A stretch of 59,921 nucleotides of DNA from a virus (Duplodnaviria; Caudoviricetes). Within the stretch, counting starts at the first letter, position 1, and every line of letters begins with the position of its first letter. The stretch is taken from the IMG/VR virus record IMGVR_UViG_3300037071_000511, positions 1 to 59,921 of that record, one strand, 5' to 3'. The position numbers and the translations under genes were made by a program. This document shows positions 1 to 59,921 of the stretch, one piece after another. The notes beneath the pieces were generated by a model. That model searched no databases. It was given only the letters and a program-made list of their open reading frames with translations, and had not been told where the DNA came from.

Positions 1-177
1 GGTCACCACATTGCCGGTCTTGTCGACAGTGAATTTGTCGATCGTCCCAACCTGCAACTGCAGCAGCATCGAGCCCGCAGCCGAGGCCGCGTTGGTGACG
101 TTCATCTTGATCCCGGCATAGGTCGTGCCCACCGAGTTCCAGATAGCCGTCATCGCGTTGATATATTGATTGGCCAT
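1..177 (-). CDS. Tail/virion protein, 5' part (runs off window start)
   Basis: ATG at 177 just after the nozzle stop, with GAGG RBS; reads MANQYINAMTAIWNSVGTTYAGIKMNVTNAAS..., open to position 1. Confidence 0.65.
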   Translation of the reverse strand, partial: MANQYINAMTAIWNSVGTTYAGIKMNVTNAASAAGSMLLQLQVGTIDKFTVDKTGNVVT

Positions 178-180
178 CGC

Positions 181-2058
181 TTACCTCTTCAGGCGGCGTC
201 GGGAAAAATTGTAGGTCTGTGACGAGAGCGTGTGCTGCCGGGCAGTCGCCGAGTTGTGAACCAGCGTGGCCGCGATGTTGGGGCCAATCCCAGAGAGGTG
301 ATATTCCAATCGCCCCTCGATCGGCTGGGTCCAGTCAATCTCCGAATAGTTGTCCGTGCTGATGATCGAGGTGCCAGCATCGACGTCGACAGTCGTTACC
401 GCACCGCCGTCTCCGCGTGCGTAATCAGTATGGAAAGCCACCCCCATCGTGATGTCGTCAGGAGTGTCTACCTCGAAGGCCACCTTCATCCAGCGGGTGT
501 GCTGTGACGGCGATCCGGCGGCGGTGAAGGGAAGCCGGATGTAGCTCTTGATCGCCGCTCCATCGAAAGAGGTGCCGCGATTCATCTCGTAGACGTAGCC
601 GTCAGTAGCGCCGACAAACAGGCGATCGCCCGCGCCATTCTCGATCTCGCCCGAGCAAGCGCAGAAGACTTGGATCGGCAGATTGAACGGCAGCGCCTCC
701 GGGTTCTTGCGGCCGATATACAGGGTGATGCCTGACCCATCGTCCCAGAACAGCCGGTATTGATCCTTGGCCTTGACCAGCAGCGAGGCGGTCGCGATGG
801 CCCCGGTATCCAGCTTCTGCCGGATCAGCCGCTCGATCGACTGCGTCAGCGTTCCCATGCGCCAGTCACCAAACGACGCCGACGCCGACAGTGAGTGGAC
901 ACCGCCGTCATCCAGATAGACCGGCGTGTCCAGCATCTGCGCGCTATAGGGCTGGGCACCTGCATGGTCGGTGATCGGATTGAGCACGAAGGTCGAGGAA
1001 TCCTGCCCGGTGAGATAGTCGATGCGGTTCTGCCCGAAGATCACCATCGAGGTCGACGCCGCCGTCAGCAGCCCGGTGACGCCCTCGCCAAAGGCCATCT
1101 CGCCCGCGCCCAGCGTGGTCTGAAATTCCAGCGGCTCGCCGAGCGCCGAGTTGAGGATCGTGCCCGACGTATAGCCAAGGAACAGGTGGTTCGCGAAGTG
1201 GGTGATGTAGGAGGGCGAATCGAACAGCGCCGACATGAGGATCGTGTCACCATTGACGGCGAGGATGTTGTCCCCATTGGCCGCGAGCAGAAGGACGAGA
1301 TCGACCGGCGTGCCCTCGCTGATGCCCGTCTGGATCGGCACCAGCACGCCAGCCCCGTCCCATTCGAAGGCGGTGTCGGCACCGTTGGCGAAATACATAT
1401 GGGAGCGTGATGCCGCCCCATAGAAATTGTGGTTGGTGAAATCGTAGCGACCGCCGTCACGAATGGAGATCGGCAGCACCGTCGACAGGCCAGAGGCCGA
1501 GCCGCCGCTGTCAGAGCCGGATATGATTTCGTTGCCAAAGACGCCCACCTGCTTGGAGATGATCAGGTAGCCTTCCGCGGTGCCGCTCCATGCGCCTTTG
1601 CGCAGGACGACGCGATCGATATGCGCCATCGCACCCGTGGTCAGGCCTATGACATATTCGCCCACGACGAACTCTTTGGTTCCGGTGTGATACTCCAGCA
1701 CCGAGCCAAAGGTCTGCTTCAGCCAGCCTGCAGCGGTGGCCCGGAACATGCCCGAGGTGCCGTCAGGCTGATCGCGAAAGGCATAGACATAGGTTTCGAA
1801 CACCCACACGCCGCGCACCGGGCCACTGCCGGGAACAGGGGTGATGGCAGCGCGGCGCTCTTCCTGCAGTACCGGGTCGGTCGTATCGGAAGGCCGAGCT
1901 TGCCCATTGAAGCGCTCATGGCCACCCAGTGAGGTGTAGCCTGCAACGTCGGGCTCGTAATTGACGGCGGCAATCGCCCTGCCCGGCGGCAACGCGATCG
2001 GCGGCGTGGCCAGATCGAGGCCACCCGCCATCAGCGAGGTTTGCACTTGGATCGGCAT
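181..2058 (-). CDS. Tail nozzle / tubular protein B-like (P22 gp10/T7 gp12-type beta-propeller)
   Basis: About 625 aa, beta-rich, directly after the adaptor gene; start MPIQVQ at 2058 coupled by TGATG overlap. Confidence 0.65.
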   Translation of the reverse strand: MPIQVQTSLMAGGLDLATPPIALPPGRAIAAVNYEPDVAGYTSLGGHERFNGQARPSDTTDPVLQEERRAAITPVPGSGPVRGVWVFETYVYAFRDQPDGTSGMFRATAAGWLKQTFGSVLEYHTGTKEFVVGEYVIGLTTGAMAHIDRVVLRKGAWSGTAEGYLIISKQVGVFGNEIISGSDSGGSASGLSTVLPISIRDGGRYDFTNHNFYGAASRSHMYFANGADTAFEWDGAGVLVPIQTGISEGTPVDLVLLLAANGDNILAVNGDTILMSALFDSPSYITHFANHLFLGYTSGTILNSALGEPLEFQTTLGAGEMAFGEGVTGLLTAASTSMVIFGQNRIDYLTGQDSSTFVLNPITDHAGAQPYSAQMLDTPVYLDDGGVHSLSASASFGDWRMGTLTQSIERLIRQKLDTGAIATASLLVKAKDQYRLFWDDGSGITLYIGRKNPEALPFNLPIQVFCACSGEIENGAGDRLFVGATDGYVYEMNRGTSFDGAAIKSYIRLPFTAAGSPSQHTRWMKVAFEVDTPDDITMGVAFHTDYARGDGGAVTTVDVDAGTSIISTDNYSEIDWTQPIEGRLEYHLSGIGPNIAATLVHNSATARQHTLSSQTYNFSRRRLKR

Positions 2059-2768
2059 CAGGCCAGTGGTGCCCCCCATTTCGTATGGGGAAGCTGGTGC
2101 AGTTCCAGCATCGACCAGTTGGGCAGCATGCGCAGCCGGTAGACTGGAATCCGCGGCCCCTCGTCAAAGCCTTCGAGGTAGGACAGCGCCACGTCCTTGA
2201 TCAGCGTGTGGAACTCTGACGGCATCTCGGGGATGTCGCTGTCCAAGGTCAGGTACTGCGGACTTTTGCGGTACTTGCCGCGTAACGTGAAGATGTCATC
2301 GGGGATCGGCGACAGCACCAGCTTGTTGTCGAGGCTGATGGTGTAGAACTGCGGCTTGCCGGGCGTCTGCGGCCCGCGCCCCTGCGTCTCGTAGAAGCGA
2401 TCGACATCCAACCAACGCAGCGGCCCCTCTTCCGCCGCGCCGATCGCAGTGGGGAAGATAGACAGGCCTATGTCGGACCCATCTTCCTTGAATCCCCACT
2501 GAGAAAATCGGGTGATCGGAGTGTTGGTGCGCTCGTCGGTGAAGCCCGTGCCCTGATAAAACCGCTCACCGATTACGGTCTGCCCGGTGAAGCGGCTGTT
2601 CAGCCAGCGCCACATGCGATGCGCGTTCTGGATGTCGAGATAGCCTTCTGAGACGAAGTCCACGATCTGCTTCAGGCGATTGGCCTGCCCGATCACGGTG
2701 GTCGGCAGCACCCCTTGGATGGTGCCGGATTGCTGTACCGTCATCCGGGCAAGCTCAAGGAAGTTCAT
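2058..2768 (-). CDS. Head-tail adaptor / tubular protein A-like
   Basis: MNFLELARM start, W-x-W motif, P..Y....L.L.P.PD and P.MP.EFH motifs; position between capsid genes and nozzle. Confidence 0.7.
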   Translation of the reverse strand: MNFLELARMTVQQSGTIQGVLPTTVIGQANRLKQIVDFVSEGYLDIQNAHRMWRWLNSRFTGQTVIGERFYQGTGFTDERTNTPITRFSQWGFKEDGSDIGLSIFPTAIGAAEEGPLRWLDVDRFYETQGRGPQTPGKPQFYTISLDNKLVLSPIPDDIFTLRGKYRKSPQYLTLDSDIPEMPSEFHTLIKDVALSYLEGFDEGPRIPVYRLRMLPNWSMLELHQLPHTKWGAPLA

Positions 2769-3340
2769 GCGGCAGCATCCTCTTCCTCTTCTTCGTCTTC
2801 CCGCTCTGCGTCGGCCAAGGCCAGCGCTGCCGCCTCGATCTCAGCCGCCCGCGCCTTCTCTGCCTTGGTCAGGGGTTTCTCGATCACGAACACCGACACC
2901 GGGTATTCCGGCACCTTGCGATAGCCGGTGATGTTCGAGTCCTGATCCGTCTCCGCGATGTGCGCCACGGCGTTCTGCAGGGCGTGGTAGTACTTGTAAT
3001 CGACCCAGCACGTCTGAGCCCGGGGGATCAGGATGTGGATGCCGTTGACCGAGCAGAAGACCGGCTCGTTGCCGCCCGGCTTTTCCTGTAGCTCGATGCG
3101 CAACTGGACGCTGCGCTTGGCTTCGAGATGCCGCGCCCGGGGCGGTTCAACGCGCTGGATCGGGGCATCTTCCTTGCCGTCATCGATCTCGACGAAGTCG
3201 GTGGGGAAGCCAGCTTGCGCCAGCTTCGCCTTGATACCGGCTACGCCCAATCGAGGATTGACGTCCAACCCCATGTTGGCGGTGACGTGCTCTGCGAGAG
3301 CCGTAGCGCTCATGAGGTCGATTGGGATTCGTTGTCTCAT
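2765..3340 (-). CDS. Hypothetical morphogenesis protein
   Basis: 191-aa ORF coupled to both neighbours; V-x-VNG motif, acidic tail. Confidence 0.6.
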   Translation of the reverse strand: MRQRIPIDLMSATALAEHVTANMGLDVNPRLGVAGIKAKLAQAGFPTDFVEIDDGKEDAPIQRVEPPRARHLEAKRSVQLRIELQEKPGGNEPVFCSVNGIHILIPRAQTCWVDYKYYHALQNAVAHIAETDQDSNITGYRKVPEYPVSVFVIEKPLTKAEKARAAEIEAAALALADAEREDEEEEEDAAA

Positions 3341-3579
3341 TTCACCGCCTCGACTGTGCCATCTGCCTTGATGGTGACTTCGGTTGGGGGTTCTGGCGGG
3401 GAGCCAGCGGGAGGAGGAACTGGCTCCCCTGTAACCCGCTCCTCCGGTTGTGGAGCCTCTTCAGGAGCAGGGTTTTCTTCGGCGTCGTCGTCGCCGTTTT
3501 CGTCGTCTTCGATTTCCTCGTCGGGCTCGTCAGGATTCTTTTGGGCCTTTTCCTTTTTAGGCGCGGCTTTCTTGGCCAT
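3337..3579 (-). CDS. Small acidic/Pro-rich protein
   Basis: GGAGGA RBS before MAKKAAPKK at 3579. Confidence 0.6.
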   Translation of the reverse strand: MAKKAAPKKEKAQKNPDEPDEEIEDDENGDDDAEENPAPEEAPQPEERVTGEPVPPPAGSPPEPPTEVTIKADGTVEAVK

Positions 3580-3640
3580 GTTAATTTCCTCCGTGGAATT
3601 TGAGGGGAACCGGGCAGGGATGTCCCGCCCGGGTAGTTCG

Positions 3641-4147
3641 TCAGGCCCAAGGCCCAACTACGGACGCGGACGTGGTTGAGGCCAAGAGGCCGTCGACCAG
3701 CCACAGGTTGGTCGCGATGTCGGTGAAGGTGAGCACCGTCCCCTTCTGCCCGCCGGATGCCGCAACCAGCGTGATAAGCGCGTTGGTGCCACCAACCGCG
3801 TGAGACGAACCCGCACCGAATGTGGCCGTCCCGTAGGTCAGCAGGCCCGTCATGAAGTCGGCAGCGGACGCCGTCTTGATGATGCCGTTGCCGCTGGTGA
3901 TCGCCGTCGAGATGACCACCCGGACAACGTTCTGACTGCCGGTAGCTGGCGGCAGGGTGAAGACGAACCCGCCGGTCGGCTTGTTGATCAGGGTAGTGCC
4001 GGTCGTCAGGGTGCCGCTCACCTGTGCGGTGGCGGGACTGCTTATCGGACTCGATCCGCCCTCGCGCAGGTAGCGCTCAAGCGCAGTATCATCGCCCGAA
4101 AAGATCGCCTTCCGCGCGGCAGCGGCTTCTAGTGGAGTGAATGGCAT
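3641..4147 (-). CDS. Virion structural protein (decoration-like)
   Basis: Thr/Gly/Ala-rich, AAGGAG RBS, in the head gene cluster. Confidence 0.55.
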   Translation of the reverse strand: MPFTPLEAAAARKAIFSGDDTALERYLREGGSSPISSPATAQVSGTLTTGTTLINKPTGGFVFTLPPATGSQNVVRVVISTAITSGNGIIKTASAADFMTGLLTYGTATFGAGSSHAVGGTNALITLVAASGGQKGTVLTFTDIATNLWLVDGLLASTTSASVVGPWA

Positions 4148-4158
4148 GTGCGTTCTCC

Positions 4159-4728
4159 TTATGCGTCATCACGGAAAGCGCGCCACCGGAACAGCTTGCC
4201 TGCAGCCGCGAGCGTCGAGCCAACGGTGAAGCCCCTGCTGGTCGCCGCCGTCGTGCCCTCGAAGCGAGAGATGAAGGTGGCACCTGCCGTCACGGCCGTT
4301 GACTGCGTGGTGATCGACACGTTGTGGACGACTGCGGGGGTGATCGTGGCATCGTCAGTGCCAATCGAGCCGGTGGCCGGGTTGGTGATGACGATGTTTT
4401 CCGAGCCGAAGGCGTTGACGAGCGTGCCTTCCACCAACGTGAAGTTTCCGGCCGCCGTGCCTGCGGCATAGGTGCCAGACATAAGCTGCACGGAATCGAT
4501 CGTGGCCGTGGCACCCGTGGTCGCGCCCCGGATGGTGGACCCAGCGACAGGCACCGCCGTGCCGCCAGAGGTGAACGGCACCACCCACGGGATCAGGTAT
4601 GCGATCTGGACGTTGGTGCCGTCTGTTGCGTTGTAGAGTTCGACGGAGTTTGGAATCCAGCCGAGTTCGACGTTGACGGTCGCGCCAGTTCCGGTGAACG
4701 ACCCACTTTTGGAATTGCCCTTCGCCAT
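4159..4728 (-). CDS. Capsid decoration/minor head protein
   Basis: Follows the MCP; GSFTGTG...ELGW-x-P start; AAGGAG RBS. Confidence 0.55.
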   Translation of the reverse strand: MAKGNSKSGSFTGTGATVNVELGWIPNSVELYNATDGTNVQIAYLIPWVVPFTSGGTAVPVAGSTIRGATTGATATIDSVQLMSGTYAAGTAAGNFTLVEGTLVNAFGSENIVITNPATGSIGTDDATITPAVVHNVSITTQSTAVTAGATFISRFEGTTAATSRGFTVGSTLAAAGKLFRWRAFRDDA

Positions 4729-4751
4729 TGTGAAGGCTCCTTATTCGGTTG

Positions 4752-4777
4752 AAAAAAGACGGCGGTTTCCCGCCGCC
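4752..4777 (-). terminator. Rho-independent terminator after major capsid gene
   Basis: Minus strand GGCGGCGG-GAAA-CCGCCGTC followed by T6. Confidence 0.8.
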
Positions 4778-4788
4778 AGTTTGAGGCG

Positions 4789-5787
4789 TCAGAGTGCCGA
4801 CACGGCGACTTCGAGCCGCGACATCCAAGCCTGATTGAGGATCAGGGCGGCGTGCCACGTTTTCCAACCGACGTACCCACGCTGACCGAGCGGATCGTCT
4901 TTGGTCTTCTGTCCAACCGGGATGATCGTCGGAGACACAGCACCTTGGCCGCGCAACGCCACCATGCCCCAAGCGTCCTGCCCGAAGATGATCACCGGGT
5001 AGACGTCGGCGTTGGTGCCGCTGGTCGATACCATCGTGCCCTTCGCGCCACCGGCATCGAGGAACGGGTTGAGGTCGGGCGACAGGATGTAGCGAACGTC
5101 CTCGCATGAGCCGATCTCGTATTCCGAAATCGGATTGCGGGTGCCGTACTCGGCCACCGTCTTGAAGCCCGGCAGGTTGCGGATGTCGGATTCGACGTCG
5201 GTGTGAGCCACGGCGACGAAAGCCGCTTCGACCGCGCGCGTGCCGTAGTCGGATGACGGCGACAGCGAGCGCGTGATCTTCTGCGCCTTCAGGCTCTTCA
5301 GCGACCGCAACACCGCGCGCTGTTTGGCCAGCGTGATCGGGGTGTTGACGTCGGTGCGCTGCGTGCCGTTGGCGTAGTAGACCGAGGTGCCTGCGCGAAC
5401 GATGCCGTAGTTCAAGGCCTCGATGGTGCGGCCGATATTCTCGCCTGCCTGAACGCTTGCATCGTTCAGCACCGGGTCTTCATGCAAATCTTCTATTTTG
5501 TCAGTAACAACAACGACTTGGCCATACTGGCGAAGGGTCGCTGAGACATCCTCATAGGAGAACTGCGTCTCGGTCGGGGTGACGCCCTCGACCAATGGTG
5601 TCGTTGCGGCCGAGAACACTTTCGGACGCCGGAACTTGATGGTGTCCGTCTTGTTCTTCGGCATCGGCTTTGAAAGGCCGAGCTTCTCCAAGACCATGAC
5701 CGGCTTGGCATAACGGAGCATCTGGCGCTCCGCGTAAACATTAGTCCGTGGAGATATGCCACCATCGGCATAAGCTGTGACAGTCAT
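4789..5787 (-). CDS. Major capsid protein, N4-gp56 family
   Basis: ISPRT..YA...ML, PMPKNK...IKFRR, PLVEGVTP and DPLGQRGYVGWK motifs. Confidence 0.92.
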   Translation of the reverse strand: MTVTAYADGGISPRTNVYAERQMLRYAKPVMVLEKLGLSKPMPKNKTDTIKFRRPKVFSAATTPLVEGVTPTETQFSYEDVSATLRQYGQVVVVTDKIEDLHEDPVLNDASVQAGENIGRTIEALNYGIVRAGTSVYYANGTQRTDVNTPITLAKQRAVLRSLKSLKAQKITRSLSPSSDYGTRAVEAAFVAVAHTDVESDIRNLPGFKTVAEYGTRNPISEYEIGSCEDVRYILSPDLNPFLDAGGAKGTMVSTSGTNADVYPVIIFGQDAWGMVALRGQGAVSPTIIPVGQKTKDDPLGQRGYVGWKTWHAALILNQAWMSRLEVAVSAL

Positions 5788-5820
5788 TGGAGCGGTCCTT
5801 CACTGTGACCGCTCAACCCC

Positions 5821-6792
5821 TCATGCGCTACGCCACTTCTTTTCGTCCGGGTCGATATCCCTAAAACCGTTCCACAACATCTGTGGATCACCATCTTCTG
5901 GAATCCCGCTGACCGTGGGTCTTGTGCCCGCCGATTGCGGTGATGCCGAACCTGCCAGTTGCGCCGCTCGCCGTGGGTTGAGCCTTTGCGTTTGAGCCGC
6001 TGCAGGCTGTGGTGCAACCTGCTGCGGCGGTGGTTGGTTTGACGCAACGAACTGCTTGAAGGCACCCAGCGTCTCGATCGCGCTATAGGGATCGAGGATC
6101 GCTTCCTGATTGGTGATGAAGGCTTGGCGAAGGTAGAGCGGCTGATCGACAATCCATGCGCCGAATGCGGCTCCGTGCTCACGCAAGTAACTATCCCAAC
6201 CCGGATGCTGACGTTCCAGCAACTGTTCGTTGGCCTTGAGTTCTGCGTCCATCTGCTGATCGGCGGCCTCTTGGCGGCTTCTCATCTGGGCGTCGAACTG
6301 TGAAAGCTTTTCCGTGATCGGTGCGAGCGTCTTTTTGAGAGGCTCCGCGATCTCAGGATATTCGGCGGCCAACTCCCCAAGGGTATCGGCGGCCTCTTCC
6401 TTAGCGGTGGCGGGCTGTTGCGCGGCAGCGTCGTTCCGCTCTTTCAACCTGCGCGTATAAGCAGTGATCCGGCCTTCGATCGAGCGGCGGGCGTGCTCAT
6501 TCGTTGCAGATTCCAGCGCTCGTACTTGGGCGTCGTGGGCGGCCTTGAGATCAGGCGGCGCGTTTTCCCAGATGTCGGGCGCGTCTTGCTTGGGTGCGGC
6601 ATCCTGCGCAGGAGCGGCTCCTTCGGCGGGCGCATCATTATCCTTTTCAGGCTTTTCTGCAAACTGGTGGTCGGCCGGGGCTTCCTTGGCCTTCTCCTTG
6701 CCTTCCTCTTCAGCCGCCATTTCGGCCCAGAGTTGCTCGTCAGTTTCATCCGGGGGCTGTTGCTGTGGCTTCTGGTCGGTCATGGTTTCCAT
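5821..6792 (-). CDS. Capsid scaffolding protein
   Basis: Acidic, helical, low-complexity protein immediately upstream of the MCP. Confidence 0.7.
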   Translation of the reverse strand: METMTDQKPQQQPPDETDEQLWAEMAAEEEGKEKAKEAPADHQFAEKPEKDNDAPAEGAAPAQDAAPKQDAPDIWENAPPDLKAAHDAQVRALESATNEHARRSIEGRITAYTRRLKERNDAAAQQPATAKEEAADTLGELAAEYPEIAEPLKKTLAPITEKLSQFDAQMRSRQEAADQQMDAELKANEQLLERQHPGWDSYLREHGAAFGAWIVDQPLYLRQAFITNQEAILDPYSAIETLGAFKQFVASNQPPPQQVAPQPAAAQTQRLNPRRAAQLAGSASPQSAGTRPTVSGIPEDGDPQMLWNGFRDIDPDEKKWRSA

Positions 6793-6798
6793 CCCTTT

Positions 6799-7029
6799 TC
6801 AAATCCCGCTGCGATCGCGGGGCCTCATGTCGATCGGTGTGCTGCTCTGGGTGACCACCGCTGGCTTCACCATGTCCAGTAGCTCGCGCATCGCCGTGAT
6901 GCGGCCGCGCACGAACTGGCTCTCGCCATAGCTCTGGTCGTTCTGTTCGAGCCGGGACCGGCCCTGCTCGATGATCTCGTTGCACTTGGCCGCCACGGCC
7001 CGCCATGTGTCGGTGTAAGCGTCGATCAT
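6799..7029 (-). CDS. Small protein between portal and scaffold
   Basis: AAGGAGG RBS; 76 aa; typical podovirus position. Confidence 0.65.
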   Translation of the reverse strand: MIDAYTDTWRAVAAKCNEIIEQGRSRLEQNDQSYGESQFVRGRITAMRELLDMVKPAVVTQSSTPIDMRPRDRSGI

Positions 7030-7120
7030 TTCCGCCTCCTTGGTTCAAAGGCCGCGAATGGGAATGGCCACATATCGCCCGGCTGGCGGTCGACCCAGCC
7101 GAGGAATCTGAACAGCCGTC

Positions 7121-9541
7121 TCATGCTGCGGTCTTCTTCTTGGAACCACCGGCCGAGACGTAACCGCCCGAGCCTTTCGGCACCTCGCCGCGCGCCCGGG
7201 CCGCCTCCGCATTGCGCTGCTCGATCGCCACCTCGCTCGCGAAAATGCGCTCTTTCGACTGGTGATCCATCTGCTTGCCAGCCAGCATCGCCTCCAGTTC
7301 CTGCAGGCTCATGTTGAGCTTGGCCGCCGTCTGGTTCATCTGGCTGTCGTAGTTCAGCTTGGCGATCTTCTCGCGCGAAGCGTTGGCCTGATTGGCCAGC
7401 GCCACCTGCATCTCCATCCTGCGAGCTTCGACTTCGGCCTTGGCCTGCTCTTGCGCTGCCGCTGCCTGTGCCGCCGCGTCGGCCTCGCTCTGCTGCGCCG
7501 CTGCCGCCAGCACTGCGTCGATCTCGTCGTCGGACAGCATCACCTCGTCGGCCGGGATCATGTAGCTCTGGAATATCTTGCGGAGCAGTTCGCGGTTGCG
7601 CAGCATCGGACCAAAGATCGGATGCCCGCCTAGCTGGATGGCGATCACCATCAGGTTCTGCGCCTGCATCTCACGCATGAGCAGGACGGAACTGCCGCGC
7701 GCGTCAACCTCGTAATCGCCCTTGATTTCGGGCTTCTCGTTGAACTGCATGTTCCAGTCGTAGGCCCGCCGGATGTCGGGCGTGGTGACGTCGTCATCGA
7801 AATTCTTGACGATCGCCCGGAACACCGTGTTGGCCGAGTTGTGCAGGAGCGCCATGCCGGTCGCCGTCTGCTGCATCTGGTTCGCGCCCACCTCGCCCAT
7901 CTGACCCTGAATGATCTGCGGCACCGCCGACATCGTGTCGATGAACTGGCTGCACAGCATGATGATGTTGGTCAGTTCCTCCTGCCGGGTTTCGACGTGG
8001 AATAGCTGGAACGGCGGGTTCTCCTTCTGGATGCCGTTCTTGGCAATCCAAATCTTGCGCGGCTTGAGCCGATAGTCGCCGTCTTCCGGCTCGATGTTCT
8101 GCGTGTCGATGATGATCTGCGGGCCGCTCGACACCCCGGCGTTGTCCATCATGGCCCGGAACGCGCCATTCATCGCCGACTGCGGATCGCGGATGATCGC
8201 GGGCATGCCGTAGCCAAAGATCGAGGCTTCGTCCTTGACCAGATTGAACACCGAATAGATGCACTCGCCGCTGTCGTAGGGGTACATCGCGAACTTGAGA
8301 ATCTCGCCCTGACAGAACCAGATGCAGGCATTGACCGAGGTCAGCGGGTCAACCTCTTCCACCTGCTTCAGCGCCTCGTCGGCGATCCCGGTGACGGTCG
8401 TGTCCCGGCTCATCAGCATCGACAGCGCGATGTCGCGCATGTCCTCTGGTTCGAGCGGGCCGTAGTACTCGAACACATGGTAGAGGTCGCCGGTCACCTG
8501 CTGGGTGGCGGCGCGGATGTTGCGCAGTTGCGCAAGGTAGGCTGGGGCCGAGGTCGACGGTGCCAGTTGCAGCAACCGGCGGATCGCATCCTTGTCGAAT
8601 CCATCGAGATGCTGAAGCTCGCGCAGCCGCTTGCGGTTCAGCAAATGGCGCTCGAAGGTGCCGCTCGATTCCTCGATGCAGGTAGAGTCCATGTCGGGGA
8701 AGAAGCCCCAGATGTCGACGTAGCGGTAGGCTGGCTGCGAGCCGGTCGAGACGTCGAGCTTGTGCTCGCCGGTCTGCTGGTCCTGCTTCCAGCCGCGCCG
8801 CACCTTGTCGCCGGTCACCGGGCCCTTGGTCACCCCGGTGCCGAGCTTGACCGTGCAATCGATCTGTTGGCGCTTGACGGTCTGGTAGCGGCATTCCGTC
8901 AACTGGTCATCGATCTCCTTCTCCATCAGGTCGGCGCGCTTGCGGCCTTCCTCCAACCGGGCGTTGAGCACCGAGGCCGCTTGCTTGGCTTCGTCGGCCT
9001 GCTGCTGCGCGGCAGCGGCCTGCTGCTGCATGCCAGCCACCTGTTCCGGCGGGACCGGCGCTTGCGGCGGTTGCCCGGCCTGCGGCGGTGCCGCGGCCTG
9101 ATCGGCCTGTGCCTGCGCCTGTGAAGCCTGCTCCTGCTTCTGCCGGAAATCGGCCGCTGCCTTTTCCGCGCTTTCAGCCAGCGTCGGAACCGGCGTGGGA
9201 CTGATGCCCCAGTTCTTGTCGTCGGTCGGAAACAGGAGGTCTTTCAGCCGCGCCGCCAGCGCATCGGATTTGGGTCGGGTCATGTTGATGAACAGGCCCG
9301 AGCGCTGCTCATCGAACAGCAACTTGGCGGTCACCTCGTCATAGCGGCCATGATACTGCTCAAGGTCTGCGATCCAGCGAGTTTCGAGCGAGGTGCGCTT
9401 GCCTATCCGGCTGGTCACCTCCGCTTCCATGCGGCCGACGATCTCTTTCAGCCGGTCTTTCGATGGCGGCTTTCGATCGGGCATGGATTGCGGCATTTGC
9501 TGCCCTTGCTGCGGCGGATTCATTACCATCAGGTCGGCCAT
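7121..9541 (-). CDS. Portal protein
   Basis: 806 aa; LFP.D.NW, GTGV.KGP, FFPD and G.G.P...RD.Q motifs; C-terminal coiled coil. Confidence 0.88.
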   Translation of the reverse strand: MADLMVMNPPQQGQQMPQSMPDRKPPSKDRLKEIVGRMEAEVTSRIGKRTSLETRWIADLEQYHGRYDEVTAKLLFDEQRSGLFINMTRPKSDALAARLKDLLFPTDDKNWGISPTPVPTLAESAEKAAADFRQKQEQASQAQAQADQAAAPPQAGQPPQAPVPPEQVAGMQQQAAAAQQQADEAKQAASVLNARLEEGRKRADLMEKEIDDQLTECRYQTVKRQQIDCTVKLGTGVTKGPVTGDKVRRGWKQDQQTGEHKLDVSTGSQPAYRYVDIWGFFPDMDSTCIEESSGTFERHLLNRKRLRELQHLDGFDKDAIRRLLQLAPSTSAPAYLAQLRNIRAATQQVTGDLYHVFEYYGPLEPEDMRDIALSMLMSRDTTVTGIADEALKQVEEVDPLTSVNACIWFCQGEILKFAMYPYDSGECIYSVFNLVKDEASIFGYGMPAIIRDPQSAMNGAFRAMMDNAGVSSGPQIIIDTQNIEPEDGDYRLKPRKIWIAKNGIQKENPPFQLFHVETRQEELTNIIMLCSQFIDTMSAVPQIIQGQMGEVGANQMQQTATGMALLHNSANTVFRAIVKNFDDDVTTPDIRRAYDWNMQFNEKPEIKGDYEVDARGSSVLLMREMQAQNLMVIAIQLGGHPIFGPMLRNRELLRKIFQSYMIPADEVMLSDDEIDAVLAAAAQQSEADAAAQAAAAQEQAKAEVEARRMEMQVALANQANASREKIAKLNYDSQMNQTAAKLNMSLQELEAMLAGKQMDHQSKERIFASEVAIEQRNAEAARARGEVPKGSGGYVSAGGSKKKTAA

Positions 9542-9542
9542 C

Positions 9543-10295
9543 TCAGTACCCTGCTCTCTTGTCTGCGAGGCCTATGCCTGCCCCGCCTTGCCTGCCCTTG
9601 GGTGACGGCAACCCAGCCACCCGTTCCCATGTGCGCCAGAGGTAGCGCATGCAATCCATCAGGTGATCGGCCTGCCCATCCACGATCTTTCCGCGCTCGT
9701 CGCGCTGGTACACCCGGTACTCAGCCTTGAAGCTCTGCAGCGTCGAGAAAATCTTCAACTGCCCGAGCGCCAGCGCCTGCCAGCACGCGATCAACCCGGC
9801 CTCCAGTTCGTTGTTGGCGTCGATCAGGATCAGGCCGAGCGATTGATATTCGGCCTTCAACTGCTTGCCATCCTTCTGGCTCGACCCTTTGGCGGCCGGA
9901 TCGATCGCGCCCCTGATCCACTCACCCCGGGTCTTGATGGCGGTGGCGTGGACGACCGGCAGTTGCTGGCCTTTGTAGTGCTCGCTGTAGAGGTAGATCG
10001 TGCCGTCGACCGGGTTCTGCGCGCCCCACAGCGCGGCCGTCCGGTTCCAGCCGACATCGAGCGCGTAGCCCTTCTTCCAGCCAAACGGGATGGCGAACGG
10101 CTTGACCTCGATGTCGCTGATGGGGATCGGGTAGATCACCCCCGAACCCATCGTCGGCTCGCCCTTCGAGCGCGCGTCCCGCAGGTATTCCGGCGTCGAG
10201 TCGAGCAGTTCCTGCTTGGTCTTCTCGTCCAGATGCGGGACGCTGTCCCACCCGGCCTGCACGACGTACCGGGATGGAGAAACCTCGCCCATCAT
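9543..10295 (-). CDS. terL: Terminase large subunit, C-terminal nuclease half (P22-like)
   Basis: AGWDSVPHL, ARSKGEP..GSG.IYP, ALDVGW and DHLMDCMRY RNase H-fold motifs; ATG at 10295 overlaps the upstream TGA. Confidence 0.88.
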   Translation of the reverse strand: MMGEVSPSRYVVQAGWDSVPHLDEKTKQELLDSTPEYLRDARSKGEPTMGSGVIYPIPISDIEVKPFAIPFGWKKGYALDVGWNRTAALWGAQNPVDGTIYLYSEHYKGQQLPVVHATAIKTRGEWIRGAIDPAAKGSSQKDGKQLKAEYQSLGLILIDANNELEAGLIACWQALALGQLKIFSTLQSFKAEYRVYQRDERGKIVDGQADHLMDCMRYLWRTWERVAGLPSPKGRQGGAGIGLADKRAGY

Positions 10296-10507
10296 CAGGT
10301 TATCCGCGGCAGGTGCAGGCCGCCTCCGCTTCCCACCAAATCCAGCAAGAGCAGGATCACGATGATACATAGTACAACTATGGCCGCCACCTTCAGTATC
10401 TTCTGCGGCGGCTCTGGGATGAAGCTGTCCACTACGTACACGAATAAGTAGTACAAGATTCCGATAATCAGCAGGTAGATTATGAGCGTTATGATTGCGC
10501 CTATCAT
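10295..10507 (-). CDS. Small two-TM membrane protein (holin candidate)
   Basis: Two hydrophobic segments joined by IPEPPQK; AAGGAG RBS. Confidence 0.7.
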   Translation of the reverse strand: MIGAIITLIIYLLIIGILYYLFVYVVDSFIPEPPQKILKVAAIVVLCIIVILLLLDLVGSGGGLHLPRIT

Positions 10508-10523
10508 AGTACAGTCTCCTTCG

Positions 10524-11270
10524 CTAGTTGCCCATCCAGTTCGACATGGTCTTCATCATGCCCTCGCGCTGGTAGGGAAGACTGACGTGCGGGACATACG
10601 GATTGCTGCCAATGTCACAGACCATTTGAAGGCCTACGACCATAACAGACACATGGGTCTTGACCGAAATCCCGCCGGGCAGGGCGGTCGCAATGGTCAT
10701 CCCGGGCATGGCCGTAATGGTGGCGCTCACGCCTGCCCCAGACGTTGCCGTGCCAGCCGTGATCGTCATACCCGGGACGGCCGCGATCGTCGTGTTGGCC
10801 TTGCCGACGACCGTAACGGTGCCCGCCGTGATCGTCGCCAGATTGGTCGCGGCGAAGGCACCGCTCACGGTCAGGACATTGACGGTGCCTGCGGTCATCG
10901 TCAGCAGGTTGGTGGTCGCCGAGACAACCGCCTTGCCCTGCACCGTGACATTGCCGACTGAGATCAGGGCGAACGAGGTCGCGGCCGACACCGCAACGCC
11001 GGTCCCGGTGGTGACCGTTTCGTCGCCGATCGAGATCGTCAGGAGATTGGTCGTGGCGTTGACGGTGGCCGTGCCGGAAACCGTGACATTGCCAACCGTG
11101 GTTGTCAGCAGGTTGGTGGTGGCGTTGACCGTGACGCGCTGGGGAATGATGACCGTGCCAGCCGTCATCGTCAGCAGGTTGCCGGTAGCGTTGACGGTGA
11201 CGCTGGTGACATCCCACAGGCTGGGGTCGGTCGCCCACGTACCTACCGCACTGTCCCAGTCGTCAGCCAT
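10524..11270 (-). CDS. Thr/Val-rich repeat virion protein
   Basis: Repeated (V)NATTNLLT-type units of about 22 aa, shared with the upstream gene. Confidence 0.65.
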   Translation of the reverse strand: MADDWDSAVGTWATDPSLWDVTSVTVNATGNLLTMTAGTVIIPQRVTVNATTNLLTTTVGNVTVSGTATVNATTNLLTISIGDETVTTGTGVAVSAATSFALISVGNVTVQGKAVVSATTNLLTMTAGTVNVLTVSGAFAATNLATITAGTVTVVGKANTTIAAVPGMTITAGTATSGAGVSATITAMPGMTIATALPGGISVKTHVSVMVVGLQMVCDIGSNPYVPHVSLPYQREGMMKTMSNWMGN

Positions 11271-11273
11271 AGG

Positions 11274-14048
11274 TCACGTCCATGCGCTGCCGCTCCAAGT
11301 CTTCGCCGGTTTAGTCACCCATGCGCTGCCGCTCCATACCTTGGTGGGTCGCTGGACCCATGCGCTGCCGTCCCACACGCCTACCGTGCCTGCTGCTGCC
11401 ACCACCCCAGTATCCACCGTGACCGTGCCAACGGTAGATGTGGCCAGATTGGTGGCGGCGTTGACGTTGGCCTTGCCGACAACCGACCCGTTGCCGATCG
11501 AGGTCGTGGCCAGATTGGTGGCGGCGTTGACGTTGGCCTTGCCGACGATCGTCGGCGTGCTCGTCGCCATCGTCGCCAGATTGGTGGTCGCCGAAACGTT
11601 GGCCTTGCCGACAACCGTCTCGTCGCCGCCGGTAATGGTGGCAAGGTTGGTGGTGGCCGAGACTACGGCTTTGCCGACAACCGTCTCATCGCCAATCGAG
11701 GTGGACAACAGGTTGGTGGCAGCGTCGACAACCGCCTTGCCGACAACCGTTTCGTCGCCCACCGAGACGGTGAGGAGATTGGTGGTGGCGTTGGCCGTGG
11801 CGTTGACCGCACCCGTCGTCGGAGCCGCCGACTTATAGGGATGGCCTGATGGCAGTGCGGTGACGTGGGTGGTGACGCCGAGAATCCCGTCCCACTTCCA
11901 CGCGAGATAGCCCGAAACCTTGTCTTGGATGTCCTGCGACATGCCCGCCGTCATGAAGACGAACTCGCGAGCCGTGCCGAAGCCTTGGCCGCCCGCCGTT
12001 CCGTAGTTCATCAGGGCAGGATTGGCGTCGGGAGTGAAGGTTTCCCCTACTTCGTCAAGGGGAGCATTCCCATCCCGGCCGATCTTGATGCCCGTAGCAT
12101 TGGGGCCTGAGAAGTAAATCTGACCATCAGCAGACGGCCACGTCAGCGTGCCAGCCTGAAAGAATCCACCACCGCCACTGTAGGTGCCTAGATTGTTGGT
12201 GCCAGTTTCGAGCAGAACGTGGTGATAGCTGCCAGCCTGATTGGCGAGGAGGGTGCGATAGCTGCCAGCGGCGTTGGGCTTGCCTGCAAATGCCAAGTCG
12301 AAATACGCAGACGGGAGCGTTGGCATTTGGATGTATAGGTTACTGCCACTCGTCGCATTGGCGATGTAAACGCCATCGGAATTGACCGACAATGTGGTGG
12401 TGCCTGCTGGCGTCCCGTGCCGGGCGTTGCCGCTCTTGTCACGCCACTGGGTGAGGAACCCTCCCGACTGGGAAATCGTGGAAGCGTCCGCGAAATCGTA
12501 CCAGACAATGAGATCGCTTCCGATATCAGCCGGTGTCCACAGCGCACCGCCGCCCGTGGTGACCGTCTCATTGCCGAGAGAGAGGGTCAGCAGGTTGGTT
12601 AGCGCATTGACATTGGCCTTGCCGACAACGGTTGTGCCGGTGCCGACTGTCGTGGTCAGTAGATTGGTGGTGGCGTTGACCGTGACGTTGACGCCACCGG
12701 TCGTGACGGTGACAGTGCCAACCGCAGTCGTGGCCAGATTGGTCGTGGCGTTGACGGTAACGCCGCCACTGGCACTCTCGCCCATCCACGACTTGAAGCC
12801 GGATGGAACGGTCTGTGTGAAATTAGCTAGTCTGGTGCGGACGGTGGCAGCGACACCACTCGTCAGAGCCGATATAAAAACCAGATGATAAACGCCATCA
12901 ACTAACGATGATGTGTCTAATCCTCCTGTGTCTGTTGCCGGATCAGCAGTTCCACTGTTATTCCAGAGGCCATTGTTCTTACGGAACCAGATCAGGTCCG
13001 CCCCAGCATTCCATGCCATGCAGGCAATGTCTGCTGTTGCAAAAGTCCCTAACGCTGCGAGTGAAGTCCCACCCTTAAGCGTAACAGCCCCGTTACCTGC
13101 CGCAGTAAATACGTCCGTAGTCGTGGTAACAGAAGAGCTAGCAAGTGATATTCCCCACTTATTCCCGGTATTATGTACGGTGTTCACAAATTCGGCGTAG
13201 TATTTACCCGCTGCGGGTGATGTGCGCCCCTGTGTAGTTCGTATCCCACCAGACGACGACGATGTGCTGGTTGCTCTCGTATCGCTGACGGATACTGTGA
13301 TATTGGATGACTTGTCACCTGCACTCCATGCATCGGTGGTAAGTAATACATCCCTGAACCCGCCAAGGTTCACGCCCTGAGCGGAAGAGATTGAGGCTGT
13401 CGTGCTGATGGTGCCGGTCGCACCCGCAGTTGTCTTAACTGCATCAAAGATGGCGAGCGAGGTCTGTGCGCCATTCAGCGTGAGGCTATCGGCCCGCTCT
13501 ATCCACGTTGTCGTAGAGGGCGCTGTCGTAGTGTCAGTTGCGCCGCTGGCAGTCGAAGGAGCATTGGCAGATTTGAATGCAGAGAAGGTTGATTCTTGCC
13601 CTCCACATGCCATCCCAACCAGCAAATCATCGTTACTTAATGTCGTACCGCCAGTCATGGTGACTGCGGTGATGGCAGGCCCCGTAGTCGTCCAATTGAG
13701 AAGATAACCGAACAGAGTGTTCGTACCGCGATAAGCAACAATTCGTCCCAGAGCGACACTGATGCCAGCCGGATGTGTAAAGGTCAGGGCAGGAGCCGAT
13801 GACCCACGAACGATAAAGGCCATACAGCTAGAAGGAGCGCCGCTGTTCGACGTTAGGGTGTTGCCGCTGTTCTGGTTAGCAATTTGCGTCCAACCGCTAG
13901 GCAGCGTTATTGCGGTACCCGAGCTAGTCCGCGATGAAATGCACGCGACCAGCAGATCGCCAGCCGCGACACCAGCCGGTTCCGTCAGCGTATGGGTGGT
14001 GGTCGCAGTCTCAACGACTGATGAGACGCCGACGAATGACCATGCCAT
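11274..14048 (-). CDS. Large fibre/adhesin-like protein with SPRY-like and LamG-like domains and 22-aa repeats
   Basis: W...DKSSNIT..GKYYAEF (SPRY-like); WTPA.I...WYD.AD.STI...W.DKSGN (LamG-like); LPSGHPYK; VVGKANVNAATNL repeats. Confidence 0.7.
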   Translation of the reverse strand: MAWSFVGVSSVVETATTTHTLTEPAGVAAGDLLVACISSRTSSGTAITLPSGWTQIANQNSGNTLTSNSGAPSSCMAFIVRGSSAPALTFTHPAGISVALGRIVAYRGTNTLFGYLLNWTTTGPAITAVTMTGGTTLSNDDLLVGMACGGQESTFSAFKSANAPSTASGATDTTTAPSTTTWIERADSLTLNGAQTSLAIFDAVKTTAGATGTISTTASISSAQGVNLGGFRDVLLTTDAWSAGDKSSNITVSVSDTRATSTSSSSGGIRTTQGRTSPAAGKYYAEFVNTVHNTGNKWGISLASSSVTTTTDVFTAAGNGAVTLKGGTSLAALGTFATADIACMAWNAGADLIWFRKNNGLWNNSGTADPATDTGGLDTSSLVDGVYHLVFISALTSGVAATVRTRLANFTQTVPSGFKSWMGESASGGVTVNATTNLATTAVGTVTVTTGGVNVTVNATTNLLTTTVGTGTTVVGKANVNALTNLLTLSLGNETVTTGGGALWTPADIGSDLIVWYDFADASTISQSGGFLTQWRDKSGNARHGTPAGTTTLSVNSDGVYIANATSGSNLYIQMPTLPSAYFDLAFAGKPNAAGSYRTLLANQAGSYHHVLLETGTNNLGTYSGGGGFFQAGTLTWPSADGQIYFSGPNATGIKIGRDGNAPLDEVGETFTPDANPALMNYGTAGGQGFGTAREFVFMTAGMSQDIQDKVSGYLAWKWDGILGVTTHVTALPSGHPYKSAAPTTGAVNATANATTNLLTVSVGDETVVGKAVVDAATNLLSTSIGDETVVGKAVVSATTNLATITGGDETVVGKANVSATTNLATMATSTPTIVGKANVNAATNLATTSIGNGSVVGKANVNAATNLATSTVGTVTVDTGVVAAAGTVGVWDGSAWVQRPTKVWSGSAWVTKPAKTWSGSAWT

Positions 14049-14056
14049 CGGTCACC

Positions 14057-16555
14057 TCACGTCGTGTCGATCCAGATATCGCCCACTGAGGGAGAGGATG
14101 GCTCAGTCGATGAGACGGTGATCGTCGGCACCGGTTCCCAAACGGTGTTCCTGCGCGCGTAGAACACGTCGTCATCCGGTGCTTCGGCTATGCCACGAAA
14201 CTCAATGACGACGGCGGAACCATAAGCAGTGAGTGGGGCCAGACCTGTCGATACGGGACTGATAGCCCAGTCGTCATACGTGCCGTGATTGGTATGGTTC
14301 GACTCGATGTCGAGCATGTACCATTTCGACAGATCGTCAGTGTTGCGAATGACAATCCGCGAACCCTTTTTTAGGCTCGCCCGCGTGTAGTATCTGACGG
14401 TGGTGCCATTCTTGTCCTTGTGATGGATGAACATCGTGGTGGCGCTGCCGATGCTGGCGTCATCGAACGTGATCTCGCCATCGACTGTCGGTGCAGCGCC
14501 GCTGTCATTGTAGGTGAAATCGGTCGGCATTCCGCCGCCGCCGACTACCTGCCACGACCCGTCACCGAGACGCCCATAAGCCTCACCATCATCAGGGGGC
14601 AGACCGAATGTCGGCCAGACGGCTGGTGCTCCGTACTCGATTATAGGCGAGATGAGTGGCACTCCGCTGTCTGCCATGACGGTCAGCGGACACTCATCTT
14701 CCACCGTTCCCGAATATCCCTCGGACGTTTCTATTATTGATCCAGATGGGTTGGTCGTCGGGATCGCTAGGCCAAGTACGTTGTCAGAATCCTCGATCCA
14801 TATGGAAACGATCCACACCATATATTGACCGTAGGCAACCATATTCGTGCCAGGAAAGTACGCTTCGAACCAACCAGTACCATTTACTGAATAATCGATC
14901 TGATCAATGATGATGGCTGGGGTGGTCTTGTTGAAGAGATATATCTTTGCGTTACCGTCCGGTGTTCCGTTCGACTGGATGTAGAACCGTGCGCCGACGA
15001 TCTTACACACATCGCCGTAGTAAACGCTCTGCGCATACATCGTGGCGGGACTGCCGCTGTCAGTAGCCGATTCCTCAAGGTATTCAGTCGTGAGAACGCT
15101 GTATGGCTTGGGGCCGTAGAGTATCTGGTTGGCGGTATCGACGTAATAATCGCCCATCTGACCAGTGCCCGAGTCAGGGGGGTATTCACCATTCAAGATC
15201 GCCGGAACCTTATCCCAAGACTCATTTCTTCGGGAATATAAATACTCATCGTTTGGCGCTTCCTCGACGCCTGCTACACCAGTCCCTATCTCTGTCCAAC
15301 CGCTGTACTGCCGTCCGTAGATCAGACCATCTTGTGGCGCATCAGGCAGACCACCAAGAGCATTGATTTGTACAAGCACAGGTTCCGCGATCAGGTTGTC
15401 ACCACCCATTGCATAGTACTCAATGGACCAACTGCCGTATGTGGTGTGACTTGTCATGTCACTGGTGAGTAGGAACGAGAACCATCTATGAGGTGTGTCT
15501 TTGTTCTGGACAAACACCTGCCGACCAGTACGCAATGACGCTGACAACACTCTCCAGATGTCGTTCCCAGTGACATCGGTGAAATGGATCATGATCTCAG
15601 TGGCAAGTTCCTGATTGATGCCCACCTCATTGAGTGTGACTTCTCCTGCTGATGGCTCAGCACCACTGTCTACAAATGTGTAATTCGAGTGTGCGGTTGT
15701 GACTTCCCATCCCGCATCTCTGCGGATGTATGCAAACCCATCACTTGGTGCATCACTGACACCACCAGTCGGTAGCGTCTGCCACGTCTTGTCACCACGC
15801 CAGTACTGCGATGTCGTGCCGGGAGAGACAAAATCCTCCTTGCCCTCCGTCGAACTCTCAACAAACGCAACCGTGGCGATGTCATGTGCCGTGCCGGGCC
15901 ATGTCGGTGTCGGTGCCTGCGGAGAGCCGGTGAACGACGGCGAATCGAGCGGTGCGTATGTCGTCTCGATCGTGTCGATCTGCGACTGCAGGAACGTGTC
16001 CGTGCCCTGCAGCGCAACGATGTTCGTGGTGTGCGTCCCGGTTGTGGAGGTCAGCAGAGCGAGATCGGTCGTCAGGTTGACAATTGTGGACTGGCCCTGC
16101 GTGCCCGTATGGGCGGCGCGATTGAGATAGTAGCTGCCTGTCTGTGCATCCAGCAGATCGGCGTCGAGGTTGCTGCCCGCACCATCGACAGTCAACAATT
16201 TCGTCAGTATCTGCGCGGCCGTGTCAGACCCGCCGAACGGGCCATAGTCCACGCCGTTTACGTGGCCGTAGAAGCCATCGGTCTTCGCCCAGATGTCGCC
16301 GTCGTTGGGGGAGGTCGGCTTTGCACCGGGCGGAACGTTGAGCCCGGCAACGCCCGTGGTCGAGGCCGTCGTGACCAGCTTGCCCACCACCGTCGTCGGC
16401 TTGTTGAGGGTGAGCGTGGTCGAGGTGTCGGCGAACGCCGTCTTCAAGGCGGTCTTGACCGTGCGGATATGGTCGTCGCCCTCGCTGCGAGGATCAGTGC
16501 CGGTCGGCCATGCCTCGTTCAGCCCTGAAATCAGGGAGGTGGATTCCAGACCCAT
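14057..16555 (-). CDS. Tail fibre-like protein with multiple foldon-like motifs
   Basis: N-terminal EGDDHIR..K, VDGAGSNLDADLLD, APLDSPSFTG.P.APT and five AP.DG..Y.R...W motifs. Confidence 0.75.
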   Translation of the reverse strand: MGLESTSLISGLNEAWPTGTDPRSEGDDHIRTVKTALKTAFADTSTTLTLNKPTTVVGKLVTTASTTGVAGLNVPPGAKPTSPNDGDIWAKTDGFYGHVNGVDYGPFGGSDTAAQILTKLLTVDGAGSNLDADLLDAQTGSYYLNRAAHTGTQGQSTIVNLTTDLALLTSTTGTHTTNIVALQGTDTFLQSQIDTIETTYAPLDSPSFTGSPQAPTPTWPGTAHDIATVAFVESSTEGKEDFVSPGTTSQYWRGDKTWQTLPTGGVSDAPSDGFAYIRRDAGWEVTTAHSNYTFVDSGAEPSAGEVTLNEVGINQELATEIMIHFTDVTGNDIWRVLSASLRTGRQVFVQNKDTPHRWFSFLLTSDMTSHTTYGSWSIEYYAMGGDNLIAEPVLVQINALGGLPDAPQDGLIYGRQYSGWTEIGTGVAGVEEAPNDEYLYSRRNESWDKVPAILNGEYPPDSGTGQMGDYYVDTANQILYGPKPYSVLTTEYLEESATDSGSPATMYAQSVYYGDVCKIVGARFYIQSNGTPDGNAKIYLFNKTTPAIIIDQIDYSVNGTGWFEAYFPGTNMVAYGQYMVWIVSIWIEDSDNVLGLAIPTTNPSGSIIETSEGYSGTVEDECPLTVMADSGVPLISPIIEYGAPAVWPTFGLPPDDGEAYGRLGDGSWQVVGGGGMPTDFTYNDSGAAPTVDGEITFDDASIGSATTMFIHHKDKNGTTVRYYTRASLKKGSRIVIRNTDDLSKWYMLDIESNHTNHGTYDDWAISPVSTGLAPLTAYGSAVVIEFRGIAEAPDDDVFYARRNTVWEPVPTITVSSTEPSSPSVGDIWIDTT

Positions 16556-17011
16556 TCAGGCAATCCGGATGATCGCGTTCGTCGCATCGGCCGCAGGCAT
16601 GACCACCGTGAAGTCACCCGCGCTCGATGACTTGTCCGAGACGAAGTCCAGCACCAGCACCGATCGGTTGGCGCTGGTGGTGTTGTAAATCAGGGCCCCG
16701 CGCGCCGTGATCGTGCTCGACGTCCACACCGGGTCGGTCGGGCCGAAGTCGGTGATCGCCGTGACGCCGGATGGATTCGTCGGTGTCACGTTGACCAGCG
16801 CTGTGCCGCCGGTCGTGTAGCCGCTGCCGTTTGCCACCTCGCCTGAGATGTTGTTGGTGCCGCCGCTGTAGTGGTCGGTTGTGGCCGAGATCGTGGACGC
16901 GCTGGTGACGAGCGCGATCTTGAAGGCGTGCCCGGTGGATACCGTGAAGTTGTGCAGCGCCGTCATCAGTTCCACCTTGAAGGTGGTGCATATCGCTTGG
17001 GTCGGGGCCAT
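16556..17011 (-). CDS. Virion structural protein
   Basis: QAIC..FK.EL, FKIAL, EV..G.GYT.GG and ARGALIY motifs of a common phage structural family. Confidence 0.7.
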   Translation of the reverse strand: MAPTQAICTTFKVELMTALHNFTVSTGHAFKIALVTSASTISATTDHYSGGTNNISGEVANGSGYTTGGTALVNVTPTNPSGVTAITDFGPTDPVWTSSTITARGALIYNTTSANRSVLVLDFVSDKSSSAGDFTVVMPAADATNAIIRIA

Positions 17012-17023
17012 CCGTCGTCCTTC

Positions 17024-17266
17024 CTATTTGCGGTAGATGCGATCGCTCTCGATCGCTGCCTTAATCCCCGCAAGAATGATCTGGTGCATCTGAACCTGAT
17101 ACGACAGCACCTGCTCCTTGAGCGGCTCTGGGATGTTGTCGCCGACATACATCAGCCGGTCCATGATGCGCTCCGCGAAGAACTCCGGTGGTCGACCGCC
17201 ATTGCTCGTCGTCACCACCTTGACGGACCCGACGCTCATAGTGGTCCCGTCGAACTGCAGCACCAT
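17024..17266 (-). CDS. Hypothetical protein
   Basis: 80 aa, coupled to the upstream gene. Confidence 0.6.
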   Translation of the reverse strand: MVLQFDGTTMSVGSVKVVTTSNGGRPPEFFAERIMDRLMYVGDNIPEPLKEQVLSYQVQMHQIILAGIKAAIESDRIYRK

Positions 17267-17817
17267 CAGGGTATCAATTCCCGCATCGCATTGATCCGCT
17301 TGTCGACGTCGGCCCCGCGCTTCATCACCTCGGCATCATACGCCGCGAGCTTGCCCCGCTCGTCCTCCAGCGCCTGCAGCTTGGTATCGAGGTCCGCATG
17401 CCGCGCGTCCAGTTCCATCTCGCGATCGTTGAGCGCCGCCTCGCGCACGTCCAGCGCCCGCTGCAGATCGCCCATCTCCTTGGCCACCGCGCCGCGCTCG
17501 GCCGCGGCCTTGGTCACCGTGGCCGCCTGCTCATGCTCCTGCCGGGCGAGCACCTTCTCGCGCGCGTCGAGCGCTACGTTCAGGTCATCCACCTTGCCCT
17601 GCGCCTTCTCGATGTCGGCCTCTCGGTTGTCCAGTTCGAGCGCCAACGCATCGAGTTCCGCCCGCTTCAGCGCCAGCGCCTCGATCGACACCTCGTTGGC
17701 CTCGGTCGCCTTCTGCAGTTGCTCGATGCGCTCCTTGGTGCCCTTCGGATCGCCGACGATGCCGAGCAGGCTGGTGAAGGGATCGGGCCCGGAGGCCCCG
17801 CGTGAACCGCTCATCAT
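17266..17817 (-). CDS. Coiled-coil protein
   Basis: Heptad-rich 183 aa; AGGAG RBS. Confidence 0.65.
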   Translation of the reverse strand: MMSGSRGASGPDPFTSLLGIVGDPKGTKERIEQLQKATEANEVSIEALALKRAELDALALELDNREADIEKAQGKVDDLNVALDAREKVLARQEHEQAATVTKAAAERGAVAKEMGDLQRALDVREAALNDREMELDARHADLDTKLQALEDERGKLAAYDAEVMKRGADVDKRINAMRELIP

Positions 17818-17819
17818 GG

Positions 17820-18125
17820 CTAAACTCCTAAAATCGCAGCGACCCGGAAGCCCCTGCCAGCCGGAATGCCGACATAGCGCGTTTCACCCGCAGCCAGTCG
17901 CTGCTTGGACGTGGTCGCGGTCGGGCTGGTGCCCCATGCGAGGCACGCCGCCTCTTGGGCGTGAACCATCACGAAGGCGGTCTGGGCGTTGAAGACGGCG
18001 GATTGCGCGGTCGAGGAGGTCAGCGTCATCGCCTGTTCGTTGACACTGGGCTCCATGCCTGCAGCGATGAAGTTCGAGCCAATATCGCGCGCAAGATCGC
18101 GGTATTCCGTCAGGAAAAGCGGCAT
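17820..18125 (-). CDS. Small virion-like protein, first gene of the putative late operon
   Basis: 101 aa, beta-rich; follows a hairpin leader. Confidence 0.6.
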   Translation of the reverse strand: MPLFLTEYRDLARDIGSNFIAAGMEPSVNEQAMTLTSSTAQSAVFNAQTAFVMVHAQEAACLAWGTSPTATTSKQRLAAGETRYVGIPAGRGFRVAAILGV

Positions 18126-18142
18126 GGCATCCCTCAGATAAG

Positions 18143-18173
18143 CAAAATGCCCGCCGGGTGAGGGGCGGGCATG
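18143..18173 (-). terminator. Terminator/attenuator-like hairpin
   Basis: Minus strand ATGCCCGCC-N8-GGCGGGCAT then TTTGCTT. Confidence 0.55.
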
Positions 18174-18238
18174 GACGTAGTGTCGAAGGCCGTTGACGCG
18201 AGAATATCCCCCAACGGCTACGAAAACACAACAGGTGC

Positions 18239-18634
18239 CTATTTGGCCTCGGCCTGCCGCAACCTGTTGATCAGCCGCAGAAGCATCGCCCAGTTCTCGA
18301 TGCGGCGGTCGTTGGCCATCTTCTCGATCATGTCGACCTCCTCGTTGGTCGCCACATGGGCGTCGAGCTTGGCTGGCTTGGCGCTGGCCACGATCTTGTC
18401 CAGCATCTCGTCAGCTTCATTCGGCCCGAGCACCCTGTAGCTCTCGGCGTTGGCGACAGTCGGGCCATCGCGCAGCGCCTCGTAGGCTTCCTTGGTCAGC
18501 GGCTTGTCGCCCTTGAACACCGCGCCCTTCGAGGTGATCACCTTGGGCTCGGGCGTCACGCCCTCCTCGATCTCTTCGCCGAGATCAGGCACGTAGCGCG
18601 GGATGCCCGTGTCCGGGTCATACTTCATTGGCAT
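18239..18634 (-). CDS. Hypothetical protein
   Basis: 131 aa; GGAG RBS overlaps a GTAGTAC box. Confidence 0.65.
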   Translation of the reverse strand: MPMKYDPDTGIPRYVPDLGEEIEEGVTPEPKVITSKGAVFKGDKPLTKEAYEALRDGPTVANAESYRVLGPNEADEMLDKIVASAKPAKLDAHVATNEEVDMIEKMANDRRIENWAMLLRLINRLRQAEAK

Positions 18635-18668
18635 TTTGTACTACTCCTGTTCCGATTGATCAGTCCCC

Positions 18669-19013
18669 CTACTGATCAGAAATCCGGGTTCGTTCTCCCC
18701 GCAAGTCCCCGCGCCGCATCCGCAAGTCCTGATCGATGCTGGTCGTCAGCGTCACGGCCCCGATCTTCACCCGGCATTCCATCCTCGTTATCTGCATGTC
18801 GTCCTCGATCGGCCCGCCTGTCACCGTCGTGACCATCTCGCCGGGGTCGGCGTCCAGAAAGCCCCGGTAGAACCGCGTGAAGGTGAACAGGAACATCCCG
18901 ATCTGCTCGACCATCATGGGCGCGTCAAGCTGGGCCGCCAAGCTCTCCGCGATTGCCTCGCACCCGATCGAGGTGCGAGGGGCCAGTTCCGACGTGACGG
19001 TGAACTCGGTCAC
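18669..19013 (-). CDS. Hypothetical protein
   Basis: GTG start coupled by GTGA overlap. Confidence 0.5.
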   Translation of the reverse strand: MTEFTVTSELAPRTSIGCEAIAESLAAQLDAPMMVEQIGMFLFTFTRFYRGFLDADPGEMVTTVTGGPIEDDMQITRMECRVKIGAVTLTTSIDQDLRMRRGDLRGERTRISDQ

Positions 19014-19207
19014 TCGACGTTGATGCGCACCAACAGCGCCATCCCGCCGGTATCGAAGTCCCATGCCCGCTTGCGCACCACGTACATCTTGCCGTCGATG
19101 ACGACCTGATCGCCCACCGCCGGGTGGGAACTCATGCCGCAGCTTTTGACAAAGCCACTCTCGGTGAAGAAGTCGGTCGGGATCGCGGCCGGTGCGCTCT
19201 CACTCAT
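19010..19207 (-). CDS. Hypothetical protein
   Basis: MSESAP start overlapping the upstream gene end. Confidence 0.5.
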   Translation of the reverse strand: MSESAPAAIPTDFFTESGFVKSCGMSSHPAVGDQVVIDGKMYVVRKRAWDFDTGGMALLVRINVE

Positions 19208-19547
19208 GGGCCAGCCTCTCGCGCAGCGCGTAGCCCTCCAGCGCCCATAGCTGCCGGATCGCATCCTCCCGGGCGAACTTCTGCCCGAGCACCGGATCGA
19301 AGTTCCCGGCGTCGGCGGGCGCGCTCTTGCCCACGACAGCAAAGCCATTCGTCATCGTCATCACGCAGATCGTCATGTGCGGAATGGCCGAGGGGTGCAT
19401 GTACTCCTCGTCTTCGATCTTGGAGAGCATCGAGTCGAGCGTCACCCGGTTGGGCGTCTTCTGCACCGCGGCGCTCTCGGCGTCGGTCATCTCAATCGAT
19501 GACAGGTCGGTGCGTGCCTTGCGCTGTTCGTCGGTTTCGGTGGCCAT
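19200..19547 (-). CDS. N4 gp49/Sf6 gp66 family protein
   Basis: RVT...I, TIC.....NGF.V.G.SA.....NFD...G...A...A...LW.LEGY signature. Confidence 0.85.
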   Translation of the reverse strand: MATETDEQRKARTDLSSIEMTDAESAAVQKTPNRVTLDSMLSKIEDEEYMHPSAIPHMTICVMTMTNGFAVVGKSAPADAGNFDPVLGQKFAREDAIRQLWALEGYALRERLAHE

Positions 19548-19571
19548 CTTAGGTTCTCCACGGTTATGGGC

Positions 19572-19805
19572 TCATGCCCGTTTGATCAGGTCTTCGATGA
19601 GGTGGACGAGCTTCCTCGCCTCTTCCTGCGACAGCTTGAAGTCGATCGCGATCTCATCCGTGCCGCCTGCCAGTGTCACCACGATCAATCCATCCTTCAG
19701 TCTGGCCGAGATGTCCACCCTGCCTCGCATCGGTTTCCCCTTCGCCAGTGTGATCGGATGCTTGATCTTGCCCATCTGCGAGATGCGCGACGGGTTCTTA
19801 GTCAC
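19572..19805 (-). CDS. Hypothetical protein
   Basis: 77 aa in a chain of overlapping minus-strand genes. Confidence 0.5.
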   Translation of the reverse strand: MTKNPSRISQMGKIKHPITLAKGKPMRGRVDISARLKDGLIVVTLAGGTDEIAIDFKLSQEEARKLVHLIEDLIKRA

Positions 19806-20049
19806 CGTTCAGCCCCTCATGGAAGCGATCGCGCTGCTCCCGCTTGCGCGCCTCGGCCCGCTCGATCTCCTCGGCCTCGCTCACCGCGCTGAACTCGCGT
19901 GCCCGGTGCCGCTGTGGCAGGTGATCCTCCTTGCGATCGCCGTGCCAGCCCAGCCCGGTGGCGTTCTCGTCCTTCGGCGTCGGCGGATGGTAGTCCTTGT
20001 CGTGCCAGTCGCCGAACAGGCGGGCGATCACGTTCCAGAACCAGTTCAT
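19798..20049 (-). CDS. Hypothetical protein
   Basis: 83 aa; AAGGGGG RBS. Confidence 0.5.
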   Translation of the reverse strand: MNWFWNVIARLFGDWHDKDYHPPTPKDENATGLGWHGDRKEDHLPQRHRAREFSAVSEAEEIERAEARKREQRDRFHEGLNGD

Positions 20050-20141
20050 GCCTGCCCCCTTGGTGAGGCTCCCGGCCGCCCGGTCGTCTTAGCGGGGGGC
20101 TGCGAATGGCCGAGAGCGGATGGGGAGCCTCGGCGCGGACC

Positions 20142-20237
20142 CTACCAGAACAGCACCCACACCACAAAGCCCAGCGCCAGCCAGAACAGCACGCTCGCCA
20201 ACAACCAGCCCCATAGGCTGCGCGAGGTCAGGCTCAT
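20142..20237 (-). CDS. Tiny membrane peptide
   Basis: MSLTSRSLWGWLLASVLFWLALGFVVWVLFW; TGATG coupling. Confidence 0.45.
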   Translation of the reverse strand: MSLTSRSLWGWLLASVLFWLALGFVVWVLFW

Positions 20238-20737
20238 CAAAACACCACATCCGCTATCAGGTCGTCCATCGTCAGCAGCGCACCATTCGGCACCCAGTAG
20301 GCCGGGCGTCCATTCGGCTTGGCCGGGTTGCACTCGCCGTACCAGTCCTGCCGCTTGATGTCGCGCCCCTGCATCCAGCCCGCCAGCGTCACGATCGGCA
20401 GCTTCTTGGCGACGACATGCGCCAGAATGTACCGCAGATCGTCCGGGTCGTCGTCGTGCGCCCAGAGCCGCTTGTAGGCCGCGTCGGTCGAGCGCACCTC
20501 GAACCTACCGCCGACGTCGATCACCCCAAACTCGGTGGCGTGCCAGTACACGTTGAAGTGCTTGGCCACCGCCATCTCCCCGATACAGCCCATCCAGTGC
20601 TTGTCGAGCCCGAGCCCGCCATCCTGCTCCGCACCGTGCGCGTCCTCGCGTCGACGCTGGATGTTGGCCACGCTACGCTGCAGCGCCGCCTCACCTGCCC
20701 GGTAGACCTCGCCCCATGACAGGTGAACCTCGATCAT
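20237..20737 (-). CDS. Hypothetical protein, possible PD-(D/E)xK nuclease fold
   Basis: G..GE.AVAK, D-V...EVRST pattern. Confidence 0.55.
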   Translation of the reverse strand: MIEVHLSWGEVYRAGEAALQRSVANIQRRREDAHGAEQDGGLGLDKHWMGCIGEMAVAKHFNVYWHATEFGVIDVGGRFEVRSTDAAYKRLWAHDDDPDDLRYILAHVVAKKLPIVTLAGWMQGRDIKRQDWYGECNPAKPNGRPAYWVPNGALLTMDDLIADVVF

Positions 20738-20943
20738 CGCTTGAGGCTCCACCCCTTCCACCACCAATGCCCGGCATCGAACTCGTAATGGCCGCGATCG
20801 ATCTCGCGCCATTCCAGTGGCGGCACATCCTGCCGGATGACCGGCCGCTCCATCCGCGCCATCTGGATGACCGGCTCGATCGACGCGAGGCGCAGGCCCT
20901 TCTTCGGCCCGCCGATTGCATAGCCTACGTACCCGCTAGCCAT
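20734..20943 (-). CDS. Hypothetical protein
   Basis: MASGYVG start, coupled to neighbours. Confidence 0.5.
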   Translation of the reverse strand: MASGYVGYAIGGPKKGLRLASIEPVIQMARMERPVIRQDVPPLEWREIDRGHYEFDAGHWWWKGWSLKR

Positions 20944-21137
20944 CACCTGATCCTCGTCGCCTTCTCCCACATCTGCAGCAACTCGCCATTCAGCGTCTCG
21001 GCCACCACCAGCGCCGTCGCGCGGTTGCCGAAGCCCTCGACGCTGCGCTCCGTGCCGAGCGGCATCTTGCGCCACACATGCCAGCGCCGCTCGTACAGGA
21101 TCGGCTGCCAGAGCGGGATGTCGATCGTGTGCTTCAC
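20943..21137 (-). CDS. Hypothetical protein
   Basis: GTG start via GTGA overlap. Confidence 0.45.
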   Translation of the reverse strand: MKHTIDIPLWQPILYERRWHVWRKMPLGTERSVEGFGNRATALVVAETLNGELLQMWEKATRIR

Positions 21138-21457
21138 TGCAGCGGGCGATGGCCGTTGAGTGACGTCACGTTGGCGGCATTCTTGACGGCCTGCGCGTCG
21201 GCTCGCTTCTTGGCTTCCTCCTCCTCGAACTTGCGCTTCTCGATGCGCCATTCCAGTTCGTTCTTCACCGTCCTGATGTCCTGCTCCAAGCAGACCCTCT
21301 GGTGCGCAAGCTCAAGGTCGGCCAGTTCCCGCTTCATGTGCTTGACATCCATCCCGTCGATCTGATCGCTGGCCTCCCAGTCCGTGCCGAACTCATCCGC
21401 CCACTCGCGGTCACGCTGCCTGTTAGCTGCCCGGATCATGTCTGCCAACCTGTTCAT
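21134..21457 (-). CDS. Hypothetical coiled-coil protein
   Basis: GGAGG RBS right after the terL-N stop. Confidence 0.6.
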   Translation of the reverse strand: MNRLADMIRAANRQRDREWADEFGTDWEASDQIDGMDVKHMKRELADLELAHQRVCLEQDIRTVKNELEWRIEKRKFEEEEAKKRADAQAVKNAANVTSLNGHRPLQ

Positions 21458-21468
21458 CGTCACCTCCA

Positions 21469-22266
21469 TCACATGTGCCCCAGTGTCGCTCGATCGGTCG
21501 CAAGCTGGAATTGTAGTACGGTTTCGCTCATGCCTTCAAGTGGCGTAAAGGTCAGGAGTAGTACGCCTTGCGTCGTCATCAGGCGGATCAGGCACTCGCC
21601 GTACACGTCCATTGGGCATTCCTCATCGAGCCAGATGACGTGCTGGCTGGTGCCCTCGAACGAGCCGCGGCCCTGCTCGTAGCTCTTCATGCCGAGCGTG
21701 CTCCAGCCGCCGCTGACGTGGCGCACCTTGACCGTGTCGGTCAGGTCATCGACGCCGCGCTTCCATGTGACCCGGCCAATGAGGTTGCCGGGGACCATGC
21801 CGGTGCCCTGCAAGACCTTGCGTAGGCCGTCGTAAGCCACGGGGCCGAGCAGGGAGGCTTGGACGATGTCGCGGGTGGTTTCGTTGCGTCGTCCGCATGC
21901 CCAAGCCCTAACAGGGTGAGCAAAGCGCTTACCGCTCCACCACGCAGGATATAGACCTGTGAGGTGCGCCGTAAGCTCGAAGGAGCCGCATGTAGTCTTC
22001 CCGACGCGATTGGCTGCGAGAAAACATCGCTCCCTATACTGCGCCCCGGCTCCAAAGAACTCGATATGCTTAGGATAACGATCGCGGGCATAGATGAGTA
22101 TGGAACCGTCATTGCCCACGCGATCCGCGTCGGGGAATAGATCGAAGTATAGACGCTGCTTAAGCTTCTCGACCAGCGTCGACGTGAGCGCCGCCAGACG
22201 CGCCTGCGTCGGCAGCGACAGTCGCTGGACTTGATCCGCGTCCGGTAGGTCAATTAGCTCGCTCAT
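21469..22266 (-). CDS. terL: Terminase large subunit, N-terminal ATPase half (P22-like)
   Basis: Walker A AANRVGKT, HLTGLYP.WW.G.RF, Walker B VIWLDEE and coupling motif TFTP, then a stop shortly after. Confidence 0.9.
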   Translation of the reverse strand: MSELIDLPDADQVQRLSLPTQARLAALTSTLVEKLKQRLYFDLFPDADRVGNDGSILIYARDRYPKHIEFFGAGAQYRERCFLAANRVGKTTCGSFELTAHLTGLYPAWWSGKRFAHPVRAWACGRRNETTRDIVQASLLGPVAYDGLRKVLQGTGMVPGNLIGRVTWKRGVDDLTDTVKVRHVSGGWSTLGMKSYEQGRGSFEGTSQHVIWLDEECPMDVYGECLIRLMTTQGVLLLTFTPLEGMSETVLQFQLATDRATLGHM

Positions 22267-22501
22267 GGCGACTGCTGATGATGCCATCGAGATATCCCGC
22301 ATCGCTGGCTTCCCGGCACAGCATCCTCATCAGGTTGCGGAACTTGGGATCGCTCCAGCTTACGGACACGCCGAGCAGGACCACGAAGTCATCCGGCACC
22401 TCGCCCATGTCGTGCTCCGGGCAGCGCACGATCGGCGTGCCATCGCGGATGATGAGCAGCATGTCGCTGTCGATTGGCAAGATCGCCTCGCCCTCCGACA
22501 C
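22250..22501 (-). CDS. Hypothetical protein between terS and terL-N
   Basis: 83-aa ORF overlapping the terL-N start. Confidence 0.5.
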   Translation of the reverse strand: MSEGEAILPIDSDMLLIIRDGTPIVRCPEHDMGEVPDDFVVLLGVSVSWSDPKFRNLMRMLCREASDAGYLDGIISSRHERAN

Positions 22502-22512
22502 ATGGTCGACGC

Positions 22513-22944
22513 TCAGTGCTGGACGCCCGGCTTCAGGCTGCGGGCCTCTGCGGTGATTGCGGCGATCTCGAATCGGAGTTCCTCCTCGGTCATCGTGGCA
22601 TAGCTGTGTGTTACGTTAACCGTGGATTTCTCAACAAACAAGCCGTAGAGCTTCGCCTTGGAGTTCGAGGCAGCATGCGCCGCGCTCATTTGCTTCATCT
22701 CGATCGCCAACCTGCGATCCTCATCGAACTGCGCGGCCATCGACTCGACCGTCACCTCGACCTTGTTGAGCGCGGCGATGTGCAGTTCCTTCAGGCGATT
22801 CTGGACCCCGACATTTCTTGACAACCGCGAGGCCGCGCCGGGATCAGGCTTGTAGCCAGCGAGCCTGTATGCCTCCTCCTGCGACTTCCCCTTGAAGCGC
22901 AACTGGCAGAACTTTTCGTGCTTAGGATTCGACAGGGCGGTCAA
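22513..22944 (-). CDS. terS: Terminase small subunit
   Basis: L.NPKHEKFC...G.SQ..AY..AGY.....ASRL HTH and AKL.GLF; upstream of terL-N. Confidence 0.8.
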   Translation of the reverse strand: MTALSNPKHEKFCQLRFKGKSQEEAYRLAGYKPDPGAASRLSRNVGVQNRLKELHIAALNKVEVTVESMAAQFDEDRRLAIEMKQMSAAHAASNSKAKLYGLFVEKSTVNVTHSYATMTEEELRFEIAAITAEARSLKPGVQH

Positions 22945-23485
22945 AATATCCTCGCTTGATGTCCAGCATCACCTGCAGGAACTGAGCTTTGACCAGCAAA
23001 CGTAACAGCTTGCGCTCGATTGGCCAATCATCGGCCGGTTCAACCAGCCTGTTGATGGCTTCTGACGCCTTGTCGAGCGTCTCAGCGTAGCGTCCGCGAG
23101 AGCCGGGCAGGATGTTGGTCAGGCTGGCAAAGCCGTAGTGCCTGATGCGTTCGAGTTCGATCCTGCAGGCCTCGCGTTCGTACAATCCATTGGCGACGTG
23201 AGTGCGGATCACCTTGAGCCCGGCGGCCTTGATCGAGCGGATGACTGCCATCTTGTTTGGATTGCCCCCGGACAGGGTGTTGCAGTCACGCTTGCCGCTG
23301 CCCTTGCCGACGTAGAACACGCAGGCGGTGCGAGGATCGACAAGCTCGTAGACATAGAAACGCCCCGGCGCTGGGGGAGCGGCCGAGGCGTCATTGGGGC
23401 CGACGACGTCCGTCGATGAGGGGGAAAGAACCGGGACGTCGAGGGTGGGCGCGATGAAGATGGGCGTAGGAAGGGACTGGGTCAA
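22922..23485 (-). CDS. GIY-YIG (LEM-3-like) endonuclease
   Basis: FYVYELVDPR...FYVGKG...R, conserved E and LTN; true start uncertain. Confidence 0.75.
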   Translation of the reverse strand: MTQSLPTPIFIAPTLDVPVLSPSSTDVVGPNDASAAPPAPGRFYVYELVDPRTACVFYVGKGSGKRDCNTLSGGNPNKMAVIRSIKAAGLKVIRTHVANGLYEREACRIELERIRHYGFASLTNILPGSRGRYAETLDKASEAINRLVEPADDWPIERKLLRLLVKAQFLQVMLDIKRGYFDRPVES

Positions 23486-23490
23486 GATGG

Positions 23491-23742
23491 CTAGACCTGT
23501 TCATGTGCTCTAACGAGGGCGGCTGTAGCGTCCTTCCATTTCCTATCCTCCCGCTCATATCCGATTTCGGGCAGACCATCGCGCAGAACAGCGATGTAGA
23601 CCACCCGTGGATCGATTGCTGCGAACACGCCAATGCAAATCTGCATGTTGGGTGTGCTGCCGTCCTTCACATCGAGCAGGCCAGCGTTTTCGGTAAAGTC
23701 GTAGCGGATGATGGCAGCGAAGTGATCTTGGTTATCGTTCAT
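23491..23742 (-). CDS. Hypothetical protein
   Basis: GGAGGA RBS before MNDNQ. Confidence 0.55.
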   Translation of the reverse strand: MNDNQDHFAAIIRYDFTENAGLLDVKDGSTPNMQICIGVFAAIDPRVVYIAVLRDGLPEIGYEREDRKWKDATAALVRAHEQV

Positions 23743-23756
23743 AGGTTCCTCCCATG

Positions 23757-23980
23757 TTGCCGTACCGGACTGAATGCCACCGGAACCTACCCACCCCGCC
23801 CCCCTACATACTCCGTATGGGGGTCCGGCAACGGGTGTGTGCGGTGTTGGTTTTGCCGTACCCATTGCCGGGCCTGTGCCGGGCCTGTGCCGGGCCCAAC
23901 TCAACCTGTATGAAGTCCGGCATTTCCATTCTCAATCCTTGATACACACGTCGGACCCATTTCCGGGCTCTTGCCGGACC
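23757..23980. repeat. Cluster of TTGCCG(G/T)(A/G)CC-like repeats incl. tandem TGCCGGGCCTG; candidate replication origin
   Basis: Tandem 11-mer at 23866-23897; related copies near 23757, 23822 (inverted), 23853 and 23971. Confidence 0.5.
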
Positions 23981-23984
23981 CAAA

Positions 23985-25292
23985 TCAGGTGACAACGCTG
24001 AGTCCGACACGGTCGCTATAGAATTGAGTTCGTTCACGTTTTGCGGTGAAGCCGTCGATGACGTAGATGCTCTTGGTTCTCACCCATGTTCCAAGGTAGG
24101 TGCGGATGTTGGCGCGATTGGTTGCCTGCTCCTTCGAGCGCTGCTTGGCAGCAATGCCGCGGCCGATATCCCAGCCCAGCACATCGGCAACGGCGTAGCC
24201 GCCCCAGTCGACTGATTGTTCGTTGACGCGCCAGCTACCCTTGGCGAACTTCTCCTTCACCCGGTCGACGTCGCTGACAGTGATGCGATCGAAAGCGCTT
24301 TGGATTTCGGCCTTCACGAATCGGCCCTGCTTCCACTTCAATTCCCAGCGGATGCTGCCAGCCTTGGCGTAGTTGGCCTTCATGACCTCGAAGATGCGAT
24401 CGTCATCGCCAGCGTCTGCACTATCTGGCTTGTGGAAGTATGGCCGCACCCGCACCGAATTGTTCCACCCGGTCGAGCCGCTCTCGCCTGTACCCTTGTC
24501 TCGCCCGGACAGGCTTGGATGGCCGAGCAGGATGATGATGCAATCGTATTTCAGGCAGAGCCCGCGCAGCAGGGTGATGAACTGCTTGGCATGGGTGCGA
24601 TTGTTCTCGTTGCCAGAGAACACGTCAGCCAGATTGTCGATGATGAGCAGTGCTGGCCGGTAGAGATCGAGCGTGACGCACAGGCGATGGTAGACTGCTG
24701 TTGGCTGCAGCCGCTTGTTGCGATCCTCGACGGCAAGCACGGTGTCTTGCCCCACCATGTCGAGGATGGTGAGTCCTTCAGCCAGATCGAGATCGATGCC
24801 ATCAGCATCACAGATTTCATTCAACCTATTGGTGATTTCCTGTCGGTCATCCTCTGCGGAGAGGTACACAACCGGGCCTTGCAACACGTCGACACTGAGC
24901 CACTGGGTCGCAGTCGTGCAGGCAAGCGCAAGTTGCAGGATCAGCAGGCTCTTGCCGATCGCGCCATCGCCCATGAACAGGGCGACGTTGCGCACCGGGA
25001 AGATTTCGGAGACATCGAGGAACTCGCGTGGCTTCTGCTTGCCCTTGAGCGTGGCAGCACTGATGCCGGTGAGCGGCTCTGGCTTTGGTGGCTCTCTGTG
25101 GCCATTGGGCTTGGGCGGTTCGTGGAATGTTCGTGCGTGCTCTTCCTCGATCCGCTCGTAGTAGGCCCTGACTTCGTCGGATTCCTCGAAGCTGGTGTCA
25201 TCAAACCCAGCGTCTGCGCGCATCTGGCGGGATTCGGCGAGGAGCCGGGCAATTTCTTCGGGTGTCGGCAAATTTCCGGGTGCGTCACTCAT
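23985..25292 (-). CDS. AAA_25 / RepA-like replicative helicase
   Basis: Walker A GDGAIGKS, YLSAED, Walker B LLIIDNL, GNEN, GH...G and SGSTGW.NSVR. Confidence 0.85.
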   Translation of the reverse strand: MSDAPGNLPTPEEIARLLAESRQMRADAGFDDTSFEESDEVRAYYERIEEEHARTFHEPPKPNGHREPPKPEPLTGISAATLKGKQKPREFLDVSEIFPVRNVALFMGDGAIGKSLLILQLALACTTATQWLSVDVLQGPVVYLSAEDDRQEITNRLNEICDADGIDLDLAEGLTILDMVGQDTVLAVEDRNKRLQPTAVYHRLCVTLDLYRPALLIIDNLADVFSGNENNRTHAKQFITLLRGLCLKYDCIIILLGHPSLSGRDKGTGESGSTGWNNSVRVRPYFHKPDSADAGDDDRIFEVMKANYAKAGSIRWELKWKQGRFVKAEIQSAFDRITVSDVDRVKEKFAKGSWRVNEQSVDWGGYAVADVLGWDIGRGIAAKQRSKEQATNRANIRTYLGTWVRTKSIYVIDGFTAKRERTQFYSDRVGLSVVT

Positions 25293-25450
25293 GACACACC
25301 TGACCCGTTGAATCTCAGGGGCTTTCCGCTATTGTGACAGCACACTGGTGATCCTTTCTGACCCTTCGCATGGTAGGCAGGCACGGTGTGAGGGATGAAT
25401 ACAGGGCTCGGCGCGCGATCAACGCCCGAGCCCTTCTATCTTTAGCCACC

Positions 25451-25867
25451 TCAGAAATGAATGCGAGTCGAAATCGCGCCCCACTCCGTCAGAATCTTCT
25501 CAGCTTCCTTGACCGATCGCGCCACCCGGTGCGGCACGCCGCGCAGGTGCATCTGGGTGGCGAAAGTCCATTGCGCCTCGCTCAACTTGCCCTTTTCCTG
25601 CTTGAGTTCGAGCCAGTAATGCACGCCTGTCGGGCCGACGAGCACCAGATCGGACCAGCCCGGCTGCAGCCCGGCCCGCTTGAGGCGCGCACCTGTCTCG
25701 TCGGTTCGTAGCTCTCCCGCCGGGAAGTGGTTCCATAGCCAGCCCGGCGCGCAGCCTACCCGCAGAAGATCAGCGACGGCGCATTGAATCTGGAACTCGC
25801 TAGGCCCGGGAGCCTTTGTTCCCTTTTGCCGCTTGCCCTTGAGTAGATCGAGTTGGCGCTCTTCCAT
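25451..25867 (-). CDS. VRR-NUC domain nuclease
   Basis: SE..IQ, G...G..DL and LELK...GKLS..Q motifs. Confidence 0.8.
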   Translation of the reverse strand: MEERQLDLLKGKRQKGTKAPGPSEFQIQCAVADLLRVGCAPGWLWNHFPAGELRTDETGARLKRAGLQPGWSDLVLVGPTGVHYWLELKQEKGKLSEAQWTFATQMHLRGVPHRVARSVKEAEKILTEWGAISTRIHF

Positions 25868-26222
25868 TTTGATTCTTCCCCATGTCGAGCTTTTATAGTA
25901 CGACAGCCGAACGGGTGGAAGAATCAAGTGGAAGGAAAAGCCAGATGGCCATTGTCGCAGCGATCGATCCCACGGAAGGCCGCCGCAAGCTCGCGGACCC
26001 AGTCCTGCCCAAGGCACCACCGGCAACCAACCCGTCGCCAATGGCCGCGGGCCTTGTCGCAGGTGGAGCCCCACTCGCCGCCCCGGGCGCTGTCGCGCGC
26101 AACCCGGCGGCAACGGCCGCAATGACCCGCACCAAGCTATTGGCTGCAGGCATGCCAGACCTGATGCAGCAACGGGAGCGGAACGCGCTGCGCGGCTTCG
26201 GAACGGCGCTGGCACGTCCTCT

Positions 26223-26582
26223 ATGAGTCAGCCGGGGGGCAAGCTGGTCGACTGCGCGCCGATCATCATCAACACGCCGCACCTGATCGCGCCGCTGCTC
26301 AACTACGATCACCCCGGTGCCGTGCTGGTGATCTACATGGCGCAGCGCTGGTCGGTGAACCGGATCAACCGGGCCGAGCTTCGCCGGGTGGTCAAGCTGG
26401 ACGGCAAAGAGCCGCGCTTCGCAGCCTCGTTCGAGTGGCTGCTTCTCAGGATCAACGACACCCTGCCGCTGACCGGCTGGGTCATTGACGAGGAGCGTGA
26501 GCGCTACCGGCTCGAACCCATCAGCCAGAGGCACCACGAACGACTGGTGCGCAGATACAGTCGCCTACAGGGGCGTGGATAG
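26223..26582 (+). CDS. Hypothetical protein
   Basis: 119 aa, phage-typical codon use. Confidence 0.55.
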   Translation: MSQPGGKLVDCAPIIINTPHLIAPLLNYDHPGAVLVIYMAQRWSVNRINRAELRRVVKLDGKEPRFAASFEWLLLRINDTLPLTGWVIDEERERYRLEPISQRHHERLVRRYSRLQGRG

Positions 26583-26602
26583 AAACAATGCAAGGAGATG
26601 AC

Positions 26603-26986
26603 ATGAACAAGCCAACGACAGACAACGACTTCGAGACGGCGGTCGAGGTGGCGCTGGACGGCATGCAGACCGCGACAAACCCCCAGCCGCTGCATGCGCA
26701 GGGCGAGCAAGTCAATTACGAAAAACCCCCGACGAATTTTTCGTCAAACCGCGACCTGATCGAGAAGACCCGGGTGCTGTTCGCCAAGCAACTGGAATCG
26801 CTGCAAGTGCGCATCGACGCGGTCAACGAAGAGATCGCCCGGTCGATCAAGGCGCGCGACGAGGCGGTGACGATGGCCGAGAACCAGCACAGGGATCGCA
26901 TGCGGGAGCATGAGCGCGACCTGTACCAGATCAAGACGCTGCGCGCCGCGGTCGAACTGGCGGTGGCGGCGCTGGGCTATGAGTAG
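26603..26986 (+). CDS. Coiled-coil protein
   Basis: AAGGAG RBS before MNKPTT. Confidence 0.6.
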   Translation: MNKPTTDNDFETAVEVALDGMQTATNPQPLHAQGEQVNYEKPPTNFSSNRDLIEKTRVLFAKQLESLQVRIDAVNEEIARSIKARDEAVTMAENQHRDRMREHERDLYQIKTLRAAVELAVAALGYE

Positions 26987-27596
26987 GTTCATCGTCAGGC
27001 CGATCTTCAAGCAACCCAACGGCTACTGGTGGGCCTACAGCTTCGTGCGGGCGAACACTGTCTACTCGCTGAACACCCGCGACATGAGCAAGGCGCAGGC
27101 CGCGTACAACGAACAACTGGACAGGCTGCGCCGGTATGCCGGTAGCATCGACCCGGCCGACGCAGGCATGGAAGCCGAAAGCCAATGCGCCGAATGGCCG
27201 CGCTGCGCTTGTGGCCGGGGTGGACCTGATTTGTGCTGCGAGTGCATTTCGCAGGAAACCTGTAACTGCGTTAGCCCGGATGCCTATGGCAGAAAGCACG
27301 ACGCTGACCCGGCCGACGCAGGCATGGACAACCCGCCAGAGCCGGAAGTCGAGGTGCTGGACCGGCGACTGATCCTTGCATGGAAAACGATAGGCGAGCT
27401 TCAACAGCGCGTGGAAGAGTTAGGGCGGCAACGAGATCAGGCGATTGAAACGGCAATGCAATTACAGGATGCGGCAGCACGCGGGCGGGTACTGCGTGAG
27501 GCGCTGGAATGGATGGATCGCAAAGGCGGACTTGGATTGGATGTCCATGATCGCATCCGCGCCGCTCTCTCGGCCAGCAAGGAGGGCGGGGAATGA
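26979..27596 (+). CDS. Mosaic accessory protein (Ead/Ea22-like architecture)
   Basis: Internal direct repeats, Cys-rich insert, LREALE...RAAL tail. Confidence 0.5.
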   Translation: MSRFIVRPIFKQPNGYWWAYSFVRANTVYSLNTRDMSKAQAAYNEQLDRLRRYAGSIDPADAGMEAESQCAEWPRCACGRGGPDLCCECISQETCNCVSPDAYGRKHDADPADAGMDNPPEPEVEVLDRRLILAWKTIGELQQRVEELGRQRDQAIETAMQLQDAAARGRVLREALEWMDRKGGLGLDVHDRIRAALSASKEGGE

Positions 27597-27931
27597 GCGA
27601 CGTGGCGGAACTGATCGAGCGGCTGCGCGACTTTGAGATGGCGAACCACAGCCTGCACGAAGATTTGAGTGAGTTGCTGATAGACGCCGCATCTTGTCTC
27701 GCCGCGCTTCAACAGCGCGTGGAAGAGCTAGAGCAGATGGTCGCCACATTGCTTGCGGCTAAGCGCATCGTTGGTGCCGAGGCAGAGGCACGCGAGCGGG
27801 TACTGCGTGAGGCGCTGAACAGCTTGATTGAATGGCAGTACTACGTCACGAAGAAGGCGAAGGCCGACGATCTGCGGGAGTGGCATTCACGGCTCGCAGC
27901 CGCCCGCGCCGCTCTAGGGGAGAAGCCATGA
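27593..27931 (+). CDS. Ead/Ea22-like accessory protein
   Basis: LIERLR start; shares DNA repeats with the upstream gene. Confidence 0.55.
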   Translation: MSDVAELIERLRDFEMANHSLHEDLSELLIDAASCLAALQQRVEELEQMVATLLAAKRIVGAEAEARERVLREALNSLIEWQYYVTKKAKADDLREWHSRLAAARAALGEKP

Positions 27932-28548
27932 GCGAACTCCGCTCTGCCCGCGGCCTGTTCGCAGCCACCGGCAAGATCGCGCTGCCGATCGAGCGCATCC
28001 CGCAGGACTTCTATGCCACCCCGGCCGAGGTGACCCGGGCTCTGCTACGGGTGGAAGGCGATCGACTGGATTCCTTCCCGGTGATCTGGGAGCCAGCGGC
28101 CGGGACTGGCGCGATTGTCGAGGTGCTGAAGCGCAACCATTCTGTCGTGTTCTCCGACATCGCCGATCGAGGCTATCCCCACGTCCGGGTGCAATCGTTC
28201 TTCGACTACCGCGCACCACCGGCCTTGGCAATTGTCACCAATCCACCGTTCTCCGAGGTCAACTGGCGCGACGGCAAAGGCCGCTGGATCACCCATGCGC
28301 TGGACGTGCTCGACATCGAGTACATGGCGCTGCTGCTGCCGTGGACGTGGCCTGCGGCCGCCGGGCTGGGCGAAATATGGGAGAAGCATCCGCCAGCGAT
28401 CGTCTATTTGATGCGTTGGCGAATCGACTGGACCGAGCAGGGCGCACCGCCATCAAGTCACGCTTGGTTCATCTATGACAGGGGACACCGAGGGGAAACC
28501 ATCCTACGCATGTTGGACAGGGAGCCGAAACAGGGGAAACTGCTATGA
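27928..28548 (+). CDS. DNA amino-methyltransferase (probably N6-adenine)
   Basis: DFY.TP, motif I WEPAAG.G and motif IV TNPPF. Confidence 0.85.
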   Translation: MSELRSARGLFAATGKIALPIERIPQDFYATPAEVTRALLRVEGDRLDSFPVIWEPAAGTGAIVEVLKRNHSVVFSDIADRGYPHVRVQSFFDYRAPPALAIVTNPPFSEVNWRDGKGRWITHALDVLDIEYMALLLPWTWPAAAGLGEIWEKHPPAIVYLMRWRIDWTEQGAPPSSHAWFIYDRGHRGETILRMLDREPKQGKLL

Positions 28549-28727
28549 GCAACATGCTTGAGCATGCCCGAGATGAATATCGCCGCTTGCTGCGCCTGCC
28601 TCTGGGCGGCTGGGAACGGCATTACAATCAGGCGTATCTGGCCTTTCTCCGTGACTTCATTGCGGAGATGGAAGGTCGTGATCCGCAGGCCGTGCAGGAA
28701 GAGTACGAGGGGGCAGCGCAGCTATGA
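28545..28727 (+). CDS. Hypothetical protein
   Basis: 60 aa, ATGA-coupled on both sides. Confidence 0.55.
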   Translation: MSNMLEHARDEYRRLLRLPLGGWERHYNQAYLAFLRDFIAEMEGRDPQAVQEEYEGAAQL

Positions 28728-29182
28728 CTCTGGCGGTTCCGTACAAGCGCACGATGGCTGGGGCCAAGTGGCGGGGGCGGGAGAGCGAGCCGGTGTCGAC
28801 GCCGAAGCGCGACCGGGTGATCAAACTGGCGCAGCGGTGGAACAGGGAGAACCACCTGCGCAAGATGAAGGCCGAGATCAGCGCGCTCGACAGGAAGCTC
28901 GACGTGGCGATCGAGCGCAGCCGTTTTCCGATCGTGCCATTCACCAGTCCGAACACCATCATTCAACAGGTTGGGTTCTGGCACGGCCTGACGGTGCATG
29001 AGATTCTCAGCGACAGCCGCCTGATCCCGATCGTGGAGGCACGCTTCGATGCGATCGTCGCGGTGCGCATCAATTGCCGGATTGGGGGGAAGCGGCCGGG
29101 CCTGATGGATTTGGCCCGGCTGTTCAATCGCGATCACACGTCGATCATTTCTGCGCTTCGGCAGCGCGGATTGCGCGGCTGA
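28724..29182 (+). CDS. DnaA C-terminal-like HTH DNA-binding protein
   Basis: EILS.SR...IV.AR and LAR.FNRDHTSII signature. Confidence 0.8.
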   Translation: MTLAVPYKRTMAGAKWRGRESEPVSTPKRDRVIKLAQRWNRENHLRKMKAEISALDRKLDVAIERSRFPIVPFTSPNTIIQQVGFWHGLTVHEILSDSRLIPIVEARFDAIVAVRINCRIGGKRPGLMDLARLFNRDHTSIISALRQRGLRG

Positions 29183-29348
29183 TGCGCTGGTTCATGGCTC
29201 GCTTGAGGGTATCGTTGACACCCTGCAGCCAGCCCTTGCCGCCTAGCTCCCTGTAGAACGTCACGATTTCCGGCTCTAGCCGCAGCGTCAGGAGCTTCTT
29301 CCTCGACGGAGGCCTGCCTACCTTCTTCTTCTCTGCCATTGCGTCCAT
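29145..29348 (-). CDS. BrnA-antitoxin-like ribbon-helix-helix protein (orphan)
   Basis: GRP...K..LTLRL.PEIV.FY...GKGW...VN..L; GAGGAG RBS. Confidence 0.75.
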   Translation of the reverse strand: MDAMAEKKKVGRPPSRKKLLTLRLEPEIVTFYRELGGKGWLQGVNDTLKRAMNQRISRAIRAAEAQK

Positions 29349-29384
29349 GCGTTTTCTCCTCGCAAAATTGTACTACGTAACCCC

Positions 29385-29438
29385 CTTGCGGGTCATTTGG
29401 TTCCGTACTACATAATGGATGTAGCAACGGAGATCAAG
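29385..29438. promoter_or_regulatory. Overlapping face-to-face sigma70 promoters with GTAGTAC boxes
   Basis: Plus CTTGCG(29385)-N17-CTACAT; minus CTTGAT(29438)-N17-TTATGT; boxes at 29370-29376 and 29405-29411. Confidence 0.65.
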
Positions 29439-29440
29439 AC

Positions 29441-29836
29441 ATGACCACCAACTTTGACACCAACATCGCCCGCGCCAAGGCGAAGGGCTGGAAGGAAGGA
29501 GTCAGGCGCATGCGCATGGAAAAGCGCATGGCCAGCGGGCTGGTCAAGGCCTGCCTCGCCCGGGGCTACCGGATCACCGTGAACAACGGCGAGGACGTCC
29601 CGATCCGTAAGAGCAAGAGCTACCGGGCCGTCATGGACGCCCTGTGGCAGACCGACGAGGAACATCTCTACATCTACGACGACGCCGACACGCGGCAGGG
29701 GTGGTTCTTCTTGGTCTTCGGCAACGACGGCTGGGATTTGGTCGCTGACTACAGCGACAACGACGCCTGCAACGAGGTCTGGAAGACGGTGCTGAGCCCC
29801 TTGAGCGACAAGCTCTGCATGGAGGCAGTCGGATGA
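29441..29836 (+). CDS. Early hypothetical protein
   Basis: First gene after promoter; GGAG RBS. Confidence 0.7.
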   Translation: MTTNFDTNIARAKAKGWKEGVRRMRMEKRMASGLVKACLARGYRITVNNGEDVPIRKSKSYRAVMDALWQTDEEHLYIYDDADTRQGWFFLVFGNDGWDLVADYSDNDACNEVWKTVLSPLSDKLCMEAVG

Positions 29837-30021
29837 CCCGGGACGAATGGGAACACTTCTGCAACTGGCAGTACGACACCAACCAGTCGCTGGCCTGCTT
29901 TCTCAGTGGCACCCAGCCAGACGTCGGCCATTGGTACGAGCCGTCATGGCTGTGGCTCGGCCCGGTGCTCTTCGTAGCGCTCGGCATGTTCCTCGACTGG
30001 AAAAACGACCGGGCCAAATAA
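29833..30021 (+). CDS. Small membrane protein
   Basis: C-terminal TM segment; GGAGG RBS. Confidence 0.55.
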   Translation: MTRDEWEHFCNWQYDTNQSLACFLSGTQPDVGHWYEPSWLWLGPVLFVALGMFLDWKNDRAK

Positions 30022-30037
30022 ATTGTGGTACACCACT

Positions 30038-30066
30038 CTTGCGTTTCGTAGTACAGCAGCCTATGT
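30038..30066 (+). promoter_or_regulatory. sigma70 promoter with operator box
   Basis: CTTGCG-N17-CTATGT with TTCGTAGTAC in the spacer. Confidence 0.75.
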
Positions 30067-30089
30067 AAGAGGGGAAAGGAGTTCCCCGA

Positions 30090-30248
30090 ATGAGATTCAC
30101 CGAATGGATGGCCAAGGTCGACGCGATCTTGATGCGCAAGTGCGGCCTCGACAGCCGCGACCTCGCTGACTGGATGTACGTCGACGCATTCGAAGACGGG
30201 TACACGCCAGCCGCCGCCGCACGAGAAGCCCTTCAGGAACAGGAGTAG
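30090..30248 (+). CDS. Small early protein (52 aa, not in ORF track)
   Basis: AAGGAG RBS; MRFTEWMAKVDAILMRKCGLDSRDLADWMYVDAFEDGYTPAAAAREALQEQE. Confidence 0.7.
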   Translation: MRFTEWMAKVDAILMRKCGLDSRDLADWMYVDAFEDGYTPAAAAREALQEQE

Positions 30249-30252
30249 CCCC

Positions 30253-30501
30253 ATGACCAAATTCCAACTCGTCACCAACAAGGCCACCAAGGCCGAGGTC
30301 TTCGACCACGCGGTCGTCGCCTTCGCCGAGCGCGGCTTCGTTCTCGCTGCCTACATGGACAACCCCCGGGTGCGCACCGAGCTTCAGGGCCAACCCAAGT
30401 TCGAAGGGCTCTACGGCCCCATGTGGGGCGGATGGGACGACGATGGGCAGGCGGTGATCCGCTACGAGGATCACGGCAGCTACGACTTCCTGAGCACGTA
30501 G
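30253..30501 (+). CDS. Early hypothetical protein
   Basis: AGGAG RBS, high GC3. Confidence 0.7.
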   Translation: MTKFQLVTNKATKAEVFDHAVVAFAERGFVLAAYMDNPRVRTELQGQPKFEGLYGPMWGGWDDDGQAVIRYEDHGSYDFLST

Positions 30502-30552
30502 TTCGGTTTCCGGCCTCCGGGCCGGTTTCCCAACCACATGAAGGAGATGTCC

Positions 30553-30792
30553 ATGAAGAAGAAGCTCGACTATCGCGAGTACCCCAAGCCCAGCGGCTAC
30601 CGCAGCGGGTGCAAGGTGTCTTGGTACTACTACCACGACCGCGCCAACGCCGATAAGGCCGCCGCAGCCGCCAAGCACAACGCCGTCATTCAGGCCGGGC
30701 TGGGCTTCGACTTCGGCTATCAGGCTCCCGGCTCGATCCACAAGGCCGAGGGTGGCGACAACGCTGGCATGTGGGAGGTGTGCATCCCGTGA
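30553..30792 (+). CDS. Early hypothetical protein
   Basis: AAGGAG RBS before MKKKLDY. Confidence 0.7.
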   Translation: MKKKLDYREYPKPSGYRSGCKVSWYYYHDRANADKAAAAAKHNAVIQAGLGFDFGYQAPGSIHKAEGGDNAGMWEVCIP

Positions 30793-30989
30793 CCTTCCAC
30801 GAATACAAGAATGGCATGACCGTGATGGAGGGTGGCCGCAGCATTGCGGTCGCCCGCGATCGCAGCCCCAACGGCTGGCTGCTGACCCACTACACCGGCT
30901 GCTGGGTGCCGCGCCGCAGGTTCACCAACCTGCTCCGGGTCAAGACCCGCGCCGAGGCCCGCACCATCCTGCAGCAATTAATTTTGTAG
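30789..30989 (+). CDS. Early hypothetical protein
   Basis: GTGA coupling, GGAGG RBS. Confidence 0.55.
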   Translation: MTFHEYKNGMTVMEGGRSIAVARDRSPNGWLLTHYTGCWVPRRRFTNLLRVKTRAEARTILQQLIL

Positions 30990-30998
30990 CACGGGCCC

Positions 30999-31027
30999 CT
31001 TGACTTTCGTAGTACAGACGCCTAAGT
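30999..31027 (+). promoter_or_regulatory. sigma70 promoter with operator boxes
   Basis: CTTGAC-N17-CTAAGT; TTTGTAGCAC upstream and TTCGTAGTAC in the spacer. Confidence 0.75.
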
Positions 31028-31050
31028 CAAGGGGGAAAGGAGTTCCCATC

Positions 31051-31308
31051 ATGCGTAAGGAATACAACGGCCACCCTAGCTGGAACTGCTGGAACGTGGC
31101 GCTCTGGATCGGCAACGACGAATTTCTCTACCGTGCCGCCGTCGAGGCGCTGAACAGCACCCACACCCCGAGGCACGCGACCAACGTGTTCTTCGGCCTG
31201 ACCGGCATGAAGTACGAGAAGACCCCGGACGGTGGCGAGTTCAACCCCACCGCTGTCGAGCGGGCTCTGGTCGGGCTGGAGATCGTCCAGCCCAAGAGGG
31301 GGTACTGA
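31051..31308 (+). CDS. Early hypothetical protein
   Basis: YNG...W..WNV.LWI.NDE.LY motif; AAGGAG RBS. Confidence 0.7.
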   Translation: MRKEYNGHPSWNCWNVALWIGNDEFLYRAAVEALNSTHTPRHATNVFFGLTGMKYEKTPDGGEFNPTAVERALVGLEIVQPKRGY

Positions 31309-31309
31309 C

Positions 31310-31495
31310 ATGGCCATGCGGATCGAGTTCGACACCGACAACGCCGCCTTCGAAGACAACCCGATCGGCGAGATCAAGGCGATCCTCGCCCGGGTCGCGC
31401 AACTGGTCGCCAACGGGGGCGATGAGGCCACCGTCTACGACACCAACGGAAACCGCGTTGGCTTCTGGACCCTGAACAAGGGGGAATGGAAATGA
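31310..31495 (+). CDS. Early hypothetical protein
   Basis: TDNAAF...D.NGN.VG motif common in phage early genes. Confidence 0.7.
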   Translation: MAMRIEFDTDNAAFEDNPIGEIKAILARVAQLVANGGDEATVYDTNGNRVGFWTLNKGEWK

Positions 31496-31686
31496 CCGAC
31501 ATCAAGATCGTCCACAACAAGCTGCTTGGCGGCTGGTTCATCGTGCGAGGCCCGCACCAGACCCCGCTCGGCGGGCGCTTCGACACCAAGGCCGCCGCCC
31601 TCGCCCACCTGAACAGGAACCGCGAGACAGCGCGTACCACCCGGTTCAACCCGGTGGTCTGGGCCCAGAACAACAGGGGAGAATGA
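31492..31686 (+). CDS. Early hypothetical protein
   Basis: ATGA coupling. Confidence 0.6.
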   Translation: MTDIKIVHNKLLGGWFIVRGPHQTPLGGRFDTKAAALAHLNRNRETARTTRFNPVVWAQNNRGE

Positions 31687-31976
31687 CCATGAACACCATC
31701 CGCTTCAACACCGGCCGCAAGTACACCGCCGCAGGCCAGCGCATCGTCGCCACCTACCGCCCGCACAACGAGGCGGAAGATGAGGGCGGCACGGTCACCT
31801 TCTTCGACCACGACCGCATGGTCGACGGTGAGTTCGATATCTCCAGCGAGATGCTCTTCAACCAGCGCACCGTCATGGACGCCTACGACCTCTACAACGC
31901 CCCCAGCACCAAGCGCTCTTGGCAGGACGGCCTGCAGCGCGGGGGATGCAACACCGATCTAGGAGGACTGAAATGA
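31683..31976 (+). CDS. Early hypothetical protein
   Basis: ATGA coupling, high GC3. Confidence 0.65.
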   Translation: MTMNTIRFNTGRKYTAAGQRIVATYRPHNEAEDEGGTVTFFDHDRMVDGEFDISSEMLFNQRTVMDAYDLYNAPSTKRSWQDGLQRGGCNTDLGGLK

Positions 31977-32521
31977 CCTACACCACCTACGACACCGTCC
32001 CGGCCTACGAGGCCCCGGTCTGGCACGTTGACGAGCAGGGCCGCCACAACGGACTCGACAACAGGGACAACACCAAGTGGAGCGGCAAGGAGCCGCCGCC
32101 GCCGATCGGCACCGAGGTCGTCGTCACCATGTGGAACCCCACCGGGCTAGGCGTGGTCACCGGCTACTTCACCGAGGGCGGCTGGCTGGGCTTGCTGGTC
32201 AGCATGTACACGGCCCCCGAGTGGTTCACGAAGCGCAACCCGCACAACATGAAGGCCCACGTCTTCGGCCCCGAGTGGCGCAGAGCCATCACGGAAGGCA
32301 CCCTCAACGAGATCGATATCGCAGCGCTCACCAGCTACGCCGCCGAGCACGGCCGCAAGTGGAAGGAGGCGCTGCGGGAAGACTGGATGAAGGCCCGCGC
32401 CGAGCCCGGCCGCTACTGGGCCGATCGCGGCCGTGTCCTGCACCGCCTGCGCAACAACCCGGACTTCGGCCCCCGCGGGCTTGAGAAGTTCCGGCTCAAT
32501 CAGGAAAGGAAGATCGCATGA
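31973..32521 (+). CDS. Early hypothetical two-domain protein
   Basis: AGGAGG RBS; C-terminal HGR.WK..L...W domain. Confidence 0.65.
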   Translation: MTYTTYDTVPAYEAPVWHVDEQGRHNGLDNRDNTKWSGKEPPPPIGTEVVVTMWNPTGLGVVTGYFTEGGWLGLLVSMYTAPEWFTKRNPHNMKAHVFGPEWRRAITEGTLNEIDIAALTSYAAEHGRKWKEALREDWMKARAEPGRYWADRGRVLHRLRNNPDFGPRGLEKFRLNQERKIA

Positions 32522-32814
32522 GCTACAAGACATTCCGCCGCGATCGGCTGCGCAAGCTGATCGAGCAGGGCAGAGTCGAGGCGGTGAACACCTACCACTT
32601 CGATGACATGCACGGCACCGCCACCAGCACCGAGGTTCGCCCGGTGGCGATCGGCAGCATGGACTGGAACACCCGTAAGGCAGGCGTCTGCTACCTCTTC
32701 GACCACGACTTCACCGCCAAGTCTGGCGCGTGCTGGCAGAACGACAACGGCACCGTCACCTTGGTTGTCCACTCCAACAGCAACTACACCCTCAGAATAA
32801 AGGAACCATCATGA
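32518..32814 (+). CDS. Early hypothetical protein
   Basis: ATGA coupling. Confidence 0.65.
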   Translation: MSYKTFRRDRLRKLIEQGRVEAVNTYHFDDMHGTATSTEVRPVAIGSMDWNTRKAGVCYLFDHDFTAKSGACWQNDNGTVTLVVHSNSNYTLRIKEPS

Positions 32815-33083
32815 ACGCCCTCAGACGCAAGGAACTGGCCCTCTTGTACGGCCAGTTGGTCGACCTCAAGGGCAAGGTCGAGGACATCCGCGACCAGATC
32901 GACAGCTTGAAGGATGAGGAGCAGGAATCCTACGACAACCTGCCCGAGGGATTCCAGAACGGCGAGCGCGGCAGCGCCATCGAGCGGGCGGTCGACCAGT
33001 TGCAGACCACCTACGACGAACTCGACACGGCCGTCACCGCAATGGACGACGCCCTGTCCAGCTTGGATGAGGCCAGCCAGTGA
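32811..33083 (+). CDS. Acidic helical early protein
   Basis: MN..RRK...EEQE.YDNLPE..Q..ERG motif. Confidence 0.7.
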   Translation: MNALRRKELALLYGQLVDLKGKVEDIRDQIDSLKDEEQESYDNLPEGFQNGERGSAIERAVDQLQTTYDELDTAVTAMDDALSSLDEASQ

Positions 33084-33271
33084 GCGCCCGCGACGTCAAG
33101 GAATGGTTCCAGATGATCCAGACGATGGATGACAAGAAGCTTGCCCAGCACCTGCTGGGCGATCTCCGCGCCTACCGCAATCACAGCCAATGGGAAGGCC
33201 AAGACATCGAACAGGTGCTCGCCATCTTCACCGCGATCCGGCTCGACCAGATGACCAAGGAAAATTCGTAG
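33080..33271 (+). CDS. Early hypothetical protein
   Basis: GTGA coupling. Confidence 0.55.
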   Translation: MSARDVKEWFQMIQTMDDKKLAQHLLGDLRAYRNHSQWEGQDIEQVLAIFTAIRLDQMTKENS

Positions 33272-33280
33272 TACGCCCCT

Positions 33281-33309
33281 CTTGCATTACGTAGTACGAT
33301 GCTCCATAT
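33281..33309 (+). promoter_or_regulatory. sigma70 promoter with two operator boxes
   Basis: CTTGCA-N17-CCATAT; TTCGTAGTACG upstream and TACGTAGTACG in the spacer. Confidence 0.75.
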
Positions 33310-33331
33310 TCGGGATAGGAAAGGAGCCCCA

Positions 33332-33544
33332 ATGACCAACCTCGAACTGATCCGCGAACTGGCGAAGCCCGGCAAGGTCTACATGCCGGTCGTCACCGCC
33401 GACGACATCGTCCACCTCGCGATCGAGAAGGCCTATCTGATCGGCCTCCTGAAAGACCAACCCCCCAACGACGAGGCTTGGTGGCGCTTCTACGGCACCG
33501 ATCGCAACATCGCCACCGAGCGCTGGCTCGACGTCAACAAATGA
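33332..33544 (+). CDS. Early hypothetical protein
   Basis: AAGGAG RBS. Confidence 0.65.
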   Translation: MTNLELIRELAKPGKVYMPVVTADDIVHLAIEKAYLIGLLKDQPPNDEAWWRFYGTDRNIATERWLDVNK

Positions 33545-33558
33545 AAGGAGAACTCAAC

Positions 33559-33798
33559 ATGGCCCGATTCAAGAAGGGCGACACCGTCTTCTATTTCGCG
33601 CAGGGCAACCCGCGCTGGCCCGTCCGCGCCCGGGTGGACAAGGTTCACCGCGACGGCACCTACACCGTCACCGCGCTCTGGAACGTCGACCGGGCGACCG
33701 GGCAGGACACCGTCGACATGGGCCACCTTGGCTACGTCTACCGCATGCACGGCGGCTTGCTGATGGACCGGGTGGGCAGGGACAGGAGGACAGCATGA
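33559..33798 (+). CDS. Early hypothetical SH3-like protein
   Basis: FKKGD.V start; AAGGAG RBS. Confidence 0.6.
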   Translation: MARFKKGDTVFYFAQGNPRWPVRARVDKVHRDGTYTVTALWNVDRATGQDTVDMGHLGYVYRMHGGLLMDRVGRDRRTA

Positions 33799-34073
33799 CC
33801 AAGATCATCCCGCACCCCGCCCTACGCTACGTCACCCCTGACACGGTGGCCGAATGCTGGGACGGCGTCGAAGACAACCTCTACGAGGCGCTCTGGAACT
33901 GCGTCGGCAAGTACGACAACGCATGGCGCGCCAACATCGAGGACATCGGCCCGCACGACGTCATCGGCATCAACGCCATCACGGAGTTCTGGGCCGAGTT
34001 CACCCCCGAGCAGCAGATCAAGCTGAACGCGGTCGCTGCCGATCAGCAGGCCATGCGGGAGGAGTTGAGATGA
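33795..34073 (+). CDS. Early hypothetical protein
   Basis: AGGAGG RBS. Confidence 0.65.
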   Translation: MTKIIPHPALRYVTPDTVAECWDGVEDNLYEALWNCVGKYDNAWRANIEDIGPHDVIGINAITEFWAEFTPEQQIKLNAVAADQQAMREELR

Positions 34074-34267
34074 CCGACACCCTGCGGGTTCAGATCCCCG
34101 TCTATGAAGATCGTTGGATGATGGGCGATCGCTACGGCACCGTCGTCAAGACCACACGACGCGTGCGTCTGCACACCAATGGCCAGATCGAAGAGATCGC
34201 CCACGTCCTGCTCGACAAGAGCAACAAGGTCGTTCGCGTCATCCTCGCCGACTGCGAGGTGATTTAG
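34070..34267 (+). CDS. Early hypothetical protein
   Basis: GGAGGAG RBS, ATGA coupling. Confidence 0.6.
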   Translation: MTDTLRVQIPVYEDRWMMGDRYGTVVKTTRRVRLHTNGQIEEIAHVLLDKSNKVVRVILADCEVI

Positions 34268-34540
34268 ATGATCATCAAGCCCGTCACCATCACCGTCAGC
34301 GAACACCACCTGAAGGCCGCGATGAATGCGCTGTCCTACAGGCTCACCAAGATGCAGCCCAACACCCCGGGCTACCGGAACGCCGACTACGCATTGGATG
34401 CGTTCTACGAGGCCTTCGTTGCCGCCCTGAAAGCCAAGGAAAAGGCGGCGACCGCCGAGTACGACAAGTACGCGAAGGAGCGCGCGATCCAAGCCTACCT
34501 CGACACCGAGCAACTCAAGAAGCAGGAGAAAGCGACATGA
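34268..34540 (+). CDS. Early hypothetical protein
   Basis: GAGG RBS. Confidence 0.6.
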   Translation: MIIKPVTITVSEHHLKAAMNALSYRLTKMQPNTPGYRNADYALDAFYEAFVAALKAKEKAATAEYDKYAKERAIQAYLDTEQLKKQEKAT

Positions 34541-34848
34541 CCGACAAGATCAACACCATCGTCAAGATCATCGAACGCGCGGAGCCGATCGCCCGCAGGC
34601 ACCACATCCACCTCGATCGGCTGACCTCGATCATGGATGTCGAGAACGCCAACGACCAGTACCCGCTCGACCTCGATGCGTGGCTGGCCGCGGACGACTC
34701 GAACTTCGTCCACGACTTCTTCGGCATCCGGGCCAACATCAACCGCGAGACTGGCGTGCTCGACAACTGCTTCGTGCCGCGCTTCTACAGGCAGGTGGAG
34801 CCCGTCGATGACGGCGGCATGGCTGAAGAGCGGGAGCGCCACCCATGA
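34537..34848 (+). CDS. Conserved phage hypothetical protein (DUF6874-like)
   Basis: MD......PLDL...L.ADD.NF.HD..GI....NR.TG.L..CF.PRF. Confidence 0.7.
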   Translation: MTDKINTIVKIIERAEPIARRHHIHLDRLTSIMDVENANDQYPLDLDAWLAADDSNFVHDFFGIRANINRETGVLDNCFVPRFYRQVEPVDDGGMAEERERHP

Positions 34849-35156
34849 TGACCTACATCAGCCTCGATCCCCGCTTCGACATGGAGCAGCTAGGCTACCT
34901 GCCGAGCTTCCTCGATGAGGATGATCCGCGATCAGCCGCAGAGCAGTACGACGCCAACTACGTCAGTGGCTGGCGACCGCTCGATGGGTGGGTGCTGACT
35001 GATCCCGCGACGATGGGCATCACCTACCCCGGCGACCCGACGCTGTTCCCGTTCGCCATGACCAACCTGCGCGACGAGTCGATCCTCTTCTATCGCTACG
35101 CGCAGGTGCTGATCCTGCAGAAGGACGGCTCGTTCGAAGTCTGCCGGATGGATTGA
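34845..35156 (+). CDS. Early hypothetical protein
   Basis: High GC3, coupled. Confidence 0.65.
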   Translation: MMTYISLDPRFDMEQLGYLPSFLDEDDPRSAAEQYDANYVSGWRPLDGWVLTDPATMGITYPGDPTLFPFAMTNLRDESILFYRYAQVLILQKDGSFEVCRMD

Positions 35157-35181
35157 ATGAAACAGAGACAGGAGGAATGAC

Positions 35182-35523
35182 ATGATGATGTTGAGATCAG
35201 CCAAGGGCGATCGCACGCAGCACTACGAGAACCTGAACGCCTACACCCGCAACGGGTTTCCCGCCCGCTGGATGTTGGGCAAGTACTGGCAGATCGATGA
35301 GGCGATTTTCTGGGAGTTCCTAGAGATGCTGCCGCCAGAAACCTGTGAGAACGGGTTCCGCATGATCGAGCGTCTGACCGGCGACATCGCCGCCACCTAC
35401 CTCAAGATCGATGACGACTACTGGTGCGCCATGACCGATCTCACCACGACCCGGCCCGACAAGATGGTCCGGGCGATCCGCAAGCGCGGGATCGGGACGA
35501 GGCGCTGGCTCGCGAGGACATAA
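35182..35523 (+). CDS. DUF1419-like hypothetical protein
   Basis: W.IDE..FW..LE.LPP...F...E motif. Confidence 0.55.
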   Translation: MMMLRSAKGDRTQHYENLNAYTRNGFPARWMLGKYWQIDEAIFWEFLEMLPPETCENGFRMIERLTGDIAATYLKIDDDYWCAMTDLTTTRPDKMVRAIRKRGIGTRRWLART

Positions 35524-36338
35524 TGATTGCGCATCAGCGCCGCATTCGCGAGGCGATGGCCGAGACACACCCGCGTGAGTCTGCCCTCTCTCTGGCAGGC
35601 TATTCGGTCGAGACGATCAGCCGCGCCGACGCCACGCCGATCATCATGCATTACGAGTGGCTGCACACACTCGGGCAATCGACCCTGTTTGTCGGGCTCC
35701 TCTCCCCGTCTAGGGAGATCGAGGGCGTGGCTTGTTTCGGCTGGGGACCGACCGGTCCCATCCGGCAACTGATCGGATCGCCAGCCTTCTGTCTGGAGCG
35801 CGGAGCCTGCGTGCATTACGCACCGCCGAATGCCGCATCGTTCCTGATCACCGCCGCCTGCAAGCTGATCTACCGGGTGAGGGGCGTGGCGCGATTCTTC
35901 GCCTATGCTGATCCGATGGCAGGCGAGTACGGCGCGGTCTATCAGGCGGCGAACTGGCTCTATCTCGGGCAGGGTCTTAACGGTGGCAAAGGCCGCGAGC
36001 AGCGGCTGTTCGTGCTGCCACCCGGCAAGGACGCCAACGAACCATCGCACTGGCAGACGACGCGCATCCTGCGACGGCAGAAGCCCAAGCTATACCTGAC
36101 GACATGCGAGGCTGCGGGCTGGCGGGTTGCCAAGCGCGAGGCCAAGCACGTCTATGCGCTCAACGTCGGGCGCGATCGCAATGGCTGGAAGAAGGAGCTT
36201 CGCGCCAAGCAGGGCGATCGTCCCTATCCAGCACCGCGACCGGAGCTAAAGCGCAAGTCCAGCACGGCCGTGAAGTTTCGAATTGAGCCGCCGATCAAGC
36301 CGCAGTCGGAACTTTTCGAAGCAAGTCTTTCGAAATAG
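35523..36338 (+). CDS. Mom-family (GNAT-fold) DNA modification protein
   Basis: GVACFG, L.R......P.NAASFLI and YAD...G..G.VYQAANW.Y.G signature of Mu Mom homologues. Confidence 0.75.
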   Translation: MIAHQRRIREAMAETHPRESALSLAGYSVETISRADATPIIMHYEWLHTLGQSTLFVGLLSPSREIEGVACFGWGPTGPIRQLIGSPAFCLERGACVHYAPPNAASFLITAACKLIYRVRGVARFFAYADPMAGEYGAVYQAANWLYLGQGLNGGKGREQRLFVLPPGKDANEPSHWQTTRILRRQKPKLYLTTCEAAGWRVAKREAKHVYALNVGRDRNGWKKELRAKQGDRPYPAPRPELKRKSSTAVKFRIEPPIKPQSELFEASLSK

Positions 36339-36341
36339 ACG

Positions 36342-36372
36342 ATTGACAACTCTGGAATTTCGTAGTTTTAAA
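36342..36372 (+). promoter_or_regulatory. Probable promoter for the DndB-like gene
   Basis: TTGACA, then TTTCGTAGT box and AT-rich -10 region; spacing imperfect. Confidence 0.5.
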
Positions 36373-36440
36373 TGATGACGCCGCCCATCCGGCCAAGGAT
36401 TGAGGGCGGCGCTTTTAACGGTCAGCAAGAGGAGAATCTC

Positions 36441-37883
36441 ATGACCGCCACCGATAATATCGTGCGCTTCGCACCCCTTACAACTCACAATGTTACGTTG
36501 CCCGATCACCTGAGTGTCAAGGTGACCAAGGGCAATCTGATCGATGACGCCAGACCGTATGGCTACGATGGCGAAATCTTTTTCGGCGTCTGCTTCATTC
36601 AGGGCGGCCGTATCATGTTCTCGACCGCCATGCCGATCAGCACCATGCTGAAGGTGTCAAAGGTCGATCGCGCCAAGGCAGGCTCGACCGTCAGCGAGGT
36701 GATGGAGAAGGCCAACCGGCCCAAGATCGCTGGCCATGCGCAGGCACTTCGCAAGTACCTGCTCAACACCGCATGCGTAGGCGAGAAGTTCATCCTGCCC
36801 GGGATGAGCTTCAATTTCGGTGATGAGAGCACGACCCCGGAAGACGCGCCGGATGCAGTGCTCGTCATCTACGCCGACGAGAACGAACAGGCGAGCAATG
36901 GCTGGCCGGCCCGCTTCCACCTGCCCCGCGCCATCCTGCTCGATACGACGGACGGCGGTCACCGTGGCGGCGAAACCGCTGCCATCATCAACGACGGCGG
37001 CAATAGCTTTACGACGGATCAGGAACGCGAGAACCTGCGCCGCAATGCCGTGCCCGTGACCATCATCTTCGAGCGCAAGCGCATCGATGCGCATCAGGAT
37101 TTTGCTGATGCTGCGCGGGCAAAGCCGATCACCGGCTCGCTGATCTCCACCTTCGACGTCCGCGATCTTCGCAATTCGCGCACCATCAGGCTGGTCGAGA
37201 GCGTGCCGTTCCTGAAGCATTACGTCGATGCGACGGCGGCCAACGTCAACCTGTCGGCAGGCAGTCTGAAAATATGGTCGATGTCGGCAGCGCGTGGCTT
37301 CGTCAGCCACATTCAGGATCGCTATCCTCCAGCCAAGGATGGCGACGTCGAGAAGACTCTGGTCGAGAAACTGGAGGGTGCCGAGGATTTCTTCGGCTCC
37401 GTCATCCAGCACATGCCGCAGCTTCACACGCTTGACCTTGCTCGCCTTGAAGCAGATGCGCGCAAGCAATCCAGTGCTCCAGTGGCAACGCCCCCGGTGC
37501 GCACGGAGACGCCCAAGACGTTCCGCAACAAGCGGGGCGGCGACATCGCCCTGCGCGGCGTCGGTCTGAGCCTTCTGGCGCGGGCCTTCATCCATGCCAA
37601 GGAATACGGCATGAGCTTCGATGACGTGGCGCAGAGACTGGGACAGGTCGACTGGCACCTGCTCGACATCGAGAAGGATCAGCTTCCTGATCCGACGACA
37701 GACGAGGGTCGCCAGACCTTCGCCGCCGAGGTCAAGAAGCATGTGCTGCCCATCTGGGGATCGATGGTGATCATTGGCGAGAGCCGTTACAAGATCGGCT
37801 CCTCCAACGAGGAGGCCAATGGTGCGTGGGAACGCATCAAGGCCAAGCACTTCGATGCGCCGCAGACGCTCGCTGCCGAGTAG
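36441..37883 (+). CDS. DndB/DGQHR-family ParB-like protein
   Basis: FILP, TDGGHR and VPV.I......HQDFADA..AKPI..SL...FD.RD motifs; GAGGAG RBS. Confidence 0.7.
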   Translation: MTATDNIVRFAPLTTHNVTLPDHLSVKVTKGNLIDDARPYGYDGEIFFGVCFIQGGRIMFSTAMPISTMLKVSKVDRAKAGSTVSEVMEKANRPKIAGHAQALRKYLLNTACVGEKFILPGMSFNFGDESTTPEDAPDAVLVIYADENEQASNGWPARFHLPRAILLDTTDGGHRGGETAAIINDGGNSFTTDQERENLRRNAVPVTIIFERKRIDAHQDFADAARAKPITGSLISTFDVRDLRNSRTIRLVESVPFLKHYVDATAANVNLSAGSLKIWSMSAARGFVSHIQDRYPPAKDGDVEKTLVEKLEGAEDFFGSVIQHMPQLHTLDLARLEADARKQSSAPVATPPVRTETPKTFRNKRGGDIALRGVGLSLLARAFIHAKEYGMSFDDVAQRLGQVDWHLLDIEKDQLPDPTTDEGRQTFAAEVKKHVLPIWGSMVIIGESRYKIGSSNEEANGAWERIKAKHFDAPQTLAAE

Positions 37884-37901
37884 GCACCACCAAAGCAGAA
37901 A

Positions 37902-37929
37902 GGGGTCGCCAGTGGCGGCCCCTTTTTTT
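37902..37929 (+). terminator. Rho-independent terminator
   Basis: GGGGTCGCC-AGT-GGCGGCCCC followed by T7. Confidence 0.85.
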
Positions 37930-37941
37930 GTGACACACCCC

Positions 37942-37970
37942 CTTGCAATTTCGTAGTACGGTCGCTATGT
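37942..37970 (+). promoter_or_regulatory. sigma70 promoter with operator box
   Basis: CTTGCA-N17-CTATGT with TTCGTAGTACG in the spacer. Confidence 0.75.
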
Positions 37971-38018
37971 TCGTGGTGGAACTAGAAACCAGCGCAGAGC
38001 CCCCGGAGGTGGGCGGTT

Positions 38019-38141
38019 ATGCTGACCAGAAGAATGATGAAGCGAAACAGAGCCAGAGCCAGAGCCAAGCAGAGGATGCGCGCAGTGATGCAGGCGATCT
38101 TCGACACGCTCTTCGGCACAATGAGGGAGATGACCGCGTGA
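38019..38141 (+). CDS. 40-aa arginine-rich peptide (not in ORF track)
   Basis: GGAGGT RBS; MLTRRMMKRNRARARAKQRMRAVMQAIFDTLFGTMREMTA; GTGA-coupled to the next gene. Confidence 0.55.
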   Translation: MLTRRMMKRNRARARAKQRMRAVMQAIFDTLFGTMREMTA

Positions 38142-38461
38142 CTGAACTAGAAACCATGATTGCCGAGATGGCCCGCCTCAAGCAGGCGCGAGCCGATACC
38201 TACCTCGCCCACAGTGAGGCGGATAAGGCCTACACGGAAGGCAGCAAGCGCCTGACCGATGCGCTCATCGCCGCTGGCGGATGGAAGGAAGATCAGGTGA
38301 TCAAGCTGCAGAGCGGTGGCGAGGCCAAGATCGGCCACTTCCGCCGCACCGACGACGGCACCCTGATGGCGGCCTGCTACGACCGCACCGGAAACGGTGC
38401 ATGGAGCAAGCGCGCCCGCCTGCTCGTCACACTCAGAACCCCTGCGAAGGAGACAGCATGA
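38138..38461 (+). CDS. Early hypothetical protein
   Basis: GAGGGAG RBS; GTG at 38138 (or ATG at 38156). Confidence 0.6.
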   Translation: MTELETMIAEMARLKQARADTYLAHSEADKAYTEGSKRLTDALIAAGGWKEDQVIKLQSGGEAKIGHFRRTDDGTLMAACYDRTGNGAWSKRARLLVTLRTPAKETA

Positions 38462-38805
38462 CCAACCCGGCAAGAGAAGCCCTGACCCGCGCGGTCAATC
38501 GAGCGATCGAGGAAGGCGCACCCGTCTACGTCAACAAGGCGGACCCTACCCTCCTGACCACCATGCCCACACTGGGCCTCACTGACAGCGGTGCCGAGAT
38601 CAAGATGCGCCGCACCCTGCCCAATCGCAGCGGCAACCTCGCGGCCGAGATCGTGCTCTGTCACCTGCCTTGGAACACGGTCACCCCGTTCGTGACGTGG
38701 CAGGCCAACACCGATAGCCAGTACGGCGGGACGTACTGGGGCCATTACTTCAAGGCCGACGAGGCCGACGAGGCCGTAACCGATTTCATGAAGAGAGGAC
38801 GCTGA
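38458..38805 (+). CDS. Early hypothetical protein
   Basis: AAGGAG RBS; PFVTW...YWGHYF motif. Confidence 0.65.
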   Translation: MTNPAREALTRAVNRAIEEGAPVYVNKADPTLLTTMPTLGLTDSGAEIKMRRTLPNRSGNLAAEIVLCHLPWNTVTPFVTWQANTDSQYGGTYWGHYFKADEADEAVTDFMKRGR

Positions 38806-38806
38806 C

Positions 38807-39334
38807 ATGCTCGCCAACAAAATCCAATTCGGCAAGGAGTACGCCGTCAACTACAAGGGCGCGCTCCACTCCCTGCGCGTGACCGAGATGCACAACATCC
38901 GCACCGGGAACCATAACGCCACCAACTACGTCGTTGGCAGCATCACCACCGCCGAGCCGAACGAGATCGGCATGTATCCCACGGTCAAGTTCCAAGCCTC
39001 CGACATCCTCGATGAGGTCGAGAAGTACCGCGAACTGGTCGAGGAGAAGGCCCGCCAGAAGCGCGAAACCGACGCCCGGATCGAGGCAGCTACCGCCAAG
39101 AAGGAACTGGCCGCCACCCTGCTCGCCAAGGCGATCGGCGTGCCGGTCATCCTCACGACCAAGGCAGGGAACTATGCGCAGATGGCGCAGGAGGCCCACG
39201 TCAGCGCGAGCAGCTACAGCGGCATCGTTGTTGACGCGAAGGCCTTCGACGCCCTGATCGTCTACCTGCAGCACGCAGGCGTTACCGTGGGCGAAACGGT
39301 TGACGCCGCTGGGCTCTTCAAGGAAGAGGCATGA
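38807..39334 (+). CDS. Early hypothetical protein
   Basis: 175 aa, high GC3. Confidence 0.7.
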   Translation: MLANKIQFGKEYAVNYKGALHSLRVTEMHNIRTGNHNATNYVVGSITTAEPNEIGMYPTVKFQASDILDEVEKYRELVEEKARQKRETDARIEAATAKKELAATLLAKAIGVPVILTTKAGNYAQMAQEAHVSASSYSGIVVDAKAFDALIVYLQHAGVTVGETVDAAGLFKEEA

Positions 39335-39514
39335 ATGCGAATCAACCACGTCGAAGACGCCGACATCGCCACCCTGCGCAACATCCTCGTTCGCCTGTAT
39401 GATGCCACCCGGCTGTCGGATGACGAGCGCCGCGATCTGGCGACCATCATGCACCTGATCCTCGATCGCATCGAGACGGCCGACGTCGAGGTGAAGGAGC
39501 CCGAGCATGGCTGA
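39335..39514 (+). CDS. Small hypothetical protein (59 aa, not in ORF track)
   Basis: MRINHVEDADIATLRNILVRLYD...; fills the gap between neighbours. Confidence 0.55.
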   Translation: MRINHVEDADIATLRNILVRLYDATRLSDDERRDLATIMHLILDRIETADVEVKEPEHG

Positions 39515-40256
39515 CGAATTTCCTGCCCAGCAACCAGCGTTTCTCAGCGAGTGGAACTTCGTCACGGCGACCGGGGCACCGCCGCTGACTACGGAGGTGC
39601 GGCTCAATCAGACCTCGCAGAAGGCCGCGAACCGACTGCGGATTCACAAGATCACCGCTAACGGTATCGATGCATCCATCCAACTGGACGTGGTCAAGAT
39701 CGGTGACGTGATCAAACTTCATGACCTCAACGATACGACCAAGTGGCATGACTTCGCGGTCACTGCCGCCCCGATCAAACAGGTGGACTACTGGGATTAC
39801 CCGGTCAATTGGCAGACTGGCGGGGGAAATTCCCTGACCGCCGGGAAGGTCGCCATCAACCTGCCCACTATCGGCATCAGCGTCAGTGTCACTGCCCCCG
39901 CTGCCCTGCACGTCGCCACCAATCACGTCGACATCACCGGGCAGTTGATCATCCGCGACTTTGCCTATCCGTTCCAAGGCATTCACTACACCAACCCCGG
40001 CCTGACGCGCCGCCAGTGGTACGCCGGGATGGCGATGCAGGGATGGATCGCCAATGCGGCATCACCTGCCGCCAACCTGATCGGCAAGATCGCTGACTAT
40101 TGCTTCAAGGTCGCCGACTCGATGATCGAGCATGAGGACGCAGAGGCCGCGGGCGAGTCACAGCCGGTCGCTGGGCAACCCAAGGTGACGACCATCGAGC
40201 AACTGAAGAACGAGCAGGCCGCCGAGGTTCAGGCGCTGGCCCGCAAGGCGTCCTGA
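39507..40256 (+). CDS. Fusion of a tail-fibre-type beta domain and a G(M/L)T.R..(F/Y)A..AMQG phage domain
   Basis: N-terminal ~120 aa aligns by eye with two repeats in 14057..16555; C-terminal GLTRRQWYAGMAMQG...ADSMI. Confidence 0.65.
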   Translation: MADEFPAQQPAFLSEWNFVTATGAPPLTTEVRLNQTSQKAANRLRIHKITANGIDASIQLDVVKIGDVIKLHDLNDTTKWHDFAVTAAPIKQVDYWDYPVNWQTGGGNSLTAGKVAINLPTIGISVSVTAPAALHVATNHVDITGQLIIRDFAYPFQGIHYTNPGLTRRQWYAGMAMQGWIANAASPAANLIGKIADYCFKVADSMIEHEDAEAAGESQPVAGQPKVTTIEQLKNEQAAEVQALARKAS

Positions 40257-40274
40257 ATTTATTTTCGTAGCACG

Positions 40275-40303
40275 GTTGACAACGGAGAATCCAAGCTCTA
40301 CCT
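40275..40303 (+). promoter_or_regulatory. sigma70 promoter with flanking operator boxes
   Basis: GTTGAC-N17-CTACCT; TTTCGTAGCAC upstream and inverted GTACTACGTAA downstream. Confidence 0.7.
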
Positions 40304-40341
40304 GTACTACGTAAGTTCAACGCGCATGGGATAGATGCCCA

Positions 40342-41262
40342 ATGAACACCACCATCACCACCCCCCGGAAACCGGGCGACTACCTGTTCGAGGAAGGCTT
40401 CGACGCCGACTTCGGCAGAGAGCCCACCACCCCCGAGGACATCCGCAAGAACGCCCACGTCGTCAACGGCGGCGAGCAGCAGTTCACCTGCCCCGCCTGC
40501 AGAGGCAGAGGGCGCTTCATCAGCTACGCTGGCCGCGATGTCGGACCCTGCTTCAAGTGCAAGGGCACCAAGTTCATCACCAAGGGCCAGAACGCCGCGA
40601 TCAAGGGCAAGGCCACCAAGGAGCGCAACAAGCTCGACTGGGCACAGGCCAACACCGAGGTGATCGCCTACGCCACCAAGCGCCGCGACAAGGGTAGCCA
40701 GTTCTACGCTGGCCTGCTGACCAGCCTCGACGCCTACGGCCACTGGACCGAGAATCAGGTCGCCCTGATCCACCGCGACATGGCCAAGGATGCCGAGTTC
40801 TTCAAGAAGCGCGAGGCCGCCCGGCCGGTGGTCCCCACCGAGGGCATACAGGCCTTGTTCGACCGGGCTCCGGTCAAGCTGGTCAAGAAGCCGATCTTCA
40901 GGACGACCGAGGTGACGATCAATCAGGCCCCGATGACGGGCAAGAACCCCGGCGCTCTCTACGTCCGCGACACCGACACCGACGACTATCTGGGCATGAT
41001 CAAGGATGGCAAGTGGATCGCCAAGTGGGGCACCAAGGATGTGACCGAGGTGCTGCAGCGGGTAGCTGCCGATCCCACCGCCGAGGCGATCGCCTACGCC
41101 CGGAAGTTCCGGGCCTGCTGCTGCTGCGGCAAGACCCTGCGTGACCCGGTCAGCGTGCTGGCGGTTGTCGGCCCGATCTGCGGACCTCGCTGGGGACTGG
41201 ATCACCTGCGGATGCAGGCGGCCGCGATGCTGGCCGCCGAGAAGGAGCAGGACAATGAATAG
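40342..41262 (+). CDS. Zn-finger protein with C-terminal DUF6011-like domain
   Basis: CPAC.G.G...CFKC.G; C..CG..L.D..S....GP.C. Confidence 0.7.
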   Translation: MNTTITTPRKPGDYLFEEGFDADFGREPTTPEDIRKNAHVVNGGEQQFTCPACRGRGRFISYAGRDVGPCFKCKGTKFITKGQNAAIKGKATKERNKLDWAQANTEVIAYATKRRDKGSQFYAGLLTSLDAYGHWTENQVALIHRDMAKDAEFFKKREAARPVVPTEGIQALFDRAPVKLVKKPIFRTTEVTINQAPMTGKNPGALYVRDTDTDDYLGMIKDGKWIAKWGTKDVTEVLQRVAADPTAEAIAYARKFRACCCCGKTLRDPVSVLAVVGPICGPRWGLDHLRMQAAAMLAAEKEQDNE

Positions 41263-41695
41263 GGCCACCCTGTGGGTATGGGGTCGGGTGGCCCGGGCGG
41301 TCGTGATCATTGGGGCTGCGACCGCCCTCCCTTTACCGGCGCTGGCCGACGATGGCTACCCGCCCAGCCGGTACGATATCGGCGGGGACAGCGAGGCCGA
41401 GGTGCTGCGCAACGTCAGCGACATCTTCGGCACCGACGCACCGCCGCTGATCAGCGTGCCCTACAGGCAGGCCAAGGCCGAGTGCGATCGCATCAACCTG
41501 ATGCGCTACGGCCATCAATACCCGGAAGGCAACGACGGCACCCTTCTGGTGGGTTGCCTGATCCGCGACTGGGACTTCTCGAACCCGGTCATCGTCTACA
41601 GCCACGGTGATCCGACAGACCCGGACTTGGCCCAGCGCCTGCTCCGACATGAGATAGCGCATTTACTGGGCTGGCCACCGGAGCATCCGAGATGA
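41255..41695 (+). CDS. Secreted protein with HExxH motif
   Basis: Signal peptide ending ALA|DD; LLRHEIAHLLGW near the C-terminus. Confidence 0.6.
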   Translation: MNRATLWVWGRVARAVVIIGAATALPLPALADDGYPPSRYDIGGDSEAEVLRNVSDIFGTDAPPLISVPYRQAKAECDRINLMRYGHQYPEGNDGTLLVGCLIRDWDFSNPVIVYSHGDPTDPDLAQRLLRHEIAHLLGWPPEHPR

Positions 41696-42102
41696 ACGGT
41701 CATGGCCATTCAAGACCACCCACCAGAACCTACAAAAGCTGGGCTGACATGATCCAGCGCTGCGAGAATCCTAAACGCTCAAAGTTCAAATACTACGGCG
41801 GGCGCGGCATCACGGTCTGCGAGCGCTGGTATGACTTCGCCAATTTCCTCGCTGACATGGGCGAGCGCCCGGAGGGCAGGAGCATCGATCGCATCGACAA
41901 CGATGGCAACTACGAGCCCGGCAATTGTCGATGGGCGACCCGGGCAGAGCAATTGGCTAACCGCAAAAAGAAGTATTCCCGCAAATTCACGGACGCCCAG
42001 ATCGCTGCGATCCGGGCAGATGGCCGATCGGAGCGGGCCATAGCGGCTGAGTATAGCTGTGCTCACTCCACGATCGGCAACATCAAACACAGGAGAGACT
42101 AA
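41692..42102 (+). CDS. HNH endonuclease (homing type) with C-terminal HTH
   Basis: Y.SW..M..RC, YGGRGI.VC.RW and SIDRIDNDGNYEPGNCRWAT. Confidence 0.85.
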   Translation: MNGHGHSRPPTRTYKSWADMIQRCENPKRSKFKYYGGRGITVCERWYDFANFLADMGERPEGRSIDRIDNDGNYEPGNCRWATRAEQLANRKKKYSRKFTDAQIAAIRADGRSERAIAAEYSCAHSTIGNIKHRRD

Positions 42103-43016
42103 TGAGCAACGCTTGGTACTGGTGGCAGAAGGCTCTCGAAAGCCCCAAGGAAATCGGACAGCAGCACCTGCCAGTCAGCGTCGACTCGCCAGAGCAGGGC
42201 TTCTACCGCATCCGCTTCAAAGACAAGCTGTGGGAGCCGGTCGCCATCTGGAAAGAGATGGGCAAGTGGGTGGCGCTGCGCAACGGCAAGCCCGTCGACG
42301 CGATGCAGGTATGGAACTGGTGCTGCCGCAACCCGGTGACCGCCGAGGCCTACGAGAACGCTCTGGCTGGCGAAGGCTGGGCGGATGACGATCCCACCGT
42401 GGTCGCCATGATGGGCCACAACGTCGGCGACACCGACGACATCGAGACGCTGGCCGATCAGATCGAGAGCGCCAAGGTTGGTGCCGAGGCCTACCGGGAT
42501 ATCCAGTCCGAGGAGGAGGCCGCCAAGGCGCAGTCGCTCCGGGCGAGGCTGAATGAATTGAGCGGCCAAGCCGACAAGAAGCGCGAGGCTTTCAAGAAGC
42601 CGCACCTCGAAGCGGGCAAGGCCATCGACCAGAAATGGATGCCGCTGGTGAAGGAAGCCAAGGGCATCGCCGATCAGCTTCGCAAGTACATCGAGGTCTT
42701 CAAAACGGCCCAGCTATTGCAACGCCGCCTTGAGGAACGGCAGCGGGAAGATGCGGCGCGGAAGGCTGGGGAGGATGCCCCTGCGCCGCCCCCGCTGCCA
42801 CCCGTCGACACCACCATCAAGGGCAGTTACGGCAGGGCCGCCACCGTTGGCACCGAGCTAGTCGTCACCGCCATCACCGATCAGGACGCGGTGTACCAGT
42901 TCTTCCGCGACAACCCCGATCTGCAGGCCTGCCTGTTCAAGCTGGCGCAGTGGGGGATCAAGGCGCAACTCGCCGTCCCCGGCATCACCACAGAAGAGAG
43001 AGCAAAGATATCATGA
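42102..43016 (+). CDS. Recombination-region coiled-coil protein (possibly Gam/Gp157-like)
   Basis: Long helical core ending VPG; upstream of Bet. Confidence 0.55.
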   Translation: MSNAWYWWQKALESPKEIGQQHLPVSVDSPEQGFYRIRFKDKLWEPVAIWKEMGKWVALRNGKPVDAMQVWNWCCRNPVTAEAYENALAGEGWADDDPTVVAMMGHNVGDTDDIETLADQIESAKVGAEAYRDIQSEEEAAKAQSLRARLNELSGQADKKREAFKKPHLEAGKAIDQKWMPLVKEAKGIADQLRKYIEVFKTAQLLQRRLEERQREDAARKAGEDAPAPPPLPPVDTTIKGSYGRAATVGTELVVTAITDQDAVYQFFRDNPDLQACLFKLAQWGIKAQLAVPGITTEERAKIS

Positions 43017-43435
43017 CGATCGAGTTCAAAGAGCGCCGCACCTTCGACCGGGAGGACTACAACCCGTACATTGGCAAGCTGGGCAACGAGCGCCTGCAGC
43101 CGCTGCCCAACGCCGAGGATGTCGATCCGATCGAGTTCCTCAACCACATCGCATCTGGCGGCCACATGATGCAGCCGGTCTGGGGCTATGCGCTCACGCC
43201 AAGTGGCAGCAACCAGTGGACCCAATTTTTCATCACGTCGTACATGATGTCCGGGTGCGACGGCGGTGGCTATGCCGTCACCTACAGCAGTCGTAAGGAA
43301 GGCCCGTATGTCAGGCGCTTCCGCATCTGTGCGCACGAAGTGCAAGACCATCCCGGCGCGAACCACAATCGCGGCTGGCACCCCGGCCACTGCGTCAAGT
43401 GTGGCTTCGACATGACCTACGATTCAGGAGATTGA
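43013..43435 (+). CDS. Hypothetical protein with C-terminal Cys/His cluster
   Basis: C.H...C..CG.D...DS. Confidence 0.6.
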   Translation: MTIEFKERRTFDREDYNPYIGKLGNERLQPLPNAEDVDPIEFLNHIASGGHMMQPVWGYALTPSGSNQWTQFFITSYMMSGCDGGGYAVTYSSRKEGPYVRRFRICAHEVQDHPGANHNRGWHPGHCVKCGFDMTYDSGD

Positions 43436-43436
43436 G

Positions 43437-43616
43437 ATGGGCGAAGAAGCGACACTGGCCGAGATCATTGCCTTGCTCGACAAGGCGGCCACCATTCTGA
43501 CCAAGGAGATTCCACAGCCCGACGCAATGTACGTCTCTGAATGGAACGCCACGCCGATCGGCCGCGCCGTTGGTGCGATCGGTGAAGCTCTCTCACTGCT
43601 GGAGGATTTAGAATGA
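43437..43616 (+). CDS. Small hypothetical protein (not in ORF track)
   Basis: AGGAG RBS; MGEEATLAEII...; ATGA-coupled to bet. Confidence 0.55.
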   Translation: MGEEATLAEIIALLDKAATILTKEIPQPDAMYVSEWNATPIGRAVGAIGEALSLLEDLE

Positions 43617-44548
43617 ACGCCCAACCCAAACAACAACTGATGCTGCTCGACGGGATGGCGGCCAAGTACGGCCTCGCCCCGCAGGAGTTCAGCGCCACGG
43701 TGCGCATGGCCTGCGGCATGCCCAACGCCAGCCCGGAAGAGTTCGCCGCGTTCGTGTCGGTCTGCCGGGAGTACGGGCTCAACCCGATCACCCGGGAAAT
43801 CTACGCCATGCCAAAAAAAGGGGGCGGGCTGATCCCGGTCGTCGGCATCGATGGCTGGATTCATTTGATCAACGACCACCCGGCGGCGGATGGGTTCGAG
43901 TTCGATGTCCATGAGAAGGACGGCGAACTGGTGGCGATCACCTGCCGCATGTTCCGCAAGGATCGCGCGCACCCGGTCGAGGTCACCGAATACCTGTCCG
44001 AGTGCGTCCGGGTGAGTGATCCTTGGAAGATGAAGCACCGCATGCTGCGCCACAAGGCGCTGATCCAAGCGGCGCGCTATGCCTTCGGATTCAGCGGCAT
44101 CTACGAGGAGGATGAGGCCGAGCGCTTCGCAGGGATGAAGGATGTCACGCCGCCCAAGCCTCCGTCTCTGAGCCAGCCGATCCTATCGCGAGAGCCGGTG
44201 TCGTCGGTCCAGCGCATGCCGACACCACCCAAGCCACCTGTCAATGGGAAACAAACTGCCCCGAAACAGGAGCAAACGGTTCCCATTGACATCGAACTGC
44301 ACAATCTGTCCGTGCCCGGTTCGTTCGAGGAGGTGGTCGACGGCAGCACCGGGGAGGTGAGCACGCCCGGGCAGATGCTGTCCGATCTGGACGACGCGCT
44401 CGACAGCGCCACCACCGAGGCCGAGATCGAGGAAATCTGGAACGAGCACGATCTCCCAGCCAAGCTGCAGAACATCACCAAGGGCGACGAGTTCATTGGC
44501 GTGGCGATCGGCATCAAGCGCAGGCACCTGAAGCGGGTGACGCCATGA
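43613..44548 (+). CDS. bet: Single-strand annealing recombinase, lambda Bet/RecT family
   Basis: YGLNP..REIY, PVVGIDGW, EY..EC and W....RMLRHKA.IQ.AR.AFG..GIY..DEAE. Confidence 0.88.
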   Translation: MNAQPKQQLMLLDGMAAKYGLAPQEFSATVRMACGMPNASPEEFAAFVSVCREYGLNPITREIYAMPKKGGGLIPVVGIDGWIHLINDHPAADGFEFDVHEKDGELVAITCRMFRKDRAHPVEVTEYLSECVRVSDPWKMKHRMLRHKALIQAARYAFGFSGIYEEDEAERFAGMKDVTPPKPPSLSQPILSREPVSSVQRMPTPPKPPVNGKQTAPKQEQTVPIDIELHNLSVPGSFEEVVDGSTGEVSTPGQMLSDLDDALDSATTEAEIEEIWNEHDLPAKLQNITKGDEFIGVAIGIKRRHLKRVTP

Positions 44549-45441
44549 CCGTCCTGCGCGGCAAGAGCGACGACAGCCCCACCATCACCATGCGCATCGA
44601 GAAGGGGCGGCTGGTGCCGGTAAGCGCCTACGATCTGGAGCTTGTGAACCAGTGGCACGAAGGGGCCGAGGTCAACGTCGACGTCGTGCGCGTCAAGGTG
44701 CGCCCGGCCGAGAAGGCCTACTTCGCCATGCTGTCGCACCTGATCAAGACGGCCGACACGCCGTGGAGCAATACGGAAACGGCGCACGAAGCGATCAAAC
44801 TGGCCGCAGGGTTCACCGATCCCTACAAGAAAAAGAACGGCGAATGGGGCGCGCACCCCCGCCACATTGCTACGTTTACAGACCGGGAACTTTCGGAGTT
44901 CGTAACTATTTTTGAGGGGATCGTTCAGGAGAGGTTTGGGATAGACCCGGGAACGCTTAAGAGGGAAGCCCCGAACAGTAGATTCGTATCGTCTGGCGCA
45001 GTCGGTGACGACGCAGCCGATGATGCCCCCAGCGCACGCCCTATCCCGGTGGGCGCTGGGGTGCCTATACCGCCCGGGGCTCGACCTTCGGCCGGTGTAC
45101 CAGAGGCAGGCGGTGGCGTCGAAGCCATCCCTCGCGACGTGTCGCCGCCTGCCCGCGGTCCTATCCTATCTCAAGACGAATGGCACTGGGTGCGTCAGAC
45201 CGCCCGGATGCTAGTGGCCGCAACAGAGCCGGGCGGTGACGTTGGCATTCTGAACCGGCAGGCGCAGGGGATCAAGGATAACCACACCCCTCCGTCCATC
45301 ACTCCAGAAGCCAAGGATGTCGGTAACCTGATCTACCGTCACTGCCTAGCTGTCTGCAGGGGCAATAGGCCGATCGACCTGAAGTGGATCGCCGGTCAGG
45401 CGCATTGCACGCTGGCCGATCTGCGCCCGGAGGCACGATGA
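44545..45441 (+). CDS. DUF1367/NinB-like protein with a low-complexity linker
   Basis: R.....YFA.L and K..AG motifs; typical position after bet. Confidence 0.5.
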   Translation: MTVLRGKSDDSPTITMRIEKGRLVPVSAYDLELVNQWHEGAEVNVDVVRVKVRPAEKAYFAMLSHLIKTADTPWSNTETAHEAIKLAAGFTDPYKKKNGEWGAHPRHIATFTDRELSEFVTIFEGIVQERFGIDPGTLKREAPNSRFVSSGAVGDDAADDAPSARPIPVGAGVPIPPGARPSAGVPEAGGGVEAIPRDVSPPARGPILSQDEWHWVRQTARMLVAATEPGGDVGILNRQAQGIKDNHTPPSITPEAKDVGNLIYRHCLAVCRGNRPIDLKWIAGQAHCTLADLRPEAR

Positions 45442-45782
45442 AACCGATCTGGTCGTGGCCGCATTTGCCGGGCGTCTATACGCTGGAGATCGGTGACGAC
45501 GGCGGCGCGTTCGCGATGAAGTCACCCACCGATCGCAAGCCTCTCAAGGTCATCGCCTCGAACGGCGATGGCTGGGATCACGTCAGCGTCAGCCGCGACG
45601 ATCGCTGCCCGGACTGGGCAGAGATGGAGCACGTCAAGCGGCTGTTCTTTCAGGACTGGGAGACGGCCATGCAGTTGCACGTTGCCGTCGCGGACCACAT
45701 CAGCCTGCATCCGAACTGCCTGCATATGTGGCGACCGCAGACGGAACTGATTCCGCTGCCGCGGCCGTACATGGTGGCGTGA
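45438..45782 (+). CDS. Conserved phage hypothetical protein
   Basis: GWDHVSVS...P.W.EM..VK.LFF...H...HP.CLH.W. Confidence 0.7.
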   Translation: MKPIWSWPHLPGVYTLEIGDDGGAFAMKSPTDRKPLKVIASNGDGWDHVSVSRDDRCPDWAEMEHVKRLFFQDWETAMQLHVAVADHISLHPNCLHMWRPQTELIPLPRPYMVA

Positions 45783-46141
45783 TGGGCATCGTCAGCCAGC
45801 GCCTGCGTGACAGCGCCAAGGGGCAGGAGTGTACGCTGCAGTTCCCCGGCGTCTGCAACCATAACCTTGAAACAACCGTGCTAGCCCACCTGCCGAGCCC
45901 GGTGAAGGGCATGGGCACCAAGTCCGATGATTTCTACGGGGTGTTCGCCTGCAGCGCCTGCCACGCCGCGCTCGACAACCATCCCACCGGGCTGACGATC
46001 GCCGTTTATATGCTCGCCGCCCTGCAGCGCACCCAGAAATACTGGTTCGAGCATGGCGACCTCATGATCGCCGGGGTGAAGCTGGTGAATGCCAAGCCGA
46101 CGACCAAGAGCCTGCCGCCGAGGAAACTGTTCGACAGATGA
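45782..46141 (+). CDS. DUF1364 (YbcO-like) Zn/HNH-type nuclease
   Basis: LR.SAKG..C....PG.C....ETTVLAH and G.G.K..D....ACS.CH. Confidence 0.8.
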   Translation: MGIVSQRLRDSAKGQECTLQFPGVCNHNLETTVLAHLPSPVKGMGTKSDDFYGVFACSACHAALDNHPTGLTIAVYMLAALQRTQKYWFEHGDLMIAGVKLVNAKPTTKSLPPRKLFDR

Positions 46142-46248
46142 AGCGCGATCTCGCCGCCTTTGCGATTGGGTTCCTCATCGCGACCTTCGTGTTGATCGTC
46201 GTGCTGGGCCTTGATCCGTCCAACCCCCTACCTTTGGAGTGGTTCTGA
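46138..46248 (+). CDS. Tiny membrane peptide
   Basis: MKRDLAAFAIGFLIATFVLIVVLG...; coupled on both sides. Confidence 0.5.
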   Translation: MKRDLAAFAIGFLIATFVLIVVLGLDPSNPLPLEWF

Positions 46249-46646
46249 TGCCAGACGGACAATTCTGTGGGCCATGCTGGCGCTGCAAGTGCGAGATGTG
46301 GTTGCCGACGTCACTCTACAACGCCGCCAAGCACAGCAGCAGGATCGTCTTCTGCTGTGCATACGGCCACGAACAGGTGTTCGCCGAGGGCGAGGGCGAG
46401 GAAGCCAAGCTGCGCCGCGAGCGTGATATGCTCAAGCAGCAGATGGCGCAGCGAGACGACGTGATCAGCCAGCAAAGCAAGGAACTTGAGCGAGAGCGGG
46501 CAGCAGTGCGTGCTCTCAAGGACGGCTCCGTTCGCGCGCGCAAGCGCAGCATCGCTGGCACCTGCCCGTGCTGTAAGCGGACGTTCCGCCAGATGGCGCT
46601 GCACATGGCCAAGCAGCATCCCGAGTTCAAAGCCGAGGCAGCATGA
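46248..46646 (+). CDS. Zn-finger/coiled-coil protein
   Basis: CxxC...C..GH and C-terminal CPCC.R.F.....H....H. Confidence 0.7.
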   Translation: MPDGQFCGPCWRCKCEMWLPTSLYNAAKHSSRIVFCCAYGHEQVFAEGEGEEAKLRRERDMLKQQMAQRDDVISQQSKELERERAAVRALKDGSVRARKRSIAGTCPCCKRTFRQMALHMAKQHPEFKAEAA

Positions 46647-46756
46647 GGTTCTGGCTGATCATACTGGCCGGTGCGATCGTCACTGCTCTCGCGTGGTGGT
46701 TTGTGGTCGTGCCGATCGGCCAGACGATCGCCGAGGCATTGGAATGCAAATGCTAA
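46643..46756 (+). CDS. Tiny membrane peptide
   Basis: MRFWLIILAGAIVTALAWWFVVVP...; ATGA coupling. Confidence 0.45.
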   Translation: MRFWLIILAGAIVTALAWWFVVVPIGQTIAEALECKC

Positions 46757-46803
46757 TCGCAGCCGCTTAACCCCCTCAACGGCTAGGGCCGCTGCGATAG
46801 ACT

Positions 46804-46832
46804 GGCCGATCCAAGTGGGTCGGCCTTTTTTT
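46804..46832 (+). terminator. Terminator at the convergence of the two transcription directions
   Basis: GGCCGATCC-AAGT-GGGTCGGCC followed by T7. Confidence 0.85.
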
Positions 46833-47259
46833 ATTCACCGCCATGACCCGGCTTGTCGCCCCCGTCAGGAGGAGGCTTGCCAGTATCACCGCCTCCACCA
46901 CCGCCGCCGCAGCCATCGCCGTGACACTCCGGTGGCGGCTCGATAACCGGCGGTTCTGGTGGCTCTGGCTTGGTCGGTGGCGTCGGCGGCGTGGGTGTCG
47001 GTGGCGTCGGCGGCGTGGGTGTCGGGCTGGGCTGATTGCTGCCACCTGACCCGCTCTCGACCGGCGGTGCCGCGTTGGGGCTGGGGCTGGGCGCTGGTGT
47101 CGTTGACGGCGAGACGCCCGGCGGGCGCTTGCACAGGAGCGCCGTGTTGACGATTCGATGCTGCTGCAGGTAGCGGCACTGCGCCTCATCGAACTCGACG
47201 TTGGCCGTCCTGCAGGAGGCTAGGACGAAAAGGACGAAAACTATCCCTGCAGTTTTCAT
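46831..47259 (-). CDS. Pro-rich lipoprotein (outer-membrane spanin candidate)
   Basis: MKT + hydrophobic stretch + lipobox LASC; PTPTPP repeats; downstream of endolysin. Confidence 0.6.
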   Translation of the reverse strand: MKTAGIVFVLFVLASCRTANVEFDEAQCRYLQQHRIVNTALLCKRPPGVSPSTTPAPSPSPNAAPPVESGSGGSNQPSPTPTPPTPPTPTPPTPPTKPEPPEPPVIEPPPECHGDGCGGGGGGGDTGKPPPDGGDKPGHGGE

Positions 47260-47393
47260 CCTTTCAGCCTTGCCTTCTTCTTGGGCTGGGGACAGATGTC
47301 GCGCGTGTCGACGCCCACCTGCTTCAAGACCCGGCACTGATCGGCGCTGAAGGTTGGCTTTTTCCCGCTCAACAACAGGCCCGCCGCCAGCAC
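47256..47393 (-). CDS. 45-aa peptide paralogous to the lipoprotein N-domain (not in ORF track)
   Basis: GAAGGA RBS, GTG start, ATGA coupling; F...QCR.L.Q..V.T...C shared with the next gene. Confidence 0.45.
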   Translation of the reverse strand: MLAAGLLLSGKKPTFSADQCRVLKQVGVDTRDICPQPKKKARLKG

Positions 47394-47395
47394 GA

Positions 47396-47884
47396 TCAGG
47401 GCGATCCTTCCAGCGGATAGTGCCAGATCAATGGCTCGTCTGTTCCCGGGAAGGTGGGCGATTTCGAATCAGGCCTCCGCATGTGATCCACGATCAGTTG
47501 CAATGTTGCGCAATACGATTCGAGCTTTGCTTCGTCAGGCCGGTCTTCGAGGATGACGCCCACCGTGTACCTGTCAGACCCTTGGTAGGCGAACCCGGTC
47601 GAGACGCTGAAGATGTCGCCGCCGCCGCGCTGGCTGGCGATGCGCAGGACGCAGGGCATTTTGTCCGACGTGTATTCCTCGTAGCGCGAGAGGAATTTAT
47701 TCAGCATCGACACATCGTTCATCGCCCGCCAGAACACGTATGAGGGAATTGCGATCGCGACGAGCAAGGCGATCGTCAAGACCTGTGACAGGGTGAGCGA
47801 TTGGACGATCTTCACCAGTTCGCCAACCAGACCGATACGCCCCCCCAACGCAGGCGGCGGTGCCGGTGGCGGCTGCTCAGTCAT
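47396..47884 (-). CDS. Single-TM membrane protein in lysis cassette (i-spanin/holin-like candidate)
   Basis: N-terminal TM segment; overlaps the endolysin end. Confidence 0.55.
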   Translation of the reverse strand: MTEQPPPAPPPALGGRIGLVGELVKIVQSLTLSQVLTIALLVAIAIPSYVFWRAMNDVSMLNKFLSRYEEYTSDKMPCVLRIASQRGGGDIFSVSTGFAYQGSDRYTVGVILEDRPDEAKLESYCATLQLIVDHMRRPDSKSPTFPGTDEPLIWHYPLEGSP

Positions 47885-48548
47885 CCCGCTCGACCTTGAC
47901 CTCGACTGGCGTGCCGTCTGGCACCGTGACTGTCACCCGGTAGACGATCTCCATCAGACCCGCGGCCACTTCCGAGATCATCAGAGCTTCGAGGAACTTG
48001 TCGTGATACCCGGCGACCCTCGCGCCGTTGGTCTTGACGTCGTTGTTGATGATGATGCGCGCCCCGGTCGGATCGTTCTTGGTCGCCGAGAAGAAGTCAT
48101 CGAGCGCCTTGCCAGTGAACCAGCCGCCTTCCATCCCGTGGTACATCACGTTGGCAGATATGGTTGGATCGAGCGCCCGATCAGGGTGCCACTCCAAGTC
48201 ATCCGTACCGCCAGTCAGATCCAATTCTCTAGTAGCGTTTCTGTAGTTCTCGCGCCACGTAAGTTGAACGTCGCCCCTTCCATAATATGCGTGCCCCGTT
48301 TCTTTATCAACAGCCCCGTATTTCTTGCCTTTACCTTTGCCATACTCTTCGATCGGCCACATAGTCTTTGCCGTTTCATGGTAACTCGTTGCAAAGGGGT
48401 AGGCGAGGTGGCGTAAGTCTGAGGATAGCGTGCTCGCTTCATAGGCCGCTAGCTTGAAGTTCATTCCGTCTACCTGTTGCTGAGACATCCCCTTCGGAAA
48501 GAGGCTGGCGCGAATCGAATTGAAGAATTTGGTCCGGTCGAATTTCAT
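47877..48548 (-). CDS. Endolysin, GH19 chitinase-like lysozyme
   Basis: LAY..AT..HET..M.PI.E.G, YYGRG.VQLTW..NY, G.FTG..L and AR.IIN. Confidence 0.85.
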   Translation of the reverse strand: MKFDRTKFFNSIRASLFPKGMSQQQVDGMNFKLAAYEASTLSSDLRHLAYPFATSYHETAKTMWPIEEYGKGKGKKYGAVDKETGHAYYGRGDVQLTWRENYRNATRELDLTGGTDDLEWHPDRALDPTISANVMYHGMEGGWFTGKALDDFFSATKNDPTGARIIINNDVKTNGARVAGYHDKFLEALMISEVAAGLMEIVYRVTVTVPDGTPVEVKVERDD

Positions 48549-51500
48549 TGCACCGGCTCCTTCTTCGGCTTCCGGGTGCGCGTATCGAACTCGTCCACCC
48601 GCTGCCCAAGGTTCTCGAACTTCGACATGATGTCGGCCGCCCGGGAATCATGTGCCGACTGGCTGATCAAGCCCCGGTCGAGGTCACTGGCGTTGTCACG
48701 GAACTCTTTCGTCAGCGCTCTCTGCACCTTCTGGAAATCGAAGAAGTGCCACATGATTCCGTTCTCGACGTCGACCGGCTTGAACTTGATGCCGATCGAA
48801 CTAAGCGCCGCCTGCGTCAGCGAATAGGGGCGGTCGGTGTACTTTTCCTTCGCGCCGTAAAGCGCGTTGGCGATCTTCGTCCAGTACCACGACCGTGGCG
48901 TCCAGAACGATGCCGGTGCCCACGACTTCCACGCCCAGTCGGCCACGCCCGAAAACTTGTCACCAGCATCCTGCGTCAGTTGGTTGGTGATGTCCTCGCC
49001 CGAGAAGGCCTGCCGGTTGAGCATGAACTCGAAGGCCATCTGCAGCGGCCCGCCGAACTGCAGCGGGGCCGGGATCGGCAGCGCGCTCGACCCCTGCGAG
49101 GTGTCGAAGATGTCCCCGGCCGGTATCCAGCGGCGCACGTCGAGGAATACCGGCAGGCCATGCGCATCGCGCCACGGCATGCGCAACATGCGCGGTGTGC
49201 CCAGCCAAGTGTATCCTTGCTCTTCATCCCGCAGCGCCGCGCGCTCGCGTTCCTCGCCGTCGTCGCCGTCGTCCCACAGATAGGCCAGCGCGTTGACCGC
49301 GTAGGCGATCGCCATATACTTCGCCACCTTCCACGGCCGGTGCATGAGGCCTTCTGCTAGCTTCGGCACCGCCCGGTAGGTGTAGCTGATGAACGGGAAC
49401 AGCGAGTTGCGCATCATCACGATCCACGGCGCGCGGATGTCGTAGTTGAGGAACTGATCCCGGGCATTCGCTGCAGCCACCTGTGGGCTTTCGCCCTGTG
49501 AGCGCCGCCGCATGTAGGTGGCCATGCGGAATAATTGATCCTCGGCCTGATAGGCACGCAGCATGCCGTCGTCGGCGGTCTTGGCCCACGTCCACAGCTT
49601 GTCGGCGACGACGCCCAGAACGCCTGCCCGAGCGAGGAACGGATTGCTCGCGCCCGTGGTCTGCTTGCTGATCTCATCGAGGATCGGCTTGAACACCTGA
49701 TCGCGAATCTCTTGGCTGATCTGGTCGCCACCGAAAGCGCCGTTGTCGAGCGCCTCCTGATAGTTGGCATCGCCCTTGTAGAAAGCCTTGATCCCGGCGG
49801 CGAGGTCTTGCATCCGCACGTCGGCCAAATCCATGAGCACCAAATTCGAGTTGATGTTGTTCATGTGGACGACCGGGTTGCGGCCGGTCTTGTTCTTCTT
49901 GAACTGCGACATCAACTTGCGCCACGTCCCCGGCCGGTTGGCGATGTCGACTTCGTTGAGGTCGCGCCATATCTCGGCGCGCACGAACTTCCCGGCCAGC
50001 GCGCCCCAGCGCTTCTTGCCGCCGGTCCCCTGAATGTTGGTGTCGGGCACCTTGACCCAGCCGATCGACGGGTCTTCCCAGAAGCGGCCGTATTCGCTCG
50101 CGTCCTTCCATGTGCCATCCGGCGGCGGCGTCGACTTCGTCCACTCCTGCTTGACCGCCACGTCACGGAAGAAACGACCAGTGCTGAGATCGTTAGCCAT
50201 CAGCATGAAGGTCTTGGCGATTGTGTAGCGGGCGTCGACAATTTCGCCCATCTTGTCGCGCTCTGTCTTGGTGTAGTCGCGCCACAACGTGTTGGTCTTG
50301 CCCTGCTTGCGCACCTCCCACGTTCCCCGATCGACCCAGTTCGCGCCCTGATACTTAGCCGGAATAGTTTCGTTAGCTGGCAAATAGACGCGCCGCAGAG
50401 TCTTCTCTACAGGCGCTGCGCCCGGCGTCAGACTGGCCATCGTGCTGACCTCATCGATCACCCGGAACTTCTCGCCCAGAACGGGCGCACCGCGACCGCC
50501 GCTCTTGAACGATTCCACATCCTGCATCAGGCGATCGCCCTCGACATCCATGAAGATGCCCCGGCCTTTCAGTTCATCGCCAATGATCTTCTTGCGGCGG
50601 TTGCTCATCTTGGCCGACACCCAGCCCGCCAGCGTCGACTGGTCGACCTCGTTCTTGGCATAGACCCGGTGGAGATAAGCGCCACGATTACGCTCAAAAC
50701 TCTCGGCCGAGATCAGCCCGAGCGAAACGGCCTCGGCCCCCATGTCATCGATCGCTTTGCGAATCGGCACCGACAGCTTGATCATGTCAGCATCGGTGAC
50801 GTTCTCGCCGGTCAGCACCGCCTGCAGCACCTTGGCTTCCGCCGTGCCGACGCCAGCATTCGACAACACCTTCAGGACACCCTGCGTCTCGCGCAGGATC
50901 GCGGCCTTGCCAAGATCGCTCTTGCGGTAGGTGTCGATGTATTCCGGGTCGAGCCCGTAGCCGTCGATCAGCCCGCGCTTGGCGTTCTCCGCGAAGTGGC
51001 CCATGAACCCGAATGCCCCGGTCGTCGGCCACGGCTTGGAGCCAAGGATGTAAGCGCCCACCGATCCGCCTGCGGCAAAGCCGATCGCGCCACCGACAGG
51101 ACCGCCGATCGCACTGCCGACGCCAGCACCAATGACGCCACCGATCCCCAAGCCTTGTATCCCGGCCGGTCCCATCTTGTCGGTCAGCCGCTTGCCCGGC
51201 CGCCAGCGGCTCTGGTTGTCAAGCCCGCCGAGCATATCGAACGGCACGCGAATCGCGCGGTCGACCGGCTGGCCGCGATTGAGGAATCCTTGGCTGACCT
51301 GTTGCGCCTGCTGCGCACTGTGCGGCGCGGTGAGCAGGCTGAAGCGCGCATCATTCGGCCCGCTGGGCGGCTTGCTGAATTTGGCGACGTTCTCTGTCGT
51401 CGGCGGGTGCCACCACATCAGGCCCTGCTTGCCCAGCTTGAAGCCCCACTTGGTGTAGATTTTGGCCAGCTTCTTCGCGCCGATCGCACCGCGGTCCCAC

Positions 51501-54500
51501 GTCGTCAGCGCCAGCGGCACGTTGTGCTTGGTGGCAAGCTCCTTCAGGTACTCCATGCCCTGCGTGCCCATGCCGGATTTCTGCGGATAGGCCGACAGCC
51601 ACTTCACGTACAGGGCGTCACCGTAGTTCTCCAACTGCATCATGATGGCCGCGGTCTGCTCTTTGTTGGCAAACCCGATCTCGGCATTGTTCAGCGGATT
51701 GGGGAACAGGGTGGCGAAGGCCTCGTTGAGCGCGGCATCGATGCGCGTCTTCACCGCCGCCTTCTCACCGCCGCCGAGATTGAGCGGCTTCGAGAACAGC
51801 GCCAGTTGATTCTTCTCGTCGCCGAACAGCGGCAGTTCGCCGACATCCTTCTGGCCCACGGTCGGCCGCATTGGCGCTTCCGCCCGGCGCTGCGCCAGCG
51901 TTTTCTCGCTGACCTTCTCGGCCCCCGGAATGACCAACTGTTCCGCCGGGCCATCGAACAGGTCGACTATCTCGGTCGGGACCGGCGGCGCTGGCTGCGC
52001 TGCCCGCTTCTCCTCCATATACAGATGGGTCGCGAGGCTCGATGCGTGATTGTACTGGGTCAGCGGATAGGCACTGCGCATCAGTTCGCCAGTGCGGCGA
52101 TCGCGGACGATGTACTGGTTCTTGCCGATCGGGCCATATTCAAAATCCCCAGCGCGCCCCTTCTGCACGAACCCCTCGGGCGCTGGCTTGGAGAACTTCG
52201 CGCCTTCGGTCACCAGCTTGCCGGTAGCATCTACGAACACCTGATTCTCTGGCCTGTTGATCAGGATGAACTCGCCTTCGCCGCCGCGATCGGTGACCGC
52301 CAGAATGTGCTCGCTGTCGAGCGGCACCTCGGCGCTGAGAATCTGGAACTCCTGCTGCACGCCTTCCTTGTGCGCTGGCTGGTGGCCCTGCGAGGCGTAG
52401 TCGTAGCTCACGCTCCACGACAGGATGGTCCGCTTGCTGCCCTGTGCGACCTGTCTCTGCTTGCGGTAGAGCTTGACGGTCGGCCCGTAATTGTCCCGCA
52501 GGATTTCCAAAATGGGTTCGACATCCGCCCTGATCTTGTCCAGCAATGCCGGGTCATCGCCTCGCGCCGCCCTTTCAAGCTGGCCCTGCCCCTGTCGAAC
52601 GGCGAGGCTCATGGCCCCCGTTCCAACCCGCTCTCCCCGCGGCGTCCATTGCGTGTACTCGACTATCGCCTCCTGCACGGCGGTGTTGAGTTTTTGGTCG
52701 GCCCGATCCAGCTTTTCCTTGACGTTGCGCGGGAAGTTTTCGCGTTTCGGCTCGACCTTGCTGAACCACGGCTGGCCCTCCATCCACGCAGGTTCACTAG
52801 GCGAGGCTTGCCCGGGCGATGTCACCTCGATGCCAGCGCCCACCTGCGTGCGACCGCCGATCTTGCCGCTCTGCACCTGCCGGAACACGTCCTCGGCCGT
52901 GCGAATGTCGTGACCTGTCAGCGCCTGATACAGCGCCTTCAGGAAGGTTTTGAATTTCTTGAAGGTGCGGCTGATCATGCCGTCCATGCGAGCGCCGTTC
53001 AGCCACTCGACATAGGCGTGCGTGATGCCCTCCTCGACCCACTGCGCCTGCGGATACTGCCGCTTGATCTCGTCGGTGATCCATTCCTTCCGCGACTTGC
53101 GCCGCAGGATCGCCTTCTCGCTGTCGGTCGCGGCGAGTTCCATAATGGCGTGCATCACCTCATGGTGCAGCGCGTCTTCCGGGCTAGCGACCGGCTTCGA
53201 TCCGATCTGCAACGCGACATTGATTGCGTCGTGGAGATAGACGCCGTTGACGTTGAACTCGTCTTCGCCCTGAGTGACGAGAACTTCCTCCCAGACACTC
53301 AGGTCGACGCCCTTCAGGCCATAGCCGTCGAGGATTTTGCGGAAGCTCTTGAGGAACCCTGCCGCCTTGGCGACGAACGCTGGCGTGGTGGTGTAGGTGA
53401 TGTTTTCGGCGGGAGTAACGACAGTTTCCTGCCGCCCGGCCGGTGGCAGCAGGAGGCTTGGCGCTGCCCGTGCAATGGCTACTTCTTGCTGCCGAGCCGC
53501 CCTGCCTGCGCCGGGCCGTATTTTTTCTGGACGTTGGCCACGGCCTCTTCGCTCAACATGTCTCCCCGCTCCAATTTTTCCTCCGGCGACAAACCGGGCT
53601 CCGAGAGCCAAGAGCGGTGCTTTTCCCGTAGCCTCTGAGACTCTTGCGTTAAGATGGTCGTCCGATCTGATTTTGACATAGCTGGCGAATTTACCTTTCG
53701 ATTTCGCGTAGTCGAAAATATACGGCGGGGCCGCCACCACCTTCATGAAAAAGTCCGGGTTGATCAGCCGTCCCTTTTCTACGAATCTCTTCCACATACG
53801 GCGCGCGGCCGTGTCCTGCGTGACATCCAGCAAGGCGAGATGGACGGTATAGCCGTTCTTCTCCAGCATGCCGCGCCACCACTCGATGCTGCCGTGCTGG
53901 TCGCCCACCGTGGGGATGATGAGATTGGCACCCTCGCTGACAAGCTGGTCAGTGACCATATCGCCTAGCTGTTTGCTTTCGTTATGAACTGCGTTCGCGC
54001 CCATGCCGGGCGTCATCTTCCCATTGGCGTCCGGGGCGGTGTATCCGGGGATGACCTTCTTGGCCTCATCGACATCGGTGATTGCCGCCTTGAACTCATA
54101 GGCAAGTGCATTGGCGATAGTCGATTTGCCTGCCGCAGGTGGGCCCTGAACGATGATCGCGAGGCGCTTGTTCTCGACAGTGTACGGCTTGACGTGGTCG
54201 AGCCGCACCCCCACCCCCGTCTCTCTCACCTTTGCGTTGTGGTAGTCGATGCCTTCATTGATCTCCTTGGTCGCCAGCCCGTGGGCAACGTCGTACAGAT
54301 AATCGAGCGCTTCCTGCAGCTTGACCTTTGCGCCTTTGACATTCCACCGCCGGGCCGCCAACCACTCGGGCGTCCAGTATCCTTCCTCATCAGACGTGAT
54401 GGGGACGTCGTTCATTGCCTTCACGGCGGCAAGGGCTTCAGGCGTCTTCAGCTTCTTGAGCGCCCGTTTCCTGAGTAGCTTCTCAACCAGACCCAGCCTG

Positions 54501-57500
54501 CGCGGCGGCGGCTCATCGGTTGTCGGCATCTGCCGTGAGAACTTCGCGCCTTCCTTGGCCTTCGCCTCTGCCTCTTGCCTCTCTGCCAGCGCCTGCGCTT
54601 TGGCCGCAGCCGCACGCTTTTCACCATCCGCCTTGATCTGGGCGGCCATCGCCTCTTTAGCTGTCAGTTCCTCTTTGGCAGGTGCTTTTGGCGCAGGACT
54701 TGGGCGTCCTTCAGCTTTCGGTCGCGGTTTAGTTTCGACGGCTCGCCCTTGGCTTGGTGCTCCAGCGTTCTTGCCAGTAGCTCGATCGCCACCGGGGAGC
54801 TTTTCTTGGACTGCTGTTTCGCCATATTGCCGTGCCTTTGCCGTTGCGAGAATCGCTGTTGCCGGGGGTGCCGTCTCGCCAAGCAGATCGACCCCGGAGG
54901 TCGTCTTGCGAGCTTCCGTCGCATAGAAGCGCAACGCATCGGCCAGCTTCTCACGCCCAGCGGGCATCGTCCAGCTTGCCGTATTACGAAACATCAGCCG
55001 CAATATGGCCTCGGCCGCGGGCGAGATCGTTGACCCGGAGAAGATATCCTTCTGCGCGACGAACTCGGCGAGTGGCCGCCCTTCGCTGCGCGCACGCTGC
55101 ACCAGCCGCACCGCTTCGAGCACGGCCGCGGTGACGTCCACGTCGGGATCGATCGCGTCACTCTTGGCCTCGTCGCGCATCTGCGCCCACACGCCAGCCA
55201 CGTCCATCAGCGCGCCGCCGATCGCCTTGATGTTGGTGTCGGTGGATTCGACCAGAGCGCCGACGAGATCGGCATCGCCATAGGCCCGGGCAAGCAGCGC
55301 ACTCTGTATGCGCCGGATCGCCTCCTGCGACAGGCCGCCTTCCGGCGTGACCATCGCCGCCTGTTCGTTGGGATTGACCACCTGCTGCATGAAGGAGCGG
55401 ACGAAATCGCGGTTGCCAGCGTCGGCGATATCACCGCCCCGATAGAGTTCGACCGTCTCTGGCTTCATCGCCGCCGCGTCAGCCAGCGCCCGCTCTGTCG
55501 CCGACATCGCCAGCGTGGTCCGTTCGTTGGCTTCCCGGGTGAAGGCCTGCCGCTGGTCCGTTGCCAGTTGCCCCTTCCTGACACGCACAAGCACGGGACG
55601 GCGCATCCCCTGCACCGGGTAGCCCTTGGATGCCAGATAGTCGACGTAGGCCTTGGCCGTGGCCAAGCCTTGGGTGAAGGCGCGACGGATCGCCAGCACG
55701 CGGCCGTTGCCGCTCTCGACAACACCGTCTTCCGAAATAATCGGAGCACCGTCGCTGGCGTTTGGATTCTGGTCGAGCAGCGCCGGGTTGAGGTTCTGGG
55801 CGATCTTGTTGATTTGCTGATCCGACGTGCCGCGGCTGCGGTCGCGCGGCTGCAGTTCACCCGGATAGGCCGGGTTGACCCCGCCCTCGTCGCGCTGCGA
55901 GGCGATCAGGTCGTCGGCCTCGATCACGGCGTAGGTGACAGGCACGTCGCGGCCTGACGCAGTGATGGCGACATCGTCCTTGATCGGGCGCGTCTCTGGC
56001 CTCGCCTGTACTTCCGGCGCGGCGGCTCCGCGATTGGCTTCGAGCTTCGCCTTCAGTTCCGATTGCTTGGGTGGTTCCGCCGCGGTCGGCTGCTCGACCG
56101 GGACATAGCCGTCGCGCAAGGCCTCGTTGGCCGCCTCCTTCAGCGTGTTGAACGTGGTGTGGCCGAACGGCCCTGCCTTGTCGAAACGGGTGATTCGGAA
56201 TTTCCCGGGCTCTGCCATGTCGGGCCCGATCAGCGCCCGGTGTCCGTCCCGGGACTGATGCTCCATCCGGGTCGATCCGCCCTTCTCCGCGATCGCCTCG
56301 GCCTTGGCCTCGCGCTCTGCCAGATGGGCCTTGGACTTGGCGACGAACTCCTCGAACGACTGCGTGTCTTCGGATCGCGGGTGCGCGTCGTCGCTGACAT
56401 CCTCGATCGGTGGCGCTGGCGTCGGTGCCGTTGCCCGTTCGAGCGCCGTGTCCACAGGAGGCGCTACAGCGGCGGGAGCAGCGGCGGGTGCCGCAGTACC
56501 GCCCACCTCGGCCGCGCTCGCTGGCGGGGCCGCCTGCTGCCCGGGCGTGGCAATTGGAGAGGGAGCAACCCCTCCCGTAATCTGGGCGATAAGCGCCGCT
56601 GTGTTGGCCCGCAGTTCCGCCGTCAGATCGGCCACCGGGGTCTGCACCACCTGTCGCTTGCCGTTGACCAATTCGGTGTGGGTGACGGTCGATGGCTGGC
56701 CGGTCGCCACCTCGACCAGTGCCTTGCCGTCATCGATGACGTCGTTGGGGATAGGCGACGAGCGATCCGTCTCGGTCAGCCGCGGACTGGCAACGCGCTC
56801 ATCTTCCGGCGGCTGCAGCGCTTCTTTGACCGCGCCCTCGGCCACCTCGACTGTCGGCTTGAGCAGGGCGTTGCCGATCATCGTGATGCTGCCGTCTGCA
56901 AGACGGACTTGAGTCATGTTGTCGCCGCGCTTGATCACGTCCACGGTCATGCCGTGCAGCGGGCCTGCCGGTTGCTCGACGCCAGACTCGTCAGTGAACG
57001 CCGGATCATTGACGACCATCGTCGGGGATGGCTCGACGGCGAGCGCCTCCTCCGCTGGGATTATGTCCTCGGCCGGTTGCGCCCCGGCTGGCGGTTCATA
57101 GCGCGCCCGGGGCTGTCCCTCTGGCGCGGGTGCCTCGCGCTCACCACCCAGCGTGAACGGCAGCGCCGCCGCTGTGACCGTGGTGCCGACAGCGCCACCG
57201 ACAGCAACGCTCTGCGCGACGTTCTCGTAGGGGTCTTGGTCGGGGTTGTAGGTGAACTGGGCAATCTTGTTCTGCATGAATTGCTGCAGACCCTCTTGCC
57301 CACCTTCAACGACAAAGCCCTTGCCCAGCTTGACCAGCGCGTCAGCGAACTTGCCCCACTTGCCGACAGGCACCTTGCTGAAGAAAGCCTCCAGCGGGGC
57401 GTACTCCGTCGCGCCCGGGAAGAATGAAAGATTGGCCGCCTGCAGGACGTCTTCCTTGGAAGCCCCTTGCTTCAGCGCCATGTCGACCTGTTCGCCGACT

Positions 57501-58081
57501 GACATCTGGACGCCGACGCCAATGCCCGCGCCCCGGCTGATGAGCGATGTGCCCACCATCGTGGCCATCGAGCCAAGCCCTTCGGTGAACGTCCGGGTCA
57601 GCGACTTCTCGTAATCCTCGGCGGCTTTGAATTGTTCTTGGGAGTATTTCTGTACCGCCGCGCCAGCCTGATAGAGCGGGCTCTTGGTAAGGTCTTCATC
57701 GCCAGCCCGTTGGATTTTGGACGCTGCAACCGCCGCCTCACGCAGTTGAGCGCGCTGCTCCGGTGTCGAATCCTGATAGAGCGTGGTGAGGCCCAGCAGA
57801 TCGGGATCGGTGATCTTGCCGGGCTCTTTGCCCGCATCGATGCGCGCGAAATAGCGGCCTGCGTTCTGCCAGTATTCCCGGGTATCGGCCGCAGCCACTG
57901 CCTGCGCGGCGGCCTGTCCCTCAAGCGCCGTCCCGGCAGCGCTGACTGCGCCACCCGCGATGCCCTTCACCACCTCGGTCGGGAACGAGCCTTCTTCCGC
58001 GTCAGGCAGACCGGCGAACGGATTGGTCGAGGCGTCTTCGTCGGCACCCGGGAGGTTGGCAAAGAAGTTGGCATCGGCCAT
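48545..58081 (-). CDS. Giant polyvalent internal-virion/ejection protein (ddrB-like ParB, zeta-toxin-like kinase, zincin, ART-like, GNAT, Gly zipper)
   Basis: LQPRDR...GAP..VESGNGR; GPPAAGKST; HHEVMH; LYR...SWS...EGE; SGMGT...Y.KWGF. Confidence 0.8.
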   Translation of the reverse strand: MADANFFANLPGADEDASTNPFAGLPDAEEGSFPTEVVKGIAGGAVSAAGTALEGQAAAQAVAAADTREYWQNAGRYFARIDAGKEPGKITDPDLLGLTTLYQDSTPEQRAQLREAAVAASKIQRAGDEDLTKSPLYQAGAAVQKYSQEQFKAAEDYEKSLTRTFTEGLGSMATMVGTSLISRGAGIGVGVQMSVGEQVDMALKQGASKEDVLQAANLSFFPGATEYAPLEAFFSKVPVGKWGKFADALVKLGKGFVVEGGQEGLQQFMQNKIAQFTYNPDQDPYENVAQSVAVGGAVGTTVTAAALPFTLGGEREAPAPEGQPRARYEPPAGAQPAEDIIPAEEALAVEPSPTMVVNDPAFTDESGVEQPAGPLHGMTVDVIKRGDNMTQVRLADGSITMIGNALLKPTVEVAEGAVKEALQPPEDERVASPRLTETDRSSPIPNDVIDDGKALVEVATGQPSTVTHTELVNGKRQVVQTPVADLTAELRANTAALIAQITGGVAPSPIATPGQQAAPPASAAEVGGTAAPAAAPAAVAPPVDTALERATAPTPAPPIEDVSDDAHPRSEDTQSFEEFVAKSKAHLAEREAKAEAIAEKGGSTRMEHQSRDGHRALIGPDMAEPGKFRITRFDKAGPFGHTTFNTLKEAANEALRDGYVPVEQPTAAEPPKQSELKAKLEANRGAAAPEVQARPETRPIKDDVAITASGRDVPVTYAVIEADDLIASQRDEGGVNPAYPGELQPRDRSRGTSDQQINKIAQNLNPALLDQNPNASDGAPIISEDGVVESGNGRVLAIRRAFTQGLATAKAYVDYLASKGYPVQGMRRPVLVRVRKGQLATDQRQAFTREANERTTLAMSATERALADAAAMKPETVELYRGGDIADAGNRDFVRSFMQQVVNPNEQAAMVTPEGGLSQEAIRRIQSALLARAYGDADLVGALVESTDTNIKAIGGALMDVAGVWAQMRDEAKSDAIDPDVDVTAAVLEAVRLVQRARSEGRPLAEFVAQKDIFSGSTISPAAEAILRLMFRNTASWTMPAGREKLADALRFYATEARKTTSGVDLLGETAPPATAILATAKARQYGETAVQEKLPGGDRATGKNAGAPSQGRAVETKPRPKAEGRPSPAPKAPAKEELTAKEAMAAQIKADGEKRAAAAKAQALAERQEAEAKAKEGAKFSRQMPTTDEPPPRRLGLVEKLLRKRALKKLKTPEALAAVKAMNDVPITSDEEGYWTPEWLAARRWNVKGAKVKLQEALDYLYDVAHGLATKEINEGIDYHNAKVRETGVGVRLDHVKPYTVENKRLAIIVQGPPAAGKSTIANALAYEFKAAITDVDEAKKVIPGYTAPDANGKMTPGMGANAVHNESKQLGDMVTDQLVSEGANLIIPTVGDQHGSIEWWRGMLEKNGYTVHLALLDVTQDTAARRMWKRFVEKGRLINPDFFMKVVAAPPYIFDYAKSKGKFASYVKIRSDDHLNARVSEATGKAPLLALGARFVAGGKIGAGRHVERRGRGQRPEKIRPGAGRAARQQEVAIARAAPSLLLPPAGRQETVVTPAENITYTTTPAFVAKAAGFLKSFRKILDGYGLKGVDLSVWEEVLVTQGEDEFNVNGVYLHDAINVALQIGSKPVASPEDALHHEVMHAIMELAATDSEKAILRRKSRKEWITDEIKRQYPQAQWVEEGITHAYVEWLNGARMDGMISRTFKKFKTFLKALYQALTGHDIRTAEDVFRQVQSGKIGGRTQVGAGIEVTSPGQASPSEPAWMEGQPWFSKVEPKRENFPRNVKEKLDRADQKLNTAVQEAIVEYTQWTPRGERVGTGAMSLAVRQGQGQLERAARGDDPALLDKIRADVEPILEILRDNYGPTVKLYRKQRQVAQGSKRTILSWSVSYDYASQGHQPAHKEGVQQEFQILSAEVPLDSEHILAVTDRGGEGEFILINRPENQVFVDATGKLVTEGAKFSKPAPEGFVQKGRAGDFEYGPIGKNQYIVRDRRTGELMRSAYPLTQYNHASSLATHLYMEEKRAAQPAPPVPTEIVDLFDGPAEQLVIPGAEKVSEKTLAQRRAEAPMRPTVGQKDVGELPLFGDEKNQLALFSKPLNLGGGEKAAVKTRIDAALNEAFATLFPNPLNNAEIGFANKEQTAAIMMQLENYGDALYVKWLSAYPQKSGMGTQGMEYLKELATKHNVPLALTTWDRGAIGAKKLAKIYTKWGFKLGKQGLMWWHPPTTENVAKFSKPPSGPNDARFSLLTAPHSAQQAQQVSQGFLNRGQPVDRAIRVPFDMLGGLDNQSRWRPGKRLTDKMGPAGIQGLGIGGVIGAGVGSAIGGPVGGAIGFAAGGSVGAYILGSKPWPTTGAFGFMGHFAENAKRGLIDGYGLDPEYIDTYRKSDLGKAAILRETQGVLKVLSNAGVGTAEAKVLQAVLTGENVTDADMIKLSVPIRKAIDDMGAEAVSLGLISAESFERNRGAYLHRVYAKNEVDQSTLAGWVSAKMSNRRKKIIGDELKGRGIFMDVEGDRLMQDVESFKSGGRGAPVLGEKFRVIDEVSTMASLTPGAAPVEKTLRRVYLPANETIPAKYQGANWVDRGTWEVRKQGKTNTLWRDYTKTERDKMGEIVDARYTIAKTFMLMANDLSTGRFFRDVAVKQEWTKSTPPPDGTWKDASEYGRFWEDPSIGWVKVPDTNIQGTGGKKRWGALAGKFVRAEIWRDLNEVDIANRPGTWRKLMSQFKKNKTGRNPVVHMNNINSNLVLMDLADVRMQDLAAGIKAFYKGDANYQEALDNGAFGGDQISQEIRDQVFKPILDEISKQTTGASNPFLARAGVLGVVADKLWTWAKTADDGMLRAYQAEDQLFRMATYMRRRSQGESPQVAAANARDQFLNYDIRAPWIVMMRNSLFPFISYTYRAVPKLAEGLMHRPWKVAKYMAIAYAVNALAYLWDDGDDGEERERAALRDEEQGYTWLGTPRMLRMPWRDAHGLPVFLDVRRWIPAGDIFDTSQGSSALPIPAPLQFGGPLQMAFEFMLNRQAFSGEDITNQLTQDAGDKFSGVADWAWKSWAPASFWTPRSWYWTKIANALYGAKEKYTDRPYSLTQAALSSIGIKFKPVDVENGIMWHFFDFQKVQRALTKEFRDNASDLDRGLISQSAHDSRAADIMSKFENLGQRVDEFDTRTRKPKKEPVQ
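53479..53679 (-). CDS. Nested out-of-frame small gene (66 aa) at the end of the zeta-toxin-like domain
   Basis: Hand count: 48/66 codons end in G/C in this frame vs 30/66 in the host frame; GAAAGG upstream. Confidence 0.5.
   Translation of the reverse strand: MSKSDRTTILTQESQRLREKHRSWLSEPGLSPEEKLERGDMLSEEAVANVQKKYGPAQAGRLGSKK
54664..54825 (-). CDS. Nested out-of-frame small gene (53 aa) after the ddrB-ParB module
   Basis: Hand count: 41/53 codons end in G/C in this frame vs 19/53 in the host frame; AAAGG upstream. Confidence 0.55.
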   Translation of the reverse strand: MAKQQSKKSSPVAIELLARTLEHQAKGEPSKLNRDRKLKDAQVLRQKHLPKRN

Positions 58082-58084
58082 CGA

Positions 58085-59077
58085 TCACAGCCCTGCGTCC
58101 GCTGGATCGACACCTGCCGCCTCAAGCGCGTTTCGCACCGCGGTCCTGCTCCTGCCAAGCCCACCCTGTTCCTTCGGCAGGATGGCCGTCTTGGCGTCCG
58201 AGATCAGCTTCTGCTTCTGAGCGGACGTGAGCGGGGTCTTCTCCTGTGTTGCGGACGACGGTGCCGCGGGCGATGCCGGTGCGGCCGGTGCCGTTGGAGC
58301 ATCCGCTGGTCCGTAGATGCTGTCAGTGATCGTCGCCGCTTTCTTCTGGGCGAAATCGAAATCATCCTCGCCCAGATTTTTCATGGTGCTCATGCCATCA
58401 ACGATCGACTTGAAGATGCCAGCCTGCGCCAGATCGCGGTTGGCGTTCTTGGCGTTGTAGACCAGCGCCATCGCCTTATCCTTGTCGACGCCGAGCGTGA
58501 GCAGATACTTGACGTTCTTCGCCTCGTTGGTGTCGTTATCCGAAATCGCCGGGACCATCGGCTTGCCCGTCGCCGGGTCGACCGGCATCGAGACAGGCTT
58601 GCCAGCCCGCATCATCACCGACGATCCATCCGCCTGCGTCTGGAAGGTCACGTTGAGGTCTTTCTGTGCCTCGATCTGCGCCTGCGCGATATCCTTTTGG
58701 GTATCGGTCTGCAGCTTGGTCTGCTTCTCGCCCGACTCGATCTGCGCATAAACCTCATCCCTGCGCGCATCGATCTGCGCTTGGGTCATCTTGGCACCTG
58801 TGTCGGTGGCATGCCGTGTCTCACCGACTTGTGCCATTCCAAGTTTTTCCTGAACGCCGAGTGTCGCCTGCGTCAGCTTCTCTTGGCTGGCACGGTTGGC
58901 AGCGCCCTCTTCTCGCAGGAACGCTTGGCGATTGGCCTCAAGGCGATCGGCGCGATCGTCGGCGAGTTGCTGCTTCTTTAGCTCGCGCCTGTGCTCGACA
59001 TCTGCAAGCATGCCGGTGCCAGCGCCGCCCACTGCCCCGGCGAATATCCCCGCAAGCGCCCCACCAAACCCAGCCAT
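58085..59077 (-). CDS. Internal virion / DNA-transfer protein
   Basis: Gly-rich hydrophobic N-terminus, Gln/Ala-rich helices; upstream of the giant gene. Confidence 0.6.
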   Translation of the reverse strand: MAGFGGALAGIFAGAVGGAGTGMLADVEHRRELKKQQLADDRADRLEANRQAFLREEGAANRASQEKLTQATLGVQEKLGMAQVGETRHATDTGAKMTQAQIDARRDEVYAQIESGEKQTKLQTDTQKDIAQAQIEAQKDLNVTFQTQADGSSVMMRAGKPVSMPVDPATGKPMVPAISDNDTNEAKNVKYLLTLGVDKDKAMALVYNAKNANRDLAQAGIFKSIVDGMSTMKNLGEDDFDFAQKKAATITDSIYGPADAPTAPAAPASPAAPSSATQEKTPLTSAQKQKLISDAKTAILPKEQGGLGRSRTAVRNALEAAGVDPADAGL

Positions 59078-59871
59078 CAGATTGCTCCCTGTCTTGCCGG
59101 TGTCTTTGCCTCGGCCGCCACGCCCAAGCCCTTCGGCTTGAAGCCCGCAGGCGCATTCGGCCCGCCCGGGCCACCTGCTTCGCCCGACTGATCACTGGCC
59201 GCCAGATCGCGCATGATCTTGTCCAGCGTGCCGTTCTGATCCATCTGCGACAGCCGATCGAGATCAGCCTTGGCCCCCTCCTGATCGATCTCGTCCACCC
59301 CTGCCAGCCGCTCGCGGAACATATCGAGCGCCACGAACCACGCCTTTTCCAGCGCGTCCGGGTCTTTCGAATAGTCCTTGATCTTGCCGATCGCCGACAC
59401 GTCGGCGAGTTCCTCAAGGATGTCAGCGCCCGCGTGATAGACAACATCCGGCTGCAGCGTTTCGCCCGCCTGCTCTGCCGCCTGCCCGACGCGCGCGACC
59501 ACCATTTCGGTCGCCGTCGCCAGCCCTTGGACCGGGTCGCCTTCCTGCGTGTCATCGCCGCCACCTTCGAGCATCTGCAGGATTTGGGGCCACATCTCGT
59601 CGGAATAGATCAACTCCCATGCCTTCTTGACGAAGTGATCCTTCTGCTCCTGCTCTTCCGGTGAGGCTTGGGTGATACCCTCTTCCTGATCGCTGACAGC
59701 CGGTGGCACGCCTGCATCCGGCCCCTCTTCAGGTGGCACGCCATCGACCGGCTCCTCATCCGGCGTCGGCTCCATCTGTTCCTGTCCGGGCTGCTCACCC
59801 GGTTCTTCAGGTGGCAGGCCGCCGGGTGGCGGGACGCCGGGCCGTTGCATACGGGGATCGAGCGGGGGCAT
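59077..59871 (-). CDS. Acidic Pro-rich protein of the ejection module
   Basis: AGGAG RBS; 264 aa; coupled to the next gene. Confidence 0.6.
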   Translation of the reverse strand: MPPLDPRMQRPGVPPPGGLPPEEPGEQPGQEQMEPTPDEEPVDGVPPEEGPDAGVPPAVSDQEEGITQASPEEQEQKDHFVKKAWELIYSDEMWPQILQMLEGGGDDTQEGDPVQGLATATEMVVARVGQAAEQAGETLQPDVVYHAGADILEELADVSAIGKIKDYSKDPDALEKAWFVALDMFRERLAGVDEIDQEGAKADLDRLSQMDQNGTLDKIMRDLAASDQSGEAGGPGGPNAPAGFKPKGLGVAAEAKTPARQGAI

Positions 59872-59921
59872 TTCACGCCACTCCTATGTATTTGGAGGAT
59901 TGCCAGTCCCACTTCTGTTCC

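Follow-up and report, generated by a model that had tools for sequence, protein, structure and literature searches.

The large terminase is a hallmark gene of tailed phages and serves as a single-gene marker for their detection, for completeness estimates and for phylogeny. Models of the packaging motor generally assume one chain with two tethered domains. Genes of this kind have been described in pieces. In HSV-1, according to the accessible part of PMC13595911, the ATPase and nuclease exons of UL15 lie kilobases apart, with an intron of ~3.5 kb. In the Jug phages, in Mic1 and in "fractured" split-intein genes, the pieces occur as several ORFs between which other genes can lie, as described in the available portions of PMC12880540, PMC7156551 and PMC2677866. 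Split terminases retrieved by our literature search were only of the intron, intein or splicing type, and the available text of PMC7824862 and 10.1101/672428 contained nothing relevant.

Here, we analysed a stretch of 59,921 nucleotides from a tailed soil virus (Duplodnaviria; Caudoviricetes; positions 1 to 59,921 of IMG/VR record IMGVR_UViG_3300037071_000511), referred to below as the window. Two ORFs of the window, TerL-N and TerL-C, together resemble the P22 gp2-type TerL (Terminase_6N plus Terminase_6C; 4DKW) in their Walker A and B motifs, motif III and RNase H-like nuclease, and in the location of terS upstream and the portal gene downstream. We consider it probable that they encode a genuine two-chain large terminase, in which separately translated chains are joined non-covalently and which stems from an ancestral, clade-wide split.

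Two half-genes of a P22-type large terminase

Both halves are located on the minus strand, 11,173 bases apart, and the plus-strand translations of the same segments contain many stops (Table 1). A sequence-only reading of the window had assigned TerL ATPase motifs and an end soon after TFTP to 21469..22266, nuclease motifs to 9543..10295, and a start and a stop to each half; two separate ORFs with these contents were confirmed. TerL-N carries AANRVGKT, VIWLDEE and LTFTP, its stop codon lies 23 codons past TFTP, and its frame could also begin at an ATG further upstream, at 22302, which would give 277 aa. It matches Pfam Terminase_6N at 2e-15 and phrog_31467 at 4e-81 (covering positions 20–233 of 261). 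Sequence searches with TerL-N as a single or a profile query recovered no solved structure, only chance immunoglobulin matches at E of at least 0.06. TerL-C carries LDVG and DHLMD; its structural matches are 4DKW, the P22 nuclease domain (7e-16, or 6e-26 with a profile), and residues 234–416 of the D6E TerL 5OE8 (9e-6).

Across 46 homologues of TerL-N, residues N86, R87, G89, K90, D214, E215, E216, F240 and P242 are invariant. The corresponding set in 47 homologues of TerL-C comprises W16, V19, P20, H21, R42, G45, D80, D132, D210, H211 and D214, among which D80, D132, D210 and D214 are the putative catalytic residues; residues 1–47 belong to the best-conserved part of the protein. The start of TerL-C is at 10295 and not at the upstream ATG at 10370, because the upstream extension holds a TAA in the relative G001 and because homologues of 246–250 aa align from the first residues of the query.

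Table 1 Features of the terL region of the window
Feature	Position	Strand	Description
terS (small terminase)	22513..22944	minus	directly upstream of TerL-N; Pfam Terminase_2 4e-4 (below cut-off); phrog_51 small subunit 8e-11
TerL-N	22266..21469	minus	265 aa; ATPase core with Walker A, Walker B and motif III; own stop
Variable cargo region 1	18240..21468	minus	~10 small ORFs, the majority without an assigned function; DNA matches to five close relatives all short
phrog_18407 ORF	20812..20237	minus	in variable cargo region 1
N4 gp49/Sf6 gp66 family ORF	19547..19200	minus	in variable cargo region 1
Terminator-like hairpin	18172..18147	minus	in an intergenic gap; 9 pairs, 7 of them G-C, then TTTGCTTATC (TTTGCTT)
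Conserved block within the gap	16556..18125	minus	genes of 101 aa, 183 aa, 80 aa and 151 aa
Fibre module	10524..16555	minus	832-aa, 924-aa and 248-aa genes; largely unalignable to relatives
70-aa ORF	10507..10295	minus	two hydrophobic stretches (membrane topology judged by eye); inside the DNA matches of G001–G003
TerL-C	10295..9543	minus	250 aa, N-terminus MMGEVSPSRYVVQAGWDSVPHL; residues 1–47 match the end of the ATPase domain (strand and helix), from ~48 a P22-type RNase H-like nuclease
Portal	9541..7121	minus	directly downstream of TerL-C; phrog_332 5e-32, phrog_1216 portal 3e-7

Position of the break and predicted complex

The Pfam model Terminase_6N was found to be divided colinearly between the two proteins, with model positions 1–145 in TerL-N and positions 159–211 in the first part of TerL-C (window 10280..10122). 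Judged by this alignment, the break lies inside the ATPase domain and not at the border between ATPase and nuclease. Co-folding of the two chains, proposed earlier as a check, gave an ipSAE of 0.77 against 0.07 for the best of three controls, a prediction that may partly reflect likeness to solved single-chain terminases; the two parts of a divided known fold commonly pass such a test. In the benchmark, 58 of 80 solved complexes and 2 of 110 mismatched pairs attained this mark. The runs shared at least 78% of contacts, and partner pLDDT was at least 77. The predicted interface comprises residues 3–48 of TerL-C against residues 56–90 and 241–256 of TerL-N, and the start of TerL-C is modelled as a strand beside the Walker A strand of TerL-N.

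Because the opening ~47 residues of TerL-C correspond to the last part of the ATPase model and are placed beside the Walker A strand in the co-fold, TerL-N and TerL-C most likely form an obligate heterodimer. TerL-N alone is probably not a finished ATPase able to work ahead of the nuclease, since TerL-C holds the end of the ATPase domain and completes the sheet in the predicted complex. The same arrangement lends no support to two earlier proposals, namely that the window has a separate ATPase gene and nuclease gene and that the phage can thereby delay DNA cleavage. In the mechanism that we favour, TerL-N would provide the greater part of the ASCE ATPase core, beginning with the Walker A strand and including motif III, and TerL-C the last ATPase strand and helix (residues 1–47), followed by the P22-type nuclease. 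The two chains would be translated separately and then associate non-covalently, with the TerL-C strand SRYVVQAG running parallel to the TerL-N strand that enters the Walker A loop; neither half would be complete alone, and the heterodimer would thus be obligate.

Occurrence of the split among relatives

All five close relatives in which both halves are on one contig are split, with gaps of ~8.7, 7.4, 11.4, 8.9 and 4.7 kb. The synteny check suggested earlier was thus borne out by five related viral contigs with the same split, and the 11.2-kb distance, which had been called unusual, is real but not unique to the window. Amino-acid identity of G001–G005 to the window (74–86% for the N half and 80–92% for the C half) is not lower than DNA identity across approximately these spans (70–83% and 76–82%, respectively) and therefore points to purifying selection on both terL halves.

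A wider set of 24 related records, picked from 57 loci for longer contigs, included 15 with N and C in separate frames, seven with one fused frame and two that were unclear. One split record, G011, has terminal repeats and is rated 100% complete, and its N stop overlaps its C start. Four split proviruses rated 95–98% complete carry one N gene and one C gene each, and no full-length terL copy was found in them. The best 120 homologues of the N half are all 236–278 aa in length and the best 120 of the C half all 202–271 aa. Longer proteins with the nuclease family share at most 65% identity, and fused forms appear only among these; the closest "long" forms are N halves with inteins. No close fused relative was found among 5.8 billion proteins. 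Some homologues of the halves sit in named Hyphomicrobiales and Rhodobacterales genomes; Aminobacter aganoensis, Fulvimarina endophytica and Aureimonas sp. Leaf454 are examples of isolates with N-only or C-only genes. Across relatives, the gap between the halves ranges from overlapping stop and start codons, through a few hundred bases, to 11.4 kb. As far as these sequences reach, the split is a clade feature common to a large group of related phages and prophages.

The content of the gap varies among relatives, and in G005 TerL-C lies on the other side of a fibre gene. In some relatives, DNA matches to TerL-N end at or just before its stop, and in G004 and G005 they begin again at the start of TerL-C or slightly within it; a contig of the soil run X4 loses similarity exactly at 10295. 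No common cargo function emerged from comparisons of gap proteins: those of G012 showed no similarity to those of the window, and 10 gap ORFs of relatives yielded no Pfam family and no homing endonuclease, with one weak match to a PHROG of unknown function.

Genes around and between the halves

The order of the packaging module is kept, with terS upstream of TerL-N and the portal gene directly downstream of TerL-C. A GIY-YIG gene is present in the window, though upstream of terS and not within the gap. The 70-aa ORF and TerL-C overlap in TGATG, the stop of the one and the start of the other; the earlier reading had the nuclease half coupled to a membrane-protein gene just upstream of the portal. 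Between the halves, ~18 minus-strand ORFs were counted, some of which overlap one another, so that the true gene number is roughly 16–19; the previous description gave ~19 same-strand genes, fibre genes included.

The conserved block within the gap is included in a match of G001 to window positions 18696–16552 at 80% DNA identity, and G002–G005 match parts of it. Its 101-aa protein shares 53% identity with the ORF directly after TerL-N in the provirus G006 and 57% with an ORF of G005. The 183-aa protein has a long charged stretch and two sub-threshold Pfam matches, and the 151-aa protein belongs to phrog_644 (2.5e-18). In the fibre module, the 832-aa protein matches tail-fibre PHROGs and has a Fibritin_C motif, while the 924-aa and 248-aa genes share 66-nt (22-aa) repeats (repeat families D1–D3). 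The GC content at 12–16 kb is 0.545–0.563, compared with 0.59–0.66 elsewhere.

The terminator that had been placed near 18143–18173 corresponds to a hairpin that is retained in both the MFE and the centroid folds. However, the fold z-score is only -1.47, and terminator-like sites in the region are not enriched over shuffles (6 against 8.3 expected), nor are promoter-like sites (3 against 3.8 expected).

Alternative explanations

Several related strains occur in the soil runs, in which contigs pile up on the terL halves with many loose ends and small joints, and the contig could in principle be a misassembly or a chimera of co-occurring strains whose real terL is contiguous. We regard this as exceedingly improbable. 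At the TerL-N junction, Logan contigs of four soil runs extend across the stop: three without mismatches cover 20142–21603, 20142–21592 and 20142–21531, and the fourth run covers 21428–21811; this junction evidence consists of contigs, not raw reads, and contigs can miss rare forms. Three soil runs contain 98–99% of the sampled words, with a summed contig depth of ~100–220. The TerL-C start at 10295 is unspanned among the longest contigs listed of the three near-identical runs X1–X3, where one piece stops at 9684 and the next begins at 10367. Relatives from other metagenomes are colinear across this start (window 10836–9131 in G001, 10572–9126 in G002 and 10491–9788 in G003). No misassembly was found, and the lack of a close fused relative in the protein search argues in the same direction. 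It is likewise very improbable that RNA splicing (in cis or in trans), a split intein or a programmed DNA excision that removes the 11-kb insert brings the halves back together, even though the interrupted terL genes described in the accessible literature are rejoined. Rfam (curated families only) gave 0 matches at E≤1 in 8500–23500 on both strands. Neither terL half has a Hint or intein match in Pfam, and no intein, Hint, homing endonuclease, maturase or recombinase was detected in 17 gap ORFs searched in Pfam and PHROGs and 3 further ORFs searched in Pfam; in these databases, the earlier remark that no intein or intron hallmark is visible was upheld. Beyond the conserved core of TerL-N there are only ~12 extra residues, and ahead of the conserved TerL-C strand only ~7. 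Their sum equals the loop of a fused relative, and they are too short for split inteins as described in the available part of PMC2677866, where an N-part of 88–105 aa ends the first ORF and a C-part of 33–54 aa opens the second. Moreover, nearly all homologues of TerL-C keep its start Met, and their length is tight. As for excision, the 20 largest of at least 60 direct-repeat families include no repeat flanking the gap borders, a listing that short att-like repeats could escape, and no joint linking the two borders was found in the contigs of four runs, from which rare forms drop out.

The chance is very slim that the phage is defective or helper-dependent, with a split terL in decay or a full-length copy in the unsampled part of the genome. 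The window record is rated 73% complete and some relatives are proviruses; against this stand the invariance of the putative catalytic residues, the high amino-acid identity across many lineages and the contig depth in three soil runs. With regard to a full-length terL elsewhere, near-complete relatives, including the one with terminal repeats, carry the split pair only, whereas a second terL is possible in the missing part of the window record. An unlikely explanation is that the halves are independent enzymes, TerL-N translocating alone and TerL-C being a separately timed cutter made with the portal. The halves do lie in different parts of the late region with the terminator-like hairpin between them, TerL-C, beside the portal, is coupled in translation to another gene upstream of it, and phi29 gp16 is a packaging ATPase without a known nuclease. 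However, Terminase_6N positions 159–211 are in TerL-C, and its well-conserved residues 1–47 form the whole interface in the model and complete the ATPase sheet there. Separate timing is also not general to the split, because the half-genes of relatives overlap or are a few hundred bases apart.

Discussion

The two-chain packaging motor proposed in the sequence-only reading is retained in that the chains are separately encoded and that no intron, intein or misassembly was found, but not in its clean division into ATPase and nuclease. Under the two-chain terminase that we favour, and assuming a single origin, the split would derive from one ancestor of a large clade of phages and prophages represented in Hyphomicrobiales and Rhodobacterales genomes. 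The space between the genes would later have taken up cargo, which amounts to none in some relatives, to one or two small genes in others and to 5–11 kb, including exchangeable tail-fibre genes, in the subclade of the window. The interior of an essential gene may in this way turn into a slot for cargo and host range. DNA similarity that stops at gene borders, variable gap content and the foreign GC of the distal fibre region hint that the clade exploits the split, the half-genes bracketing a slot in which co-infecting relatives would exchange fibre and accessory cassettes, with only matched N/C recombinants packaging DNA; we put this forward tentatively and consider it rather doubtful. If the two chains must match, recombination between relatives would be constrained. 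The clade could also offer a ready system for the study of communication between ATPase and nuclease, in which the two are untethered and meet through a defined piece of 47 residues.

Families for these proteins already exist in PHROGs, namely the N-only phrog_31467 (261 positions) and the C-only phrog_5653 (199 positions), and their members, like those that NCBI names "terminase large subunit domain-containing protein", are one and the same as the halves in the window. phrog_31467 is annotated as of unknown function. Annotation pipelines may misname such phages, because most named C halves bear the label "hypothetical protein". A literature search, supplementary files excluded, returned no description of the N-only and C-only families as a two-chain terminase.

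Known interrupted systems differ from this locus. In herpesviruses, as far as the accessible text describes, splicing of the mRNA yields one chain, whereas the halves in the window have their own starts and stops and no splicing signal was found. Intron- or intein-bearing terL genes and fractured genes, as presented in the available portions of those reports, have ribozymes, inteins or homing endonucleases and a restored product; no such element was found in either half or in the gap between them. In Xanthomonas phage DES1, terL is broken at another site, within the N part, and a single ORF annotated as hypothetical separates the pieces. P22 gp2 and all 418 GenBank phage matches (all below 60% identity) cluster with contiguous forms, and a single terL gene occupies this site in all four genomes opened (EBPR podovirus 1, from the hit table, Chlorobiaceae CV-1-33, Rhizobium RHph_N2 and Pseudomonas UFV-P2). 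The P-loop ATPase and the nuclease of the P22-type TerL are both present in the window, but not on one polypeptide: P22 gp2 represents the contiguous form, and the window encodes two chains, with the cut falling within the ATPase domain.

Two half genes of the large terminase

The window, 59,921 bases long, is a linear viral contig from IMG/VR with a completeness rating of 73%, in which each half of the large terminase gene (terL) occurs once and no full-length terL is present. Both halves lie on the minus strand, and plus-strand translations are stop-rich. TerL-N, which has the small terminase gene (terS) upstream, matches Pfam Terminase_6N (2e-15) and, over nearly its full length, phrog_31467 (4e-81), a family of 261 positions annotated as unknown function. 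Its reading frame extends upstream, without a stop, to an ATG at 22302. The next ORF opens with GGAGGTGAcgATG, directly after the stop codon of TerL-N, which lies 23 codons past TFTP. For TerL-C, matches are to phrog_5653 'terminase large subunit' (6e-18) and to 4DKW, the solved nuclease domain of P22 (7e-16; 6e-26 by profile); the portal gene starts two bases past the TerL-C stop. The start of TerL-C is at 10295 rather than at the upstream ATG 10370: the extension contains a TAA in the close relative G001 and homologues of 246-250 aa reach the first residues of the query. Just before TerL-C lies a 70-aa ORF that contains two hydrophobic stretches; its stop overlaps the TerL-C ATG as TGATG, an arrangement typical of translational coupling and in line with the sequence-only reading that TerL-C is coupled to the gene before it.

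Features of the terL region and of other genes in the window
Feature	Position	Strand	Description
TerL-N	22266..21469	-	265 aa; AANRVGKT, VIWLDEE, LTFTP
Small ORFs, ~10	21468-18240	-	relatives match by short DNA stretches only; one ORF of the N4 gp49/Sf6 gp66 family
Terminator-like hairpin	18172..18147	-	putative; may divide transcription between the halves
Conserved block	18125-16556	-	101-aa, 183-aa, 80-aa and 151-aa genes
Fibre module	16555-10524	-	832-aa, 924-aa and 248-aa genes, with 22-aa repeats
66-nt (22-aa) repeat	10790-12780		~12 copies; VNATTNLLT-like by eye
70-aa ORF		-	last gap gene, directly before TerL-C
TerL-C	10295..9543	-	250 aa; start MMGEVSPSRYVVQAGWDSVPHL; LDVG, DHLMD
187-aa ORF	22922-23485	-	just upstream of terS, outside the gap; LEM-3-like GIY-YIG nuclease domain (3.5e-8)
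Mom-family and DndB-like genes	35424-37883	+	adjacent; 2e-16 and 3e-26
RecT	43613-44548
3178-aa giant ORF	48545-58081	-	ddrB-like ParB domain (1.7e-35); Zeta_toxin/AAA kinase-like domain (3.3e-15)

Split and fused forms among relatives

Five close relatives (viral contigs G001-G005) carry both halves, 74-92% identical in the halves, with gaps of ~8.7, 7.4, 11.4, 8.9 and 4.7 kb; the window is thus typical of its subclade and its gap is not the largest. In both halves, amino-acid identity to these relatives equals or exceeds DNA identity across approximately matching spans, which points to purifying selection. Gene order around the halves varies: G005 has TerL-C upstream of a large ORF of 1014 aa, its probable fibre gene, and a phrog_644-like gene abutting the portal.

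Twenty-four records, picked from 57 loci for longer contigs, were classified. Separate N and C frames were found in 15 (G001-G014 and G020) and a single fused frame in seven (G016-G019 and G021-G023; two of 857-880 aa), the class being unclear in G015 and G024. In G011, which has terminal repeats and a 100% completeness rating, the N stop overlaps the C start. The gap holds one 117-aa ORF in G008, one small ORF in G010 and two in G006, and reaches 2-3 kb in G012, G013 and G020. Proviruses rated 95-98% complete carry the split pair alone. The N-half of G009 and G011 is 66-67% identical to that of the window and the C-half just 44%; their halves may have different histories through N-C recombination.

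In a collection of 5.8 billion proteins, the best 120 matches were all 236-278 aa for the N-half and all 202-271 aa for the C-half, the latter mostly named 'hypothetical protein'; source names included Hyphomicrobiaceae, Rhizobiaceae, Aminobacter, Mesorhizobium, Fulvimarina, Aureimonas and Roseovarius. The half proteins are already in databases, under uninformative names. The closest longer proteins in this collection were intein-bearing N-halves without the nuclease family, and truly fused forms reached at most 65% identity. All 418 GenBank phage matches were below 60% identity, and the four opened (EBPR podovirus 1, from the hit table, CV-1-33, RHph_N2 and UFV-P2) each have a single terL gene at the split site. 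The cultured Xanthomonas phage DES1 (L101; OK624832.1, 31002-33335) has a terL broken elsewhere, within the N part, in the order 119-aa 'terminase family protein', 166-aa hypothetical ORF and 399-aa 'large terminase', probably by an intron or endonuclease insertion.

Contents of the gap

The gap spans 11,173 bases with ~18 minus-strand ORFs. The 101-aa protein is 53% identical to the ORF directly after TerL-N in G006, and its gene thus appears to be an old gap resident. The fibre module mostly fails to align with relatives, and GC drops at 12-16 kb. The fibre genes and the small ORFs upstream would be later, exchangeable arrivals. The 66-nt repeat is common to the 248-aa and 924-aa genes, and residues 263-284 of the 832-aa protein form a Fibritin_C-like motif.

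Outside the gap, the 187-aa protein is possibly a free-standing endonuclease of homing type that neighbours the packaging genes, and the 3178-aa protein may be polyvalent or injected. The Mom-family and DndB-like genes, with RecT, hint at DNA modification in this phage.

Integrity of the assembly

Contigs assembled from sequencing runs were placed on the window. Sampled words of the window were 98-99% present in each of three soil runs, which are not independent proof of the assembly because they may include the source sample. Mismatch-free contigs from these runs cross the TerL-N stop (20142-21603, 20142-21592 and 20142-21531), as does one from a fourth run (21428-21811). Among the longest pieces listed none crosses 10295, and no run contig joins the TerL-N border to the TerL-C border; the 10295 junction is colinear in relatives from other metagenomes (window positions 10836-9131 in G001, 10572-9126 in G002 and 10491-9788 in G003). 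Low-depth contigs of run X2 join across 11202-16910 and 11340-14055, with short sides of 22-25 letters, and may represent co-occurring strains with other fibre cassettes. In a contig of run X4, similarity ends at exactly 10295, the TerL-C start.

Position of the cut and predicted complex

Alignments place the cut off the domain border. Terminase_6N positions 1-145 fall on TerL-N and 159-211 on 10280..10122, the first part of TerL-C, where the nuclease match begins only at residue ~47-48; the first 47 residues are highly conserved, with invariant W16, V19, P20, H21, R42 and G45. Against G017, a fused relative of 477 aa, the tail of the N-half and the head of the C-half jointly fill one loop, leaving no room for an intein at the cut. 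Neither Pfam and PHROGs searches of 17 gap ORFs nor a Pfam search of three further small ones detected a homing endonuclease, intein, recombinase or transposase, and an Rfam search of 8500-23500 was empty at E<=1. Many relatives (P0244-P0252 and others; G015 and G022-G024) carry inteins inside the N-half (LAGLIDADG_3, Hint_2, Hom_end and Intein_splicing), so that inteins and the proposed permanent split coexist in this terminase family; some intein-bearing relatives also lack the nuclease part.

Co-folding of TerL-N with TerL-C gave an ipSAE of 0.77 (best control 0.07), passing a mark attained by 58 of 80 complexes of solved structure and by 2 of 110 mismatched pairs, with contact agreement of at least 78% between runs and partner pLDDT of at least 77; this pass may be partly owed to solved single-chain terminases. 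The entire predicted interface lies between TerL-C 3-48 and TerL-N 56-90 and 241-256, the best pairs (TerL-N with TerL-C) being 79-9, 81-11, 83-13 and 85-15. SRYVVQAG is predicted to run parallel to RERCFLAA, the strand leading into the Walker A loop. The ASCE fold has the strand order 5-1-4-3-2, and in the model SRYVVQAG would be strand 5.

An obligate two-chain terminase is the reading we consider most likely, in keeping with the two-chain motor first proposed. The loop that precedes the last ATPase strand would have been cut in an ancestor, leaving two coupled genes, between which cargo would then have built up. Since TerL-N by itself is missing a piece of its fold, neither the description of an ATPase gene plus a nuclease gene nor the suggested delay of DNA cleavage is supported.

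Comparison with known interrupted terminases

Searches of main texts in the literature turned up no terminase described as staying in two chains. Published passages describe terL interrupted and rejoined by group I introns (PMC12880540), inteins (PMC7156551) or a split intein (PMC2677866), and a herpesvirus terminase gene rejoined by mRNA splicing across ~3.5 kb (PMC13595911). Every interrupted terminase gene found in these passages is rejoined, whereas the terminase proposed here would remain two permanent chains.

Follow-up and report, generated by a model that had tools for sequence, protein, structure and literature searches.

The stretch of phage DNA analysed here (the window, 59,921 nt) carries on its minus strand a giant gene whose 3178-aa product combines several domains (Table 1). 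Pfam places ddrB-ParB at residues 709–836 (1.7e-35) and Zeta_toxin, a P-loop kinase domain, at residues 1297–1465 of the same ORF (3.3e-15). The ddrB-ParB module matches phage P1 DdrB and relatives over query residues 7–337 or more (tblastn), and its conservation reaches a QYG motif in an alignment of three relatives. The conserved kinase module is also wider than the Pfam domain, extending from about 54445 to 53627 on the minus strand. Matches to portal/adaptor, tail fibre and endolysin proteins provide the phage context of the gene, and one relative (L022) carries LPD5, a ‘large polyvalent protein-associated domain’. Several conflict-type domains thus occur in one polypeptide, as in the polyvalent-protein class (Iyer et al. 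2017). As judged from this family alone, the product would be packaged into the virion and delivered with the DNA.

Table 1. Features of the giant gene and of the two small genes nested in it (window coordinates).
Feature	Position	Strand	Basis
Giant host ORF, 3178 aa, polyvalent multi-domain phage protein	48545..58081	-	Pfam domains and ORF
ddrB-ParB module, host frame, residues about 706–1088, ending in conserved ...AKARQYG	54818..55966	-	Pfam, tblastn, alignment
Shine–Dalgarno-like AAAGG, 9 nt upstream of altA ATG	54835..54839	-	motif
altA, putative +1-frame gene, 53 aa and TGA stop	54664..54825	-	conservation, selection, family profile
Linker A, host frame, residues about 1089–1140, G/R/P/A/E-rich low-complexity reading of altA DNA	54662..54817	-	composition, dN/dS, open frame
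Zeta_toxin-type P-loop kinase domain, host frame, Pfam residues 1297–1465	53687..54193	-	Pfam
Shine–Dalgarno-like GAAAGG, 14 nt upstream of altB ATG, long spacing	53694..53699	-	motif
altB, putative +1-frame gene, 66 aa and TAG stop	53479..53679	-	conservation, selection, model
Linker B, host frame, residues about 1490–1535, G/R/A-rich reading of altB DNA	53477..53614	-	composition, open frame

Two small ORFs in the +1 frame, altA and altB, lie within the giant gene; their coordinates and translations are as an earlier note on this DNA had them. The ATG of altA is built from the host codons TAT-GGC (Tyr1086–Gly1087), and the first 20 or so codons of altB share their DNA with the final conserved strand of the kinase domain. 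Both products are predicted to be helical hairpins, altA with a pLDDT of 83.6 and altB with two helices (3–25 and 32–59) and a pLDDT of 71.5 from a four-row alignment. The earlier note had altA lying right after ddrB-ParB, which holds if the module is counted to its conserved end at residue 1087; the Pfam match itself is shorter. The AAGG-type ribosome-binding sites that it described are present before both ORFs; the one of altA is well placed, and that of altB has a long spacing.

The GC content of the giant gene by codon position is 0.65/0.46/0.785 (sliding scan, whole gene). Host-frame GC3 drops to 0.38–0.48 only at gene offsets 3150–3540 and 4380–4680; these two sole strong dips are the altA and altB sites, exactly where the nested genes had been claimed, and at both of them the +1 frame has a normal coding pattern by codon position. 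Recounting the G/C third positions returned the same values as before, with 41/53 in the altA frame vs 19/53 in the host frame, and 48/66 vs 30/66 for altB. The description of the host frame at both sites as G/R/P-rich filler is also borne out, G, R, P, A and E together making up 0.62 and 0.57 of the residues vs 0.41 in the whole protein.

Chance ORFs, combined with a compositional artefact such as a low-complexity linker might cause where the DNA is GC-rich, are a scarcely credible explanation, which has two observations in its favour. The giant gene contains 12 +1-frame ORFs of at least 50 aa starting with ATG, and the off-frame peptides of the other, chance ORFs also match relatives in tblastn searches, since the DNA itself is conserved. 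What distinguishes altA and altB from the other +1 ORFs is composition and conservation, not the mere presence of an ORF; a host GC3 of 0.38–0.48, compared with a genome GC3 of 0.785, is not expected of a G/A/R/P linker.

The conservation of altA was followed in the window and 18 contigs, retrieved by searching with the host protein, whose identity falls to about 45% among them. In 15 of the 19 testable sources, a +1 ORF of 47–77 aa with an ATG start begins exactly where the ParB module ends, although these loci are related and the counts are not independent events. An altA HMM trained solely on 26 database proteins matched 12 of 20 sources, once in each, at the altA site and at no other place in the six frames. 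The start is composed of host codons NAT+GNN in 15/15 relatives, with a variable host residue (Y/D/N/H); NAT accounts for 12–54% of NAY codons in the altA-bearing host genes. A purine-rich AAGG/GAGG/GGAG motif is found about 7–14 nt upstream of the ATG in the 15 loci listed. Recognisable altA is absent in the more distant ParB relatives L016/L017, L018 and L021 and in phage P1 ddrB.

In codon alignments guided by the alt peptides, a procedure that favours the alt frame, altA dN/dS was 0.21–0.62 vs 1.05–2.4 for the host frame in 15/15 pairs (Nei–Gojobori). For chance +1 ORFs at other places in the giant gene the pattern is reversed (host 0.12–0.6, alt 0.9–4), which speaks against chance at the altA site. 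altA is under purifying selection in its own frame, with the host frame apparently unconstrained. The ParB module is always upstream of altA, while Zeta, a ParB-like domain, LPD5, domains with no Pfam match or the gene end may follow it.

The altA profile also retrieved 39 representative clusters (E ≤ 1e-3) among 1.84 billion proteins, a result not expected of a chance ORF. Most family clusters are 45–76 aa in length and match end to end, as helical-hairpin proteins of about 55 aa; one member is an NCBI-annotated hypothetical protein, and the free-standing members start at the same Met. Longer forms exist too. In G164, a 212-aa gene begins with altA at the QYG/ATG site of a ParB gene, which ends there; its product is P0017/P0044 (212 aa, five near-identical members), with altA at the N-terminus. 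In P0019 (274 aa), altA is in frame with a domain that L010 has in the host frame. A short ORF, altC, follows a JAB-like module with the same position and co-occurrence pattern as ParB and altA; L026 has a free-standing fused altC+altA gene, with stops in the other frames. Variants show whole-cassette differences exactly at the altA stop. Sequence comparisons of altA and altB with epsilon/PezA and with the Pfam, NCBIfam and PHROG families gave no match. Taken together, the sequence data make altA very probably a functional protein-coding gene.

The case for altB is weaker. It is retained in 3/3 other lineages with this zeta module (4/4 including the window), as well as in L020; the identity of altB in the three lineages is 83, 52 and 36%, and that of the kinase domain is 82, 41 and 43%. 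The ATG lies 6 nt (two codons) further upstream in L006, L007 and L020, where the Shine–Dalgarno spacing is about 7 nt. The dN/dS of altB is lower than that of the host frame in 5/6 pairs, a marginal signal (alt 0.58–0.74 vs host 0.75–1.04), and the closest pair, the window and L009, points in the opposite direction (alt 0.88, host 0.55). At near or longer lengths, no altB-like predicted protein was found in a 5.8-billion library.

A similar arrangement is common behind zeta-type kinases. A +1 ATG ORF of at least 45 aa that starts within 60 nt of the kinase-domain end is present at 65 of 77 testable viral loci, with 55 distinct peptides; by the same criterion, control windows inside the domain gave 24/308 and the +2 frame 0/77. 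Among loci with a GC content below 0.5 the proportion is 32/41, and phages of 33–45% GC have the arrangement, low-GC phages with a free-standing kinase gene included. Together with the altA clusters and the dN/dS values, this survey contradicts the chance-ORF reading. Five kinase genes that stand alone share the last 95 nt of their 3′ end with the small ORF, and the 29 codons of this ORF outside the overlap have a pN/pS of 0.32–0.83 in 10/10 pairs. The kinase-end peptides diverge fast and form groups that could not be linked to one another. Neither an HMM (0/77 further loci) nor hhalign (probability 4%) connected altB with the +1 ORFs that follow the other phage zeta domains, so the broad kinase-end pattern is one of position. 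From sequence evidence of this kind, altB is probably a functional protein-coding gene.

The +1 ORFs had been predicted to persist in homologues and to accompany their domains. Both expectations were confirmed: start, stop, frame and peptide are kept (with the altB ATG shifted by two codons), and altA tracks ddrB-ParB and altB the zeta-type kinase, whatever comes downstream. The host frame is open in 20/20 loci, whereas it stays open in only 0–46% of draws when the codons of the alt peptides are resampled synonymously. For linker A the frame is open in all relatives (chance expectation 0.00–0.40) and for linker B in 5/5 loci (0.04–0.46). The maintenance of an open host frame implies that both frames are read. 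With start and stop conserved at the site and purifying selection in the alt frame (marginal in altB), altA and altB behave as conserved overlapping genes and not as chance ORFs.

The earlier note had the small genes overprinted in the linker; the order appears to be reversed. Codon usage, the free-standing relatives and the kinase genes that stand alone point to the small genes as the older reading; the giant gene, running through them in their −1 frame, where stops are almost absent, thereby produces the linker. The ancestral-looking codon usage of the alt frame, the derived host frame and the existence of stand-alone arrangements would also suit fossils, that is, former small genes or C-terminal tails engulfed by gene fusion, whose translation and need have been lost; so would the weak altB selection in the closest pair. 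This is nevertheless improbable. ATG, Shine–Dalgarno-like motif, stop and peptide are retained where the host module is only 45–70% identical, the ATG persists despite changes in the host residue, and decay, not an alt-frame dN/dS of 0.21–0.62, is expected of a fossil at this divergence.

Programmed frameshifting instead of separate initiation is more improbable still. It would yield, by a +1 shift, truncated forms with a helical tail or, by a −1 shift from altA/altB, N-terminally short polyproteins. The frame change exactly at the domain end and the in-frame fusion of altA with a domain in P0019 accord with such an event. Against it, a search limited to the canonical X XXY YYZ heptamer found this slippery motif in the alt frame of only 1/20 alt ORFs, where it was not conserved; the ATG and the Shine–Dalgarno-like motif are conserved, the altB ATG moves by two codons and stays an ATG, and the free-standing small proteins begin at the same Met.

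The proposed explanation is that altA and altB are separately initiated +1-frame small genes inside the gene of a giant polyvalent protein. Each would start from an ATG and a ribosome-binding site within the conserved 3′ end of an enzyme module (ddrB-ParB or the zeta-type kinase) and would encode a two-helix protein of about 55–65 aa. The giant gene passes through each small gene in the −1 frame of the latter; since most codons of this frame begin with G or C in a GC3-rich gene, it has few stops and reads as a flexible linker rich in Gly, Arg, Pro, Ala and Glu, with selection maintaining both readings. The small protein may be the cognate partner of the preceding module. Its most likely role is that of an immunity-like inhibitor, which would quiet the enzyme while virions are being produced and would be left behind when the polyprotein is packed into them. 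An array of the type ‘effector, partner, effector, partner’ would later have been fused into one ORF. Inhibition of the adjacent domain, which the earlier note framed as built-in antitoxins silencing the domain during virion assembly, agrees with the position of the small genes and is put forward tentatively, at somewhat less than even confidence; for the statement as a whole, comprising genes, linker reading, cognate inhibitor and fusion, the chances are judged about even.

A less probable possibility, though one of real weight, is that the small proteins are real and serve not as inhibitors but as docking, leader or chaperone pieces binding the module in front. They might tether the next protein for co-packaging in split arrangements, or aid the folding, assembly or unfolding for ejection of the polyprotein. 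The altA-like domains at the N-terminus of longer proteins (P0017/P0044, P0019) fit a docking, leader or adaptor role at least as well as an inhibitor role; together with the altC–altA fusion and the cassette borders at the altA stop, they point to altA as the beginning of the following unit. On the other hand, altA ends with its own stop after 47–77 codons and is joined to nothing in 15 lineages, the fused giant gene would have no need of a tether, yet altA is under purifying selection there, and the binding of a partner is itself a prediction.

The proposal of nested cognate inhibitors can be compared with several known systems. The epsilon/zeta and PezA/PezT systems combine a zeta-type P-loop kinase with a small helical protein whose gene is adjacent; the epsilon/PezA antitoxin gene is in front of the zeta gene, and its product is a three-helix bundle blocking the zeta nucleotide site. 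The likeness is in the kinase and the small helical protein encoded next to it. altB differs in beginning within the last codons of the kinase and running downstream, the opposite gene order, and in being modelled as a two-helix hairpin and not a three-helix bundle (pLDDT 71.5, four-row alignment); altB and its relatives matched 0 Pfam and 0 NCBIfam families at E up to 1–10, which sets them outside the epsilon antitoxin family. The lambda lysis proteins Rz and Rz1 act together, and one of their two genes is nested completely within the other in the +1 frame. altA and altB are likewise same-strand +1-frame ORFs nested in a phage gene, both products being made in the case of Rz/Rz1; the nested genes described here, however, occupy linkers in a polyprotein of effectors, reappear from one module to the next and are apparently older than the covering frame.

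The giant gene belongs with the polyvalent proteins known from phages and conjugative elements (Iyer, Burroughs, Anantharaman, Aravind 2017, PMC5512222) by its ddrB-ParB and zeta-toxin-like kinase, and by the LPD in a relative; the words ‘overlapping’, ‘frameshift’ and ‘linker’ have 0 occurrences in that text, which does not describe genes nested where modules meet. Phage MuF polymorphic toxin genes, according to the available part of the article by Jamet et al. 2017 (PMC5576092), have small immunity ORFs directly behind them. The resemblance consists in a virion-delivered phage protein with a toxin-type end domain, immediately after which comes a very short ORF that lacks known domains; L065 encodes a MuF+Zeta protein and, behind it, an ORF of this kind. 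Compared with the MuF genes as that part presents them, the small gene here starts inside the last codons of the domain (the 95-nt overlap in stand-alone genes) and, in the polyvalent proteins, lies wholly within a larger ORF, with several units in a row. The same part of PMC5576092 has 0 occurrences of zeta domains and does not mention embedded ORFs. The CDI toxin ToxB, which has a ParB-CTPase fold, is neutralised by a small downstream immunity protein, iToxB, as stated in the accessible portion of bioRxiv 10.64898/2026.05.05.722872. There too a small gene comes after an effector domain with a ParB fold; its product neutralises that domain, whereas neutralisation by altA is a candidate function. 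ToxB belongs to another clade of ParB (‘ddrB’ has 0 occurrences in that portion), is delivered by CDI and not by a phage, and has a separate, not nested, iToxB gene.

The logic proposed for altA and altB is that of the small immunity ORFs which follow the MuF toxins of phages and the CDI toxins. As with immunity genes, a short ORF stands directly downstream of the domain and co-varies with it (ParB–altA; zeta, 65/77; JAB-like–altC). In this way the phage may pair every weapon it carries with a small protein partner.

The window has a gene content of phage type, with portal/adaptor, tail-fibre, Bet/RecT and endolysin-type matches, and the record is classed as a virus. By its predicted domains, the giant gene is a polyvalent-protein gene in the sense of PMC5512222, since ddrB-ParB and Zeta_toxin occur in one ORF and LPD5, which takes its name from large polyvalent proteins, is present in one relative's copy. 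The GC content per codon position over the whole gene is 0.65/0.46/0.785. Host-frame GC3 falls to 0.38-0.48 at two stretches only, where the normal codon-position pattern is found in the +1 frame. These stretches hold altA and altB, two +1-frame ORFs reported in the earlier note; both are present exactly as first described, and a recount of their GC3 values was identical. The giant gene contains 12 +1-frame ATG ORFs of at least 50 aa; such ORFs are unremarkable in themselves.

Positions of the giant gene, the embedded ORFs and other features in the window and in related loci (L numbers)
Feature	Location	Strand	Description
Giant ORF	window 48545..58081	minus	3178 aa; ddrB-ParB at residues 709-836, Zeta_toxin at 1297-1465
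altA	window 54825..54664	minus	+1 frame, 53 aa, behind ddrB-ParB
altB	window 53679..53479	minus	+1 frame, 66 aa, behind the zeta-type kinase
ORF directly behind altA	window 54448-54627	minus	+1 frame, ATG start, 59 aa, over an Ala/Glu/Lys-rich host stretch
Cassette junction	window 54655-54677		includes altA stop, 54664-54666
Endolysin-type ORF	window 47877-48548	minus	phrog_181, 7e-23; begins at giant-gene stop, ATGA at 48545-48548 common to both
Low-GC region	window 12001-16000		GC 0.545-0.563 vs ~0.62 elsewhere; holds 924-aa and 832-aa (tail-fibre-like) ORFs
altC	L011:6018-6233	plus	+1 frame, third family
altC	L012:5988-6227	plus	+1 frame, third family
altC	L019:6012-6194	plus	+1 frame, third family
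Other embedded ORF	L021:7833-8030		+1 frame, ATG start, 66 aa, in a low-host-GC3 linker of a giant gene
Other embedded ORF	L010:6234-6596		+1 frame, ATG start, 121 aa, in a low-host-GC3 linker of a giant gene
iddB	phage P1 (L002, NC_005856) 3459-3857		annotated antisense ORF within ddrB

Counterparts of altA were sought with the host ParB module as the query, because a search with the small ORF would have been circular; this yielded 16 viral loci and three loci from MAGs. In 15 of the 19 testable sources (the incomplete locus L023 is excluded; L016, L017, L018 and L021 are not counted), the equivalent host position is occupied by a +1-frame ATG ORF of 47-77 aa. It starts in the last residues of a conserved host segment, ...AK.RQYG, with an SD-like purine-rich motif about 7-14 nt 5′ of the ATG, and its peptide (LLA[KR]T.E.QA..EP..L.R...L..A..LR) is recognisable down to about 57% host identity. 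The ATG always arises from host NAT+GNN; NAT is a minority codon in these host genes (12-54%), and the host residues vary, being Y, D, N or H, then G, A, D or E. Entry into the alternative frames by frameshifting is unlikely, as a slippery heptamer occurs in one of 20 alternative ORFs and the ATGs are conserved. At the homologous place in ddrB of phage P1, no +1 ORF was found; iddB, annotated within that gene, bears no relation to the +1 ORFs.

Similarity alone proves little here, because peptides of the giant gene's other chance +1 ORFs also find tblastn matches in relatives. Among six relatives, dN/dS for altA is 0.21-0.62 in the alternative frame versus 1.05-2.4 in the host frame, in 15 of 15 pairs, with codon alignments guided by the alternative peptides and sequences that are related to each other. 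Chance +1 ORFs over conserved host domains behave in the opposite way (host 0.12-0.6, alternative 0.9-4); three control rows, orf_56400/L006, orf_49770/L009 and orf_48969/L007, were given zero weight as probable non-collinear low-complexity matches. The ORF directly behind altA gave ambiguous ratios against L009 (alternative 0.62, host 0.80) and is not kept beyond the closest relative.

When the alternative peptide was held fixed and synonymous codons were redrawn from host-gene usage, the host frame was open in 0-46% of the redraws, mostly 10-20%; the real loci are open in all cases (15/15 for altA, 5/5 for altB). With the host frame kept open and the alternative frame constrained, the altA and altB loci are thus in all probability genuinely dual-coding. 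The character of the linkers may follow from the same overlap. Position 1 of each host codon is position 3 of an alternative codon, and in a GC3-rich gene this base is usually G or C; most host codons would therefore be G/C-initial, specifying Gly, Ala, Arg, Pro, Glu or Asp, and T-initial stops would be rarer, so that both the linker composition and the stop-poor host frame could be accounted for. This geometry is deduced from the genetic code, and the observed composition agrees with it.

A profile of 13 embedded altA copies found 39 representative clusters at E≤1e-3 among 1.84 billion proteins, three of them at 1e-10 or better; the clusters are mostly 45-76 aa long with full-length matches. 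The family includes the hypothetical protein WP_156776957.1 (57 aa), encoded on a contig of 3.6 Mb. An HMM built solely from 26 of these database proteins matched 14 of 22 sources (the window and loci in six frames), at one place each and always at the altA site. An altA-profile match in L031 (E 3.4e-4) overlies a ribosomal-protein-like gene and was rejected as a false positive. AlphaFold, given 38 rows, predicts with confidence (pLDDT 83.6) that altA forms a helical hairpin, for which Foldseek found no informative neighbour in the PDB (best E 3.1). Alternative peptides searched against Pfam, PHROGs and NCBIfam, and the longer altA fusion proteins searched against Pfam, gave nothing or matches far below the cut-offs; tblastn with altA, altB and one low-GC ORF from a zeta-kinase end gave zero matches among 50,697 phage records.

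Several members of the family are fused or free-standing. Database proteins P0034 and P0043 consist of altC and altA joined in a single frame; an altC+altA gene is free-standing in contig L026, with stops in its other frames. P0019 is altA fused in frame to a domain found as a host-frame domain in L010. In P0017/P0044 (212 aa, five near-identical members), altA forms the N-terminal start; the corresponding gene in genome G164 starts at the QYG/ATG site of a ParB gene, the frame of which ends about 130 codons further, and a viral scan with P0044 gave no match. The position of altA at the N-terminus of longer fusion proteins supports a docking or leader role, a rather doubtful possibility that ranks second for function, behind that of an inhibitor.

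altA accompanies the module that precedes it, ddrB-ParB. What lies behind it varies: the zeta module in the window and L020, an extra 270-nt in-frame cassette and then zeta in L001/L009, a ParB-like domain in L005/L007, LPD5 in L022, domains without a Pfam match and, in G164, the gene end. The insert of L001/L009 lies at the cassette junction and, by eye, encodes a small domain reminiscent of a segment further on in the window protein (GRAGDFEYGP...RDRRTGE). A soil-metagenome contig (run X7) has 217 different letters between 54660 and 54677, and contigs of runs X4 and X6 depart at 54675 with an identical 30-letter continuation.

Three other contigs carry the same zeta module, each with altB in the +1 frame, at 83, 52 and 36% identity; identities for the kinase domain are 82, 41 and 43%. 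The ATG of altB is kept; in the window lineage it lies two codons further on, which brings the SD spacing to 14 nt. Because the first ~20 codons overlap the conserved kinase end (...GY..V.S.....RV.EA), this 5′ part of altB would be truly dual-coding. Selection is weakly asymmetric, the alternative ratio being below the host ratio in five of six pairs and the closest pair showing the opposite. An altB profile found no protein of near or longer length in a library of 5.8 billion, and the zeta alignment (A2) gave no match when scanned against metagenomes. The kinase module (A6) co-folded with altB (A4), in a run without controls, scored 0.23, 0.68 and 0.00, and no weight is placed on these values.

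Positional evidence is the stronger support for altB. A viral scan with a five-row kinase alignment returned 80 loci, 77 of which reach far enough; in 65 of these, including four contigs already known, a +1 ATG ORF of at least 45 aa begins within 60 nt of the projected kinase-domain end (55 distinct peptides). The same was seen in 24 of 308 control windows inside the kinase domain and in none of 77 in the +2 frame. Loci with GC <0.50 carry the ORF in 32 of 41 cases. Pfam Zeta_toxin was found on all seven host ORFs checked, one of which also matches Phage_Mu_F. Most of the small ORFs start at a GAT-GG (Asp-Gly) codon pair, and in one large group an acidic [FY][DN][YW][DES]..E motif precedes a helix. 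Five kinase genes stand alone (~400-470 aa); in each, the last 95 nt are shared with the small ORF, which extends 29 codons further. These non-overlapping codons have pN/pS of 0.32-0.83 in 10/10 pairs. In other zeta loci, the host frame continues beyond the small ORF. An altB HMM matched three of the 80 loci, all from already known contigs, and the hhalign probability was 4% when altB was compared with 24 other zeta-end ORFs; the loci therefore share position, frame and size rather than any demonstrated homology with altB.

The third family, altC, has the motif LIDPP....W..FL..L..LP and an AGGAGG-like SD 6-8 nt upstream of each copy; besides its fusions with altA, it has four small database relatives. 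In L012 it stands behind a JAB/RadC-type peptidase-like motif recognised by eye, HNHPSSSAPSWGD. The other embedded ORFs of L021 and L010 each have an SD-like motif, and family searches with them gave no match for either.

Typical codon usage in the alternative frame, the existence of free-standing and 5′-overlapping forms and cassette exchange at the altA stop together suggest, on sequence grounds, that the small genes are the older element, through which the large ORF was later extended.

Nested +1 genes are known in phages, as in Rz/Rz1, and delivered toxins with a small immunity ORF behind them are likewise already known. The first-ranked, still tentative, reading is that altA and altB may be module-specific inhibitors, because their position behind an enzyme domain is the layout of polymorphic-toxin immunity genes, each small gene being linked by position to the preceding enzyme domain. 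One preprint describes a ParB-fold CDI toxin and the small immunity protein encoded downstream of it (bioRxiv 10.64898/2026.05.05.722872). The earlier note had proposed these ORFs as candidate built-in antitoxins, with epsilon as the model for the zeta kinase; membership of the epsilon family fails on sequence and gene order and probably on fold. Literature and full-text searches, covering few subscription journals, found no account of conserved genes nested in polyvalent-protein linkers or of an ORF whose start lies within the end of a phage zeta-type kinase domain; in PMC5512222, the polyvalent-protein paper, 'overlapping', 'frameshift' and 'linker' each have 0 occurrences.

A speculative and rather improbable generalisation is a building rule for phage-delivered effector polyproteins, by which each module (ddrB-ParB, zeta-type kinase, JAB-like peptidase and others) would carry its own cognate immunity-like microgene. 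The ribosome-binding site and ATG of the microgene would be written in the module's last conserved codons; in strung cassettes, the large ORF would cross each microgene in the nearly stop-free -1 frame, producing a flexible linker, and cassettes would be swappable at the microgene stop. A single DNA stretch would thus encode the array of weapons, the linkers between them and every safety catch. If this rule is true, free-standing or fused bacterial microgenes, such as altC+altA in L026, would be ready-made protection against incoming effectors.

Small effector-linked phage protein families are missing from annotation because gene callers forbid same-strand nested genes; altB has zero predicted counterparts among 5.8 billion proteins. 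These loci would represent an unusually clean case of gene overlap, in which the covering frame is the newcomer and selection is measurable on both frames, and they indicate that the stop-poor -1 frame of a GC3-rich gene can be recruited as a linker fusing neighbouring genes. If altA and altB are module-specific inhibitors, they would give a direct handle on the poorly understood functions of ddrB-ParB and phage zeta-type kinases, offer laboratory studies a set of natural inhibitor-enzyme pairs and explain how a phage can safely produce such enzymes.
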